NCBI GenBank assembly: GCA_965644315.1
Contig: CBFFRQ010000069.1
Location: forward strand, 1,178,001-1,242,000
DNA: 64,000 bases
Reading direction: 5' to 3'
Source: Caecitellus pseudoparvulus
Lineage: Eukaryota > Protista > Bigyra: Bicosoecida
Made by a program: the position numbers and the translations under genes
The notes under the pieces: model-generated
Told to the model about the DNA's origin: nothing
Database searches by the model: none
Seen by the model: the letters and a program-made list of their open reading frames with translations, nothing else
Shown here: positions 1 to 64,000 of the stretch, piece by piece
Layout of the letters: every line of letters starts with the position of its first letter
Position numbering within the stretch: position 1 is the first letter of the stretch

Positions 1-3000
1 GTTTCGACAACGGACGGGGTGGAAGAAGTGCAGAGTATCACCGTTGCACACCCAGATGGGGTCTCAGGGACCTTTCAGCTCAAGTTGGCGTCAGAAGTAA
101 CGGTCCCCCTGCGCCACAATGCCAGTGAGGTTGAAGTAGCTGCAGCCTTGAAGCAGATGAAGGCCATCAGTCGAGCAACCGTGCATCGGCAAAGTCTGGA
201 CTCAAACCTTGACGGTGCAGTCGACGGGTACAAGTGGATCCTTCGCATGAGGAGCAGTGATGTCCATCAGACGCCCGATCTTCCCGACCTTGTCGTTGTC
301 AGCAGCTTATCTCCAGCATCAGCGGGAATCAACTCGTGCCCCTCCCAGTGTGTGGATGGCTCGCCACCAGCAGACTACGCAGCTTTGCGGCTGTCGTCAA
401 GGTCCTCAAATCAGCGCCATGAATGTGCCGCCTTTGCCGATGGACTTTTCTCAGGACCTTGCATGGCAGGAGAAAGCACGGTGTTTACTATCATGTCGTC
501 AGTCGCTGACGATGATAGAAGCTCGTACGGTGGCTCATTTGTGCTCTCCTACGGCGGAAAAGAAACACGGCTCCTCTCAGCCACTGCCTCCGCAGCAGAC
601 GTCCAAGCCCAGCTTGCAGACGTGATAGGCACTGACTTTTCCGTTGAAGTCGATCGTTACGAGTACACGCAGACTGGAGCGCCAGAGGTACACCAACAGC
701 AGTGGGGGATCAAGTGGCACGCGAGGATCACGCCTTCCGGAGCCATTGATGTTGAGGACCTCTCTGTGTTGACCCACTCATTCACTGGTGAAGATGCTGC
801 AATTGCTGTGTTCAGGAGCATCTTTGTTGAGACATCAACCGCCCGGGGTCCGCTCAATGGCGCGTTCGTGGTCCGTGCACAGCACGAACAAACAGCCCCC
901 CTGTCTGTTGATGCATCGGCTGAAGCAGTACAAGAAGAAGTGGAGGCGCTGCTGGGTGTCGGAAAGGTCCATGTTGATCGCACTTTAAGCTATCGAGCAA
1001 GTGGGGCACGCGTGGTTGGCAGGCCAGGCGATGGCTTTGTCCGCAGTTCGATGGATGTCTCTTCAAGCGCCTTCCCTGTAAGTCAGGGCTCTCGTTTACT
1101 CATAGCAGGCGATGAATTCTCAGTCTGCCATGATGGTGTTGCAGCGGTGAATCTGGATGCACAGGCAATTCCTCTGTGTGAAGCAGCCAATCCGAACGTG
1201 CAGGCGACGTTCTCGGGCCCAGGAAGCGCCCCACTAGACTTGCTGGTCCACGCAAACGGGTACCAGTGGTGCATCACCCTCATGGTCAGTGTGCACAATG
1301 TGCAGGATTTCTTTGCCATCCCAGGGCCTGGGTTCGCTGGAGTCGGCTCTGTTCTCCGAACTTCAACAGGAGCTGGCCTCCGCCCGTTCACTGTGCACGT
1401 TGGACAGCCTAGCCCAGTGCACACAATCGTGCTGAAGGACCCATTCTTCAACACAGCTACATCTGTAAGCTATCCAGATGTCGGGTTCCGCTTGGAGTTC
1501 GACGGAAGGCAGACAGAGTGCCTGAGGTGGCACAGTGACGACGGGGAAGCGCTGTCAAGCAAGCTGACAGCCGCCATCCAAGACGTTGGCGGAGAACCAC
1601 ACGTGCAAGCTCATGCAGTCAAGCGAGGCTCCGGTCTTGAACCTGACTTTTTTGGCTACACTATCACCGTCTCATACTCCGGAGCTGCAGAGAGTCTAGT
1701 CAGCATCCCCCAGCTATCCGTCACAACTGCAGGGTGCACAGATCCCGCGTACCCTGGAACTGTGCTTGCCGACGAAGCAGTCCTGCACTCAAGGTCCCTC
1801 CCATGGCGCGAGACGTTCTTGTCCCTGGAGCCGGGCCGGGAGTACCAAGTAAGGGTGTCTGCTGAGAACTCCTTCGGCATTGGTGAACCGTCGGACGCTG
1901 TCCACTTCACGACGCCAAACTTGGCCCAGACCCCTGGAGCAGTGCAGGCTGTAAACCTTGTAGATCTTCACACTGGGGACGGGGTGGAGGTCTTCTTTAA
2001 GGCCCCACGCGAGGACGGTGGAGACCCCATTCTCAAGTACTCTGTCGAGATCGACACCCTTCCAACGTTCACAGGCACAGCGTACCGGAAGGTGGACGTC
2101 GCTTCCGTCCCTGAGGAGCAGGAAGTGACCCTGAACTTTGCCTCAGACTCGTCGCGAGGGGGATTTTTCGTCCTTGGCCTAGGAATCAAGCGCACTGACC
2201 GCTTGCCATGGAATGCCCACGCGCGACAGATCGCAAACTCGCTTGCCAGGGCCTTGGGCGCGTACAGCCAAGCATACGAGCCCATCGAAGTCAACCGCGC
2301 GCCTTACGAGAACGGCTTTAAGTGGTTCATTACGTTCAACGGTCTCTCGGGGGATGTGGGTACCCTGCAGGCAGATTCGAGTGGCCTTCTGGGTGTCAAG
2401 CCAACAGTTACGACAAACGAAGTCCTGAAGGGGCGCGCAGATATTGTCCCGGGAAGTTTCTCCTTCGAAGAGCAGCTCATCTCCATTGAGGCATTAAGTC
2501 CACTGAGCGGTACCTTCACTCTTGACTTTGAGGACGAACAGACGGAACCCATAAGTGTTGGGGCCTCTGCAGCGGATCTCGCAGCTGCCTTGGACGGCCT
2601 CTCAAGCATCCACACTGTGTCAGTCTCTGCGGTTCCAGCACTGGCTTACAGCGAGTTTGGAGCGCACCCATCACACCCAGCTGCAACACACTCTGAAGTT
2701 GCATCCCCTGCCCGAGCATCTGCCTGGATGGTTACCTTCACCCACATGGTGCATGAGCGCTACCAAGGAGCAGGGAACATTGGGATGCTGCGCATGAACG
2801 CGTCATTGACCTTGGGAACCGCACTTCGAGCCTCAGTGACCGAGTTCAAGCGAGGAACAGAACCCCTTCGGCTGGTGCTCTCAGGCCTTTCCGCTGGTGT
2901 TTCGTACTTCGCACGAGTCACAGCTTACAACAGCCGTGGGCACGGACTGCCCAGCTCGGTTGTCTCTGAGACCCCGACCTCACAACCTGGCCCTCCAGAG

Positions 3001-6000
3001 CATGTTTCTGTGGCTGTCTCCAACGCAGACAGTCTCGATATCTCCTGGAAGGCCCCTCAGAGTTTTGGGGGGGAACCTTTGTCGAGTTTCTCTGTCCAGT
3101 GGTATGCGGAGCCTCCAGTCCGCCCCGTGCAGACCGTCAGCGTCTCCGCCAGCTCGGGTGTGCCCGATGTGCAACACATTCAGACGCTTGCAGATGCGGA
3201 TGACATTCAAGGCGCCTTCCGAGTCATGATGGGAAACAGCACAAGCGAAGACATTCCTCATGACGCCTCAGCGGCGCAAGTCAAGCAAGCATTGTTGCGC
3301 ATGCCATCTGTGAACGCTGTCGAGGTCTCCAGGGCTCCGTCATGGATCCGGATTCCAGGCACGTTCAGGCTTGAACAAGGAGGAAGCTCTGTAACAGTGT
3401 CAGATGGAGGAACAGCAGCGCTTCTGCCCCTTCAACTCACGCCTGGCACAGACTTGCGTGTCGGAACGGCAGAGCAGTTCACAGAGCCCGCCGACTTGCC
3501 GGCCTTCAGAGTGTGTTCGTCATGTGGGGCGCCAACCACGGCGGGCTTCACATTGGCAGACGCCCGCCTCAGTGGATCATCCACGGCTGCCACGTGGGAG
3601 GGCGAAACCTTTGAGTACTATGTGCTCTACAAGCCGGGACACGGGTATGTGTGGTCGGTCACCTTTTCCGAGACGGGGCATGTCGGGAGACAAGAACGCT
3701 TAGTCGCAGAGCCTGGGACAGGATTCATTGGCACGAACGTAGCTCTCCAAAGCCGAAGTAAGCGAGCTGGGGAGAGTGCACTATCGGGGGTCTTTAGACT
3801 GTCCAAGGGTGGGGCCACGACCGCCCCGATCCCTCATGACGCAACAGCTGAGCAGGTGAAGTCAGCGCTGACGGCACTGCCAACTGTTTCCACAGTGGAT
3901 GTGTCACGAATCCAAAATGGGCACGGCTTTGATTGGATTGTCACGTTCACGTCGGACATCGGGCCCCTTCCCGTGATGACGATGCACGACGCTTCCTTGT
4001 TGGGCCCTGATGCGAGAGGGTACGTCACAATGACGCGACAAGGAAGTGCTCCAGGGGGGTATGGGCATCGAGAAGTGCCTGTGCAAATGTCCCAACCAGA
4101 TAGAACGTACTCGTACACAGCGACCGGCTTGCAGACAGGCTTGCGCTACACAGTCCAGGTTGCGGCAGCCAACGCTCACAATGGGCTCGGTGCAGCCACG
4201 GAAGTTACCGAAAGCACACAGGAGACTCCGAGAACGGCACCAGGGGCGCCGTCAGTCGTTGGTCTGTATGTCTTGTCAGACTCATCCCTCAAGTTGGTGT
4301 GGTCGTATCCCGATGACGGTGGGGCGATATGCAGTCGATACGAAGTGCAGTGGAGCAAGTCAAGCTCATTCTCCGGAGGCCTTGGCCAAGTCGGCTCCCT
4401 TATCTATGAAGATCATGCAGTATCTCTGCCTGTCACGTCGCGCCAGTTCTTCCAGAACTTGGCGCTCCTGGATGCTGGAGTGCAGTACTACGTGAGGGTT
4501 CGAGCGCAGAACGACATGGGCTTCGGCGCCTGGTCAGCAATTGTCTCTGCGATGCCAGGTGTTCAAAGGCCCGGCGCACCATTGAATCTCACTGTAACTG
4601 TCATCAGCGGGGTACAACTCTTAGTGGCATGGGAGCCGCCCTCGCAGGATTTGCTAGTCTATGGAGGCAATGGCGGCCTGCCTGTCGAGCGCTACCTCAT
4701 CGAGTGGGACAGCCCCTTGTTCTCCTTGGTGGCCTCACCCGCAGCTGGCTCATTTGAGCTGGAAGATGGCAGCGCAACGTCGTACATCATCGGTCATCGA
4801 GATTCCATCACTGGGTATGAAGATGGAACCTTGGAAAGAGGCCAACAGTACTCCGTGAGAGTGGCTGCGTGGTCAGCGGCAGGCTACGGAGACTACGGAA
4901 TGCCTGCCAGCGGACCTGTTACATTGACAGATCAACCACCCAGTGTCATTCGCGAAATGCGAGTACAGGCTGTGGGTCAATCATCGCTGACAAGTGCTTG
5001 GGCACTGCCGCGGTTCGACGGTGGTCGCACGCTTCAGTCTGTCGTTGTCGAGACTGACTCATCTGAAGGCTTTGGTGCGCCTCGCCAAGATGAAATTCCA
5101 TTCGTGTTTGAGAAGCAAGCCGTTACTCTCAAGTCTAGCACCTCTGTTGAGGTGCAGCACGTGGACGTGCTTGTCGACGTAACAAACGAAGTGCAAACAA
5201 TCACTTCCACCGTTCATGGAGCCGATGAAGTGCAGACAATAGCCTTCGAGTCACGCCCAGTGGTCGCACACGTTGACACTGTCACTACATCGACCGTGGA
5301 TGTGAATGAAGTGCAGCGGATTACGGCCGGTGGGATCGCCGCACCAGAAGAGCAAGTCATCACCACGACCACACCCAACGCTGGAAACCCTGTTAGAGAG
5401 GTGCAGGTCATCAAAACCAGCTCCGTGGACATTGACGAAGTGCACTTCATCGAGCTGTGGGATGACAATGCGGAGACCCAGGCTAGTCAGACTGTGCATG
5501 TTCTGTCAGCGAGCCATGCAACCACCCCAGCTGGTCTAGATGCCCAAACATTTACCATCAACTGTGGATTGACTGCCGCTGACAAAGTTACATTCGAGAT
5601 GGATACCGATAGCAGCTACGTCCATGGATCCACTGCGTCGTACGTCCACGTTACGATCACCAACCTCACCACCCATGGAATAGCCTGGGAGCTATCAAGT
5701 GCCCTCTCCCTGCACTACGCTTCTGCGCCTTCAAACCAGGGTGCCATTCTACCACCAGGACTTGCTGGGAATGTTTTGACGGTGACGTGCCGTGACGCGC
5801 GCGAAGCTGGCCCTGTTGACGATGTGGCTATCGCCAACGTGTTTTCTTCCCTCGGGAGCCACTCTCGCGGCTCAGATGATCGCCACTTGGACCGAAACGT
5901 TACGTTCTCACTTTCAGTTGACCTCTCTCGATGCACACTGTGCACGTGTAGCCCGTTGTGCTACGTTGGGGGTGCCCAAGCACACGCAGACATGTCTGGG

Positions 6001-9000
6001 GCAGAGATGCAGACAGTCCTTGACAGCTTGAGCCCGTTGACAGGGCAGGTGACAGTGACCCGCGAGGACAACGGCACGAATGCTAACTACCGCCGTTGGC
6101 ATGTGACGTTTGATGGCGCTGCAGTGAACGGTGATATCCCAAGTGCCACGAATTCCAGGCAGAATGCCGTACACATGCACGATGCTGTCCTGGCCAACGC
6201 AGATGGATTCAGCGGCGGCGATGCGACCCGTTGGGGTGCAGTTAGCGAAGGAAACGAGATAAACGCAGGGAGGTTTGTTGTGTCCTACACCGACTTTTAC
6301 ACGGGTGTGACGGAGTCTCTCTCCGTGGGGGGAGTATTGCATGACGCCCCTGGCTCTGCCCTGGAAGGGGCACTCAGCCTTCAAGAGCGACTGCAAACCC
6401 TGAGCAAGATCAACGCCGTCTCAGTTTCTCGCTCTGTACCAGATGCAGCAGGTGGCTATGAGTGGACCATCACCTTCTCCGGGAATGACGGGGATCTCCA
6501 CGCGTTGGAAGTTCACAGCATGAGCGCAGACCCGCTAGGAACCTCGACTGGGGCACTTGTGTCTGTGGAGGTATGCCCCAACTCAACTGCATGCAGAAAC
6601 GGAGAGTTCATTGACCCAGCGAGCACTTGGACAATCAGCATTCCTGGGTTTACATCATCGATGGCTCCGCTGCGCGCCAATGCGACACAGCTCGAGGTCG
6701 CAGCGTACATTCACGGCATGCAAGACGTGAACGGCGCTCCTCACCCAGCTGTGAACGTTGGCCGCCCGGTGCAAGTGCCGCCGTACGGAATGGGGTGGAC
6801 AGGTGGATTTGAATTTAGGGTTCAGTTTGTTGGCATTCCAGGTGACATCCCTGAGGTGCTGGTCAACGACTCTGGGCTACATGGGGTGCCAGAGCGCGAA
6901 GGACACCTTCACAGGTCTGCCTCGGCATCTGTACACACTGAGGCACATGGAAACACTGTCCAAGGATGGTTCAAGCTCCAGCACCGTGGATCTGTAACGC
7001 CTGCGATTGATTTGCTCGCAGGGGTCTCGCCCTCAGCGCCAAGGCAGTGGCCTGACCCCACTGCCGTTGCCACACAAATCAAGGCAGCGCTGGAGTCACT
7101 CAGCAGCATTGACGAGGTCACTGTTTCAGTGGATGAGACGGTACATGGCACTGGACCGTACATTCCCAATGCTGTGGGCGGTTTCTCCTGGCTTGTCACG
7201 TTCACTGACTCCCTTAATGGGGGTAACGTCGAGCAGCTGACGGTTGCAATGGCGTGTGATGGAACGACGTCACCGGCAGCCCCTGGGACCTTGGCCTGCC
7301 TACAGCTTCGCTCACCTCGATCAGGAGGAGAAGTAAGCTTGGATCTGGACACAGCCGTGGAAGGGAACCAGCTGGATGGCTCCTTCAAATTGTCCATTGG
7401 GGGCTTCACGACGGGGGAACTTGCCTACGATGTGAGCGCGGCCGAGCTTGAGGCCGCCCTCGAGCTCTTGCACAGCACCGGGCCCATCACTGTGACCAGG
7501 CACCTCCCATCTGGTGTGCCTTCTGTTCAAGAGAACGAAAAGCAAGAATTTGTGTGGAAGATCACCTTCTCAAGCGATACCCACACGGGGGTGGACTCAG
7601 CAAGCGATTGGGCAAGTGGATACTCCAAATCATGGGGCAAGAACATTGGCCGTTCTTTGACTCCGTTGCTTTCCTGTGACGCAAGCACGCTGGAAGATAG
7701 CAACAAAGATGTCTCTAGCCACGCTTGCGTCACAGGGGTGGATGAACCTGGTGTTTCCCCTGTAAACGGCTTCTTCCGCCTGCACTTGGATACACTCACA
7801 AGCTGCGCCGCCCCTGGCTCACCCTACGCGTGCACCGACGAGGAAACTGGTGATATCCGCCATGATGCACAGGCATCTCGAGCAGATGCCGCTGCCCTTG
7901 GTTTGGATCCAGAGACGAGCGTGGAAGCAGCACTGGAAGCGTTGTCCAATGTCGGTGACGTTGCCGTGACTAGGCGGGCTGCTTCCTCTCCGTTCACAGG
8001 AGCATACGAGTGGTCTGTCACATTCCTGCGAGATGGATCATCTCCAATGTGCTTGGAGGGCGTCCCTGCAGCATGCCCATCCCCAGGCGATGTCCCACTG
8101 CTGTCCATTGCGAATGCTGGCGCAGGCCTCCCCATCTTGTCTGCCGAAGGCGACCCTTCCTTCAACACCACTGTGTCTGAAACCACGAAAGGAAACGTCA
8201 TCGCAGGGAACTGGTCGGTGCGCACGGCTTCTGGATATGCCTTGCCGCTCCTGAGCTTTGACGTGACAGCGGATACACTGCGACAACGCCTGGCAGAGAG
8301 CCCAGATCATCCAACGCTGCTGGTATCCCGCCAGCGCACGAGCAAATTCCGGACGTATCAGTGGAGAGTCACATTCGTAGAGAACCAAGGATTCATCCCA
8401 ACTGGTGCAGGGGATATTCCAAACATGCTGATGAATGCGTCCTTGCTTACAGACGGAGACGGAGTGTCGGGCTCCGCCAACATGCACGTTGCACAGGCGG
8501 TGCAAGGTTCCGAGCCTTTGGGGGGGCGCTTCAGCATCGACATGATGGGATCAAACACAGGACCTCGGGATGTAGTCTTCAGCATCAGCGAATCCAGGCT
8601 GGAACTCGAGCTGGAGTCCTTGAACAACGTTGTTGATGTCGCAGTGCGAAGCAACCGATCCTTTGGGGCAGGCTGGGCAGGACAGCATGTGGCCCCGCAT
8701 GGCCAACCTGGAGGACTGCGGTTCACTGTATCTTTCCTCAAAAACGCAGGCACTACTGAAGGGTTTACCTTTCCTCCTGGATCTGGCAACAGGGACGCGC
8801 TGACGCCTTCATTCTCGGGCCTGAGCGGAACCAACTGCCGAGTCGTAGTTTCCACACACCAGGACGGTGCCGAGCCCCTCCACGGCACATTCTCACTGTC
8901 TGTTGCCTCCCAAGCAGTGACACTTCCCTATGACGCCTCTCAGACCAGCGTGGCCACAGCGCTGTCATCTCTCACTTCGACAGGTCAAGTGTCTTCCAGC

Positions 9001-12000
9001 AGGCACCTGTACTACGGCAGCCTGCTCGGTAACGTTCACATTCAAAGCCCGGGGGCTGCAGTCCTCGAGGGGGAGAGAGGTGTTGACTTTGCGTCCATCC
9101 TTGCGGTTGGTGACAAGATTCGAGTCGGGGGGCCGCCATTGCAAGCATCCTCGGCTGATGGTGAAGTGTGGCTCGGCAAAGCCATAACAGTCGGTGGATC
9201 GCCTGTGCTGACGATGGTTGAAGGCTTCAGACAGCATCTTTTTGTGGGTGCAACATTGCGCATTGGAACTTTGGTGGCCAATGTCACGGATTTGCTGGCT
9301 GCTGAGCAGACCATCCAGGTTGTCTCGCCAAACCTGCCACTTGACTCTGACCCTGGGGCGTTCAAGCTCGTATACGTGCGTCCGAGTGGGGAACTTCGCT
9401 CCTCAGCATGCTTGTCTCTTGCTGCAAGTGCTGCAGAGATGAGGAACGCCCTCTCTTCGCTTGTCAGCGACCCCCACGTTCATGTAGCTCGCGCAGGAAA
9501 CGGCTCTGCTGGGGTGGGATTCTCCTGGGCAGTGACATTCAAAGGACTCAACGACGTTGCCTCTGTCCGCAACGCATTCAATGGGTCACCCAGCGTTGTC
9601 ACTGTTGATGTGCACAATGACGCTGGAGTTTCAGCATCAGTTGAATGTCCAGCCGCTGCTGCTGGCGACCTGATCTTCTCTTCAAGCATGATCAAGAATG
9701 GCTCAGCAGCAGAAGTGACCCTCAGCGCACCGGCTGCTTCCTCGTCAACGTCCCCTGTAGAAGTGTTTTACCAAGCTGAAGTGTTCAGTGTTGTATCTGC
9801 GACGAAAGAGCAGCAAGAGGTTTGGATGTCAGCCGGTTCCTCTGGCTCTTTCGGGCTGTCTGTGGGAGCTAGTAGCACTGGGTGCTTCAATGCTTCCATT
9901 GATGAAAGCCAAGCGCTTGAGGTAGCCCTGCGGTCAATGGGGCTTGATGCCATGGTGGCCTTCACCAGACACCGTGGCACCCTTGAAACAGTCTACCGAA
10001 TAGCCTTTTCGGCGCCAGGGGACCAAGTGGACATGACACTCGATATGAGTTGCAGCTTCACTGGTGAAGCCCGAATCAGTGTCCCACAGCAGGGCACAAG
10101 TGGCGAAGTGTTCGAGCATCATGCAGCGAACGGCACATCATTGATTCCCATACACAAGGGCACCTTGAGTCCGGTTGGGCTGTATCCCGTGTACAAGGTG
10201 AACGGCTGGACTCACGTGGTACACTTCGAAACACATCTGGGGGATGTGGAAGGGATGGGAGCAACGTCGCAGCTAGAGGGCTCAGATGCAAGCGTACAAG
10301 TGCACGATGACTTCATTCAAGGGTTCGCACCCCTGTCCTTTACGACACAGCCCTTGCTTAGTGGCATCGACTACCATGTGCGGGCATCTGCCAAGAGCGC
10401 GATCGGTGTGAGTGCATGGAGTGCAACAGCCACTGGCATGCCAAGCGCGCCTCCTTCGGAACCCACATCCCTTGTTGTTGCCCCTTTGACGCGAGTGTAT
10501 GAGGTGCAGAGTGTGACAACCGCAGCAAGGCACCTGGACGAAGTGCAAAGCATTCGCACGCGTGCCGCTGAGGTTCCCGCGAGACAAGCCATCGTGACAA
10601 GCGCACCGGACTCTGGCACACTGTCAGGGGTGGTCCTTGTTTCGCTTGAAGGCGAGAGCATGACATTTGCCCACAATGCTAGTGCTGCGGAAGTGAAGCA
10701 GGTCTTGGAGGCCTTCTCTGCAGTGAATCGGGTGTCCGTTACTCGCAACGGGCAGACGGCCGAGGGCGGGTTCCAGTGGACGGTCGAGTTTCACAACACA
10801 TCACTGCCTGACCCGCTGCCGTTGGTGGGTTGCAACGCCTCGCACCTGCATTCCAGCGTCGGAGAAGCACGGTGCATTTCAAGAATGGAGCGGCCGAAGA
10901 ACGTGCTGGGGGGGACATTCTACCTCCGCTTGGGGCACCACTCCACTGCTAATCTGGCACATAGTGCCAGTGCCGGAGACGTGCGCAGGGCTGTTGAGGC
11001 CTTGCTTAACCCCCAAGAGGCAGACGTTGCTGTTTCCAAGCTGGGGCCTGACGCACAGGGCGGATGCGAGTGGCGCGTCACGTTCAAGGCACTGAAAGGA
11101 GACGTGCCAGAGCTTGTGCCTGTCAGCTCGCTAACCGGCGTCAGAGCCGAGGTCACAGTGGCCGAGGTGCAAAAGGGAAACCAACTGGAAGGCCACTTCA
11201 CCTTGTCTTTCGGCGGACGGACGACTGACGCCCTGCCCTTTGACGTGTCGGCCACTGCCTTGCAAACCGCGCTGAACATGTTGCCATCCGTTGACTTCGT
11301 CTCTGTCCAGCGGAATGTGCTCCAAGACGAGCAAGATGGGTGCACGTGGCAAGTGACTTTCATGCAGAAAGGGGATTTGCCGCTGCTGGGCTCTTCTGCT
11401 GCAGGTCTGACTGGTGAGGGTGCAGCGGTGCTCGTGCAGGAGCAAAGGAAGGGTGCCATTGAATCTGGATCGGCGCTTTCCGTGTCCTTCTCGCCTCCTG
11501 TTAACACTGGTGGGCGAGCGGTAACAGCGTACACTGTTGAATGGGACACAACTCCGACGTTTTCATCTCCGGACGCAGGGAGTATGCACGTCGCCGAAGC
11601 TGACCTGCTGCACCAGTACCAGAGTGTCACCCTTTCTGCTGACGCTGCCTCCTACTCCGGAACTTTCCAGCTGCAGTACAACGGCTCCACCACTGAGCCT
11701 CTTCCGTTCTGGGCCGATGCAGCGGAGGTCCGCGATGCTCTTGAAGCCCTTCCCAGCATCCATGCAGTGGCAGTTGACACAGACGACGGGAAGACCCCTG
11801 TCGGAACAGGCTCTCTCGACGCAAGTCCAGCCGAGTCGGTCCTTCTCGCCCATGACTTAGCCGCGCAATTCTCTGTCGGTGACTTGATTTGGGTGGGGCA
11901 TGAGAAGCTTCGGGTGAGGGCAAGCAGCTCAGCTGGCGCTCTTACCCGGGTGTACTTTGGCACCTACAATGACCACACTGTCGTTGACTATGCTGAATCA

Positions 12001-15000
12001 CCAGCAACAGAGTATACCATCTTTGCTTCAACAAACGGGTCAGCGTACGCGGTGCACTTCTTGTCTGTGGTCGGCCCATTCCAGCCACTTCACGTGCCCA
12101 TGCCGCAGGCAGCCGGCGCTGTTGTCCTGGGAGCAGTCTCAGGCAGAGCCTGTGATGGCTGCCTTCACATTCGCCCCTTGGCCAAGGGGGTGGCGCACTA
12201 CGTCCGTGTTGTTGCTCACAACGCGGCTGGGCGGGGCCAGAGCACATTAGCTGTCGTTGACGTACCGAGGCAGGTGCCAGCTGCTCCTGCTGCTGTCCAG
12301 GCCGTTGTTGCCTCGCATGAAAGCGTACTTGTTCGCTGGCAGCCGCCCGTGGACGACGGCGGCGGTGCTATTGATCGCTACCTTATTGAGTGGGACCCCC
12401 TGGCAACATTCAGCTCAACGCCAGCCAACTCTCCTGCCGGTCAGGCTCTTGTGAAGGTGGATAGCTTAGGAGCACCACCATTCTCCTTCAGCATTCACGC
12501 TTGGAACAGCAATGGAAGCCTTCGATCGCTTGTGAATGGGACGACTGTATTTGTGCGGGTGGCAGCTGTCAACGATGTACCCGTGGACAGCAATGCGATG
12601 TGGGGCAGCATGGACAGCAGCATCCAGGTGGTAGACAACAGGGTGTGGGGGTACAGCTCACCTTCACACGTGACAACAACATACCAGGCGCCATCGGCAC
12701 CTTCGAGCGTCACACTCCTCGCTCTGTCAGGAAGCATTTGCAGAGTGTCCTGGGCGCTCCCTGATCTGGACGGTGGCCGGCCAGTCACCGCATACACGGT
12801 TGCGCTTGACTCAGTCCCTTCTTTTGACTCGCCATTGAATGATGAGAGTCGCATCTTTGATGTTGCGCACTTGAAAGCTCTAAGCCCAGGTGGTGAGGTG
12901 CAAGTAGATCTTACTGGCTTAGAAAGCGGGAGGGTGTACTTTGCTCGGGTGCGTGGGGAAAACGCTGAAGGGCCCGGTGCCTGGTCAGCTGCAACAGGTG
13001 GTGTGGTGCCCATCGCACCCCCTGGACAGAGCGCGACGACGCAAGCTTCCACCATTTTACAGTCAGATGAGCCCGTGTCATTCATCGATGTTACCTGGTC
13101 TCCACCTGCTCACACAAATGGGGCAGAAGTGACAGGCTACCTGGTTGAGTGGTTCACCAAAAAGGAAGTGCCCACCGTGCAGCGAGTCTTCCTCTCATCC
13201 CCAAAGGGTCGAAGCGACATTGACACTGTAAGTGGCACTTTCATGCTGCTCTTCAAGGGTGAAAGCACAGTCCAGATGCCCCAGGATGTGTCGGCAGCAG
13301 ACATGCGTCGCCATCTGATGCACTTGCAGAATAGCTCGACAGGCAGCTACCTAATTCCCGACGTGAGGGTCACACGAGATGAGACCCCCTCCGGCTACTC
13401 CTGGGATATTGCCTTTGTTGGGATGCCGGGGGCAGTTCCACAACTTCGAGCTGATTCAAGCAACTTGGTCTCGGTAAGCAGGTGTGATGGTGCGGGCACC
13501 AACGCCTGCCTCGATCTACGTGTGGATGAGGATGAATACTTGCAGGGCAGGCGAGAAGGAGGCTCACCCCAGGTACAAGTACTGACTTTCTTGCAGGATG
13601 AAGCATCCAACTCAGCGCCACATGGCTTCGTCACTCTCTCTGTGGCAGGGTCGTTGCCGACACCGCCTCTCGACATCTCCAGCCCGGCGGCGTACATCGC
13701 TGAAGCACTAGGCAACTTGCCGACCGTGCGGCAAGTACATGTCACAACCACGCCAGTATCCACGAGCTGTTCGCTGGCGCATGGATGTGAAGACGGACTT
13801 CAGATGCAAGTCACATTCCTTCCGGCAGGCGTTGCCGTTCCACCCATCGTGCTCGACGCATCCAACTTGCAAGGTGGAGAGTCTCTCGTCGCCTCGGTGC
13901 ACTCAGATGGCGTGGATGTGGGCGCGGACTCCAGGGAGCTGTGCGAGCTCTGCAAGCCTGCAGAGATTCCTGTGGGGTACAACGCAACGCTCCTGCCTGA
14001 AGACGCATTCTCGTACAAGATCAGCGGCCTGACCTCTGGTGAGTCGTACGCGATTCGCGTGAGTGCGGTGAACGCTGCGGGTGTGGGCCAGCCCTCGCTT
14101 GCCTTGTGCACACCCAACTCCGCGGCGTACTGCCGAGAGAGCCCTTATCTCACCGTCCCGCAACAGCGCCCGGGGGCCCCAGAGGGCGTGTTGGTTGAAG
14201 TGCAGCCGGGTGTGTCAAGTGAGCTTGCTGTTTCATACCAGCCGCCCCATTCAGATGGAGGCGCATCCATCCTAGCATACCGAATCGACTGGTCGGCTGA
14301 TCCCGACTTCGCATCATCCAGCAGCGTGGAAGTGAGCTGCCCGAGCAACGCGGCAAGGCAGGTCGTCTTCATCTCAACGATCGCCCAAAATGGCTCATCT
14401 TCCATTGTAGGGGGCACATTTTCGCTGCAAGTGCAGCACGCAGGCGTCACTGCGCTCTCTTTACCCATTCGCTTTGACGCCACTGCGTCCATGAGCGATG
14501 AAGAGCCTGGACAAGGCAGCGGCGTCTTCTGTGATCCATCTGCTCCTCATGAGCCTTGCGACCAGAGTGCAGTTGCGAATCCGGGAAGCATGCAATCTCA
14601 CCTTCAGTATCTGCCAAACGTACACAGTGTGTCTGTCAGTCGGGCAGGCACCAATGGTGAGCACGTGTGGGCCGTGACATTCAATGACGCTGGAGGGGAC
14701 TGGCATGTCAGCATCGTCGACAACAGCCTGGAGAATAGCTCCGGTAGCGTCGGGTCGAGTGGGGTCGCCATCCACACAGATGTCAAAGTGCAGGGAGAAG
14801 ACCCCTCCTCCCTTCACTGCCTGGGCACACAGACCATCCGTGGCCTGACTCAGGGCCTCCCGTACTTCGTCCGGGTTTCAGCATACAACATGCTGGGCTA
14901 TGGTCCCGTTCGAAACGCGGTGAACCCAGCAGGCCTTCCTGCGCAAGCACCTATGCGAGCCCCAGGGCGGCCAACTGGAGCTGCTCTGAGCGTTGTGAGT

Positions 15001-16080
15001 GGAAGCCAGCTAGGCGTCACGTGGTCACCCCCCACGGACACGGGGGGCGACGCTGTTACGGAATACCTTGTACAGTACAGCACAGATCCTTCCTTTTCGT
15101 CTGCTGTCGAGGAGTCGCGCCTGCTGTATGTCGTGGATGGGGGGCCCTACTTCAAGCACATTTCGGGCTTGATGATGGGCACCATGTACTACGTGCGAAT
15201 CCTGGCGAAGAATAGCCAAGGCTACTCAAGCCCCCAGCGACCAACTCCTCCATATGAGTTCCCAAGGCAAGCTCCATCTGCTCCGATGAGCGTTTCAGCT
15301 GGCGTGACCAGCCAGAACATGATCACGGTGGCATTTACCCCTCCGCTAAGCACTGGCGGAGATGCGGTCACTCACTTCCGAGTCGACTGGGACACAGATC
15401 GTGACTTTGAAGGACTAATGTCTCTGCCACATCGCGGGTCGGCTGTGGTCAGCGCAGCAGATGAGGCTTCGTACACAATTACGGACCTGAGCCCCGGCAC
15501 AGAGTACTACATCAGGGTGCAGGCAGGAAACAGCGTCGGCTTCGGGCCGTCCACCCGTTCCATGCCGCTGAGCTTGAGTCCATCCCTGCAGCTCCCGGGG
15601 GCACCTGGAGGACTGACCGTGACTTCTAATGTCTCTCATCCATCCGTTGCTTGCGGTGGACAGGTCCTCGTTGAAGTTGCCGCGCCCGTCATTCCAGCTC
15701 ACGGGCTCCCATGCTCAGGCGGCGGGTCGAGCAGTCCAGATGCAGGAGCATGCCCTGCAGGGCTTGGTGTGGGAACGCAGGCCGATGGAGGTGCAAGGAT
15801 CATTGCCTACGAGGTGCAGTGGAGTGCATTCCCTGACTTTAGGGATACTTCCACGGACGGCGGCAATGCGCTTCTCCCAGTCCCGGTCGGAGCCAACTCA
15901 AATGGCCCACACACGCTTCTCCTACCTTCCGCTGGTGCAGAAGCTCCTATGGTGCAAGGAAAAGAGTACTTCTTCCGCGTCGCTGCGCGGACGAGGGCCG
16001 GCACAGGGCCCTTCTGCGGCCAAGGAGGTCAGCGATGTGACGGTGACGCTGTCTCCGCAACGCCATCCGCCGCCTGCTGA
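1..16080 (+). CDS. Giant (>5,350 aa, 5'-truncated) fibronectin type III / repeat-module protein, probably extracellular ('titin-like')
   Basis: The frame is open from base 1 to TGA at 16080 with no intron needed. It has about 14 FN3 signatures (PGAP..W.PP..DGG..I..Y.VEW ... L..G..Y.VRV.A.N..G.G) and about 25 copies of a second ~100-aa module (EVQ.I ... GTF.L.F.G..T..L...ASA..V..ALE.L..V..V.V.R..GY.W.VTF...GD.P.L). Many Cys and N-x-S/T sites; no C-terminal TM helix. Confidence 0.9.
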   Translation, partial: VSTTDGVEEVQSITVAHPDGVSGTFQLKLASEVTVPLRHNASEVEVAAALKQMKAISRATVHRQSLDSNLDGAVDGYKWILRMRSSDVHQTPDLPDLVVVSSLSPASAGINSCPSQCVDGSPPADYAALRLSSRSSNQRHECAAFADGLFSGPCMAGESTVFTIMSSVADDDRSSYGGSFVLSYGGKETRLLSATASAADVQAQLADVIGTDFSVEVDRYEYTQTGAPEVHQQQWGIKWHARITPSGAIDVEDLSVLTHSFTGEDAAIAVFRSIFVETSTARGPLNGAFVVRAQHEQTAPLSVDASAEAVQEEVEALLGVGKVHVDRTLSYRASGARVVGRPGDGFVRSSMDVSSSAFPVSQGSRLLIAGDEFSVCHDGVAAVNLDAQAIPLCEAANPNVQATFSGPGSAPLDLLVHANGYQWCITLMVSVHNVQDFFAIPGPGFAGVGSVLRTSTGAGLRPFTVHVGQPSPVHTIVLKDPFFNTATSVSYPDVGFRLEFDGRQTECLRWHSDDGEALSSKLTAAIQDVGGEPHVQAHAVKRGSGLEPDFFGYTITVSYSGAAESLVSIPQLSVTTAGCTDPAYPGTVLADEAVLHSRSLPWRETFLSLEPGREYQVRVSAENSFGIGEPSDAVHFTTPNLAQTPGAVQAVNLVDLHTGDGVEVFFKAPREDGGDPILKYSVEIDTLPTFTGTAYRKVDVASVPEEQEVTLNFASDSSRGGFFVLGLGIKRTDRLPWNAHARQIANSLARALGAYSQAYEPIEVNRAPYENGFKWFITFNGLSGDVGTLQADSSGLLGVKPTVTTNEVLKGRADIVPGSFSFEEQLISIEALSPLSGTFTLDFEDEQTEPISVGASAADLAAALDGLSSIHTVSVSAVPALAYSEFGAHPSHPAATHSEVASPARASAWMVTFTHMVHERYQGAGNIGMLRMNASLTLGTALRASVTEFKRGTEPLRLVLSGLSAGVSYFARVTAYNSRGHGLPSSVVSETPTSQPGPPEHVSVAVSNADSLDISWKAPQSFGGEPLSSFSVQWYAEPPVRPVQTVSVSASSGVPDVQHIQTLADADDIQGAFRVMMGNSTSEDIPHDASAAQVKQALLRMPSVNAVEVSRAPSWIRIPGTFRLEQGGSSVTVSDGGTAALLPLQLTPGTDLRVGTAEQFTEPADLPAFRVCSSCGAPTTAGFTLADARLSGSSTAATWEGETFEYYVLYKPGHGYVWSVTFSETGHVGRQERLVAEPGTGFIGTNVALQSRSKRAGESALSGVFRLSKGGATTAPIPHDATAEQVKSALTALPTVSTVDVSRIQNGHGFDWIVTFTSDIGPLPVMTMHDASLLGPDARGYVTMTRQGSAPGGYGHREVPVQMSQPDRTYSYTATGLQTGLRYTVQVAAANAHNGLGAATEVTESTQETPRTAPGAPSVVGLYVLSDSSLKLVWSYPDDGGAICSRYEVQWSKSSSFSGGLGQVGSLIYEDHAVSLPVTSRQFFQNLALLDAGVQYYVRVRAQNDMGFGAWSAIVSAMPGVQRPGAPLNLTVTVISGVQLLVAWEPPSQDLLVYGGNGGLPVERYLIEWDSPLFSLVASPAAGSFELEDGSATSYIIGHRDSITGYEDGTLERGQQYSVRVAAWSAAGYGDYGMPASGPVTLTDQPPSVIREMRVQAVGQSSLTSAWALPRFDGGRTLQSVVVETDSSEGFGAPRQDEIPFVFEKQAVTLKSSTSVEVQHVDVLVDVTNEVQTITSTVHGADEVQTIAFESRPVVAHVDTVTTSTVDVNEVQRITAGGIAAPEEQVITTTTPNAGNPVREVQVIKTSSVDIDEVHFIELWDDNAETQASQTVHVLSASHATTPAGLDAQTFTINCGLTAADKVTFEMDTDSSYVHGSTASYVHVTITNLTTHGIAWELSSALSLHYASAPSNQGAILPPGLAGNVLTVTCRDAREAGPVDDVAIANVFSSLGSHSRGSDDRHLDRNVTFSLSVDLSRCTLCTCSPLCYVGGAQAHADMSGAEMQTVLDSLSPLTGQVTVTREDNGTNANYRRWHVTFDGAAVNGDIPSATNSRQNAVHMHDAVLANADGFSGGDATRWGAVSEGNEINAGRFVVSYTDFYTGVTESLSVGGVLHDAPGSALEGALSLQERLQTLSKINAVSVSRSVPDAAGGYEWTITFSGNDGDLHALEVHSMSADPLGTSTGALVSVEVCPNSTACRNGEFIDPASTWTISIPGFTSSMAPLRANATQLEVAAYIHGMQDVNGAPHPAVNVGRPVQVPPYGMGWTGGFEFRVQFVGIPGDIPEVLVNDSGLHGVPEREGHLHRSASASVHTEAHGNTVQGWFKLQHRGSVTPAIDLLAGVSPSAPRQWPDPTAVATQIKAALESLSSIDEVTVSVDETVHGTGPYIPNAVGGFSWLVTFTDSLNGGNVEQLTVAMACDGTTSPAAPGTLACLQLRSPRSGGEVSLDLDTAVEGNQLDGSFKLSIGGFTTGELAYDVSAAELEAALELLHSTGPITVTRHLPSGVPSVQENEKQEFVWKITFSSDTHTGVDSASDWASGYSKSWGKNIGRSLTPLLSCDASTLEDSNKDVSSHACVTGVDEPGVSPVNGFFRLHLDTLTSCAAPGSPYACTDEETGDIRHDAQASRADAAALGLDPETSVEAALEALSNVGDVAVTRRAASSPFTGAYEWSVTFLRDGSSPMCLEGVPAACPSPGDVPLLSIANAGAGLPILSAEGDPSFNTTVSETTKGNVIAGNWSVRTASGYALPLLSFDVTADTLRQRLAESPDHPTLLVSRQRTSKFRTYQWRVTFVENQGFIPTGAGDIPNMLMNASLLTDGDGVSGSANMHVAQAVQGSEPLGGRFSIDMMGSNTGPRDVVFSISESRLELELESLNNVVDVAVRSNRSFGAGWAGQHVAPHGQPGGLRFTVSFLKNAGTTEGFTFPPGSGNRDALTPSFSGLSGTNCRVVVSTHQDGAEPLHGTFSLSVASQAVTLPYDASQTSVATALSSLTSTGQVSSSRHLYYGSLLGNVHIQSPGAAVLEGERGVDFASILAVGDKIRVGGPPLQASSADGEVWLGKAITVGGSPVLTMVEGFRQHLFVGATLRIGTLVANVTDLLAAEQTIQVVSPNLPLDSDPGAFKLVYVRPSGELRSSACLSLAASAAEMRNALSSLVSDPHVHVARAGNGSAGVGFSWAVTFKGLNDVASVRNAFNGSPSVVTVDVHNDAGVSASVECPAAAAGDLIFSSSMIKNGSAAEVTLSAPAASSSTSPVEVFYQAEVFSVVSATKEQQEVWMSAGSSGSFGLSVGASSTGCFNASIDESQALEVALRSMGLDAMVAFTRHRGTLETVYRIAFSAPGDQVDMTLDMSCSFTGEARISVPQQGTSGEVFEHHAANGTSLIPIHKGTLSPVGLYPVYKVNGWTHVVHFETHLGDVEGMGATSQLEGSDASVQVHDDFIQGFAPLSFTTQPLLSGIDYHVRASAKSAIGVSAWSATATGMPSAPPSEPTSLVVAPLTRVYEVQSVTTAARHLDEVQSIRTRAAEVPARQAIVTSAPDSGTLSGVVLVSLEGESMTFAHNASAAEVKQVLEAFSAVNRVSVTRNGQTAEGGFQWTVEFHNTSLPDPLPLVGCNASHLHSSVGEARCISRMERPKNVLGGTFYLRLGHHSTANLAHSASAGDVRRAVEALLNPQEADVAVSKLGPDAQGGCEWRVTFKALKGDVPELVPVSSLTGVRAEVTVAEVQKGNQLEGHFTLSFGGRTTDALPFDVSATALQTALNMLPSVDFVSVQRNVLQDEQDGCTWQVTFMQKGDLPLLGSSAAGLTGEGAAVLVQEQRKGAIESGSALSVSFSPPVNTGGRAVTAYTVEWDTTPTFSSPDAGSMHVAEADLLHQYQSVTLSADAASYSGTFQLQYNGSTTEPLPFWADAAEVRDALEALPSIHAVAVDTDDGKTPVGTGSLDASPAESVLLAHDLAAQFSVGDLIWVGHEKLRVRASSSAGALTRVYFGTYNDHTVVDYAESPATEYTIFASTNGSAYAVHFLSVVGPFQPLHVPMPQAAGAVVLGAVSGRACDGCLHIRPLAKGVAHYVRVVAHNAAGRGQSTLAVVDVPRQVPAAPAAVQAVVASHESVLVRWQPPVDDGGGAIDRYLIEWDPLATFSSTPANSPAGQALVKVDSLGAPPFSFSIHAWNSNGSLRSLVNGTTVFVRVAAVNDVPVDSNAMWGSMDSSIQVVDNRVWGYSSPSHVTTTYQAPSAPSSVTLLALSGSICRVSWALPDLDGGRPVTAYTVALDSVPSFDSPLNDESRIFDVAHLKALSPGGEVQVDLTGLESGRVYFARVRGENAEGPGAWSAATGGVVPIAPPGQSATTQASTILQSDEPVSFIDVTWSPPAHTNGAEVTGYLVEWFTKKEVPTVQRVFLSSPKGRSDIDTVSGTFMLLFKGESTVQMPQDVSAADMRRHLMHLQNSSTGSYLIPDVRVTRDETPSGYSWDIAFVGMPGAVPQLRADSSNLVSVSRCDGAGTNACLDLRVDEDEYLQGRREGGSPQVQVLTFLQDEASNSAPHGFVTLSVAGSLPTPPLDISSPAAYIAEALGNLPTVRQVHVTTTPVSTSCSLAHGCEDGLQMQVTFLPAGVAVPPIVLDASNLQGGESLVASVHSDGVDVGADSRELCELCKPAEIPVGYNATLLPEDAFSYKISGLTSGESYAIRVSAVNAAGVGQPSLALCTPNSAAYCRESPYLTVPQQRPGAPEGVLVEVQPGVSSELAVSYQPPHSDGGASILAYRIDWSADPDFASSSSVEVSCPSNAARQVVFISTIAQNGSSSIVGGTFSLQVQHAGVTALSLPIRFDATASMSDEEPGQGSGVFCDPSAPHEPCDQSAVANPGSMQSHLQYLPNVHSVSVSRAGTNGEHVWAVTFNDAGGDWHVSIVDNSLENSSGSVGSSGVAIHTDVKVQGEDPSSLHCLGTQTIRGLTQGLPYFVRVSAYNMLGYGPVRNAVNPAGLPAQAPMRAPGRPTGAALSVVSGSQLGVTWSPPTDTGGDAVTEYLVQYSTDPSFSSAVEESRLLYVVDGGPYFKHISGLMMGTMYYVRILAKNSQGYSSPQRPTPPYEFPRQAPSAPMSVSAGVTSQNMITVAFTPPLSTGGDAVTHFRVDWDTDRDFEGLMSLPHRGSAVVSAADEASYTITDLSPGTEYYIRVQAGNSVGFGPSTRSMPLSLSPSLQLPGAPGGLTVTSNVSHPSVACGGQVLVEVAAPVIPAHGLPCSGGGSSSPDAGACPAGLGVGTQADGGARIIAYEVQWSAFPDFRDTSTDGGNALLPVPVGANSNGPHTLLLPSAGAEAPMVQGKEYFFRVAARTRAGTGPFCGQGGQRCDGDAVSATPSAAC

Positions 16081-16090
16081 GCGCAAGAGC

Positions 16091-16117
16091 AATGCAAGGA
16101 CGTGTACAAGCTGCATT
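16091..16117. terminator. Pair of oppositely oriented AATGCA candidate poly(A) signals
   Basis: AATGCA at 16091-16096 (+, after the giant-protein stop) and TGCATT at 16112-16117 (AATGCA on -, after the CEP83 stop), both within a 55-bp gap. Confidence 0.55.
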
Positions 16118-16135
16118 ATGGAAAAATATCTGCGG

Positions 16136-18490
16136 CTAGATTGGTGGCACGCTCATCGCCGCCAGGTGTTGGTTGATGGTCTCCTTGCTCGCCGCAGCCT
16201 GCGTTGTCCATGTGCTGCTGCCAGTGCTGGCAGGCGCCGCGCTCGCGTGGGAAGAACTGTGGAGTAGCAAATCCCTCTCACGCTGCAAGTCCGCGACACG
16301 CCTTCGCATGGCCTGGACTTCGCTGTCCTTGCTATCTGCCACAGCATCACGCTCTTGCTGCGTCGCTGACAGCACAGCCTTCACCTGTTGGTATCGTCGC
16401 CACAGCTCCAGCAGCTTCCGCTTGTACTCCTCCCCCTTCTTCTTGGACCGCGCTAGTGCTTTGGCAGCTTCAGTGCGAAGAGAGTCGATTTCTTGCTCAT
16501 GGGCTGACTGCAGGGAGGCCTTGCTGGCCTCCCCCTGCGCTTTCGCTGCCGCGACAGCCCTCGTCGCATCGCTCGCTGCGCGCCTTGAGGAAGCAGCACT
16601 GGCAGTTGCATCAGAAACCCGCTGCGCCAGGCCACCACACCGACCCTTCAGAGCTTCAACTTCAGCAGTCAGGCTGGAAATGCGGGCCAACGCATCAGTG
16701 TGCTGTGCTCGGAGGCTCTGGTACTCACCCTGCACTTCCTTGTGGCTGGCCTGAGCAGAGCCCAGCGAGTCAATGGACCTAGCAGCCCGCTCTTCAGCGC
16801 TGCGCAACTTAGCAGTCACGTCCACGAGCTCAGCTCGCAGGCGGTCGCACTCCTCTGCGCTGGACGTCGCTGCGGCATGCGCGGTGGTGGCTTCTTCCCT
16901 CAGCTCGCGGATCTCAGACGTGGACACCATCACCACAGGCCCAGTGGCAGCGTCGATTTGAGCCTGTGAGCCCAACGCAATCAGTTGCCCTGCTCCAGCG
17001 GGGGGTGCCTGCTTCTGCCCTGCTTCTGCGGCTTCCACCCGCCGCTGCAGAGCAGACATTGACGCGGCGTGTTCACGAGCAGATGCCAATGCATCGCCCT
17101 CCAGCTGTCGAACCCGATCCTCTGCACCCTCGGCACGCCTGCTTGCCGCACGGGCAGTTGCTTGCAGGTCTTCCCGCTCGCGTGCCCACGCAGCGGCCGC
17201 AGCGTCAGCCTTGTCCGCAGCCGTTGCCGCATCATCCCTCACCCTAGCTTCCAGCGTGGACACCTTGGCTTCCAAGCGCGTGTTCGACCTCTCAAGACTT
17301 GCGAGTTGCGTGTTTGCAGTGGCGAGCGCCCCGCGCAGTCTGGCTGCTTCCTCCTCTGCCGTGAGGGCACGCCGATCAGCTGCCGCAGCATCGTTGGCCG
17401 CCGCACCAGCCTCAGATTTGAGCCGCAGGGAAGCGGCCTGTGCCTCTGCTTGTGCTGACTCCAGGGCCGTGCGTGCTGCATCGCGCTGCTCGCGCATCTC
17501 CGTGGCTTCTGCAGCAAGCCGGGCCCGGGCAACTGCAGCGTCATCCGCAGCCGCCTGTGCTGCCCTCAACGCATCGGCGGCGGTGCGCCCATCACCGTCA
17601 AGGCGTTCCTCCAAGTCCGCGATGCGCCGCTTCAATGTCTTCACTTGAGCTGTGTGGGCTGCTGCGGTCGCCTCGGCGTCAGCTGCGTGGTCTGCGCTGC
17701 TCTGCTCGAACTCAGCCTTGAGCAGCTCAGCTTCGCGTTTGGAGGTGAAGTACAGAGCCCGGTGTTTCTCAATTGCCGCCTCCAGCTCCGCGACACGCTT
17801 TTGGTGTGGAACCTCCAATTCCTCCTGAACATGTCATGGCGGGGGTGGCGCGTGTGTAGCAGCGCATGGCACTTCGGCAAGCATTCAGGCAGCGACGGCA
17901 GCTCGCACCTGAATCCGCACGCGCAGCACATCCAAGTCACGGGGGGGAGCCATCTGCTCCTGCATGGCCAAGAATTCCTGCTCCTTGCTCTCGAGCTGCT
18001 GCTTCCACTCAGAAACCAACTCCTCGTGCTTCTGCTCCAGCTCCAACTGTGATGCAGGGCGCAGCAAGGGTACGAGGCCGTATCCGAGCTATCGGCACCG
18101 CGGGGCCGCAGCGACCCTGAAGCCGGTCGACGCGCCACACGACGCGTCAACGCACCCTTGCCTCGGCCTCATCCATGTACTGCTGTCTGACCGCATCGTG
18201 CTTGCCTTTCATGCGCGTCAGCTCCTGCTTCACCTGTGCACACCCGGCTCGAGCAACGGTTGCACAACGCCAACCAAATTCCGCAGCATGTGACACGAGC
18301 ATACCTTTTCGTACCCAGCACGGAGGGAGTCATTCTCCGAGCGCAGGGACTGGGCTACAGAAAGCGTCCTGCCCAGGTCGCTTTGCAACTCGTTGATCTG
18401 CTGCAGTAGGCGGTCATAGTGTGCGACGCTTGTGACAGTTGTGTCAAGACTGCCACTGGTCACGTCCCCGCCAGAAGTTGAGCTGGCCAT
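16136..18490 (-). CDS. CEP83: Centrosomal protein 83 (centriole distal appendage coiled-coil), ~696 aa, 4 exons
   Basis: Predicted exons 18490-18305, 18233-18156, 18046-17909 and 17824-16136 are joined by GT-AG introns that keep the frame. The spliced sequence PPRDLDVLRVRIQEELEVPHQKRVAELEAAIEKHRALYFTSKREAELLKAEFE matches the conserved CEP83 block (L..LR.QIQ.ELE.P...R...L..E.EKYR..Y..L..E...LK.EFE). The rest is coiled coil. Confidence 0.8.
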
Positions 18491-18867
18491 CTCGACGAGG
18501 CGGCACTGGAAAAGAGCACACGGGCACAGTGGAATTCTTGGGCATGTGAGGGTGCGATGACCCGGCGCTGCTTCAGGGGTGTGGTGTTTTGTCGCGCGGG
18601 CTGTGCGCAGCAGGCACGCATCGCGAGCGCCACTTGCTCGAGCGGGGCACCGCGCCCAGCTGCCAGCAAATTCTACGAGAGACTGACGGCCCTGGTTTCG
18701 TCAGTGATGGGTGCCTTTGCCGCGGTAGCATCCAGGATCGCCGCAAACGTCTGCATCGCTCGTCGGCAAGGAGCGCGACACGCACCGAGTGTGTCACCCC
18801 GATTTTTCATTGGGCCTCGCCTGCCTCTTGGTCAGGCGGGCGGGATTCAAAGTGGGGCCAGCAATCC
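18491..18867. promoter_or_regulatory. Putative bidirectional promoter (CEP83 / orphan gene)
   Basis: 377 bp separate two divergent ATGs. Inferred from position only. Confidence 0.4.
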
Positions 18868-20446
18868 ATGGATCTCTGCACGCTCTCCCGTTTTTATGAT
18901 CAGCCTGAGCTCCGTCAAGTCCACTCAAGGCGCAGGCATGGCCAGGTGAGGCCGCCAGTGAGACGGGGCCGCACGGCATCAAATTCCGCACGCTCGCTGC
19001 CCCCCGCCGCAGCGTCGAGCTGCGCCCAAGCAAACGAGATTTGGGCGGACTTTCGCGACAACAAAGGGCATTCCCTTTGAAAAGCTGGGCGCAGAGCATC
19101 AACGTGGATTTCTCAAGGAAGAAATCCGAGACGGAGCCACTGGCGCAGGTGCCATTTTCGCGTCGCTGACCCCAGTGGAAGCACCGGCCCGAGACAGCAA
19201 CTGCGCTGCCAAGGCTGACGTGGACTCGGACTCCACATTTGTCATTCAGAGTGAGGAGCACCTTGGCGCTGGCTGCGGCGTTGCGGGCGGACAGCCCACG
19301 GTGCAGCCTGTGCCCAGTGAAAGCCACCTGGACAGGCTGCGACGCGAGGCAGCAGCGTCAGGTGCCCTGCCAAGGCGTGGGCGACCCACACCCGCGGTAG
19401 TGGCTGTGGCCCAGCGTGTGCTGGGCCCACATGCCCACCTGGGTGGTTTCCACGTCGCAGCCGGGGGCTGTGTGTTGGCACCCGGTGAGCTCACCAGCAC
19501 TGTGTCTGTCGGGCGCGCAGGCAATGACGCGGGGTTGCCAGCATCCGACACGGTGCGCCTGCAGCGGCAAGGTCTGGGGGGGTGCATTGAGCAGGACGCA
19601 CCCACCCTCATTCCCCCTGCCCTGCGCCGCGCTCTGAATGAGCAAGAGGTGGCCGCACAGGCCGCTGCCAGGGCGGCGCGGCGTGGTGTAGCCGCTAGAC
19701 ACCGCACACGAACACTGACCCACCTCCGGCACCCCAGGGGGCTGCTGTCGCCGTCTGCCAGCGCCCCGGCGTTGGGGGCCACGCGAAACATGGCCAGTCG
19801 CTTGGCACATGACGCAGCGGGCGGGCCACCTTCAAAGGCTGAGTCCACCACGCCGGCCCGGCAGCCCCCGACCCGAACACACACGGCGCCGGCCGCTCGC
19901 TGCAGGCGCAGCCGTGGCGAGCAAGGGCGGCCCTTCGACATCCTCCGGCCCACGACGGCCACGCCGGGCGCGGCGCCGCCCTCTGGAACAGAGGCCGCCA
20001 CGCCACCCCTGCGAGCTTGGGACCCCGAGACGCAGGCTGGTGTGGTGGCGGGGACGAGGCTGCAGCCTGGTACCCCTGCCCCTGTTCTAGCAGCGCAGGA
20101 AGGGCAGCCAGCCGCTGGAGCCGGGTCCAGGCACGGGCGGCAGCTAGCGGGTGAGGGCGATGAGCTGGCAGCGCTGCCGCGCAGGCGCCGTGTGCCTGAG
20201 TGGAGGTGCCCCGCTGACCTGGAGCTGGGGTCCACCACCCACGGCCGCATCTTCGCGCAGCCAGCCGCGAAGAGCCCCTCCACGCACCGCAGGCAGGCTC
20301 TACTGGACGCGGCGACGCGGGGGCGCCGGTATGATGTCGTCACCGGCGCGCCCTTGCCAGTGGAACGACGACCCACAAAGCAGTCCATGGACAGGGCCAG
20401 TGGCCCAACGCACCCGTCTCAGTACTCGACTGGTGGCTGGAGGTAG
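18868..20446 (+). CDS. Hypothetical basic, Ala/Pro/Arg-rich protein (~503 aa, 2 exons)
   Basis: Exon 18868-18945 (MDLCTLSRFYDQPELRQ..HGQ) and intron 18946-19012 (GTGAGG..CCGCAG) splice in frame to 19013-20446. No recognisable domain; short motifs PFDIL and RRYDVVTG. More introns are possible. Confidence 0.6.
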
Positions 20447-20588
20447 ACCCCTGTGCGTGGCGGTGTCACACAGCACACTGCCCCGCTCAAATACACGAAA
20501 TACACCCTGTTTGCCGATTCGGTGGGCCGACCTCCCCCCAGCGTCAACACGAGTGAGATAGCACACGCTCCCTCTCCCCATGCCCACG

Positions 20589-21588
20589 ATGGCAGCCCCC
20601 ACTCTGACCCTGGCCAGCGAGGCGAGCGACAAGCACTTCATGTACTTGGTTCGGGGCGTCATTGGAAAGATCGTGCAGCATCACCCAGACGCAACCCTCG
20701 CTGCGTTAAGGGGGCTGTTAGATGAATCAGGCCTGGACTCGGCAGGTGCGCGGCAGCTGCAGTGCACTTGGCATGCAATTCCCGCAGATGTAGCAGCAGC
20801 AGCACACCGCCCTCTCAAGGTGCGCAGGGAAAGACGCCTTGCTGTTGTCGTTGGAACGCGTGCTGTCACTGGCCGTTGTCGAGAGATGGGACGTTGAGAA
20901 GCTGCAGAGTTTCCTCGCAGAAGTGCGGCACGGCGATGCTGGGACCACCCTGCCTCGCCGACCCACAGCTCCCTGCCTTCCCGCAGACGGACATCAGCGC
21001 AGCTCATGCTGGGGTACTTGCGGCCCAGTGGCCCCGCGAGCTGAGCCGGGTTCGTTCCGCGTGCACAAATCCGCAGGCTCCGCGTACTGCACTCTGACCC
21101 ACCCCTCCCAACGCACACAGGCCACCGCGGTGCTGAGTCTGCGAAGCAAATGGGAGGACACCATTCTGGACATGTCGTGGAGGATTGATGTGCTCACATC
21201 AACAAAAGCAGGCTCTGCAGAGGATCTCTCGGAACCGGTGGCCATGGTGGAGCTCTCCGTGGGCCCTGTGCGTGGCTCGCCCAGCGTCACCACCTGCTTG
21301 CGGCGCACCCCGCACCCTCGCCTCCCCTCGCAGCGGCCCGAGAGCGCCCTGACTCAGCATGGGCATGCTGCGCAGACCTCTGCAGCCTCGTCAAGGGCAG
21401 CCCCGTCCAGCAAGAAGGCCCACAGTGCCAGCGCTGTATCACACTCATCCCGCGACGCAACCTCCGATGCACCCTCCTCGTCAGCCCTACGGTTTGAAGC
21501 AACGAGGGAGCAGCTGCAGGCGCTGTTAGGGCAAATGGCTGCCGCCGAGGCTGCCATACAAAACCTAGGGGGTGGGGCAACGGCGTGA
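20589..21588 (+). CDS. COMMD1: COMM domain-containing protein, COMMD1-like (~224 aa, 5 exons)
   Basis: Exons 20589-20745, 20828-20922, 20987-21049, 21121-21267 and 21376-21588 are all GT-AG and frame-consistent. COMM signature: SKWEDTILDMSWRIDVLTSTK..SEPVAMVELSV..LRFEATREQLQALL. The S-R/K-W before the COMM domain fits COMMD1. Confidence 0.75.
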
Positions 21589-21604
21589 ACGGCCCAGGCG
21601 ACAG

Positions 21605-21612
21605 AATGCATT
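21605..21612. terminator. Palindromic AATGCATT, candidate shared 3'-end processing signal of two convergent genes
   Basis: It lies in the 48-bp gap between stops at 21588 (+) and 21637 (-) and reads AATGCA on both strands. The same hexamer follows most stop codons in the window. Confidence 0.55.
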
Positions 21613-21636
21613 GGCCAGGTGTCAGCGGAGCCGCGC

Positions 21637-22566
21637 TCACTGGGCGCTGGCCTCTGGGCCGTCCTGCAGAAACACACGTGCCTTGCGCACAACGCGCTGC
21701 TGGAGGTCCTCTGTCTGCCCCAGGGTGAAGATGGGCGAATCGTCCTTCTCGTAAGCCTCCAGGTACCGCAAGTGCTTCTCATATGCAGCAGCGTGAGAGG
21801 CCACCGCCCCCTCGAAGGAGGAGGTGACGGCGTCGCAGAACTTCACATACCCCTCGATGGCCTTCACCTGCTCTGGGGTGTATGCTGTAGGGTGCTTCTC
21901 CACGCTGCCTGCCAGCCCGTACGCTAGCGCGCCCACAGCGTACTCGGCTTGGTGGCACGCTGCCGCCACGGACGCCTGTTGGCCAGGCGTGAAGGTGTTC
22001 TGGCGCTCGATGTCGTGGTTGATGCCCTTGGCAACCAGCGCAGCCGCCTTCTTGAACAGGTCTGCGACCAGCACGTCTTCCCGTGCCATAAGTGTGACCA
22101 GCGCAGCGATGCCGCCGGGCAACACCTCATCCAGACGCTCCTTCAGGTGGAAGGACACTGCCCTGTACCAGTCAGCACTGTGCACGCCATGCTTGTGAAA
22201 GACGGTGCTCATCTGCACCAAGTCATCGGCGGCAAATTCCTCCAGACGAGGAATGCACTCCGTGATGATGCCGGCGAACAAGTCCACTGCAGGCGCGCCA
22301 GCCTCATCAATGATGTACACTGCTGTGCTCAGCTCACGGTGGTTGTACTCAGCCAGGGCAGTGCCTGCTGCATCTGAAGAGTCGTACACTTGCACACCTC
22401 CAGCGGCAGCTGCGTGCTCAGAGCTCTGTGTTGCACCTTGAGCAGAAACTGGCGCGGAAGATGCAATCCAAGCTGCAGGGGCAGCCACAATTCCGCTCTT
22501 GGACGCAGCCAGGCTGCCGGCGCGCGAGGCGCCGGCAACGAGGCGATACGCAGTGCGAGCGAGCAT
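21637..22566 (-). CDS. Mitochondrion-targeted alpha-helical repeat protein (HPR/OPR/FASTK-like repeats), 309 aa
   Basis: The N-terminus MLARTAYRLVAGASRAGSLAASK is Arg/Ala/Ser-rich with no acidic residues, like a presequence. About 3-4 degenerate ~37-aa repeats follow (e.g. DLFAGIITECIPRLEEFAADDLVQMSTVF; DWYRAVSFHLKERLDEVLPGGIAALVTLM). Confidence 0.6.
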   Translation of the reverse strand: MLARTAYRLVAGASRAGSLAASKSGIVAAPAAWIASSAPVSAQGATQSSEHAAAAGGVQVYDSSDAAGTALAEYNHRELSTAVYIIDEAGAPAVDLFAGIITECIPRLEEFAADDLVQMSTVFHKHGVHSADWYRAVSFHLKERLDEVLPGGIAALVTLMAREDVLVADLFKKAAALVAKGINHDIERQNTFTPGQQASVAAACHQAEYAVGALAYGLAGSVEKHPTAYTPEQVKAIEGYVKFCDAVTSSFEGAVASHAAAYEKHLRYLEAYEKDDSPIFTLGQTEDLQQRVVRKARVFLQDGPEASAQ

Positions 22567-23033
22567 GGTTGTCGCAAGGAAAGGGAGCTCATGTGTGGTG
22601 ACCGATTTTTACGCTCTGGAATTTTGGCATCGCTCATGGTCTGCGTCGTACCGGTCTGCGTGCCTTACGTGGCAAATTCCGCTGCAAGGCTCCGGCACTG
22701 CTAGGCCAGTCCCACCACCAAGAAAGCTTCAAGAAGCCCGTGAATGCCCTGGCTAGGTGAAAAAATGATAGGGGGCTCTTCTGTGTGTCCTTTTCCAAAC
22801 ATTTCTACCAGGTGCTGAGTGAAAAGTCTGCTAATTGACCTGCATGTTGGGCTAGTCCAACATGCACCAGATGAAAGCAGTAGTACAGTTGTCGGCAATC
22901 CACCCTTGGCAGGCCACTTGCGTCACGTCAGTCTACCCGTGTTTGCCAGGCCTGTTCTGGACAACCAGGACCCGATTACATGCGTGCATTTTTGCTGCAA
23001 TGCAGATAGCCATCGTGCTGCATGCACAGCTGC

Positions 23034-26000
23034 TCAAACACCGTGATCAGCGTAGTTCACCTGAGCTCTGCTTGCCCTGGAGCTGCGCCGAGCCGGCCGG
23101 CTGCTGGACGCCAGGTCGTGGGATGCTTCAGTTCTTGAAGCACGCCTGCCCCGGCGTAGCCGCTGACTGGACACCACGACATCCTCATCTGATGCAGGGG
23201 AGGAGCCACTCCCATCGGACCCCGAAGACGCCGCGGCCTCCTCCAGGTACACGTCATCAGCTTCTTCACTCACCGCCCCGAGTGGGCTCGCCGCCGAACT
23301 CCGTCGCCCACTTGCAAGTGGCCCCTGCCCAGCCGAGGGCAGCTTAAGCACCCTTGCTACTGTGGAGTGCAGTTCGTGAATGTCTGGCAGGGGTGGGAGC
23401 TCCTCCACCAGGGGCGTTCGGAAAGTTGCTTGGGCAGCGTGCAGTTGATCAGTGGCCAAGGCTTTGCAGAACATCGCAAGGAGGGCTAGCGGGGAGTCTT
23501 CCTCGTTGTACAGCAGGGCGTTGTCGAACACTTGCATCAAGTCGGCAGCAAAGCTTTGCACCGTGCCGAAGTGCCCAGAGAGGAGAGCATGCCGTACTTG
23601 GCTGAGGCACATGGGCCTCGCGACCACATCGAGGTAGTCCGGGACCTCAACCACATCCACAGGGTCTTCAAATACCCCCTCCTGGTCTTCTTTCCCAACA
23701 GCAGTCAGGATGTCCAGCATCGCCTCCTGGAAGCGCGCAGCCTCAGCGGGGCCAAGCGCAGCCGCCCCAAGGCCGCCCCCGCTGTCGTCAGACGATTCCC
23801 CGTCCTCCCACCCCTCATCGCCGTCCTCAACTTCTACCTTGTCTGAAAGGTCCTGTCCAACAGGCCACAAGGCGAAGTCATCCACAGCCTTGACAGCTGC
23901 GCGGCCCAGCCCAGGAACCTGCAGCGGATTCTGCCCAGCTGCAACCACAAGTGCAGCTGCCACACCGTGAGATGCTTGCACAATCTCAGAGCCTGGCGGG
24001 TTATACGCAGCACAATTCTTGAAGATCAAGACGGCGTCGAAGACGAATGCGGCGACGCTGCGGTAGAAGTTTCGCAGAAGGCGCAGTGCAATTCGGTGCA
24101 GACACATCGGCACTGGCACCACAGTGAGGTAGTCTGGAAAGAACTTCAGGTCAACGTCGTTTGTGAAGGGAGCAGCGTTGTCTGTCCTGCTGAGCACCAG
24201 GACTGCCCTCAGCAACGCCAGACGGCACGCAAGTGGGATCCCTGGCGCACCCTCGACAACTGCATCCCAGCCCATGTCCATGGCACTGATGCTCCTGGCC
24301 TGGCCCTGAAGGCCACTGTACCGCTCGGCAGCATCGAAAGACGCCGGGGGCCTAGCCTCGCCGTCTGCTGTCAGCACAGAGTGGCCGGTGGATGGCGCCC
24401 CCCACAGGGAGTGGAACTCCCATGGGGCCAGGTACTCGGAGGTCACCTCAGACGCGACTGCGCCGCTGATTTCCGGGGTCGGGCCGAAGTGCACCTGAAC
24501 TGAGCCCGCAGGGCGAGCAACAATCTTTTGCAGAGCATCCAGCACTTGAGCCTCCTCAGGGCTCCTCGCCACCCCTGCCCCTCCCTGTTCAGTTTGACGA
24601 GGTCGCTTTCGCGCACGAGGCGGCGAGACACCCGTCGTCTCACGCGCCGGTGCGTGCACCTGGACAGACTCAGCAACGGAGGTGGGCCCCACTAGCACAC
24701 TCGACACAGTGCCCATCAAGAGTCGGAAGTTCCCTGCCTTGGGGATGGGTGACAGCGACTGAAGTTGGCAGATAGCTGGTGATTGTGGGGCACTGCAGTT
24801 TGCTTCGAAGGACATACAGTGCAACCCCTCCTCTCCGCCACCCAGCACTTGCTCCTCTGGCGACGCATCCTCAGTAAGGATACGTTCAGCCTCTGCTTGC
24901 ATAGCGAGCTGCGCCTCTGTGCCAGCCTGCCACTGCATAGATTCCTCAGGCAGCACCCGTTCCACGTGGTTGAGCAGGCCTTCGATGCTTGCCCATGCAT
25001 CGCTCACACAGCAGCCACCTTTGCTGCGCAGTAGCGCAGGTACAGCAAAGGTGGGAACAGCAGGATTTGCCGCCCCACCCGACTGGCGAGAGACAGGCCA
25101 CAGTTCAGCCAGCTCGTTCCGCAGCTCCCGAGTGTTGAAGTCTACGACGGAGGGCTCCCCGTGCATGCACGTCATCACGAGGTCCCCCGGGAGCTGAACG
25201 CACGTGCGGGGGGTGAGCAGCATCAAATGCCCTGGGGCATTGGCAGGCGGAATGGCAGGGTCAAGTGCCACCCCTGCTGCAGTGCCCGCGCGAGGAAGCG
25301 CAGGGCCCACCAGAGCCACGACATCGGGCCCGCCATGTACGCCAAGGCTTTGCTGTTCATCCCACGACCCAGACATGAAGTACGGAGCAACTACAGCAAG
25401 GCGGTTGTCCATGGACTCGGGGCGCTGCCTGGGAGCGGAAGACTGCAGGAGCCCTGCTTGCTGCAGCCCGGACAGCCACAAGGGTACGCTGCGCAGGGCG
25501 TGACTTGCCCGGCTTTGGAGGACGAGGAACTCAACCCCTTCGTCCTGCTCTGGCCCTGAGGACCGGCGCATGTGCTGTGGAATTGAATCTGGTGTGATGT
25601 CAGCTTCGCTTCCCACCCATGCCAAGCCCCCGGAGCTTCCCCAGCGAACTCGCAGCTGCCTTGCCGAGAGAGGCAGATCGCGAACGGGCTCGGCATCCCA
25701 TTCGAAGCAGTAGGGCGCCACCCATGTGTCGGAGGCAGGTGGCGAGGCCAGACCGCTGGGAAGCTCTCGAATGCTGGGCGCGTGGGTGAGGGTGAGAGTC
25801 AGTTCCAGCGTCACTTCTGCCACCCCAACCTCAAAAGACTTGCGAACATGCACTGCATCCACCCGGACTCCAACCATGCCCCAATGAGCAGGCCACAGTT
25901 GCCACGGAAGGACAGCCATCTGCTGCTCTTCTTGTTCATCGGTAGTAGCTCCAGAGGCTGCTTCCTCACGTCGCCGCTTGCTGCGGCGACTGGGTTGCGA

Positions 26001-29000
26001 CGTTGCTGCAGCACCCAGCCCCAAGCTGACCTCGTAGTCTACCCCAAGCGCAGCCGCATGCAGGGCGGGACAGTACACGAGCTCGTCACCGAGCTGAGGA
26101 ACCAGGATACTCGGGCTTGGCCTCGTCCGAAGCAACCACTCACAATATGGCCCATAGTTCAGGCGCAAGGCCCTTGCCGCATCTTCGAGCTCCTTATCTC
26201 GCGGCTTCCCGCTGGTGGCGTCGGCCATGACAGTTGCGTGGTCAACACCGACTGCAACAACAGGCGCGATGCTGTGCTGGCGATGGAAATGCGTGGCGGG
26301 GTTGGAAAGTTGACGTCTTGGGTTGCGCTGGGATCTGGTCGATGCAGTGGCGGGGGCTCGGCTGAAGCGGCGCCGGTGGTGCCGGTGCCAGCGCTTCAAT
26401 CCCTGAACGACGCGGAAGAGGTGCCTGCCACTTGCGACTGAAGAAGCAGGGCTCTCTGTGGCTGCGGGCACTTGCTGCGCCCCCAACACCTCTGCAAGGC
26501 TTTCAATCGACGCACTTGCAGCTTCAGCTGCCGCCCGTCGAGGCCTGCTCATGCGAGAAGTCGACGCACTGGGTGCAGCCCCGAGTGCTGTTGCTTGCGC
26601 CATGAGCGCGGCCCTGGTTGCTGCATCAACAATGTCCTCTTCAGCCTCCCCACCCGGCACATGGCCTGGCTCCCAGGCATACTTCTGCACTTCTTCCCAG
26701 TCTGCTTGTCCCTGCCGCCGCGCTGTGCACTGGTCGCCCTGCATGAGGGCCGCAGGCCCAGCCGAGCCTGGACAGCGATACTGCCGCAGAGGAGCCGCCA
26801 GGGTTCCATGCAACAAGGCAGGCACACCTAGCAGTTGAGATCGGCGGATTTCCATTCCTAGCCGCCCTGCGTCACCCGGAACTCCAGCCGTCTCAGGTGG
26901 GAGCACAGTGGCTGTGACTGTTGATGGTGCGGCTCGCCGTAGCTGGACACTTGGAGCGAAGCCAAGCACCTTGCACCCTGAGCACGACCAGATACGCTGA
27001 TGAGCTGAAAGAGCAGCCGATTTAGCTGCTTGAGGTCGAGCCGCTGCAACCACTGCCTCAAGCGGGACGCCTGTGGCGTCGCGTTGCACGGCGTGCTCCA
27101 GCAACCGGAGGCATGCAGCCTCCCCCTTCGGCAGTGTCGCTTGCTGAAGAGAAGACAACGTACGAATGTCACTTGCCTGTTGCAAGACCATGTCGGGGCT
27201 GCATGGCGGTGGAAGTAGGTGCGGGTTCAGACGCCGCGCAGCATGCTGTGGTTGCAATGCCAGTCCCCAGACGCAAGTGCCGGCGGTTGTGCCCCCCCGC
27301 CGAAGAGGCAGCAAGAGGGGAGCCACCAAAGTTGCATGGGGCTCGCCATGCCGGTTTCCCACGTGCTGCATGGCCAGCGCAGCGGATGGCGGTGTTTGAG
27401 TGTCTGCCAGCAAGACCGCATGGCTGCCTCGCACCCGCTGCAGGGGTTCACGCTCACGGTGCAAAAACTGCTGGAATGGGGCAAGCTGCAACATGGAGGT
27501 CAGTGGTCCCGAGCTGGCACGCACCTGACGACCTGATCGACCGGGATGGCGCATGCACCCATCGGGGTCCACTCTGAGCGGTTGCGCTGCTGCCACTGGC
27601 CCAACCAGCGGTGGATGGTGAGCACCTCCAACGCCAAAGTGCGTGATTCGCGCCTGGTCATCCGAAACAGCAAATGACATCCCATCAGGGGCCCAGGAAG
27701 CATCTAGGGCCTCACAGCGCTGGACGCTGCTGGTGGACGTTGCTGTGTGCAGTGCGGGGGGTGCCCCGCCATGCAAAGCGGCCAAGTCCACTGGCACCTC
27801 CAGCAGGCGCGCCAAGTGCCATGTGGCGAGCGGTTTGGTAGTTGGCAGGAAAGTTCCACCACGGGTCGGAATTCGCCACAGCTGCAAGCGGCCGTCCTTC
27901 CCTGCTGTGAGCAAAGCAGTGGGGTCAACAGGGGACGGGGCGAGGATGTTCACCTCCTGGACATGTCCGCTGAGAGTTGCCAGGAGTGCCCCAGAGGGAA
28001 CGTGCCATACTTTGACCGAGGGCACCTCAGGCAGCAATTCATCGCCTGGCACCCCGCCGTGGGAGGTGGGAGCCCAGCCCTCAGGAGGCACCCACACCTG
28101 GGAGGTCAGCAAGCAGGAGCTGTCGCAGTTGAACTTGGCTTCGACCAGGGTGGGGGGGCCCCCGCCTCGTGTACTTCCTTCCTGGGGCCCTGTCAAGCCT
28201 TCTCCTTGACCAAGGTCTAGCGTGACGGAGGCAGGGAAGTGCCCGCGCTTGCCCCCTGTCCACAGCTGCACGTGAGGGTCACCGGCTGCTCCTGACACCA
28301 GCGCCCTGCCATCAGGGCTGAAGGCCAGGGTGTGCAGCTTGCCCCTATGCGCGGCAATGCAGGCGATCAAAAAGGGGTTCACGCTAGCCTCAGGAACTGC
28401 AACGTATCGTGCGGCATCCCAGGCCCACTCGAACACTGAACGTGACTGCGAGTGGGCTTCTGACGGGGCGGAGCTTGCAACCCGCCAGAACCTTATGCAG
28501 CCATCATCGCAACCAGTTGCAAGCAGGCCACCGTGTGGGTGCACTGCCATGATTGTTCCTCGCGGCAGGTCGCTGCTTGGGGCGGGTGCACTTGAAACGC
28601 CTCGCGCTGGGACGCTGCCCCCCCCCACTTCATGCTGCAGCAGAGAAATAGAGACAGGGAAAAGGGCCTCTGGAGTGCCTGGAGTTGGGCTTAGTTGCCC
28701 TGGAGGCGCCGGGATTGCCGATTGCAACGAATGCTGCCATGCACCTGCTTGGCGTGCGGCCGCTGCACTGGCAGCCCGGGACTGCGCCAGCGCCAGTAGC
28801 TCCGTTCCAGGTGTTTCCACGCCACCTCCACCTTGGCCCGCTTCATCACCATCAAGCTCGTCAAGGGTGCTGAGAACTGCATCACCTTGGTGCACTTGTG
28901 AGCTGCCAGTGGAGTCGCAATGCCTGCTCCCTACATCTGACACAGCTGCCCTCCCGTCAGCGCTGATTGTGAACAATAGAGAAGGGTGCACTGGATCAAA

Positions 29001-30089
29001 TGCCAGGTATCGAATAGGCCCGGTGTGTGGTTGGAAGACTGCGACTTCCGCACCAGTTTGGAGGGACCAAACACGCACGATGCCGTTGGAGGCGTCCGTG
29101 CCAGCTGCAACGAGTCTGTTGTCAGCGCTGATGGAGATGTCGCTGATGTGTCCGGCGGTGTGCCCACGAAGGGTCATGAGCAAGGAGCCAGTGACTGCAC
29201 TCCACACTTTGACTGTCTTGTCGTCTGAACCTGTCACAAGACACCTCCCGCTGAGGTCATGCGTGATTGAGTACGTTGGCTCCCGGTGCCCCCACACGCT
29301 GGTCATGCAGCGCAGGCGGCGTGAGTAGAGCAGGGTTGGGAGTCCACCGTGGTGCGCTGCTGCTGGCGCTCGTAGGAGGGTGGGTATGGGTGTCAGATCA
29401 GCCACCTCAAAGTCCTCGTCTTCCAAAGCAGGCAAACCTTGTGTCTTTGTGCTGGCAAAGGACAGGAGCTGGGCAAGCCGGGGGCTGATGCTGTTCCTGG
29501 GGCGAGGGACAGCAAGGAGCTCCTGAGCCTCTCTCTGCTGCAGTTCCTCTGGCGTGTAAAGAGCAGCAGGGGGGCCATCCACGTCAGCGTCAGTGGCCAG
29601 GAAGGGGCGCCCATGTTGATACGGCTGGCACCAGAGTGCCGGGTGGATGCGGGCTCCCCAGACCCCCGCTCCTGCACTGTCCGACAACATAGAAGGGCGC
29701 AGCCTCTTCTTGCTGCCCACCGGCTCTTCATGTGCAGCACTAGCCGGCTCCCGGGCTTTGCCGGTTCGAATTCCATCAGCCACGTGAGCATGCCTGCAGT
29801 TCCCCCGACCCCTGCCCAGTGGCGATGCCAGGCCGCTCTGCCGCGCCGTGAAGCGGACACCAATGCGTCTGTGCTTGAGAAGAGCCAAGATGCTCCCAGC
29901 CACACCAGGCTGCACGCTGTGCTGCGTTGTGCGGGCATGTTGGGCGGCTTGCTTGGCCAGGAAGGTCTGCAGCTCCCCTGCGGCGCCTGCTAGCTCTGGG
30001 ATGCTCTGCAGAAAGCTCAGCGCCACCGAGCCTCTGCCAGCTCTCATAGAGTACTCCACTTGCCATGGAGCTTGCGGACTGGGTTCCAT
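23034..30089 (-). CDS. BRWD/PHIP-family WD40-repeat + tandem bromodomain chromatin protein (~2,350 aa)
   Basis: WD40 repeats (GHREPTYSITHDLSGRCLVTGSDDKTVKVWS; LSGHVQEVNILAPSPVDPTALLTAGKDGRLQLW), the family motif VPQLGDELVY, and two bromodomains (PFTNDVDLKFFPDYLTVVPVPMCL..NCAAYNPPGS; FEDPVDVVEVPDYLDVVARPMCL..NALLYNEEDS). The start codon and any 5' introns are uncertain. Confidence 0.85.
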   Translation of the reverse strand: MEPSPQAPWQVEYSMRAGRGSVALSFLQSIPELAGAAGELQTFLAKQAAQHARTTQHSVQPGVAGSILALLKHRRIGVRFTARQSGLASPLGRGRGNCRHAHVADGIRTGKAREPASAAHEEPVGSKKRLRPSMLSDSAGAGVWGARIHPALWCQPYQHGRPFLATDADVDGPPAALYTPEELQQREAQELLAVPRPRNSISPRLAQLLSFASTKTQGLPALEDEDFEVADLTPIPTLLRAPAAAHHGGLPTLLYSRRLRCMTSVWGHREPTYSITHDLSGRCLVTGSDDKTVKVWSAVTGSLLMTLRGHTAGHISDISISADNRLVAAGTDASNGIVRVWSLQTGAEVAVFQPHTGPIRYLAFDPVHPSLLFTISADGRAAVSDVGSRHCDSTGSSQVHQGDAVLSTLDELDGDEAGQGGGGVETPGTELLALAQSRAASAAAARQAGAWQHSLQSAIPAPPGQLSPTPGTPEALFPVSISLLQHEVGGGSVPARGVSSAPAPSSDLPRGTIMAVHPHGGLLATGCDDGCIRFWRVASSAPSEAHSQSRSVFEWAWDAARYVAVPEASVNPFLIACIAAHRGKLHTLAFSPDGRALVSGAAGDPHVQLWTGGKRGHFPASVTLDLGQGEGLTGPQEGSTRGGGPPTLVEAKFNCDSSCLLTSQVWVPPEGWAPTSHGGVPGDELLPEVPSVKVWHVPSGALLATLSGHVQEVNILAPSPVDPTALLTAGKDGRLQLWRIPTRGGTFLPTTKPLATWHLARLLEVPVDLAALHGGAPPALHTATSTSSVQRCEALDASWAPDGMSFAVSDDQARITHFGVGGAHHPPLVGPVAAAQPLRVDPDGCMRHPGRSGRQVRASSGPLTSMLQLAPFQQFLHREREPLQRVRGSHAVLLADTQTPPSAALAMQHVGNRHGEPHATLVAPLLLPLRRGGTTAGTCVWGLALQPQHAARRLNPHLLPPPCSPDMVLQQASDIRTLSSLQQATLPKGEAACLRLLEHAVQRDATGVPLEAVVAAARPQAAKSAALSAHQRIWSCSGCKVLGFAPSVQLRRAAPSTVTATVLPPETAGVPGDAGRLGMEIRRSQLLGVPALLHGTLAAPLRQYRCPGSAGPAALMQGDQCTARRQGQADWEEVQKYAWEPGHVPGGEAEEDIVDAATRAALMAQATALGAAPSASTSRMSRPRRAAAEAASASIESLAEVLGAQQVPAATESPASSVASGRHLFRVVQGLKRWHRHHRRRFSRAPATASTRSQRNPRRQLSNPATHFHRQHSIAPVVAVGVDHATVMADATSGKPRDKELEDAARALRLNYGPYCEWLLRTRPSPSILVPQLGDELVYCPALHAAALGVDYEVSLGLGAAATSQPSRRSKRRREEAASGATTDEQEEQQMAVLPWQLWPAHWGMVGVRVDAVHVRKSFEVGVAEVTLELTLTLTHAPSIRELPSGLASPPASDTWVAPYCFEWDAEPVRDLPLSARQLRVRWGSSGGLAWVGSEADITPDSIPQHMRRSSGPEQDEGVEFLVLQSRASHALRSVPLWLSGLQQAGLLQSSAPRQRPESMDNRLAVVAPYFMSGSWDEQQSLGVHGGPDVVALVGPALPRAGTAAGVALDPAIPPANAPGHLMLLTPRTCVQLPGDLVMTCMHGEPSVVDFNTRELRNELAELWPVSRQSGGAANPAVPTFAVPALLRSKGGCCVSDAWASIEGLLNHVERVLPEESMQWQAGTEAQLAMQAEAERILTEDASPEEQVLGGGEEGLHCMSFEANCSAPQSPAICQLQSLSPIPKAGNFRLLMGTVSSVLVGPTSVAESVQVHAPARETTGVSPPRARKRPRQTEQGGAGVARSPEEAQVLDALQKIVARPAGSVQVHFGPTPEISGAVASEVTSEYLAPWEFHSLWGAPSTGHSVLTADGEARPPASFDAAERYSGLQGQARSISAMDMGWDAVVEGAPGIPLACRLALLRAVLVLSRTDNAAPFTNDVDLKFFPDYLTVVPVPMCLHRIALRLLRNFYRSVAAFVFDAVLIFKNCAAYNPPGSEIVQASHGVAAALVVAAGQNPLQVPGLGRAAVKAVDDFALWPVGQDLSDKVEVEDGDEGWEDGESSDDSGGGLGAAALGPAEAARFQEAMLDILTAVGKEDQEGVFEDPVDVVEVPDYLDVVARPMCLSQVRHALLSGHFGTVQSFAADLMQVFDNALLYNEEDSPLALLAMFCKALATDQLHAAQATFRTPLVEELPPLPDIHELHSTVARVLKLPSAGQGPLASGRRSSAASPLGAVSEEADDVYLEEAAASSGSDGSGSSPASDEDVVVSSQRLRRGRRASRTEASHDLASSSRPARRSSRASRAQVNYADHGV

Positions 30090-31539
<1,450 letters not shown>

Positions 31540-31816
31540 ATGCCCACGGTGGCGCTTGCCTTGGGGCCCTCGTTGGAACAAATGCATTAGGGGGCTGCCT
31601 TTCGTGAACGCTCGAGTCGGAGGTTCAAAACCCACGCGCTACCGCATACTGAGTGTGTCAGCCATCGCCCCAAAAGCGAGTACCTTCGCATGGTTCCTTA
31701 CAAAACGACGCCCCACGCCTCTTCTGCGGGGGTCTCAGGGAGCCCACGCTAGCACCGCAACGTGCGCTGCTGCAAGTGCAGTGCACCAGGCTTCCCTGTG
31801 CCTGCTTTCCCGCACC

Positions 31817-33683
31817 ATGACATGTCAGAAGCATGTGGCGCAGTTCTTCACCCCGCCACGCATGCTAGTCTTGTTCTGCTTCATCAATCTGTGAGTGAAC
31901 ACCCCCTGTGCGGTTTGGGAATCGCTCCAGAGCTGCCTTGGGATGCGACCAATTTCCGCCAACTTCCCTGCCACGCTCACCCACTCCTCCACGCTGCAGG
32001 TTCAACTACCTGGACCGAGGCATTGTGCCAGGTGCCTTTAGCCAGATTGACGATTTCCTTAAGGAGGCCCTGAACACCGACCAGGTCGACGCCTACTTGG
32101 GGTCACTCAGCAGCGCGTTCATCGTGGGGTATGCGGTGACTGGCCTTTTCGCTGCCAACTTGGTGCACCGGTACCCGCCCTTCAAGGTCATGAGCATTGG
32201 ACTGATCATTTGGGTCATTGCAGTGCTCCTCACATCTGTATCTCCTACGTACTGGATGTTGCTGCTTTCACGTGGCCTGTCAGGGGTTGGGGAAGCCTCC
32301 TTCCAATGTGTTGTGCCACCCTTCATTGACGACAACGCCCCAGCGCAAAGCCGCTCTCTCTGGCTGGCGCTGTTCTACATGTGCATTCCTGTTGGCACTG
32401 CTGCTGGCTTTGGCTGGGGAGGCGCGCTTGGGGGTGCTGTGGGCTGGCGCAACGCATTTCGCCTGGAAGCCCCCTTCATTCTGCCGGTGGCCATCCTCGT
32501 ATGGTTCCTGCCGTATCACCGCGGAACGCGGGCTGCCGAGCTGGCAGAGAGCGAGGAAAGGACAGAGGAGGAGGCAGGGCTCATCGCTGACGCAGAGACG
32601 TTGGACGAGGCGCCCGTGGACGGCGTCGTGGCCAGGGCCACCCACAGGCCCTCAGTCTTGGAGGAGTTTTGCATCGTCATGTCCTCCGCCCCTTACGTGT
32701 GCGTGTCGTTCGGCTATGCAGCCTACACGTTCGTGCTGGGTGGCTTGGCCTCCTTCGGCCCGCTGTTCTTCTACTACCTGGGCCTCTTCTCCAACAAGTC
32801 CACCGCCTCCATCGCTTTCGGGGGCCTCATCGCTGGCGCAGGCATGTTGGCGACACCCTTTGGCGGCTGGCTCATGGACCTCCGCCAGAAAGGCGTGCGC
32901 AAGTCCTTGGATGACGCAGCCCTTGCGGCGGACGCACAGGCCGCTGGGGGCATGGTTCGAAGCAGCCCCGACGCCGCGGTGGCAGGCAGGGTCCTCACGC
33001 TCAACTCTGGCGAAGACGACGACGCACACAGCGGCATGGTCGTGGGCGACGCGCGCATGCTTAGCATTGACGCTCCGCGACAGAGCGCTGCCGGGGGCGC
33101 TGCCACCCCCGCGACCCCTTACGACGACACGAGCGTCAAGCAGGAGGTGGATGCCACCTCCACAGTAGTCTTGGATGCCAAGATGATGACGGCGACTCCC
33201 CAGATGGCGCTGTGTGCCACCATTGGCATGGGTGTCGCGCTCATCACGCCCTTCGTCACGGAGAACACCGCGGCGGCATTCTTCACGCTAGCCTTCTCCA
33301 GTTTCTGCCTCTTCACGACAACCGCAGCCACCAACATTGCCGTCATGGCAACTGTGCCCGCCGCCCAGCGCCCCTTTGCCATTGCCCTGGCCACCATCAT
33401 CCAGCATGCTTTCGGGGACGTGCCCTCCCCCACCATCATTGGGGCGGTCGCTGACCGGCTGTCACCGACCCACAAAGTCGATGGCGTGACCACACGCCCA
33501 AAGCAAGGCCTCAGGTACACGCTGCTGTTCACGCTGCTCATGCTTGTGTTTGCTGCGGTGCTGTGGATCGCAGCATGGTTTTTCTCACGCCAGCGTGCCC
33601 TCAAGCACATCTCAAGTGGCGTTTACCGAAAAGAGCGCGAAGCCCGCAAGCGGCTGCTTTCGGACGGCGCTGCCGAGGCGTAG
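31817..33683 (+). CDS. Major facilitator superfamily transporter, Spinster family (~585 aa, 2 exons)
   Basis: Exons 31817-31890 and 32000-33683 splice to give the motif INLFNYLDRG. Other motifs: RGLSGVGEASF..PPFIDDNAP, ALFYMCIPVGTAAG, HAFGDVPSPTIIG. About 12 hydrophobic segments. Confidence 0.9.
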
Positions 33684-33931
33684 CGCAGCGGCAGGCCGCT
33701 GGTCCACAGGCGCCAGTCCGTGTCCGGGCGCTGCGCCGAGGGCCCCCACTGCCGTGGGCCAGCGCGCCATGAGCTAGATAGGTCTGTAAATTCAATACAC
33801 TGTCGTGGCGAGCTGCCCCCCTCCCCCTCCGTGCACTGGGTGTGTGCATGTTCCCCGCTTGACTCGGCAACTGTGCGCCACCTGCATCGCGCTCCTACAG
33901 CGTCGTAGCAAGCGAGAGGAGGCACCACAGC

Positions 33932-35956
33932 ATGTTCCTCGCGCCCAGCACGATCCATGTGGACGATGCACTGCCACCAAACTTGCCTGGAGTTGCTAGG
34001 GCACCTCAAGGACGCCGCCAGCAAGCTCGGTGGGGCAGGCGCGTTTCTGGACTGACCAGTCGCCGCGACTCCTCCACCCTGCCACTCCCTGGAGGCGTCC
34101 ATGCGCAACGCAATGGCACCAAGCAGCAGCCCACCCCCTTCGATGGGTTTACCCTTCTTCGACTGGCTGGGGTGAGCCTTCCAGAGGAAGCCCTCACAGC
34201 AGCGGTTGCGGGGCGTACTTTTGCTGGTTGCGAGGTGGCGGACTTGCCTCACTTCTGTCGCCTGTTTCGCTTGACTATGGAAGACTGCACGGGGTTCCGG
34301 CTGGAGCACGCGGCACACCTCCCAGCTCTTCGATCATTGGCCCTGGTGTCTTGTGAGCTGAGTCGCATCGGCGAGCTGCCCGCCCCGCACTTGTCGGAGC
34401 TTGCAGAGCTGGACCTGGGGTACAACGCCCTGGACTCTGCCGCTGTCTCTCGACTTACTAGCCTTCCAAGCCTCCGAAAGCTGTCCTTGGAGAGCAATGG
34501 GCTGCGGCAGCTTCCTGCTGGTCTCGCGAGGAGTGCGATTGAGGACCTGAACCTCTCGCGCAACAGCCTGGGGGGTGACGATGGGGACTGGGCCATTCTC
34601 TCCCTGTGCCCCAACCTGCGCCGGCTCAACCTCGCACACAACATGTTTTCTGACATCCCAAGAAACCTGCAACTTCCCCAGCGAGCCCTGTCTCGATCGA
34701 GTAGCAGGCACAGCCCCGAGCCGCCCCTGCCCACGCCTTCGGAAGGCGGCATTGCGGGCGAGGCAGACAACACCTTCCTTTGCCTGCAGTGGATTTCCCT
34801 TGCTCACAACCGCCTGCACCAGGACGCTTCCGTGGCAGCGCTCCTCTCCCACGCGCAAGAGCTGCGCCAGGTCATCTTGTACGGCAACCCAATCACTGCC
34901 CCCATGCTGCCCTCAGAGGAGCGGGCTGCTGCAGCAGCTGGGCAGGACATCACAGGCGCCTTTGCGCACAGCGCAGCGACGCAAGGCGGGGGCGCTTCAC
35001 AGTCAACCCGAGTCGTGAACATTGTCACCGACTCCAACGCTGCCGCAGCCGGCGCAGAGGCTGGTGCAGATGCGACCAAGTCCGCTGACATCGGCGTCGG
35101 CATGATGCGGGGGTCCAGACGCGCCATTGCTCGACGGGCAGCTGTCCAGTCTGCAGCCATCGCCGCTGCAGATGCCGTGGACGCTGCCATGCCAGCAGCT
35201 GCCCGTGCCAGCATGCTGCAAGGGACAGCGGCGGTCCCTGTCGGCGTGCAGGCCCTGGATGCAGCTGTCGGCGCGTCGCTGGGCGCTGCGTACACCGCAG
35301 TGCGCCACCGGCGAGGCGGCGCACTGGTCACGGTGAAAGATGACAGCCGGGAAATCCGGGGCACCCGAAAGGCGCTCGGGGGGCTGGCCTTGCAAAGCAG
35401 CCGCTCAGCGGTGCTGGCGGCTGGACAGGCTGTGGTGAAGCCTGCAGCCCACTTCACCCAAGAAACCCGCTCCAGCCTGCAGCGAACCTCTGCTGCGGCG
35501 GCCTCGCGCAAGGGGCCTCCGCAGTTCAAGTATGCGATGGCGACTGCTTCCTCGACAGGCGACGTGCGGGGCGACCGGGACCGATTCCGGGGCACTGCGG
35601 CAGGGGCCAAGGCGTTGGCTGGAGCTGAGGCACTGGCTCGTCTGGCCCCGCCCGCCAACCTCGTGCAGGCGACGCAGGGCCACACTGGTCCGCCCGGTGG
35701 CTCCCCCACGCGGCGGTGGGCGCCGCTCCTGCCTCAGCCAGACGAAAGCAAAGTCACAAAGGCAGACCTCATGGCTGCTGCTGCGAGCTTGGCCCCCGTG
35801 GACGAAGCGCCTGTGCCTGCACGCCTGCACTCCGCCATCGCATCCCTGCGCCACGCGCTGGCTCAGCCCTCCGCCGACACTTCCCTTGTGCACCGCATGG
35901 CAGCAGCGTCAGCTGCCCGCCGAGCTGCCGCAGCGGCCCCAGTCCGCCGCACCTAG
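33932..35956 (+). CDS. XRRA1-like leucine-rich repeat protein (674 aa)
   Basis: FDGFTLL...LPEE is followed by LRRs (LDLGYNAL, LSLESNGL, LNLSRNSL, LNLAHNMF), an insertion, then ISLAHNRL..VILYGNPI. This order matches XRRA1. The tail is low-complexity. Confidence 0.65.
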   Translation: MFLAPSTIHVDDALPPNLPGVARAPQGRRQQARWGRRVSGLTSRRDSSTLPLPGGVHAQRNGTKQQPTPFDGFTLLRLAGVSLPEEALTAAVAGRTFAGCEVADLPHFCRLFRLTMEDCTGFRLEHAAHLPALRSLALVSCELSRIGELPAPHLSELAELDLGYNALDSAAVSRLTSLPSLRKLSLESNGLRQLPAGLARSAIEDLNLSRNSLGGDDGDWAILSLCPNLRRLNLAHNMFSDIPRNLQLPQRALSRSSSRHSPEPPLPTPSEGGIAGEADNTFLCLQWISLAHNRLHQDASVAALLSHAQELRQVILYGNPITAPMLPSEERAAAAAGQDITGAFAHSAATQGGGASQSTRVVNIVTDSNAAAAGAEAGADATKSADIGVGMMRGSRRAIARRAAVQSAAIAAADAVDAAMPAAARASMLQGTAAVPVGVQALDAAVGASLGAAYTAVRHRRGGALVTVKDDSREIRGTRKALGGLALQSSRSAVLAAGQAVVKPAAHFTQETRSSLQRTSAAAASRKGPPQFKYAMATASSTGDVRGDRDRFRGTAAGAKALAGAEALARLAPPANLVQATQGHTGPPGGSPTRRWAPLLPQPDESKVTKADLMAAAASLAPVDEAPVPARLHSAIASLRHALAQPSADTSLVHRMAAASAARRAAAAAPVRRT

Positions 35957-35982
35957 CCCCTTCTCTCGCAAGTGCGCGTGCA

Positions 35983-37308
35983 TTAGAACTCGAGGGCAGC
36001 GTCTCTAGCCTTCCCAGGCGCACACAGGGTGCCCGGCGTGCCGACCGCTCCGCCCGCTGTCTCTGTAGAGGTGCTCGGCATGAGCTCCCCGCCCCCCTCT
36101 TCATCTTCCTCATCTTCTTCCCCCTCGTCTTCTTCTAACACCGTCGCCGACAGCACCTCCCCTCGGCGGTCTCGTGCGGCGTGGGCTCGTCTGGCCTTGG
36201 TCTCGGCAGTGGCATCCCCCGCAGCGGACGACACGAGGCTGCTGGCACCTGCATCTTCAGGGGGCAGATGGAGCTTCGACAGCGTGATCTTGCGCCGGTC
36301 GCGCTTGAACAAGAAGACCACAGTGGAGGCAGCCGTTGGCGGCGTGAGAGTCATGGGGCTGGGCAGGCGGCGCAGGTACACCAAGCCTGTGTAGTCCTTG
36401 AACTCGTCAGGCGTGATGCGGGCTGGGGAGCTGGCCGCGAATGTGGGGTCGGCGAAGGCCATGAGTGACAGCGTGCAGTCTGCGATGTGGCGAGCCTGAG
36501 CCGCAGCTGCTTGGTCCAATACACCGCTGGGCAAGCTGACCATCGCCGCCACGTTGGTCCCCCTGACCTGCTGCTTGAGAGTGAGGAGCCACCTGAGGGT
36601 ATCGCTCTGGGAAGGCATTGCCCAGCCAGGTGCTCCGAGGCCGCACGCTGCGATGCGAGCGGCACTGCCGGCAGGAGTAGCATCCACGAAAGTTGCTGCC
36701 TTGTGGCTTGCCTCTGCTCCGCAGTCCGAAGCAAGGCCTGGGATGAAGAGGGACACATGGCGCTGGACGAGAGCAGGAGGCATGCTCCTAGCAAGGTCCA
36801 GCGACGCATAGTACCGGTCGCTTTGCGCTGGGGTGGCAGTAGCAAGGCCTCCCTGCGTGCGGGATTTGGGCATGGCGAGCAAACCTGCACCAGCGTCATC
36901 GCCACTTGGCAGGTACTTGCGATATTGCCAGGCAATGGCAAGGCCATCCCCAGGCGTCTGTGAAGCCGAAGATGCAGCGGCAGTGGCTTTGAGGTCACCG
37001 AGCGCGGGCAGCGTCTCTTGGAACTTCTCGGCTGGTGTGACGCTGTCTGGGACGCAAGCCAGGCAGCGCTGGCCTTGAGCCACCCCTTGGGCAACGAAGC
37101 AGCGCAGAAAAGTCGCCGCGTGCACGCCGAGCGAGTCCTCCTCGAGAATGGTCAATGTACCGAGAGGGAGGCCGCCTCTGAGCACTTTGTCCAGCGATGG
37201 CACCCCAGTTGAGAGCTGAGGTGGTCCTCCGACCCAGGCCCGAGTGCCGTGTGGGGTGACGGCAGCTTGGGAAGCAGCCGCCCCACGCCGACGGAATGCA
37301 GACGCCAT
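35983..37308 (-). CDS. ELP4: Elongator complex subunit 4 (441 aa)
   Basis: MASAFRRR start, LSTGVPSLDKVLRGGLPLGTLTILEED, LAIAWQYRKY, DEFKDYTGLVYLRRLP and FKRDRRKITLSKLHLPPE are characteristic Elp4 blocks. It ends in LEF. Confidence 0.92.
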   Translation of the reverse strand: MASAFRRRGAAASQAAVTPHGTRAWVGGPPQLSTGVPSLDKVLRGGLPLGTLTILEEDSLGVHAATFLRCFVAQGVAQGQRCLACVPDSVTPAEKFQETLPALGDLKATAAASSASQTPGDGLAIAWQYRKYLPSGDDAGAGLLAMPKSRTQGGLATATPAQSDRYYASLDLARSMPPALVQRHVSLFIPGLASDCGAEASHKAATFVDATPAGSAARIAACGLGAPGWAMPSQSDTLRWLLTLKQQVRGTNVAAMVSLPSGVLDQAAAAQARHIADCTLSLMAFADPTFAASSPARITPDEFKDYTGLVYLRRLPSPMTLTPPTAASTVVFLFKRDRRKITLSKLHLPPEDAGASSLVSSAAGDATAETKARRAHAARDRRGEVLSATVLEEDEGEEDEEDEEGGGELMPSTSTETAGGAVGTPGTLCAPGKARDAALEF

Positions 37309-37496
37309 GGCACGAAGGCTGCTTCCAGCAGCGCCGACCAGGCGGGTTGTCGGGGCAACGAGGCCTCTTCGAGTTTGTGGCAAGTGAGGGGGTGCAGGCG
37401 ACGGCATGTACTGCGGCTCCCCTGGCGTGTCGACTCAGTTGCATTGCGTGCCTAACCCACCTGCACCGTGCCCCATTCACAAAGGAAACACCATGC

Positions 37497-38113
37497 TCAC
37501 CGAAGTCGGCGTGCCTCGCGCTCCCACTCCAACAGGGTCAGGACGTCGCCCTCCTTCACGGGGCCCTTCACGTTGCGGATGATGCTGCGCTCCTTGTCAT
37601 CGATGAACTCAACGCGCACCTGGGTGACGTTGCCAGTGCTTCCGGTGCGGCCCAAAACCCTGCAGAGGCGGCGGGGGCAAGGTGAAGCGCTGCCAAAGGC
37701 CAAGCGGTGGTGTGCGCGGCACCAGCTGCACTGCCGCAGAACACGGCTCGGCATGGGCAGCGCACGGCCTTCTCAGCGCCACCGCGCCCTACATCCCCAA
37801 CCTACTCAACGCAAACATGACACACAACGCCAAGGGCAGCGCCGCATGGGGTCCGCACGGGCGCTCTCCCGTCAAGCGTGACACCTGGCATTGACAGTGC
37901 CGCGGCTGCGGGCGGCGCACGGCGCCTAAACGCTGAGGCGCGTGTACGCACTTGACGACCTTGGCGAGCTTGACAGGGACATCCTGCAAGGTGAACGAGT
38001 GCTCAGGGGTGCGAAGTGCAAGCATTGGGCGCGTGCGGCGGCAAGGCAAGGGCAGAGCGCTGTGGAGGGCGGAGATAGCGCAACTCCCACGGGAAGGGGA
38101 CAGCACGCACCAT
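37497..38113 (-). CDS. RPS28: 40S ribosomal protein S28 (eS28), 65 aa, 3 coding exons
   Basis: Exons 38113-38111 (ATG only), 37983-37952 and 37659-37497 give [65 protein letters not shown]. Both donors are GTGCGT. Confidence 0.97.
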
Positions 38114-38556
38114 ACTGAAAATGTGACGGAGTTTGCAGTGCAACAACGAAGCACGTTAACTCGTGTGCGTATCTGCCGAGGAAGAGTGCTGTTGGTCAAT
38201 GAAAAGTGAGCGGAGGTGGAGCACTCGTTCCTTGGTGGCGTGGCTCGCAGCTGGAGCTGTGGGTTGTCTGGAAACGTGCCGGGGAGGAGGCGGTGGACAC
38301 AACTCAATTCATGCCAGCCACTAAGCTGCACCTGAGGCTGTGTATGCAAGAGCGCTTTTGCGCGCCTTTGCAGGTGATCCATTGGGGGCAGAAACTGTGT
38401 GTTGCTGCCGCAGCGGCAGGAGGAGCGGCGTGCGGAAGTTGACAGGTCACTGCAGGGTGGCACTGGCTACCCACACCTGTCCGCGGAGGCAGCGGGGAAG
38501 GCGTCCAGGTCCTGTACTTTTGGAACCATTGCCATCAGCATCCCCTCCTGCTTGAC
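38114..38556. promoter_or_regulatory. Putative bidirectional promoter (RPS28 / EF-LRR giant)
   Basis: About 440 bp separate divergent ATGs. Minus-strand GCTCACTTTT (~38202-38211) resembles the oomycete-type initiator YCAYTYY. Confidence 0.4.
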
Positions 38557-41500
38557 ATGGCAAGCGCAGCATCTCCGCACGGTGAGCAACCCTGCACGGC
38601 GGCGTGCCGCGATGTGGCATCGCAGCAGCAGTCTCAAGCAGCCTGTCGCTCACCCCCACAGCAAGCCCTGGAAGGAGGAGGAGCAGGTTAGACAAGACTG
38701 ATGCTGCTTCTGTGCTCTCGTCTGCCCTGAGTGATGTTGGAGCTGGCACAGCTCTTGACGCAGCGACCAGTATCGCGTCTGGCGCCCCTGCCTCTGCTCA
38801 AATGCGCGTCATCCGGCGAGGGCGCTTTCGCGGGGTGCCAAACGAAGTGGATGCCTCGGGAGAAGTCCAGCTTGTCATGGTGGGCAAGGAGTTCTGGCTT
38901 CGCTTCTTCCGAGTCAAAGTGCTGAACAACCCTGTCAAGGACACTCTCTTCGTGTACTTTTACAAACACAAGCAGCCTGCTCGATCACTGAGCCTTGGCA
39001 ATGGCAGCGTACTTGTGCGCCTATCTGGAACAAGCCACGGGGGTCTGGAAGATGCCATGCCCGATGAGATTCAGATGCCCTTGGAAAACGTTCGCACCAA
39101 GCGTGGCCACGTCATTGACCATGCTGCCTTCCAAAGCCTTATCATCGTGCGCCCAGGCATTCGCATGGACGACGGCACCAGCATTCCAACCATTACCCAT
39201 GCGTTTTGCGAGTTTCAAGAAGTGGCTGCGCCCAACCTTGCCTTCAACAAGAAGGTGCAGGCCGCGGTAGGGGAGGTGCAGAGCTTGATGAAAGACGTGG
39301 AGTCAGGCGCTGGCATGCCTGCCTCCTTGAGGGGCAAGTCGTACGAAGGCATGGAGAGCATCGCCAAAGACGCTTTCTCAACGCTTGGCAAGGGCAAAGG
39401 TGACACCTTGGATTTTGAGGAGTTCAAGGTGCTGCTGTCCAGCCTCCGTGTCAAGCACACTGAGCCCCGAGCTTACAAGTGGTTCGTGTTGGGGGACATT
39501 GATCGCTCCGGAGCTGTAGATGAAGGAGAACTAGCCTTCATTCTCAGTGTCATCTCTCGCACGAAGCCGTCGCGCCTTCTTCGCCCGCGCGATGTCTTCT
39601 TGATGTTTGACGTGGACTCCAAGTCTGCCAGCCACGCAGACCAGCTAGGCACAGTGGACTTGATCGGGTTCTACGAGATCGTCAAGGCCTTCAACCCGTC
39701 TGCGAGTCAAGATAGCATAGAGTCCGCCTTCAAGGCAGCTGACCCTTCGCGCAAGCACCGCATTTCCTACCCACCCTTCCTCCGCGCGTGGGCCACCTTG
39801 GTGAGACCACGTAGCGAGCTGGAGCGTCGAGGTATGAAGGCGTCCGCTGTCGTGGGGTCAAGCTTGGCTGAGGCTGGATCAGAGACTGCAGATGACGCTG
39901 CACTTGGGGCGCTTCAGCGGGCGCTAGTGCAAGTGATCGAGGAGGAGGACCGGGAGGAAGACGAGGACTTGGAGCAGGCCATCCGTTTCGCGCACCGAGC
40001 ACGGCAACGAACTCGAGGAGTCCGCGAGCGCAAGAAGAGGGCTGTGTGGAAAGATGCAGCCCAAAGTGACAAGCGAAAGAGGCGCCAACGTGCGCTGCAG
40101 GAACGCCAACGGCGCATGGACGAGCGCCGCGCAGCAGAGGAGCAGGCCAAGCGGGCGCAAGAGGAGGCCCGCTTGCATGAGGCAGCTCAAGCTGCCAAGG
40201 CAGAGCGCGAGCGGAAGGAGGCAGAGGCTGTCCGCCAGGCCGCTGCCGAGAGAGAGGAGCAAGAGGCCAAGCGCAGGCAAGATCTAGCTCTCGACCGCAT
40301 GCTTATGTCCGGGAAAGGGCTGCAATACCTGCCTTCGACGCTTTGGAGAGACCCCAAGGCCTCGGCGCTGCTGCCGCATCTTGTCATCATGGACGTTAGT
40401 GACAATGAGCTCGTTTGCCTTCCTGCAGGCCACCTCTTTACCCGCACGTCTTCGCTCCGCAAGCTAGATGTGTCCCGGAATCGACTTGCGCGCCTTCCTG
40501 ACGATGTTCAGGCCTGCCACGAGCTGCTAATTTTGCTAGCCACTGACAACCAGCTGGACACCCTCCCCGCCGAACTTGCTGGTCTGCATCAACTGCGCAG
40601 GCTTGACTTGAGAGGAAATCTTCTGCGTAGCCTCCCATCCAGCCTTGGCCAGATTGCCTCCCTGGAGGCGTTGAATGTCTCTGTGAACCCGCTTGAAGAC
40701 GTCTCTTTGGACGCTCTTCTGCCCATGAGGAAGCTGCAAGAACTAAATTTGAGTGGCTGCAGCCTGGAGTTTATGCCTAACGATGCCTTCCTGAACATGT
40801 CTGCGTTGACAAAGCTGGACGTGTCAGGCAACAAACTTCGAGAGATTCCGCCGTCCCTGGCACGGTGCTCAGCCCTGAGACACCTTCGTCTTCAAAGCAA
40901 TTCTCTTCGATGCTTACCAACTTACATTGGGCAGTGCCATCGACTCTCCAGCATCGATGCTTCAAGCAACGCGCTGAGGGAGCTCCCCGTCGACTTGTCA
41001 GGTCTGTACTACCTGCTGGACCTGAACCTCGCACAGAACCGCATCGTGGAGCTGCCGTCCTCGGTGGGAGAGCTCACAAGCCTGCAGCGGCTCAATGTCG
41101 GTTCAAATCGATTGGTGTCCTTGCCAGCTCCCATTGGGTACCTCTCAGATGTGCAGCTCATGGACATGTCGAACAACGCGCTCACTTCCATCCCGGAGAC
41201 AATCGGGGGTCTCAAGCGCCTCCGCCACTGGGACTTGTCGCACAATTCGCTTGGCTCTGGAGGAACTGAATGCCTCCCGCAGGCTGTCGCTTCGCTCATG
41301 TCTCTGGAGTGGTTGGATGTGTCACACAACTCCATTTCCCGACTTGCGCCGCAGGTCGCTGGCCTCACATCTTTGCGCCATGTCAACCTTTCACACAACT
41401 CGTTGGCCGCTCTACCACCTCAGCTTTGTGTCCTGTCCAGCCTCTGCACGCTGGATGCGTCCCACAACCGCCTTCGCCAACTTCCAGTGGAGATTGGCTT

Positions 41501-44500
41501 CCTCACAGAGCTTGTCGCGATTGACTTGTCATGCAACATTTTAACACAGCTGCCGGACACCATTGGCAAGCTGTCAAAAGTGCGACATTTCCATGTCTAC
41601 AACAACCTCTTGGAGCGCCTCCCAATGACCCTTGTGCCGCTGTTTGCGAACCTGCTCACGTTCGACTGCGCGCGGAACCCGCTTCGTGACCTGCCAGACA
41701 AGCTGTCAGCACAAGATGCGCCTGGGGCGCGAGCCCTCAGCCTGCGCTTCTCCAGGAAGCCCCAAGCCGCGCATGACATACTGCTGGACATCCAGGCTGG
41801 CATGGATCGGGAGGCTTCCAGGGCAATAGAAGCCGAGCGACAAATCGAGCAGGATGCCAAGGCTCGAGATCGGGACCTCATGCTGCTCCACGACGAACGA
41901 GCGCAGCAATGGCGAAGGCAGCGAGTGAACGTCCGCCTACTCAACTGGGGAAGCCGACCACTTTGGCAGCCTGTGGACTCCTTGCCAGGCATGACCAAGC
42001 AGCACGTCTTTTCAGGTGGGCGAGAGCCTGAGCCGGACGCTGCGACGCTGACTGGAGGCATCGATGCCTGGTGGGAAGCCCGGGCTGCAGCAGAAAAGGC
42101 AATCCGGCTTCGGGAGAAGAGCAAGCGAGAAGCTGAGCGACGGCGTGTTCGGCAGTCTCAGGAGCGGCTCCCCTTTACGAGTGACCTTCTGGACAAGGGG
42201 GCACTTTCGGCTGTTGAGCGCACTCGTCAGCGAGTCCTGCGAACGCTGGGGGAGTCCACGACATCAGAGGCCCCCAGCGCCCCTCTTCGTGCTGATCAAG
42301 AGCGAGAATGGCGTCTATGTGACAAGAGTCTTGAGTGGACGGATGACGACGAGCTGTGGGCCCGCAGGATGTATGAACGAGAGCTTCTGCAAGAGCGCGA
42401 AGCGGATGAAGTGGCCAGTGCTGCCCAGGAGGCGGCACAAGCTGCACAAAGGACTGAATTCTGGGAAAGCAAAGGGTTCAGGGCGGACAAACTAGCACCC
42501 GGGGCGGTGCCATCTCAACGGCAGCAGACGAAGGCGAGGGATGGAGGCGCTCACCGCATCTCGGCTGCAAGGGCAACAGAGCCAAGGGAGGCTGCTGAAC
42601 GCCACGTACCCCCAACCGCAGACCTCCCCGCTACAGCGGAAGAAACTGACAGCGAAAGTCCAGGGGCTGTGTCTTGTGAGCCGGACGCTGCGCACAAGTC
42701 AGCTGAGGACCTGCAGCATGGGGCAACCGGCCAGGGTGCCCGGCAAGAAGCACAGGAGGAGCATCGTGCACCCCCTGCCACCGAGGCATTGAACATGTCA
42801 TCAGTGCCGCAAACATGGGAGGAAGGTCAATCTTCGCCATCGCCTCTGACTCCCATGCCTCCCGCAGCAGACCTTGGCGAAGGCGATCGTGTCAGGCTGC
42901 GAGGAGCCCCAGGTTCAACAGGCCGGTCACCAACCAGGCCACAGCAGCATCTGACTCGCCCTCCATCAAGAAAGACAACAGTTCGCCGCTTGAAAGACGA
43001 GATCCGCCAGCTGGAAGCCAGTGTGTTGGAACGCCGCAGGCAGGACAAGGAGGCTCTTCGGGCTCTAAAGTCAAAGCATGCACGTGAGGTAGCAGCAGAG
43101 GAGTCTTTGCTGGCAGCGGAGGACGCGCTGGTCCAAGAGTTACAAGCAGGGCCACCTGTCCCCGTGAACCACGCGATTCGGCGTTCGAGGGCGGGGGGCG
43201 GCAGCCGTGGCCGCAGCATTGACCCAATCATGATGCCGCACCACCGAGGCTCTCGCTTGCACGCCATCTCACAAGGCAAGGCACGCCCTGGGTCTCGAGA
43301 GCTGTCAATTCGATACGCTGCCATTGCTGGGCGCCGGCCAGCATCGATCATGGGTGTTGGGGCTGTCCGAACTCGATTCAACTATGCAAATACGCCGATG
43401 TATCAGGGCTTGAAGAACCCAGTCACCGCCCTTCAGGCTGCGACGGCAGGAGCCATTACGCCAGGGGGAGTAATTAACAACCTTCTGGTTGGTTCGATGG
43501 CCCCACACAAGGGCATGTCCCGATTTAACCTGTCAGCATACGACACTTTTTCCAACAGCCCGTCCAAGAACAAGCGCCTTTTGGTGTCCGATGTGCTGAA
43601 GGATCCCCAGGTGCGTTCCATGGGCATTCCCCGCTTCAACGCTGACGACTACGAGCACTACAAGAGCAGCCTGGCATCAAACGCTTCCCTGCCAGAGCGG
43701 GCACTGTCTGGCATGGAGCCTGAAACGCTCCCCTCGACAGTGACCCGCCTGCAGGCGGGTGCTGCTCCAGGCACCGTGTCCCGTGTTAGTGCCAAGGAGG
43801 AGCATGAAAGGCAAACTCTGCTGGCAAAGCGGGAAGCAGAGGCGCGGCAGGCTGCCCAGGCGCGACTACCATCGCAACCAGAAACCGAAAGGCCGACATC
43901 TCGAGCAGGTAACAGGATCGTCGATGCTGCTGGAAACGTCGTGGAGGTGGTTGGCGCATCTTCTGGCGCGATGAAGGCAGGGGCACGCAGGCGAGGAACG
44001 CGGGTCAAGGACCTCCCTCGCCAGCGAAGGGTTCAACGATACAACATGACGACATCCATGGTCAAGGTTGGGCTATCGGGTCAAGTGGAGCGCGTCTCGG
44101 CAGCCTCAAGGCAAGCTGGAGGGCGCATGCCACTTCCAACGGCACCCACCTCGGATGTGGAAGCGGACGAGCTGAGACTGGCGAGGCTGAAGCAAATGGT
44201 TGAAGGACTGGAGTCTGATGAAGATGACACTGCCTCTGATTCGGACGGCGGTGAAGCAGAACGTGAGTGGACGGCACTGTTCGGGCGACGAAGAACGAAA
44301 GGCGAGCAGCGGGTAGACGATACGGATACGCTGCTGGAGCTGATCTCCATCATGAAGCAAGACAGGTCGCTGGAGATCCCAACACGTGAATTGGATGCTG
44401 TTTCTCGATTGCTCTCGGCCAGCAGACAAGGCCTGCGGGATGACGGGCTTGTTGAGGATATCCAAGTGCGAGCTTGGCAGGAAGCTGGGTATGACGTGCC

Positions 44501-46541
44501 CTCCAAAGTGCGCCAGCGTCGCGAGAAGCAAGCTCGGCAGCTACTACTGCAGCTAAAAGTGGCAGCACTTCACCGAGGGAGGACTGATTTCAAGGCCCTT
44601 AGGGCAGCCATGCTATCTCAGAGTGAAGCAGACCGCGTTGCGACGGCAGAAGGTGCGGCTCGGAAGAAGGAAGATGCTGCTAAGCGGGCGAGGCACTTCG
44701 GCGCCCTCCAGATGCACTCTTTGCAGCACCAAGGGGACATGATAAAAGCTACTATCGCGGATGATACGCTCTCTTTGCTGGGGCTGGAGCAGGAGCAACT
44801 TGCTGCTCGGGTAGAGACCTTGGAACCTCGCGACGACGCATGGGAGCCACAACACTCCGAGCTGCGAGCTCCATCCGCCGCGTCCATGGCCCATGTCACT
44901 GGAGAGGGTCTGTGGCCAAAGTTTGGGGAAGGCCTGACAGAGGGGCTGTGGAGCTCAGACCCGTACGCCCCTAGGCAAGGCGTGGGGAGCGAAGCAGCGG
45001 CGAAACATGCAGCGAGTGTGCTCGTCTCCCCAGACAAGCTAGCCGGGGAGGCTACAGTGCAGTCGGAGACGGACTATGAGCGAGAGCTCATGCACGACCG
45101 CATCGGCGGACAACAACGGTTGGATCCGAGCCGCCATGTACCAGCAGCCACCTTAACTGCCCCGGCGCGCTCTCGAGCCAACCGTTCGGCTGCGCGTCAG
45201 TGGAGCACTGCAGGTCAGCACGGCGACCACAGCATCCGCCCTCGAGCTCAAGAGCATGCAAACTCCGCAGCAGTATCGAAAGGCTACACACCGGCCGATG
45301 TGGCTGAGTACTTGAGTGTACAAAGCGTGGTGTACCCGCACTGCATGGCTGAGTGGGTCACTCACGGTGGGAAGTACATGGACAGGGTGCGAGGGTTGCG
45401 AGACTTTGAGTCTGCCGTCCGGCGCCGGTTGGGGTCCAGCTGGGATTCCCAATTGACTGCCGTTGTCAGGCGGTTTTTCGTGGAAACACGTGACAAGGGA
45501 GGTGTGGCACCTGCGTTTGAGGTGGTAACCCCCGACATGAGAGCAGCTCGAGCCGCCAGGAGCGAGCACCACGCCACGCTCAAGGAGCTGCAGCATCAGC
45601 GAGTGACTGCACGACTTGACGCGCTTCAGAAGAAGCAAGAGGAGAAGTATGCTGTGTCGCCGAGCTTGTTGCGACAGCGCATGGTTGCTCAGCAGGCGCG
45701 AGCAAAGCAGCTCGCTGTGTTGAAGCACAGGTCTTGGCTGCGCAGGGTACGTACAGAAGCTGAGCATGCTGACCGTGAGCTAGTGCGGAAGACGGTCTTG
45801 TTCCACAAAGCCCGCAAAGAGCAAGCAAGCACAGAAGCCTCACGCCTTGCTGAGGATGTCGCGCGCCGGGGTCGACGGGCGGAACGGAGGCAGAGGGAGA
45901 AGCAAAAGTACGATGAGCTGGTCTCCTCTGGAGGGACTATTGACGTTCAAGACTCACTTTTTGAGGACAGTACGATGAGCCAAGTCGACGGGCAGCGCAC
46001 GGCGAACCTCGAGAAGCGAGCAGAGCGCATGGAGCGGTACGCCGCACAGCAGCCAGAACCAGGCAAGCAAGCCGGCCTTCTGGACACCGTGTCTGAGGGA
46101 GGGCTGTACGATAGCACGCCGGCTGATGATGGCTCCCCCGCACCCATCGGCGACACACCCACTTCACCAGCTTCTAGGGCAAGTCAGGACAGCCTCCTTG
46201 CCTTTGCAGACGCCTTCCTGTCCACGAGCGAGGCTGCTGCATTGGACGCCCTTCCACCCCCCACACTCCACCGCAGTGTTTTTGACGCCTCCACGTTGGC
46301 AGTGCCACCGCAAGACAGCCATGCGGCAGGCGGTCCACGGACCCAGCTGCGCCCGAGCAAGGTCGTTCAAGGCGCCGCTGCAGGCTTACTTCAGCAAGGC
46401 AGCCTGGAGTGGGCGACAGACAAAGCGCGTGGCGAAGTTGCAAACTTGTACGAATCTGCAAGGCATGCATTTGTTAAGAACGGAAAAAGCGGCGTGAAAT
46501 ACGAGAACGGGATCCAGGATCACATGAAAGGGCAATCTTGA
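38557..46541 (+). CDS. Giant multidomain protein: DM13-like domain, EF-hands, coiled coil, ~20 LRRs, long charged low-complexity tail (~2,630 aa)
   Basis: Probable first exon 38557-38581 (GTGAGC donor) splices to 38662 (CACAG acceptor). EF-hand loops DIDRSGAVDEGEL and GDTLDFEEF (~39400-39800), coiled coil ~39930-40280, and regular 23-aa LRRs (L..LDVS.N.L..LP) ~40300-41700. Confidence 0.8.
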
Positions 46542-46611
46542 GCTCGCAGATGCAGAGCGAACCAAGGAGACGCATGATGCAGGCAGCCCAAGTGCATTCA
46601 GGGGGAGCGCT

Positions 46612-48104
46612 TCAGAAATGCACATCTACGGCGACAACATCCACACCTTGACGTTTGAGTCGAGAAATGATGCCTTTGGTGTCATCTCTACTGAGAAAAA
46701 GGTCTTCCTTGACAGCTTGAACACTCTTTGTGCCATCACTGTGCGTGACCAGCACCCTGATGTTGCTCGTATTCGCAGCGGCCCCCTCTCCCCCTGCTAG
46801 GTGCCACGCATTGCGCACCATAAGCTCAAAGGCATCGTCATGGTCGATTGCAGCAGAGAGGTCTGAGTAGTACGCAAGGAACTCGTCCCAAGTGACCTGG
46901 CCATCTTGGTCCCGGCTGGCTCGCTCCCACTGCCCGAGGAACTGCTTCCATACCTCATCCAAGGTGCTTCGCCCACTCTCCACATCAGGGTGCGACACCC
47001 CATCCCACTTGGCTTTCATGTCTTCCACAGTGACTACTCCACTGCCATCCTCGTCCAGGGAGGAAAAGGCCAGCCACACCACATCCTGCCGGCGCTGGTT
47101 CATTTCGCCCTTAATGCCGGCAAAGAACTCAGTGGAGTCCACGGTTCCTGAACCATCTCGGTCCAAGTATCGGAACAGCTCGGTGAACTCGTCCGCTGTG
47201 AAGTCCAGGCCGAAGTCTCGCAAGCCGATCTCCAGCTCCTCTCGCTGCAATCGACCATCTCCGTTGTCATCAAGGATGCGCAGCATGCGGCCCATGGATC
47301 GGATGCCATTTGCGCCGCCCCTTGCAATAATTTTCTCACGGAACAGCTCAACAGCCTTGGGAACACCTGGCAGAACTCTAGTGCACCGGCGCCGAAACTG
47401 CTTCGGCACCGAAGGGTTCACGGCTGCAACTTGCGAAGTGGTGAAGCGCGCTTCGCGGTCGCCGTCAGACTCCCGAATCCAGCGCTTCCGGTATGCTTCC
47501 AAGCTGGCCTTGTCAGAGACGAGTGTATGAGAAGCCCTCGCGTAGGTAGAGCCGAACTCCGGCACAGCGCTGCCTGCAGCTGCCTGGCTCGGGTGAGCGT
47601 GCACAGCTGTTGTCACGCTCTGCCACTGCTGAGAAGTTGCCTGAGTGTCAGGCTGAATGAGGTTTTTGTAGTCATACCTGGAGTCCAAATCATCCTCTTG
47701 GGCCAGCAGGCCGGCGCCAAACTTGGGGATGGTCTTGCCAAGCGCTGCGGAAGGTGGCAGGCAGGCAAGTGCAATTTCCGCACATTGCTCCACAGGCAGG
47801 ACTGCGATGCACGCTGCCCGCATTTCGGCCCGGTGCCCTTCAGACGTGCTGCAACTCCCGTGCTTGAGGGTCTGCACACACTCTGCGATGTGCTAGCTCT
47901 CAGCGCGCTCTGCCACTCACACTCGAGCTCTCGAGCGGACTTCTCGGTCTCTGCAGATGGAGCCGGTCCAACAAACCCAGGCGTAAAGCGACCCTCTTGC
48001 CAATTGCCACACAAAGTTTTCGAGGTATATGTCTTGGTGCCACCGCGCAAGGTGTTCGATCCCTCGCTGTGGTGCTTGCCGCCGCCGCTGCGCCTGGAAG
48101 CCAT
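46612..48104 (-). CDS. Calcyphosin-like EF-hand protein with N-terminal NWE motif (438 aa, 2 exons)
   Basis: Exons 48104-47921 and 47744-46612 (GTGAGT..CCGCAG, phase 1) total 1,317 nt. Calcyphosin core: REKIIARGGANGIRSMGRMLRILDDNGDG..HPDVESG..EFLAYYSDLSAAIDHDDAFELMVRNAWH. Exon 1 contains YTSKTLCGNWQEGR. Confidence 0.85.
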
Positions 48105-48489
48105 GGCCTGCACGATTCGTGGTCGGTCACCTCCCAGGGCACTTCGTGTTGCAACGCTGCAGGGTGGAGAGCAAGTGGGCGCCAGGAGTGAGATTCAAGG
48201 GACACAGTTTTGGTTAATTGCGAGAGCGGATTTGCGATGGCTAGATCACCGACTGAGACGGAGGGCCCCCTGCACAAGCCAGCTTGTCAGCCTGCAGGCT
48301 CGTGTCAACAATGTGCCAGGTCGGCAGCGCACAACTCACGTGCCAGTCACAACCCGCTTCCTGCACGCTTGTCAGGGACCAAGCTGTTTCACTGACACAC
48401 CCGAGATCGACCGGTAGTGCGCACTTGGTGCTGTGCAGCTACTTTTCGCGCTGTGTAGTGCTTGGGCAAGCCAAGGCTCGTCTCGAGCC

Positions 48490-51400
48490 ATGTCTGCTGC
48501 TCCTGCTGCTGGCGTCGGCACAGCGCCCAAGCCGGGGGACCCTCCACCCATCCAGGCATCTGATGAACCCCAAGACCGCACATTGGCCACCCCCGGTGGA
48601 GGTGCAGCTGAGAGCAAAGCCGATGGACCCACAGGGTCAGCACCACCAGGGGCCAGCGCGGCAGTCGCAGGCGACGCTGCCCACACGTCGCCAGCCGCTC
48701 CAGGCAGTGCGGGCCAGGCAGACCCTGCCGCCCACGCCGGTCCAGCCGCAGCTGTGCCCGCTGCATCTCATTCTCTGCGGCAGCGACGTGCAAAGGCTGC
48801 CGCCCATTCTGACGGCGAGCGACAAGACGCGCCAGGCCGTCTGCTGGTGCACACACGGAAGAGTGTGAGGCACTCGAAGACGACGGTTGCCGAGGACGGG
48901 ACAGTGCTGGTGCAGGTCGAGAAAGGGGGCGCAGTTGAGCACGGGGACGTTGACTTGACTACCTTTTCTGTCCCTGAGCTCGCTCAAGCTTCCAAGGAGC
49001 TCCTGGACTGCATCTCAGGCTTGTCCAAGCGGCAGGTCAAGAACATCTCCTCCATGCCTGAGCTCAAGTCCTTGGCAGCAAAGATTAGCTACTTCATCGC
49101 ACGGTACCGTGGCACCATTCAAGGGGCCTTGCGTGCAGCGGCTGAGGAAGACGAAGCCCGCACAGCCTCGGTGCAGGTGCAACTGGCCACTGCTGGAGCG
49201 GCAACTGGGGGTGGCCGTGGGCTGCTACGACTCAGTGCAGCGGGGCAGTTGAAGGCATCTCTCACGGACTCAGGCGTGTTTGATGTTGAGTCTTCCTCCC
49301 AGCCTGCTGCGCCTGTCACGGCCACTGCAGCCAGCGACATCCGTTCCAGCACAGTTGGCCTGTACGTAGCAATTCTGAACTGCACGACAGTGGTGCGCAA
49401 AGTAGGCAGCTTGATGATTTTCGCTGACACGCGCATGGGCAGGGACATCATGTTCATGCGCACGGAGGTGGCAAACGCCCTCTCCACGCTGCTGGCGGTG
49501 CTGCCTCACGCACCGAAGGATGGCAGGTGGCCGGGACAAGGCAGGGGCGGCGGAGGGGCATCAGGCTGGCCACTAGCATGGGTGGACACCTCCCGTGTTA
49601 CCATCTTGGGGGCAGGTGTCGTGTTCCCGCTGCACATCCCCGCGGAAGCCGCCACACAACGCGCTGCCGCGTTGGACTTGTGGCAAGGCGCGGGGGGGCA
49701 GGAGCGCCGCCCCGCCCAGGCTATCCGACTCTGGGAAGCCGCAGCCATGCAAGGGGATGCCTTATCCATGTTGCAGCTGGCACACATCGCCCTGCACCGC
49801 GCACACCGCGCTCAGGCCGCGGTTCTCTCAGCCGACGTGGGCACTGGCCTGGACGACAAGGTCTCCGCCATGCGATGGCTCCTCACAGCCATGCCCCTGG
49901 CTCCTTGCCAGCCAGCTGTGCTGACTGCTACCGGGCAGTTCCTTGCACACATGGTTTTGAACAAGCAACGGGCTGCATGGGCCAGCTTGGGCCCCCAGGA
50001 AGGGCGACAAACTCCTCACGCCAACTTGGCCTGGCTTGAGGGCCCCCTTGGCGCTCCCCGACTGCCTCTGCGGCGGGCCATCATGCAGGTAGTTCGGTTC
50101 CTGGCCGATGCAGGCAATGGTAGCCATGTGTCTCTTGCAGCCACCCTGGAGCGGCAGGAGGCTGCGGCGGGATCTGAGGATGGCGCATGGGAGGGGTTTT
50201 GGAGCGCAGTGCTTTCGGCTGCCATTGCTCGTGGCCTTGCAGCACTGGGCGCACACGTTCATGGGACTCCTGGGGGCGGTTTCGCTCCCAACCCTCCCCC
50301 AATGGGGGGTGGGCAGTTTGCACCCTTGTGGCAGTTTGCCGCCTGGGCAGGGGTTGCCGATTCCTGGGCCCAGACTCTGCAGTCCACACCAGCAGGTATA
50401 GACGCAGACAAAGTGGGCATGGGGCAAACTGATGTCACGCACTTGGCAGTGCTGGGCGCAGCTCCAACACGTTCCGATGGTGGGATGGCCCCGCTTGGAG
50501 CGGGCGGGGCCGCTCTCCTCGCCGCGCACCGGCGTCGGGGCGTCGCGGGGGGCCTCCCGGGTCGTGTTGGCAGTGGCAGCCACCCCACTGGAGCAGGGCC
50601 GCAGCCCTCAGAAGTCCCTCGCTTTGATCGCACTCGTTGCTTGCCCGTTCGGGCTCGTGGCATGGAGGCATCACCAGCAGGTGAACCGGGCACATCGCAG
50701 TGGGTCACGAGCGTGGACCGCGCATCAGACCGTGCATGGCAGCGCTCTGCGACTCTGGGCAGTGTTGCAGCTGCCACTTTGCCTGACCTCTCTGCACTGC
50801 ACCTCATGCAGGATGGCTTCGAAGCTTTGGCTCAAGGTGAACAAGGTCAATCTCCATCACAAGCCACAAGGGGATTGGAGCGGAGGCTGCAGACGGGTGC
50901 GGGGCCTCGCGAGTCTGCCGGCTCGGCCCGTCTCATGTCGCTTGCATCACGCAGTCGAAGTCGCGCCTTGGCGCGATACTACCAAGCCCTTGTTGACATG
51001 GAGGCGTCTGGGCCAGCGACCAGCGTCTCCGCACCGCCGGGGGGTGAGATTCCATCCAGTGGTGTGAGAGAATTCCGAGGCCTTTCTCGCCTGGATGCGG
51101 CATCCCCTGCCGCACCCTCCTCTGGGCGCTCCGTGACATCGAGGCTGTCGTCAGGTCGCTTGAGCGGTGCGCAGGAACCAGGTCGTGCAACCACTCCTCA
51201 CAACGGCAGCTCTCTGAATCGCCGCATCACGCGGGAGGCATCAGGGCGCTCACTGCGATCAGGGCACGGATCCGATGCTGCGCCGCTTCAGGGCATGGCT
51301 TCTGCTGGCCAAGCAGATCCAGCAGAAGACGCGCGCCCCCCAGCTGGCGGGGAAGCGGATGCGACCACAAGTGGGCCACTTGGAGGTCCCTCTGGTGACA

Positions 51401-54400
51401 CAACCAGAGAAGCAGCACCTTCTACAGCCCTGGCAGATCCAGGCAATGCCCTTCAGTTGATGCTGGAGTCAGTGGACGTGGGCCCGGACGCTGCGCACCC
51501 AGTGCATGCTCCAGCTCACTCACGCAGTCGGCGTGCCAACGCCGCTTACTCAGCATACGATGCAGCCACCTTTACATGGGAAGCGCCGGCCTCCAAGTCC
51601 AGCGCCCCGCGGGCCAGCTCGAAGACCCTCATGGCCAGGGCTACACTGGCCAGGTTGGGCGCGGAAGTCGAGGCGAGGGGCCTTGTTCTGCACGGCAGTG
51701 CAGGGGTGAGCCCGCCAGGGGAATCTGTCGCCCCAAAACCTGAGCTAACAACAGCAGACCTGGAGGTTATCACTGACCTGGAGCATTTCCTGCACCCCCG
51801 TCCCGCAATTATCCAACTGTTGGAGACCATGTGCGGCTTCAACGTCGCTGCGGCAGTCTCTCACTTGTGGTCTGGAGCTGGTTCAGGCATTGGCTTAGTG
51901 GGAGCTGACGGACCGATGGGCCTTTCGCCTCTGAAGCTGCACATGCCGCCAGATACTGCCCAGGACTGGATCTCAGAGAGTGCCCACAAGCTGGCAGAGC
52001 ACCTGGCTGGCCCCCTGCTGCCTCGGCCTGTCATGTACGGCGAAGGCGCCGTCGGCTGCATGCAGCCGTTCTTGTACCGCCTGTCGGGGCCTGCGACCCT
52101 CGTGGCGATGGCCACTCGCCAGTCTCTGAGGGGGTACACAGTGACACCGTCTGCAGGTGACACGACTGGTTTGCACGTTCACCTTGCCATGGACCCTGGC
52201 AATGTGGATGGCGAGACGGCAGGCCACTACGCCAAGAGCACTGCTGCCGCTCTCATCGACTTGTCAGCCTCCCTGTATGATGTGCCTTCCGCTGACACGT
52301 CAGCTACAGGCCACTTGGTGGACTCAGTGCCGGCGCCGCCCGGGCCAGGCGGTGGCCCTGCGGCTGTTGTCGCTGCCACAGAAACAGCAGCACGAGTCGT
52401 CTTCCGCGAGCTGCAGGCTCTTGACGACCGGACAGAGGTGCACATTGTGCGTTCCATGCTCACAGCTGCTGCCCTAGGAGGAGGTGATGGGGCCGCTGCA
52501 CTGAACTTGGGGGGGCTTTGGAATCACGGCATCGTGGATGTGACGTGTGCTTCCACGGCCCTCGTGGCGATGCAGGGGGCGGCCACCACGACTTCACGCG
52601 CAGGTGATGACGGTGAAGCTGATTCCCCTGCAGACAGTCTCTGGCTCTGGCCGCCTTGCATTCCCCTGGCTGCAGCATGGTACGCGATCGGCGCAGGTCT
52701 CGGCAACGCTCGAGCAGCCAACAACCTGGGAGCATTGTACAGCGCTGGACTGTTGGGGCACCGCCTCCCCGCCGGGCTCTTGCACACTGTCGGCGTGTTG
52801 CTGCAGCACCACGAGGGTAAGGCTCCGGCCCCCCCTGGGGCGGGCGGCAGCCCAGTCTCACGCATGCCTCAGGGGGCCTTTGCAACGCTTGTGCTCAGCC
52901 TGGCGCGTCTACAGCTCTCCATGCTGCACCGATACGAGCCGGGCCAGGCTGCGGAGTGGGATGGAGTACTGGGCGCCTCATTGACGCCGGCTGAAGCCCA
53001 GTCCGAAGCGATCCATTGGTTTTCAATGGCAGGCGATGCAGGAGAGGGCACCGCCTTGAACAATTTGGGAGTTGCAACAGAGACAGGCGCAGCTGGCGAC
53101 CCTGGTAACCCGTTTTTAGCCGAAGCATACTACCGAGGAGCTGCAGAGGCAGGCGTTGCTGGGGGTATCTTCAACTACGCGTACATGCTGGCCCAGCGCT
53201 CCCGCAGTGCACCAGAGCTTGCATCCGCTAAGGCGTTGCTGACTGCAGCTGCTCAAAGAGGCGTGCCAGCAGCTTCATTTCAGCTGGGGAGCTTGTTGGA
53301 AGTGGAAGCCAAAGCGCTCCATGAGCGCATGCTGGCAAGTGCGGCTGGTCATGGACACGGGGTGCGCCCAGGCGGGCCGGCCCGGGGTGAGAAAGCCCAC
53401 AGGAGCTACGGGGTCAGCCGGGCGCTGGCGACAAGTTCCCATCCAGGCCACGGCTCCGCCGAGATCCAAGCGACGGCGCAGCTGCAGAGGCGCGTGAGCT
53501 TGGATGCCCTCACAAGGCAAGCTCTCGTCGCATTCATGGGCGCTGCAAGAGGTGGAGATGCCTTCGCTGCCTTAAAGTGTGGGCACTACTTCTACGATGC
53601 AGCTGGAGTCGAGGCTCCCAGCTACGAGACAGCTGCCTGCTACTACCTTGCTGCGGCTTGTGGCGGTGATGCTCGAGGCTTGAACAGTTTGGCATGCATG
53701 GTGGAAGATGGGAAGGGCTGGCTGGCAGGCCCTGACAAGTTGCGAGCAGAGATTCTCTTTCGCCTGGCGGCAGGGGACAGTGAAGGGGCGGCTGTTTTGC
53801 TGTGGGAACTGCACATGATTCAGCACAGCGAGTTTGAGCAGCATTCCCACACAGCTCAGCAGCAAGCGCGGGGCGCAGCCTCCGCCCGCTCGGGAAGCAG
53901 CGTTGCGAGCACGTCCTTGACGACCTGGCGGCCCCTGGCGCCTGGAAGCCCCGACAGATCTGGTTCCTCTGCTCAGGCCCCAGCAAGCAGCACCGCCGGC
54001 GTCATCTGTGCCGGCGACGAGGCATTGCCCCACTTGCCAGTGGCTGTGCTGGCTTCACTGCCTGTCCCGAACACCCAAGACAGCAACGCCATGATGAACT
54101 TGTACTGGATGTACAAGAGGCGAGGCGAAGCGCTCTTGGGGGATGTTTTTGCATTGCAAGCTCAAAGCACACGGCCAGAGGGTGAGAGTCCAGCTCCTTT
54201 GGGAGCACATGTAAAAGCTGCTGTTGTCGCAGCCTTCAAGGACCGGCCGTGGCTCGCTGGCGGAGACGGTGCCAGCGAGGCTGGTGATGGCGTCAGAGCA
54301 AGTGCAGCACACTTGGAAGCGCACTGGCTCGCAGAGGCGTCAGCGTATCGGGCTGAAGCTGCCACTTGGCTACGCGCAGCAGCAGCGAGGGGTCACCGGC

Positions 54401-54447
54401 AAGCGTTGACGGTGCAGCGCAGCCAGCGAGCCCAGCAGGGGGTGTAG
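48490..54447 (+). CDS. Large Sel1-like repeat protein with low-complexity insertions (~1,985 aa)
   Basis: Sel1 repeats: AIRLWEAAAMQGDALSMLQLA, AAAWYAIGAGLGNARAANNLGALY, AIHWFSMAGDAGEGTALNNLG, AEAYYRGAAEAGVAGGIFNYA, AACYYLAAACGGDARGLNSLA, AATWLRAAAARGHRQA. First in-frame ATG is at 48490. Confidence 0.8.
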   Translation: MSAAPAAGVGTAPKPGDPPPIQASDEPQDRTLATPGGGAAESKADGPTGSAPPGASAAVAGDAAHTSPAAPGSAGQADPAAHAGPAAAVPAASHSLRQRRAKAAAHSDGERQDAPGRLLVHTRKSVRHSKTTVAEDGTVLVQVEKGGAVEHGDVDLTTFSVPELAQASKELLDCISGLSKRQVKNISSMPELKSLAAKISYFIARYRGTIQGALRAAAEEDEARTASVQVQLATAGAATGGGRGLLRLSAAGQLKASLTDSGVFDVESSSQPAAPVTATAASDIRSSTVGLYVAILNCTTVVRKVGSLMIFADTRMGRDIMFMRTEVANALSTLLAVLPHAPKDGRWPGQGRGGGGASGWPLAWVDTSRVTILGAGVVFPLHIPAEAATQRAAALDLWQGAGGQERRPAQAIRLWEAAAMQGDALSMLQLAHIALHRAHRAQAAVLSADVGTGLDDKVSAMRWLLTAMPLAPCQPAVLTATGQFLAHMVLNKQRAAWASLGPQEGRQTPHANLAWLEGPLGAPRLPLRRAIMQVVRFLADAGNGSHVSLAATLERQEAAAGSEDGAWEGFWSAVLSAAIARGLAALGAHVHGTPGGGFAPNPPPMGGGQFAPLWQFAAWAGVADSWAQTLQSTPAGIDADKVGMGQTDVTHLAVLGAAPTRSDGGMAPLGAGGAALLAAHRRRGVAGGLPGRVGSGSHPTGAGPQPSEVPRFDRTRCLPVRARGMEASPAGEPGTSQWVTSVDRASDRAWQRSATLGSVAAATLPDLSALHLMQDGFEALAQGEQGQSPSQATRGLERRLQTGAGPRESAGSARLMSLASRSRSRALARYYQALVDMEASGPATSVSAPPGGEIPSSGVREFRGLSRLDAASPAAPSSGRSVTSRLSSGRLSGAQEPGRATTPHNGSSLNRRITREASGRSLRSGHGSDAAPLQGMASAGQADPAEDARPPAGGEADATTSGPLGGPSGDTTREAAPSTALADPGNALQLMLESVDVGPDAAHPVHAPAHSRSRRANAAYSAYDAATFTWEAPASKSSAPRASSKTLMARATLARLGAEVEARGLVLHGSAGVSPPGESVAPKPELTTADLEVITDLEHFLHPRPAIIQLLETMCGFNVAAAVSHLWSGAGSGIGLVGADGPMGLSPLKLHMPPDTAQDWISESAHKLAEHLAGPLLPRPVMYGEGAVGCMQPFLYRLSGPATLVAMATRQSLRGYTVTPSAGDTTGLHVHLAMDPGNVDGETAGHYAKSTAAALIDLSASLYDVPSADTSATGHLVDSVPAPPGPGGGPAAVVAATETAARVVFRELQALDDRTEVHIVRSMLTAAALGGGDGAAALNLGGLWNHGIVDVTCASTALVAMQGAATTTSRAGDDGEADSPADSLWLWPPCIPLAAAWYAIGAGLGNARAANNLGALYSAGLLGHRLPAGLLHTVGVLLQHHEGKAPAPPGAGGSPVSRMPQGAFATLVLSLARLQLSMLHRYEPGQAAEWDGVLGASLTPAEAQSEAIHWFSMAGDAGEGTALNNLGVATETGAAGDPGNPFLAEAYYRGAAEAGVAGGIFNYAYMLAQRSRSAPELASAKALLTAAAQRGVPAASFQLGSLLEVEAKALHERMLASAAGHGHGVRPGGPARGEKAHRSYGVSRALATSSHPGHGSAEIQATAQLQRRVSLDALTRQALVAFMGAARGGDAFAALKCGHYFYDAAGVEAPSYETAACYYLAAACGGDARGLNSLACMVEDGKGWLAGPDKLRAEILFRLAAGDSEGAAVLLWELHMIQHSEFEQHSHTAQQQARGAASARSGSSVASTSLTTWRPLAPGSPDRSGSSAQAPASSTAGVICAGDEALPHLPVAVLASLPVPNTQDSNAMMNLYWMYKRRGEALLGDVFALQAQSTRPEGESPAPLGAHVKAAVVAAFKDRPWLAGGDGASEAGDGVRASAAHLEAHWLAEASAYRAEAATWLRAAAARGHRQALTVQRSQRAQQGV

Positions 54448-54506
54448 GCAGCGTGGGCGTGGAATGCACCACGAGTCCCGCCGTGCCGGCCTCGCGCAAT
54501 GTCGGT

Positions 54507-57500
54507 CTACAGCAAGGTCATCCTCCGCGAAGGCCGTCGGCCTCTCCGGCCTGTTGGGCTGGTGCTGCGGTACTGGTCAAGGGACGCTTGCCGTGCGCGG
54601 GTACGCCCGCGTGCCGTGAGAGGGGGGGAGGGAGGTCCCTTTGCATCTGGGTCGACAGCGGGGCGCTCGACACGTTTCGTGACCCCCACCGGGCGGTCTT
54701 TTGCAAGGTTTTTGTGAGCAATGGCATCAGTAGGGAAGATCCCGGTGGTCGGCCGGGCGCCAAACTGGGCTCGGTGCTGTGCTCCTCTGCGTTGCGATTG
54801 CAGCGGGGAGGAAGACAGTCGACGGACCAACGGCACATCCTCGTCATCCACGGAGAAGCGGCGCTTGCTCAGCAGCTCGCTCTCGGATTCATCACCCGGA
54901 AGCAACTGCCTGCTCAATGATGCGTCAGAATCAGGAAGCTCCACCTCGCCGCTCTTGCGCTCCTCGTCTTCGTCAGCGGGTCGCGCAGGCGCAGGGCGGC
55001 TGCAAGTCTGGAGCACAGCCTGTTGAAGCCGCCAAGGCAGCATGCAAAAGAGGCAACCCAGCACGCCTGTCCACACCATGATCACCATCAGCCACTCAGC
55101 TGCACTGACCCACGAGCGCAACAGCTCAGTTTCAGCGCGCTGGCCAGCCGATGGCGTCGCAGCAGGCAACCCCGCAACTTCAGCAGTTGGCTGTGAAGCT
55201 GCAAAGATGCGGACTCTCCACACATCTGATACCCAAAGGAGCCCAGCGTGTACCGTGGCAGTGATAAAAATGAGGCGCATGAGGGCCGCCCGGCGAGAAC
55301 TCTGCAATCGAAGCAATTGCATGCCAGTGGACTGCACGGAGGGTGCAGGCGAGACGCCAGACCTCCACGGCAGGGCAAATACATGCTTCACACTCCTCCC
55401 CACGTCCACCGCCCGGTCCAAGGCATATGGCTTGCCAAACTCGTGCGTGAGCATCAGGACAGTGCAAATCGAGACTGCGAGGAATGCCCTGGAGGACACC
55501 GTGCCAAGCATCGCTGGGAGCAGGGCCAGGCAGCACAAGCAAACGTACAGCGGCAAGGCCCACCACCACATACCGGGGCGGTGCCACGCCCACAAGAAGC
55601 CCCACGCATTCCAGCCAGGGGGCGGGCGTGTGGGAACGCGCGCGGTTGCGACGCGCCCTGCCAACGTGAACGCTGCCGCCTGCACCTCTGATCCGGTCCT
55701 GTAAAGGACCCACAAGACGGCAGCAGGGGCAACCAGAAGGAAAAGCAATGCAGCAATGGAGATTCCTAACAGCGCAGCTCGAATGGGCTCCTCCATGGCA
55801 GAAAAATCGGCGGTTTGTCGCCACACCCCTTGACGATCCTGCACTTGTGGCCACGCGCCAGACGCCAGGGAGCTCAAGCCAAGAGGCACAGCAGTCCACA
55901 CCGCGATGGGGGCCGCCGACGCCACGATGAGATCCATGCGGGCAGTTTGCTGCCCAGCACTGGAAACGCTCGTTTTTGCTGACTTTGCTGCTGGCCAGAG
56001 AAGCGCCAAGCCAAAAGCCATGGCCAAGGTCACGACCACCGCGAGTGCAGGGAATGCCAGGCCAAACACCGTGCGCCCCACAGCGGATTGGGCTTGAGGC
56101 CAAAGGCAAGCCATGGATACGGAGTTTGGAGAAGGGAGAAGCGATGGCACGCCAAACAGGACATCAGGCAGACCAGCTTCATGGAAGGGGTTTGTGCGCA
56201 GGTCTCTGAGGAGCCCATGCAGTTGAAGGTGCACCACCAGGGCAAAGGCCGCGAATGCTGTGAAGGCGTTTGCAGTTGCTGCTGTTGGTCTCCACTTGGC
56301 TGCGCGGTGTGCCAGCACCGCCCCCGCCGCGTCAGAGGCAGCCCAGTGCACGCCCACAACCTCAAGGGCAGCTGCTGCGGCCTCACATTCCTCCATAGAG
56401 CCCAGACGCACTCTCCCTGTGCTTGTCACACTCTTGGCGCGGCTTCGGACTGAAGGTCGCTCCACCAGCTGCACTTTCAGCAGCGCGGTGTACCCTGCCG
56501 CTGCGTACCCTTTATGCCAAGCCACGAGCAAGGCACACACCAGCACAGCACTGAGAAGAAACGCAGCACACAAGTTTAAAATCAACACTTCTGAAGGTGG
56601 GCATGAGCTGCAGGAGCCGTGCACACCAGAGGCTGGCGAGTTGTGCACCCAGCCGGGCTGGCACTCAGCGCACAGCCCCTCGGCACCCCCCGCGTGCCCT
56701 TCAGCGCAGAAGGTGTTCAAGATTATAAGGTCTTGCTGAGTGGATGACAAGTCCAAATCAACAAGCTGTGCACCGACGCCCTGCTCTGGGAGGCTGCGCC
56801 TCGGAAGGCAGGCAAAGGGGTTGGGACAGGGAACTGTTCCCAGATCTGGGACGCCAGTGGCAGTGTCATCTCGAACAGTGATGGAAAAGCCAGCATCCAC
56901 ATGGATGCTACCTCGCGCGCACACCGTGTTGGGAGGGCAGTTTGCACACTCTGACCACGCTTTGCCAGAGAAAGTGCCAGGTGGGCAGACGAGACACACG
57001 CCTGGAGCGTTTGAAGCGCGCAGCGTGGGCGAGGGACCGTACGTGCCAGGGAGACAAGCATCGCAGACGAGCGTCTGTGGGGTGATCGTTTGCAGGGCAA
57101 GGCGGGGTTGAAGGGCCCAACCAGCCGAGCACAAGCACTGCATGCCACTGCTGTCTGACTCCACGCCCTCAGGCCCACTGGAGCAGTGGGGAGCTGACAC
57201 GTTCACCCAGATTTCTTGCGAAGAGTGCGGGCAAGAATGCTTTTCTGAGGTGTTAAAATTAAGGGGCGGCTGAAAAGACAAGTCAATGTTGCTCAAAGGC
57301 AGACGGGGGGGCAGTGCAACGGCAGTCAAGCCCAGTAACAGAGGCGACGGGTCTGCGATGCTGCTCGACACTTGCACCAGGTGCGAAGCATTGAGGCCGA
57401 GCGTAGAACCGAACATGGACTCCAAAGAAGCTGGCGTGGCCAGCTGTACTGCCGTGAATGCAAGTGCGTGAACTCCAGAAGGGCCTTGGCAAGGGCTCCA

Positions 57501-60500
57501 GCTTGAGTTGGCTGCTGGCACAGCCCGAAGCAGAGGAAGAGCAGCCCTGGGAGACACAGGAAAGCCGAATGAATCCCTAGCAAGCACCGCTGCCACGGGC
57601 TCAGCAGCACTGAAGGATGCCGGATTTGTCGGCACCCCAGATGCCAAGATCGGCGCCTTTCTCAAGTCAAAAGGTCCTCGGCGAACGTAAAAAACGCTAC
57701 TTCGCACGCTGGGCCTCCCAGCCCGCGTGGATACAGCCACTGGGACTATGTGAAGCTCTTGGACTCCAGTAAGGGTGTCGTTGGTGACCAATGCAATGGT
57801 GGCTGCGTACGTGCCAAGGGCCGGCATGGTCCCCGCTGAGTACGTGAGCAGAAGAGAAAGCTCCGCTCGAGCGCCTGGCGGAGTATGCAGCGGTGCTACT
57901 GTGTGATCAGGGGGAACGACTTGGCCTGCGAACCTTAAGCCAAGCCAAGGACTAGAAGAAAAGGCAGTCGTTGCTTGAGCAAAGCGAGTGGACGCATTTG
58001 ATGCGGTGCCCGTGCTGCTGCACAGGGGGGGCGGCGCGATCACAGCCCGGACATCAGCCACTTCCGCGTCAAGAGCGGCAGCAAGGATGACTTGCATCGG
58101 ACCCGTGCCTCTGTTGGTGAGGGACACACTGCCTTGAGCTGTAAGCTGGGCTGCCACGGGAGCTCCAGTGTCGGTTGGGGCTGCAAGGCCCTCTATTCTG
58201 ACCTGGAATGGGCACAGAGCCACCGAGGTCACCAAAACTCGAATGTCCACCTCCGATTCTACAGCAGCCCCCGGCACACTGGGTAGCCATACTGCAAGGC
58301 TGCTTTCATGAAGGCCCGCGGACAGCCGGGTAGTGTCTATGCTCAGTGTGAAGCGGGTGGCAGAGAATGGAGCGACAGACAGGGCAACGCAACTGTCCCC
58401 AGGGCTTGCCAGCCCTGGGGCACAGGGCGCACCTGGCGCTGGCTGGAGCCAGCATGCAGCAGCAGCAGGCACAGCCAAAGACACAAGGCCTTGTGCCGCA
58501 CCATCATTTTGAATGGTCAGTGACAAAGGCGACGTGCTAGAAGCGGCGAGCGCATCCAGCGACAGAGACGCAGAAATGCCCCTGGGTGTCAACTGCATGC
58601 TTGGGGACCGGACCTGCACGACAACAGGCACGGCTGCGAGAACGGTTCCCTCCTGTACAGAGGTCACTTCTAACGAAAAGACAAAGACTGCGGAGGGCGG
58701 AAAGGCCGTGAATCCTGGAGACAGAGAAGCTTGGACTTGAATGGGAATGGAGATGATGTTCGTCCCAGTGTCCAACGGGCCAGCGCTTGCCGCAGGAGAC
58801 AGCGATACGACAGGCAAACCGACGAGCGTGTCTGGAGCAATGCCCGAGGCTGACTGTGCGACGGCTTCTGAAGGTGAGTCCGTGCACACTGTGCCCTCCG
58901 GCCCTGTGCAGTACACGTATGCTTTCGACATGGTCATACTCGCATTGAGATGAGAAGAGATGGACCAGGATGCATCTGAGGCCCCGATACGCAAAGTTAA
59001 ATGAAGTTGAGCTGTCATGAGCCCTGCTGACTGATCGCTCTCTGGCACGAGAAGCAGCTGCGGAGGAGACTGTGGCAGCAAGTCAGTGTACCAAACTGTG
59101 CCGCTGGTCCGGTCGCCTGGATCAGGCAGTGGGGAAATGGTCGGCAGGGCGGACGAGGAAGGCAGAGGAGTCTCAGAGGGAGTCGCTGAAGGTGTTGGCG
59201 TGAAGGTTGGAGTTGGGGACACGGAGGCAGTTGGCGAGGCAGTTGGCGTCGCTGAGGGTGAGGGCAATGGCACCACCGCGCACAGGCAAAAGGAAGACCC
59301 GGTTCCTTGAATGCTCCCCATGCTGCAGTTGGACGAGCCGCTGCTCGTGAAGTTGCAGGAAGCGCCACCAGGTGTGCCATCAACGTCCACTTCAGTCAGG
59401 TTCACGACTCTGTCGAAGAATGCGTTTGGAACAGCAGTCAAGTTGGGGTTGTAGGAGAGGTCCAGAAAGGAGAGGTCGTGCAAGTCGTCAAGCAAGTCCA
59501 CGGGAAGGGACCGCAGAGCGTCATTGAAACCAATGGACAGCGCAGTCAGGGAGGTGAGCCCCCGAAACAAGTTGCGGGGCAAATCTGCCAGCTCAGTGTT
59601 GCCCATGATGTTCAGCGAGCGGAGCTGTTGCAGACCATGCAGAAGGTTAGGGGGCAGTGACAGCATGGCTCCATTGAAGATGATTTGCAACACCTCCAAG
59701 TTGACGAGAGGCTGCAGAATGGCAGGGGGCAGAGAGACGAGGGCGGGGTTGAAGGACAGCCTTAGCGTGGTCAACGACGCGAGGCCCGCGAAAGTGTCTG
59801 GGCTCAAGGACACAATGGCGTCATTGTGTGTGATTCGCAGGGACTGGAGGCTCGCCAGGGCTGAAAAGAGGCCCGGAGCGGGCGCTTGCATGCTGGGGTT
59901 GTTGCTCAGGTACAAGAACTTGAGGGAGACCAGGTCCCGAAACAAGCCAACTGGCAGCTGCGACAAGTTTTCGTTTTCCTGGAGTCTGAAGCTTCGAAGC
60001 TCTGTTAAGCCGGCGAGCGTGTCAGGATGCAGGTTGGTCAGGTTGCTGCAGCGGGTGATGCTGAGTGTGCTCAACTGCTGCAGAGAGCTCAAGGCACCGG
60101 CCTCAATCTCGAACAAGGACGGGCTATCCTCGATTACCAGCGCCTGCAGGCCACCCAATCCATCAAAAACACCCGTCTGCAGGCGAGAAAGTGCGGCATT
60201 GTTCTGCAAGTACACGAACGACAGTTGGGGCAAGTTGTCGAATACTCGAGCAGGGAGCTGCTCAAGCGCATGGTTCTGGTGAAAGTAGACATTCGTCAGG
60301 TTGGTCATTCCTGCGAACGCCTGTGGGTGCACAGACTGCACTGAGCAATTGTTGATGAACAGGCTGGCGCCAGGCACACAGCCAGCGCAGGACGTCAGCT
60401 CAGAGCCAGATACGACGCAGCAGTCAGGGCAGCCGGCGGCGGCGCAGGCAAGGCTGCCGAGCACGAGAGCAGTTCGGAGTAAGACGAAAAGGAGGCCTTG

Positions 60501-60521
60501 TTTGGGAGCAGCTAGGCGCAT
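54507..60521 (-). CDS. Cell-surface LRR receptor-like multi-pass membrane protein (~2,004 aa)
   Basis: Signal peptide (MRLAAPKQGLLFVLLRTALVLGSLACAAA), Cys cap, 13-14 extracellular-type 25-aa LRRs, PSPSATPTASP linker, beta-rich Ig-like domains, Cys-rich C..C.PGT repeats, and about 9 TM segments with the motif WGFLWAWHRPGMWWW..KPY. Confidence 0.85.
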   Translation of the reverse strand: MRLAAPKQGLLFVLLRTALVLGSLACAAAGCPDCCVVSGSELTSCAGCVPGASLFINNCSVQSVHPQAFAGMTNLTNVYFHQNHALEQLPARVFDNLPQLSFVYLQNNAALSRLQTGVFDGLGGLQALVIEDSPSLFEIEAGALSSLQQLSTLSITRCSNLTNLHPDTLAGLTELRSFRLQENENLSQLPVGLFRDLVSLKFLYLSNNPSMQAPAPGLFSALASLQSLRITHNDAIVSLSPDTFAGLASLTTLRLSFNPALVSLPPAILQPLVNLEVLQIIFNGAMLSLPPNLLHGLQQLRSLNIMGNTELADLPRNLFRGLTSLTALSIGFNDALRSLPVDLLDDLHDLSFLDLSYNPNLTAVPNAFFDRVVNLTEVDVDGTPGGASCNFTSSGSSNCSMGSIQGTGSSFCLCAVVPLPSPSATPTASPTASVSPTPTFTPTPSATPSETPLPSSSALPTISPLPDPGDRTSGTVWYTDLLPQSPPQLLLVPESDQSAGLMTAQLHLTLRIGASDASWSISSHLNASMTMSKAYVYCTGPEGTVCTDSPSEAVAQSASGIAPDTLVGLPVVSLSPAASAGPLDTGTNIISIPIQVQASLSPGFTAFPPSAVFVFSLEVTSVQEGTVLAAVPVVVQVRSPSMQLTPRGISASLSLDALAASSTSPLSLTIQNDGAAQGLVSLAVPAAAACWLQPAPGAPCAPGLASPGDSCVALSVAPFSATRFTLSIDTTRLSAGLHESSLAVWLPSVPGAAVESEVDIRVLVTSVALCPFQVRIEGLAAPTDTGAPVAAQLTAQGSVSLTNRGTGPMQVILAAALDAEVADVRAVIAPPPLCSSTGTASNASTRFAQATTAFSSSPWLGLRFAGQVVPPDHTVAPLHTPPGARAELSLLLTYSAGTMPALGTYAATIALVTNDTLTGVQELHIVPVAVSTRAGRPSVRSSVFYVRRGPFDLRKAPILASGVPTNPASFSAAEPVAAVLARDSFGFPVSPRAALPLLRAVPAANSSWSPCQGPSGVHALAFTAVQLATPASLESMFGSTLGLNASHLVQVSSSIADPSPLLLGLTAVALPPRLPLSNIDLSFQPPLNFNTSEKHSCPHSSQEIWVNVSAPHCSSGPEGVESDSSGMQCLCSAGWALQPRLALQTITPQTLVCDACLPGTYGPSPTLRASNAPGVCLVCPPGTFSGKAWSECANCPPNTVCARGSIHVDAGFSITVRDDTATGVPDLGTVPCPNPFACLPRRSLPEQGVGAQLVDLDLSSTQQDLIILNTFCAEGHAGGAEGLCAECQPGWVHNSPASGVHGSCSSCPPSEVLILNLCAAFLLSAVLVCALLVAWHKGYAAAGYTALLKVQLVERPSVRSRAKSVTSTGRVRLGSMEECEAAAAALEVVGVHWAASDAAGAVLAHRAAKWRPTAATANAFTAFAAFALVVHLQLHGLLRDLRTNPFHEAGLPDVLFGVPSLLPSPNSVSMACLWPQAQSAVGRTVFGLAFPALAVVVTLAMAFGLALLWPAAKSAKTSVSSAGQQTARMDLIVASAAPIAVWTAVPLGLSSLASGAWPQVQDRQGVWRQTADFSAMEEPIRAALLGISIAALLFLLVAPAAVLWVLYRTGSEVQAAAFTLAGRVATARVPTRPPPGWNAWGFLWAWHRPGMWWWALPLYVCLCCLALLPAMLGTVSSRAFLAVSICTVLMLTHEFGKPYALDRAVDVGRSVKHVFALPWRSGVSPAPSVQSTGMQLLRLQSSRRAALMRLIFITATVHAGLLWVSDVWRVRIFAASQPTAEVAGLPAATPSAGQRAETELLRSWVSAAEWLMVIMVWTGVLGCLFCMLPWRLQQAVLQTCSRPAPARPADEDEERKSGEVELPDSDASLSRQLLPGDESESELLSKRRFSVDDEDVPLVRRLSSSPLQSQRRGAQHRAQFGARPTTGIFPTDAIAHKNLAKDRPVGVTKRVERPAVDPDAKGPPSPPLTARGRTRARQASLDQYRSTSPTGRRGRRPSRRMTLL
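59150..59270 (-). repeat. Coding Pro/Ser/Thr-rich (mucin-like) linker repeat
   Basis: Encodes PLPSPSATPTASPTASVSPTPTFTPTPSATPSETPLPSSS. GGCAGTTGGCG occurs twice on the + strand. Confidence 0.7.
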
Positions 60522-61406
60522 GCGAGGCTGAAGTGTCGCTTTCGTGCCGTTGAGTTCGGGCCCACATGTTGGCCATCTGCAACTTCCGAGGCATCCGATG
60601 CCAGCCCCTTCTCCCTGCAGGCCTGCCACGGGCCACATCCGCAGAGGAGCCTGCAAAGCCCGACCTTTCATCACCTCAGTGCAAGGGTGGCCCTCCTTCA
60701 AGCTGTCTGGGAGCAGCGGGGAGCTGGTGTTTCACGTCCGGCGTTTCGGCCGGCACTCAGCTTGTCGCTGTTTGCGAACGTCTTCTTTCGACTGCACTCT
60801 GCCTGGCGATGCAGGCACGCAGGCGAGCCTGTGTAAGACACGCTTGGCGTGAGATCTTGCTCACTCTGCAAGCACGAACTCCCAGCAAAGCCCTTGAGCG
60901 CTGCCATGCAAAGCAGTGCACCACAGCAGCTCGCGAAGGCGGGCGCCTGCGTCAGGTGCAGCTTGCATCCAAGTCGAACAAATGTGTGACTGCTCACACC
61001 GGACACATTGAACATGTTGATTTTGAAATGATGCACTAACTTGTGCATCAGTGCTGTTCACCCGCATGTTTGACGCGACGCTGCAGGCACTGGCCAACAC
61101 ATGCCTACGTCGGGCTTGCCAGCAGAAGTTCGCTACCAGCAAGGAATCCGTGGGTCTCAGGGCACCTCAAACAGGAGAAACAGCCCACTTCAGCCATTCT
61201 ACATGCACCCATACACTTCGATGCCGAACGTTATGCGCAGTGCGGCCCTCCTTCATTGACGGTGTGGGGTGGCTGCGCCGCCACACTCAGGGAAAGCCGC
61301 GCATCCGCCAGGCCAGCCCCAGCACTGCGTCCCGCTCGTGGACGAACCACTGCTGCGCCTTGAGGGGCTATTGGGAGGGCAAGGGTCCTCGACAGGAATC
61401 CCTACT

Positions 61407-64000
61407 ATGGAGGCAGGTTCTGCGTCTGGTGTGCAGACCAACATCTACCGCCATCTGGAGGAGGTGGTGGGAAGCGGGGTGAGGAGCTGCGCGGAAATTG
61501 AGCAGTGATGCAGGTGACACAAGTGCCCGTCCCTTTGCAGTGCACGCCACAAAAGAAGCGAGGAAAGTACGACGCTGGATTTTCATATGCACCAGTGTTC
61601 CACGAGGCCACTTGCACGACACCTGTTTCCATTAGGAGACGCAAGATAGTGCTTCGGTTCGTGCGCAGCCGTTGGCAGCCATGTGCGAGAACTGCAGCTC
61701 GGCTACACCCCCCTTGCTCTGTTTCTCAGGACACCGGGAGTTCAACCTGAGTGCTCTCTAGGCTTCAAACCCCTCCTGACTGCTGCAGATGACGCGGGGG
61801 CCGTGCCTCGTCCTACATGGGTTCCGGAACTGCCTGGCCCTGCCGCCGCTACGCCGGCAAAACCCCCTGCCAAGCCGCTGCAACAGGGCAACACCAGCGC
61901 GTTCAGCGATGAGTCGCCTGGCTTCAATGCCTCATTGTTGCAAGCTGTCTCAGCTGTCGAGCATTCGGGTGTATTGCAGGGCGACGCGCCTGTTGTGACA
62001 GACCCAATCACACCCATGGCATGTGTGAAGCACACGCATCGTCGAGCAAGCACCCCGTTCGCAATGATTGGCACATCCCCCATAAAGCCGGACCCAGAAC
62101 TCGAAAGCAAAGATATGGCGCCAGCTGTGAAAGTGGCCCCGCAGAGAGCGCAGGCGCTGCTTGAGGCACTGATGTCCCAGGCGGCAGACTTGCGAGGCAG
62201 CATGTTCAATCACCCAAAGTGGCTTCCGGGGCAAGAGCAGGCAGTTTCTGCAGCTCTGCTTCACAAGGACATCGTCCTCAGCATAGCACCCGGTGGTGGA
62301 GGAATGCTTCCAGTCTTCCTTGCCTCCCTGGTGCAGTCAGGGGTCACTGTTGTGGTTGGAGTAGATGAGCTGCGTATGCAGGTGTATGCCCATGATTTGC
62401 GACACCGGGGTGTGCGCGCCAGAGTCCTAGCCTCAGGGGAGAGCCCAGAAGAGGTGAAATCAATCAAGTCAGGGCTGTGTCCGTCTGGCGAGGCAGCAGC
62501 CTCATGCCAGCTGGCGTTGCTATTCGTGTCTGCCCACAAAGTTATGCGTGGACGGTGGCTTCAGAGCGCATTGGCAAAGCTGGCACTGGCCGGGCAGCTC
62601 CAACGGTTTGTCATTCTAGATGCACAGAGAGGAAGCCCACTATGTCCTTCCTTCCGCCGTGATGTGCGATCACTTTCAGCACTGCGGCAGGTTTTCCCAG
62701 GGGTCCCGGTCACCTGCTGCACCACAAACAGCCAGCCAGCCCTTCACCGCGACGTCGTAAGCATCATGGCCATGACTTCGCCTGAGATTGTGTGCGCCCC
62801 TTGCACACTGCACAAAGCGACACTGCGCGTGGCTGCGCGCCGTGGCCTGGCCCGAATGGCTGCAGAGGTCGCCAAGCTTCACTGCAGGGCCACTGAGTGC
62901 CTTCCCGGACAGGCCATTCGTGGAGTAGTCTTCTGCAAGTCCGGCAAGGAAGCTGAGCGTCTGAAGGCTGAGCTTGTCAAGTGTGCACCTTCGCATGTGC
63001 CTGCCCTGCTTGCGCTGCCTGACGCTGGCATCAAGCAGCTGGGCACTCTTCAGGAATGGGCGAGCGCAGGCAGCTCCATCATTCTGACAGTTTCAGGGAC
63101 AAGCCTTCCACTGAGTCGCGCACAGGTTCAATTCGCTGTGCACACAAGTGTGCCACGGTTTCCGGACACACTTCTTCGTGATGTTGGACGAGTTCATGCT
63201 GGGGGCGGCCATGTGCTGCACGTCCTGCTGCACAACCCAGGGGACTTGCCCGAAGTGGAGAGCGAGAGCGGCGGAACGGTGCCATTGGGCCTTTCTGCTG
63301 ATGAAGCTGCCGCCTATCGGGAGCTCATGATGCAACACCAGAGAAGCCTCCGAGGCGCTCTTCAAACCATGCGCACTTTTGCTGAAGATGACAGCTTGTG
63401 CAGAAAGCAGTACCTGCTACAAGCGTACTGCGATGAATCCCCCGCACTCCCTGGACCCCCGGAGCTCTGCTGTGATACTTGCGCCCACCAGGTGGCCTGT
63501 GAGGGCAGTGAACAGGGCACTGTGGCTCAACGTGCTGGAGTGCGACAGCTTCAGGAACTGAGTGTGGGTCCAGCCTGTATCGCTGCCATGCAGACACTGC
63601 GCGAGTCCCAGTCGCCACCCACGCTCGTGCAGCTAGCAGAGGTCCTGTCTGGGCAGACTGAGGTAGCCCTGACCAAGAGCCAAGCCCGAGCATGCATTGC
63701 ACTCATGGCGCGGTGTGGGCGGCTTCGCTTACTTGCAGCTGGAGGCGTGACAGGGGTAGCGGCCAGCCCCCGCGTATTCTTGGCCGAGGAAGTGAAGCAA
63801 GCGGACAGCGAAGCGAGTGAGCCAAGCACCTTGCCTGCAACCATGGCGTGGCGGAGGCGTGCCCCCTTGAAGCCGTACAGCTGGGGGGTGGAGCAGCCGG
63901 AGGCTAGGCCTGCTGCGCTTGCCGATGCACCTTGTGACGCGGCGGCCACCGTCGCTTCTGCTCCTGTTGCAGCGCCTTGGGCTGTCTCTCTCACCCGCCT
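61407..64000 (+). CDS. RecQ-family helicase-like protein with degenerate catalytic motifs (3'-truncated; absent from the ORF track)
   Basis: Predicted exons 61407-61478, 61541-61656 and 61730->64000; I read this last frame with no stop to the window end. Sequence: FNHPKWLPGQEQAVSAALLHKDIVLSIAPGGGG; LLFVSAHKV; LQRFVILDAQ..SFRRD..LRQVFPGVPV; GVVFCKS; LCRKQYLLQAY..CCDTC. The order is colinear with the RecQ helicase core plus RQC domain. The 5' exons are tentative. Confidence 0.8.

What the first reader, a model, noticed from the sequence alone, without database searches (positions are those of the whole stretch)
4933..10420. Nine-deep 'Russian-doll' nested domain stack inside a single split FN3 domain
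Seen: elsewhere in this protein the ~100-aa module begins with one strand (E.Q.I/V) directly followed by its body (G.F.L..ASA..V..ALE.L..W.VTF..GD.P.L). Here, after the first half of an FN3 domain (QPPSVIRE..W..PRFDGG..VVETD, ~4933-5070), nine first strands occur back-to-back with no bodies at 5107-5463: EKQAV, EVQHV, EVQTI, EVQTI, HVDTV, EVQRI, EEQVI, EVQVI, EVHFI. A capping domain follows, then nine bodies that lack a first strand at ~5890-10330, starting VTFSL, GRFVV, STWTI, GWFKL, GSFKL, GFFRL, GNWSV, GRFSI, GTFSL. Only then does the FN3 second half appear (LLSGIDYHVRASAKSAIG). Inference: each module is inserted in the loop after the first strand of the previous one, like matched parentheses. 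The chain would run out as a thin strand and return through the bodies, forming a ~1,700-aa strand-complemented hairpin rod projecting from the FN3 backbone. Linear domain annotation would miss this, and I know of no description at this depth.
Basis: partly seen in the sequence, partly recalled or inferred. Interest (0 to 1): 0.88.

Follow-up and report, generated by a model that had tools for sequence, protein, structure and literature searches.

The report
Nine protein modules nested like dolls
Inside one split FN3 domain of a giant secreted protein from a marine protist, nine small phage-like modules are predicted to sit one inside the next, each closed by a short strand encoded up to 1,700 residues earlier, which would be the deepest domain nest I could find on record.

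Summary

- **What is there.** An FN3 first half is followed by nine short EVQxI-type strands (s1-s9) spaced 13 residues apart. Then come a ~140-residue insert, nine strand-less module bodies (B1-B9), and the FN3 second half.
- **Counts in relatives.** In 162 homologs (oomycetes, marine metagenomes), strand and body counts inside FN3-bracketed units lie on the diagonal (r = 0.95). More than 25 orthologs keep nine strands.
- **AlphaFold2, seven layers.** With s1-s9, the insert and only B1-B7, s3-s9 fold as confident strands while s1 and s2 stay disordered.
- **Pairing.** Single-domain PDB matches span s9+B1, s8+B2, s7+B3, s6+B4, s5+B5 and s3+B7.
- **ESMFold2, outer layers.** A split-chain model (score 0.70, best control 0.00; the mark was reached by 51 of 78 solved complexes and 2 of 108 mismatched pairs) puts s2 inside B8 and s1 inside B9, and re-closes the FN3.
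- **The module.** It is homologous to the C-terminal extension domain of mycobacteriophage Bxb1 capsid and tail proteins.

All structural evidence is predicted. The "cap" was not resolved. The scan already found the same rule, four deep, in a neighbouring gene of this genome. A 2026 survey names six levels as its deepest nested example.

The parts
4933..5088 (+). FN3 first half (strands A-C/C'), the host domain that opens the nest
   Evidence: FN3 N-half profile hit at aa 1646-1685. Its C strand (VV of SVVVETD) contacts the F strand of the distant second half in the split-chain model.
5107..5130 (+). s1 (FEKQAVTL), predicted strand of body 9
   Evidence: residues EKQAV pair with HVVHF, the WxVTF strand of the body 9 C-part, at 0.6-0.7 A expected error. 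It is disordered when body 9 is absent.
5146..5172 (+). s2 (VEVQHVDVL), predicted strand of body 8
   Evidence: it lies between the RFTVS strand and the trailing RVVVS strand of body 8. It is disordered when body 8 is absent.
5185..5211 (+). s3 (NEVQTITST), predicted strand of body 7
   Evidence: AF2 strand E36-42, pLDDT about 87-93. Single-domain matches span model residues 31-33..1138-1146.
5224..5250 (+). s4 (DEVQTIAFE), expected strand of body 6
   Evidence: AF2 strand E48-55, pLDDT about 94. This is the only layer whose pairing no alignment range showed. It is assigned by elimination.
5263..5292 (+). s5 (AHVDTVTT, degenerate motif), predicted strand of body 5
   Evidence: AF2 strand E62-69. 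The Bxb1 capsid CTE domain aligns over 89 residues at 2.3 A to model 59..889, Z 11.0. Most orthologs in the alignment have a canonical EVQ or EIQ at this position.
5305..5334 (+). s6 (NEVQRITA), predicted strand of body 4
   Evidence: AF2 strand E76-83. Matches span 71-75..756-762.
5344..5370 (+). s7 (PEEQVITTT), predicted strand of body 3
   Evidence: AF2 strand E88-95. Matches span 85-86..619-626.
5392..5421 (+). s8 (REVQVIKT), predicted strand of body 2
   Evidence: AF2 strand E105-112. Matches span 103..497-508.
5431..5463 (+). s9 (DEVHFIEL), predicted strand of body 1, the innermost module
   Evidence: AF2 strand E118-126. Matches span 115-117..389-394.
5464..5892 (+).
   Evidence: pLDDT 30-40 in AF2, with only 3-8 alignment rows covering it. 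Absent in the oomycete orthologs, where s9 runs straight into body 1. No Pfam or ESM Atlas family.
5893..6255 (+). Body 1 (VTFSL...)
   Evidence: Module HMM hit. AF2 pLDDT about 76-92.
6256..6606 (+). Body 2 (GRFVV...)
   Evidence: Module HMM, E = 2e-17. AF2.
6607..6951 (+). Body 3 (STWTI...)
   Evidence: Module HMM, E = 4e-11. AF2.
6952..7365 (+). Body 4 (GWFKL...)
   Evidence: Module HMM, E = 3e-19. AF2.
7366..7755 (+). Body 5 (GSFKL...)
   Evidence: Module HMM, E = 8e-21. AF2 pLDDT about 90-97.
7756..8193 (+). Body 6 (GFFRL...), with long loops
   Evidence: Module HMM, E = 2e-12. AF2.
8194..8511 (+). Body 7 (GNWSV...)
   Evidence: Module HMM, E = 2e-18. AF2.
8512..8871 (+). Body 8 (GRFSI...)
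   Evidence: Module HMM, E = 2e-11. It receives s2 in the split-chain model.
8872..9003 (+). Body 9, N-part (GTFSL .. helix .. VSSSR)
   Evidence: Module HMM partial hit, profile positions 7-62.
9004..10170 (+). Insertion inside body 9: a barrel-like piece plus two complete strand+body modules
   Evidence: Module HMM hits at P0001 4083-4203 and 4243-4348. Strand PSSM hits AEQTI and KEQQE.
10171..10323 (+). Body 9, C-part (WTHVVHF .. GDVEG .. trailing strand ASVQVHDD)
   Evidence: Module HMM partial hit, profile positions 67-104. It pairs with s1.
10324..10443 (+). FN3 second half (strands E-G; YHVRASA), closing the host domain
   Evidence: FN3 C-half profile hit at aa 3445-3470. Its F strand contacts the C strand of the first half.

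Best explanation
The stretch encodes a side branch of a giant extracellular FN3-chain protein.

**Topology (predicted).** The chain leaves an FN3 domain after its C/C' strands. It runs outward as nine short beta strands, one every 13 residues, and turns at a poorly conserved tip. It then returns as nine ~100-residue alpha/beta modules before finishing the FN3 domain. Each returning body takes one outgoing strand as a central strand of its sheet, between its WxVTF strand and its trailing strand. The order is last-out, first-in: s9 with B1 through to s1 with B9.

**Consequences.** The nine modules are discontinuous domains nested nine deep inside the FN3. Both ends of the branch meet at its base.

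**Origin of the module.** It is a homolog of the C-terminal extension domain on the capsid, tail tube and tail tip of mycobacteriophage Bxb1.

**Inferred, not shown.**
- The 13-residue period (at most about 4.3 nm when extended) matches the pitch of one module, so the stack would be a two-layer rod roughly 30-40 nm long.
- Folding would proceed from tip to base like a zipper as each body is made.
- The branch hangs beside the FN3 backbone, not in series with it, giving a bottle-brush surface protein.
For: **Shown by sequence**
- One uninterrupted frame. Strain differences from RNA-library contigs are 30 synonymous to 9 non-synonymous, with no indels and no splice joints.
- Inside 438 FN3-bracketed units from 162 homologs, strand and body counts lie on the diagonal (r = 0.95).
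- The nine strand positions align column by column across about 45 orthologs, each with its own conserved flavour.
- One relative (P0002) reads as an almost perfect balanced-bracket word reaching depth 15.

**Predicted structure**
- AF2 on s1-s9 + tip + B1-B7 (92-row alignment, mean pLDDT 78.5). s3-s9 are strands at pLDDT 78-95. s1 and s2 are coil at about 50, although their alignment depth is the same.
- Single-domain PDB matches of 72-119 residues at 2.3-4.3 A begin at s_k and end at the end of B_(10-k) for six of the seven layers. None contradicts this.
- The 3-deep nest in the same protein folds at pLDDT 94.3 and pTM 0.83, with the same last-in-first-out ranges.
- ESMFold2, run without alignments, on FN3 N-half+s1+s2 against B8+B9+FN3 C-half:
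  - Scores were 0.69, 0.70 and 0.71, and the best of 3 controls was 0.00.
  - The mark was reached by 51 of 78 solved complexes and 2 of 108 mismatched pairs.
  - The runs agree in at least 77% of contacts and the partner's pLDDT is at least 82.
  - The contacts are s2-B8, s1-B9 and FN3 strand C with strand F.

**Homology**
- The module profile hits Bxb1 gp23 at E = 7.7e-35, the capsid protein at 3.7e-5 and the tail tube protein at 0.011.
- Structural Z scores are 10.5-11 at 2.2-2.7 A over 87-89 residues.
Against: - Nothing is experimental, and model coordinates could not be inspected. Pairings come from one contact list, from first and last aligned residues, and from the behaviour of a truncated construct.
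- The s4-B6 pair was never seen directly.
- Both predictors favour simple topologies and may have learned nested hairpins from flagellin-type proteins.
- The AF2 alignments contained homologous nests, which favours the adjacent s9-B1 pairing, though not the distant pairs.
- The tip insert is unresolved.
- pTM for the long fragment is only 0.50, so the straight-rod shape is not established.
- The models used P0001, which differs from the window protein at 9 of 1,837 residues in this region. None of the differences is in a strand.
Confidence: 0.8

Rival explanations
1. The same strand-into-body fit is used between molecules. The exposed strand cluster of one chain fills the bodies of another, as in donor-strand exchange of chaperone-usher pili, giving fibres or a cross-linked coat and not a closed intramolecular branch.
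For: The split-chain test shows that the strands can dock in trans with high confidence. The protein is secreted and giant: homolog P0003 starts with what reads like a signal peptide (my reading of the sequence). Strands of different layers look alike.
Against: Counts balance within each FN3-bracketed unit of a single chain, which trans pairing does not require. AF2 closes the nests within one chain at high confidence. Each strand position keeps its own conserved sequence.
Confidence: 0.08
2. The strand cluster is only a repetitive linker or its own small sheet. The bodies are self-sufficient domains, and the balanced counts reflect duplication history rather than structure.
For: The strands are short and alike. 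Eight-residue strands with five-residue turns could form a meander. The tip and some loops are low-confidence.
Against: s1 and s2 lose structure exactly when their two bodies are absent, while s3-s9 do not. A self-contained sheet would keep all nine. The solved Bxb1 domains that superpose on the models align from the s strand to the end of one body: s1+B3 at 2.4 A over 89 residues and s5+B5 at 2.3 A over 89 residues. Contacts place the strand between two body strands.
Confidence: 0.05
3. The strands do complement the bodies, but in another register or order, for example first-in-first-out or shifted by one.
For: Counts alone cannot tell the orders apart. The s5-B5 pair fits both orders. The s4-B6 pair was not observed.
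Against: Eight of nine layers were observed, and all fit the last-in-first-out order: s1-B9 and s2-B8; s3-B7, s6-B4, s7-B3, s8-B2 and s9-B1. The truncation left the first two strands unpaired, not the last two.
Confidence: 0.03

Closest known systems
C-terminal extension (CTE) domains of mycobacteriophage Bxb1 capsid gp14, tail tube gp19 and tail-tip gp23 (PDB 9d9w/9d9x, 9d94, 9d93)
   Same: This is the same domain family by sequence profile (E = 7.7e-35 to gp23) and by fold (Z 10.5-11, 2.2-2.7 A over 87-89 residues). By sequence, gp23 shows three N-halves followed by three C-halves, so the family also self-nests in a solved structure. PHROG tail-sheath and major-tail families also match.
   Different: [quoted passage not shown] The gp23 nest is three deep and is cut at another site, between the VxVxR and WxVTF strands. 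Here the cut follows the first strand, the depth is nine, and the host is a eukaryotic FN3 chain.
Recursive insertion of hybrid-motif domains in the Si3 region of cyanobacterial RNA polymerase beta' (six-level nest; Protein Sci 2026, PMC13114784)
   Same: One small domain family is inserted into itself again and again, giving an A1-B1-C-B2-A2-type nest. It is the deepest example named in a survey of 2.7 million classified domains.
   Different: The fold and the protein are unrelated. That nest has six levels against nine here, and up to about 15 by token count in relative P0002. It has no regular strand cluster or 13-residue period. As far as I know such surveys rest on AlphaFold DB, which leaves out proteins this long. 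I did not check that.
Flagellin, FliD and phage tail-sheath outer domains (hairpin-nested D1-D2-D3)
   Same: The chain goes out through the N-terminal pieces of successive domains and comes back through their remainders. Weak fold likeness to the FliD D2/D3, flagellin and sheath insertion domains (Z 4.4-6.9).
   Different: Those nests have two to four levels of different domains. The Z values are in the range of common arrangements, so homology is not shown.
Donor-strand complementation in chaperone-usher pili
   Same: An incomplete beta domain is completed by a strand supplied from elsewhere.
   Different: In pili the strand comes from another subunit and fills an edge groove of an Ig-like fold. 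Here it is predicted to come from the same chain and to lie between two strands of an alpha/beta module.

Membership tests
Bxb1-type CTE domain (phage capsid/tail decoration domain) | Significant sequence-profile match to the solved CTE and CTE-like domains | tested here: met
   Profile of the modules against PDB sequences: gp23 7.7e-35 (three stretches), capsid protein 3.7e-5, tail tube protein 0.011.
Bxb1-type CTE domain (phage capsid/tail decoration domain) | Same fold over the whole domain, first strand included | tested here: met
   Predicted modules superpose on 9d9x_Ha 305-397 (Z 10.8-11.0, 2.3-2.4 A, 89 aa) and on 9d94 gp19 192-283 (Z 9.7-10.6, 2.2-2.5 A, 87 aa). These are predicted models, not solved ones.
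Bxb1-type CTE domain (phage capsid/tail decoration domain) | A curated family exists to which it can be assigned | tested here: not met
   No Pfam-A hit even at E = 1. Only the PHROG tail families phrog_2839 and phrog_10909 match.
Fibronectin type III (host domain) | Both halves match FN3 and are separated only by the insert | tested here: met
   Half-domain profiles built from intact FN3 domains of the same protein hit aa 1646-1685 and 3445-3470. N-halves and C-halves alternate along the protein; the one exception is the neighbouring doubly interrupted FN3, whose N-half is seen only in part. Pfam fn3 alone finds neither half.
Fibronectin type III (host domain) | The halves form one sandwich, with the C strand beside the F strand | tested here: met
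   Split-chain model contacts: VV of the C strand with RA of the F strand, 0.6 A expected error. This is a prediction only.
Recursive nested domain insertion (as in RNA polymerase Si3) | Each domain is discontinuous and wholly encloses the next in sequence and in structure | tested here: met
   Eight of nine layers were mapped to s_k + B_(10-k). The truncation behaves as a nest predicts.
Recursive nested domain insertion (as in RNA polymerase Si3) | Homology to the hybrid-motif (SBHM) domains | tested here: not met
   No such domains appear among the sequence or fold matches. It works like this family but is not a member.
Flagellin/FliD outer-domain family | Fold match clearly above background | tested here: inconclusive
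   Z 4.4-5.9 over about 90-110 residues, within the range the tool calls a common arrangement.

The most novel reading that the evidence does not exclude
This family of giant stramenopile surface proteins uses a phage-derived module with a detachable first strand as a general grammar, n strands followed by n bodies, to build rigid side branches on a linear FN3 chain. The nests would be nine deep here and up to about fifteen deep in relatives. That is deeper than any nest I found on record. They would fold tip-to-base like a zipper.
Probability: 0.6. Interest if true: 0.85.

Novelty: new variant of a known kind. Interest (0 to 1): 0.8.

Why it matters
Domain insertion is common, but deep recursion is rare. 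A 2026 survey of 2.7 million classified domains gives six levels as its deepest example (PMC13114784).

A conserved nine-level nest, with relatives reaching about fifteen, built on a simple strand-then-body rule would have several consequences:
- It would show how a linear chain can make long rigid branches.
- It would pose a sharp folding problem, because a strand must wait for up to 1,700 residues of synthesis before its body exists.
- It would give protein designers a natural template for split, self-zipping modules.
- Linear domain annotation misses it entirely. Pfam sees nothing in these 1,829 residues.
- It links a eukaryotic surface-protein module to a decoration domain of actinobacteriophage virions.

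Tried and rejected
- **Pfam on the region and on single modules:** nothing, even at E = 1.
- **First alignment for folding (A1):** unusable, because MAFFT piled all single modules onto one body. I replaced it with rows of whole nests and body triplets (A2).
- **Simple run-length pairing of strand runs and body runs:** only a weak relation (Spearman 0.38), because sub-nests break the runs. FN3-bracketed units gave the clean test.
- **Local MAFFT on the 1,150-residue set:** timed out. The alignment tool handled it.
- **ESM Atlas on the tip insert:** only unnamed clusters, no lead. An earlier Atlas call failed on a length rule.
- **Weak PDB sequence hits to tubular mastigoneme proteins (9ufe, E = 0.24 and 0.92):** not significant, so dropped. 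The mastigoneme literature search gave nothing relevant.
- **Literature searches** for nested FN3 in oomycetes, 'matryoshka' or 'Russian doll' domains, and 'tail tip cage': no prior description of this architecture. The phage Douge paper concerned other PDB entries.

Full report
**1. What is in the sequence**

Window 19..16080(+) is one open frame of 5,353 codons that runs in from the left edge. It is the C-terminal part of a 6,340-aa database protein, P0001, which is 99.5% identical to it. Nine residues differ in the region of interest, none of them in a strand. Pfam finds only FN3 domains in the protein and nothing at all in the 1,829 residues of the finding.

Below, 'aa' means residues of the window protein, where aa = (window position - 19)/3 + 1.

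| Element | Window position |
|---|---|
| FN3 first half | 4933-5088 |
| Nine short strands, one every 13 residues | 5107-5463 |
| Insert of about 143 residues | 5464-5892 |
| Nine module bodies with no strand of their own | 5893-10323 |
| FN3 second half | 10324-10443 |

Body 9 is itself interrupted (9004-10170) by a barrel-like piece and two complete modules, each with its own strand.

**2. The module**

I built a profile from the repeats of this protein and its relatives. The unit has three parts:
- A first strand, s (EVQxI).
- A body: GxFxL, a helix (ALExL), VxVxR, WxVTF, GDxPxL.
- A trailing strand.

The strict strand motif occurs 253 times in 14 homologs, against 0-4 hits in shuffled sequence.

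**3. The counting rule in relatives**

Homologs are giant proteins of 5,700-7,600 aa from oomycetes (Pythium, Globisporangium, Aphanomyces) and from marine and other metagenomes. An exhaustive search found 515 representative proteins at E <= 0.001.

I tokenised 162 of them into four kinds of element: strands, bodies, FN3 first halves and FN3 second halves. Of the 438 units bracketed by an FN3 first and second half, 212 held no module. In the rest, strand and body counts lie on the diagonal (Pearson r = 0.95):

| Strands, bodies in the unit | Units |
|---|---|
| 1, 1 | 37 |
| 2, 2 | 81 |
| 3, 3 | 7 |
| 4, 4 | 14 |
| 6, 6 | 9 |
| 9 to 15 of each | within about 2 of each other, which is my detection error; one outlier has 13 strands and 8 bodies |

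- More than 25 orthologs carry nine detected strands at this locus.
- In the alignment the nine positions line up column by column with the 13-residue period. Each keeps its own flavour, and most rows have a canonical EVQ or EIQ where the window has the degenerate HVDTV and EVHFI.
- One relative, P0002, reads as an almost perfect balanced-bracket word that reaches depth 15 and returns to zero.

Counts cannot say which strand goes with which body. That needed structure prediction.

**4. A solved relative**

A profile of the modules hits three proteins of mycobacteriophage Bxb1 in the PDB: tail-tip protein gp23 (9d93, E = 7.7e-35), the capsid protein (3.7e-5) and the tail tube protein (0.011).
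- These are the 'C-terminal extension' domains. They are known to be dispensable for infection and immunodominant (PMC8704799).
- The distal tail protein is described as having three more CTE-like domains (PMC13252515).
- In gp23 the alignments show N-half, N-half, a full domain, C-half, C-half. The family therefore self-nests three deep in a solved structure, although at a different cut site.
- PHROG tail-sheath and major-tail families also match.

**5. The 3-deep nest as a tractable test**

The same protein has three strands followed by three bodies at window about 10471-11511. AlphaFold2, with a 105-row alignment of homologous nests and body triplets, gave mean pLDDT 94.3 and pTM 0.83. All three strands scored 97-98.

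Single-domain targets aligned 85-97 residues at 2.2-3.5 A, and the model ranges fell into three classes only:

| Model range | Meaning | Example |
|---|---|---|
| 8-10..328-333 | s1 + body 3 | Bxb1 capsid CTE, Z 10.8, 89 aa, 2.4 A |
| 22..233-237 | s2 + body 2 | Bxb1 tail tube CTE, Z 10.6, 87 aa, 2.2 A |
| 34-37..139-143 | s3 + body 1 | cyanophage sheath domain 8kee_C, Z 6.3, 84 aa, 3.5 A |

That is the last-in-first-out order.

**6. Seven layers of the nine-deep nest**

I folded aa 1690-2843 (s1-s9, the tip insert and bodies 1-7) with a 92-row alignment of orthologs. A nest predicts that exactly s1 and s2 will have no partner.

The result matched (mean pLDDT 78.5, pTM 0.50):
- s3-s9 are strands (E36-42, 48-55, 62-69, 76-83, 88-95, 105-112, 118-126) at pLDDT 78-95.
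- Residues 1-30, which hold s1 and s2, are coil at pLDDT about 50.
- Alignment depth over s1 and s2 is the same as over the other strands (42-46 rows).
- In the 3-deep model an N-terminal strand scored 97, so chain-end effects do not explain the difference.

Structural alignments again gave discrete ranges:

| Model range | Meaning |
|---|---|
| 115-117..389-394 | s9 + B1 |
| 103..497-508 | s8 + B2 |
| 85-86..619-626 | s7 + B3 |
| 71-75..756-762 | s6 + B4 |
| 58-61..886-891 | s5 + B5 (Bxb1 capsid CTE, Z 11.0, 2.3 A) |
| 27-33..1138-1146 | s3 + B7 |

Only s4-B6 was not seen. Body 6 has long loops. No single-domain match contradicted the order. The tip insert came out at pLDDT 30-40 and is unresolved.

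**7. The two outer layers and the FN3 closure**

I split the system into two chains:
- Chain 2, the partner: FN3 first half + s1 + s2 (83 aa).
- Chain 1: body 8 + body 9 with its insertion + FN3 second half (647 aa).

ESMFold2, which did not use my alignments, gave the following:
- Scores were 0.69, 0.70 and 0.71, and the best of three controls was 0.00.
- The mark was reached by 51 of 78 solved complexes and by 2 of 108 mismatched pairs.
- The runs agree in at least 77% of their contacts, and the partner's pLDDT is at least 82.

The verdict is that the model supports binding; it does not show it. The lowest-error contacts are:
- s2 lies between the RFTVS strand and the trailing RVVVS strand of body 8.
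- s1 lies against HVVHF, the WxVTF strand of the body 9 C-part.
- The FN3 C strand lies against the FN3 F strand.

So the strand is a central strand of the sheet, not an edge strand, and the FN3 re-closes across about 1,750 residues.

**8. Is the gene real?**

- Contigs from a marine metatranscriptome, and from three runs that may be RNA, lie collinear on the stretch with no joints and no indels.
- Their 39 differences are 30 synonymous and 9 non-synonymous.
- Contigs cannot prove transcription, but the pattern is that of a constrained coding sequence without introns.

**9. Explanation and rivals**

Rivals:
- The same docking happens between molecules (0.08).
- The bodies are self-sufficient and the strands form a linker or their own sheet (0.05).
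- The strands pair in another order or register (0.03).

Three points are inferred from the geometry of the 13-residue period and from the topology, and are not shown: the rod shape, tip-to-base zipper folding, and a bottle-brush role on the cell surface.

**10. Novelty**

- Nested insertion is known from flagellin and FliD, phage sheaths and Bxb1 gp23. A 2026 survey of 2.7 million classified domains names the six-level nest in cyanobacterial RNA polymerase as its deepest example (PMC13114784).
- I found no description of this family or of this depth.
- The scan itself has already reported the same bracket rule, four deep, in a gene 26 kb upstream in this genome, with a follow-up that reached a similar reading (s1-641859).
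- I rate it a new variant of a known kind, of high interest, resting on predictions that now need a structure.

Noticed in passing
window 10471-11511 (aa 3485-3831): A second nest in the same protein: three strands then three bodies, lying between the A strand and the B strand of the next FN3. AF2 folds it at pLDDT 94.3 and pTM 0.83 with last-in-first-out pairing. It is the best construct for an experiment.
   Followed up: yes
window 9004-10170: Body 9 is split between its VxVxR and WxVTF strands by about 390 residues. These hold a barrel-like piece (GDKIRVGG...) and two complete strand+body modules. This is the same cut site as in phage Bxb1 gp23, so the module has two insertion hot spots.
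   Followed up: partly
window 5464-5892: The tip insert contains a tenth strand-like piece (QTVHVLSAS) and cysteine-poor beta segments. AF2 confidence is 30-40. Among the rows printed it is shared only with P0015, P0016, P0018 and P0022, and the oomycetes lack it.
   Followed up: partly
PDB 9d93 chain M (Bxb1 gp23), residues about 268-603: By sequence, the three CTE-like domains of this solved phage protein are arranged N-half, N-half, full domain, C-half, C-half. That is a three-level self-nest, and I did not see it remarked on in the papers I read.
   Followed up: partly
P0002 (7,591 aa, JGI metagenome), residues about 230-5300: Fourteen EVQ strands in a row are followed by bodies and sub-nests. 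The bracket depth reaches 15 and returns to zero. If the rule holds, this is a far deeper nest than the one in the window.
   Followed up: partly
P0034:344-426 and P0018:2757-2839 (alignment A4): In these two relatives the nine-strand cluster is not preceded by an FN3 first half. It follows something that looks like the end of another module, so the host of the nest may differ between lineages.
   Followed up: no
window 1-18 and upstream: The frame is open to the window's left edge. P0001 adds 987 residues, and its own start (MQQQGDVPLLG...) lies inside a module, so the true protein is probably longer than 6,340 aa.
   Followed up: no
window 4933-10420, public runs X1-X20: Near-identical sequence (0.27-0.95 of sampled words) is held by runs filed under several coded organism labels and as marine metagenome, ten studies in all. 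One is a run on record as metatranscriptomic RNA. The organism is marine and widespread.
   Followed up: partly
PDB 9ufe (tubular mastigoneme proteins): Weak, non-significant profile hits (E = 0.24 and 0.92) to stramenopile mastigoneme proteins.
   Followed up: no
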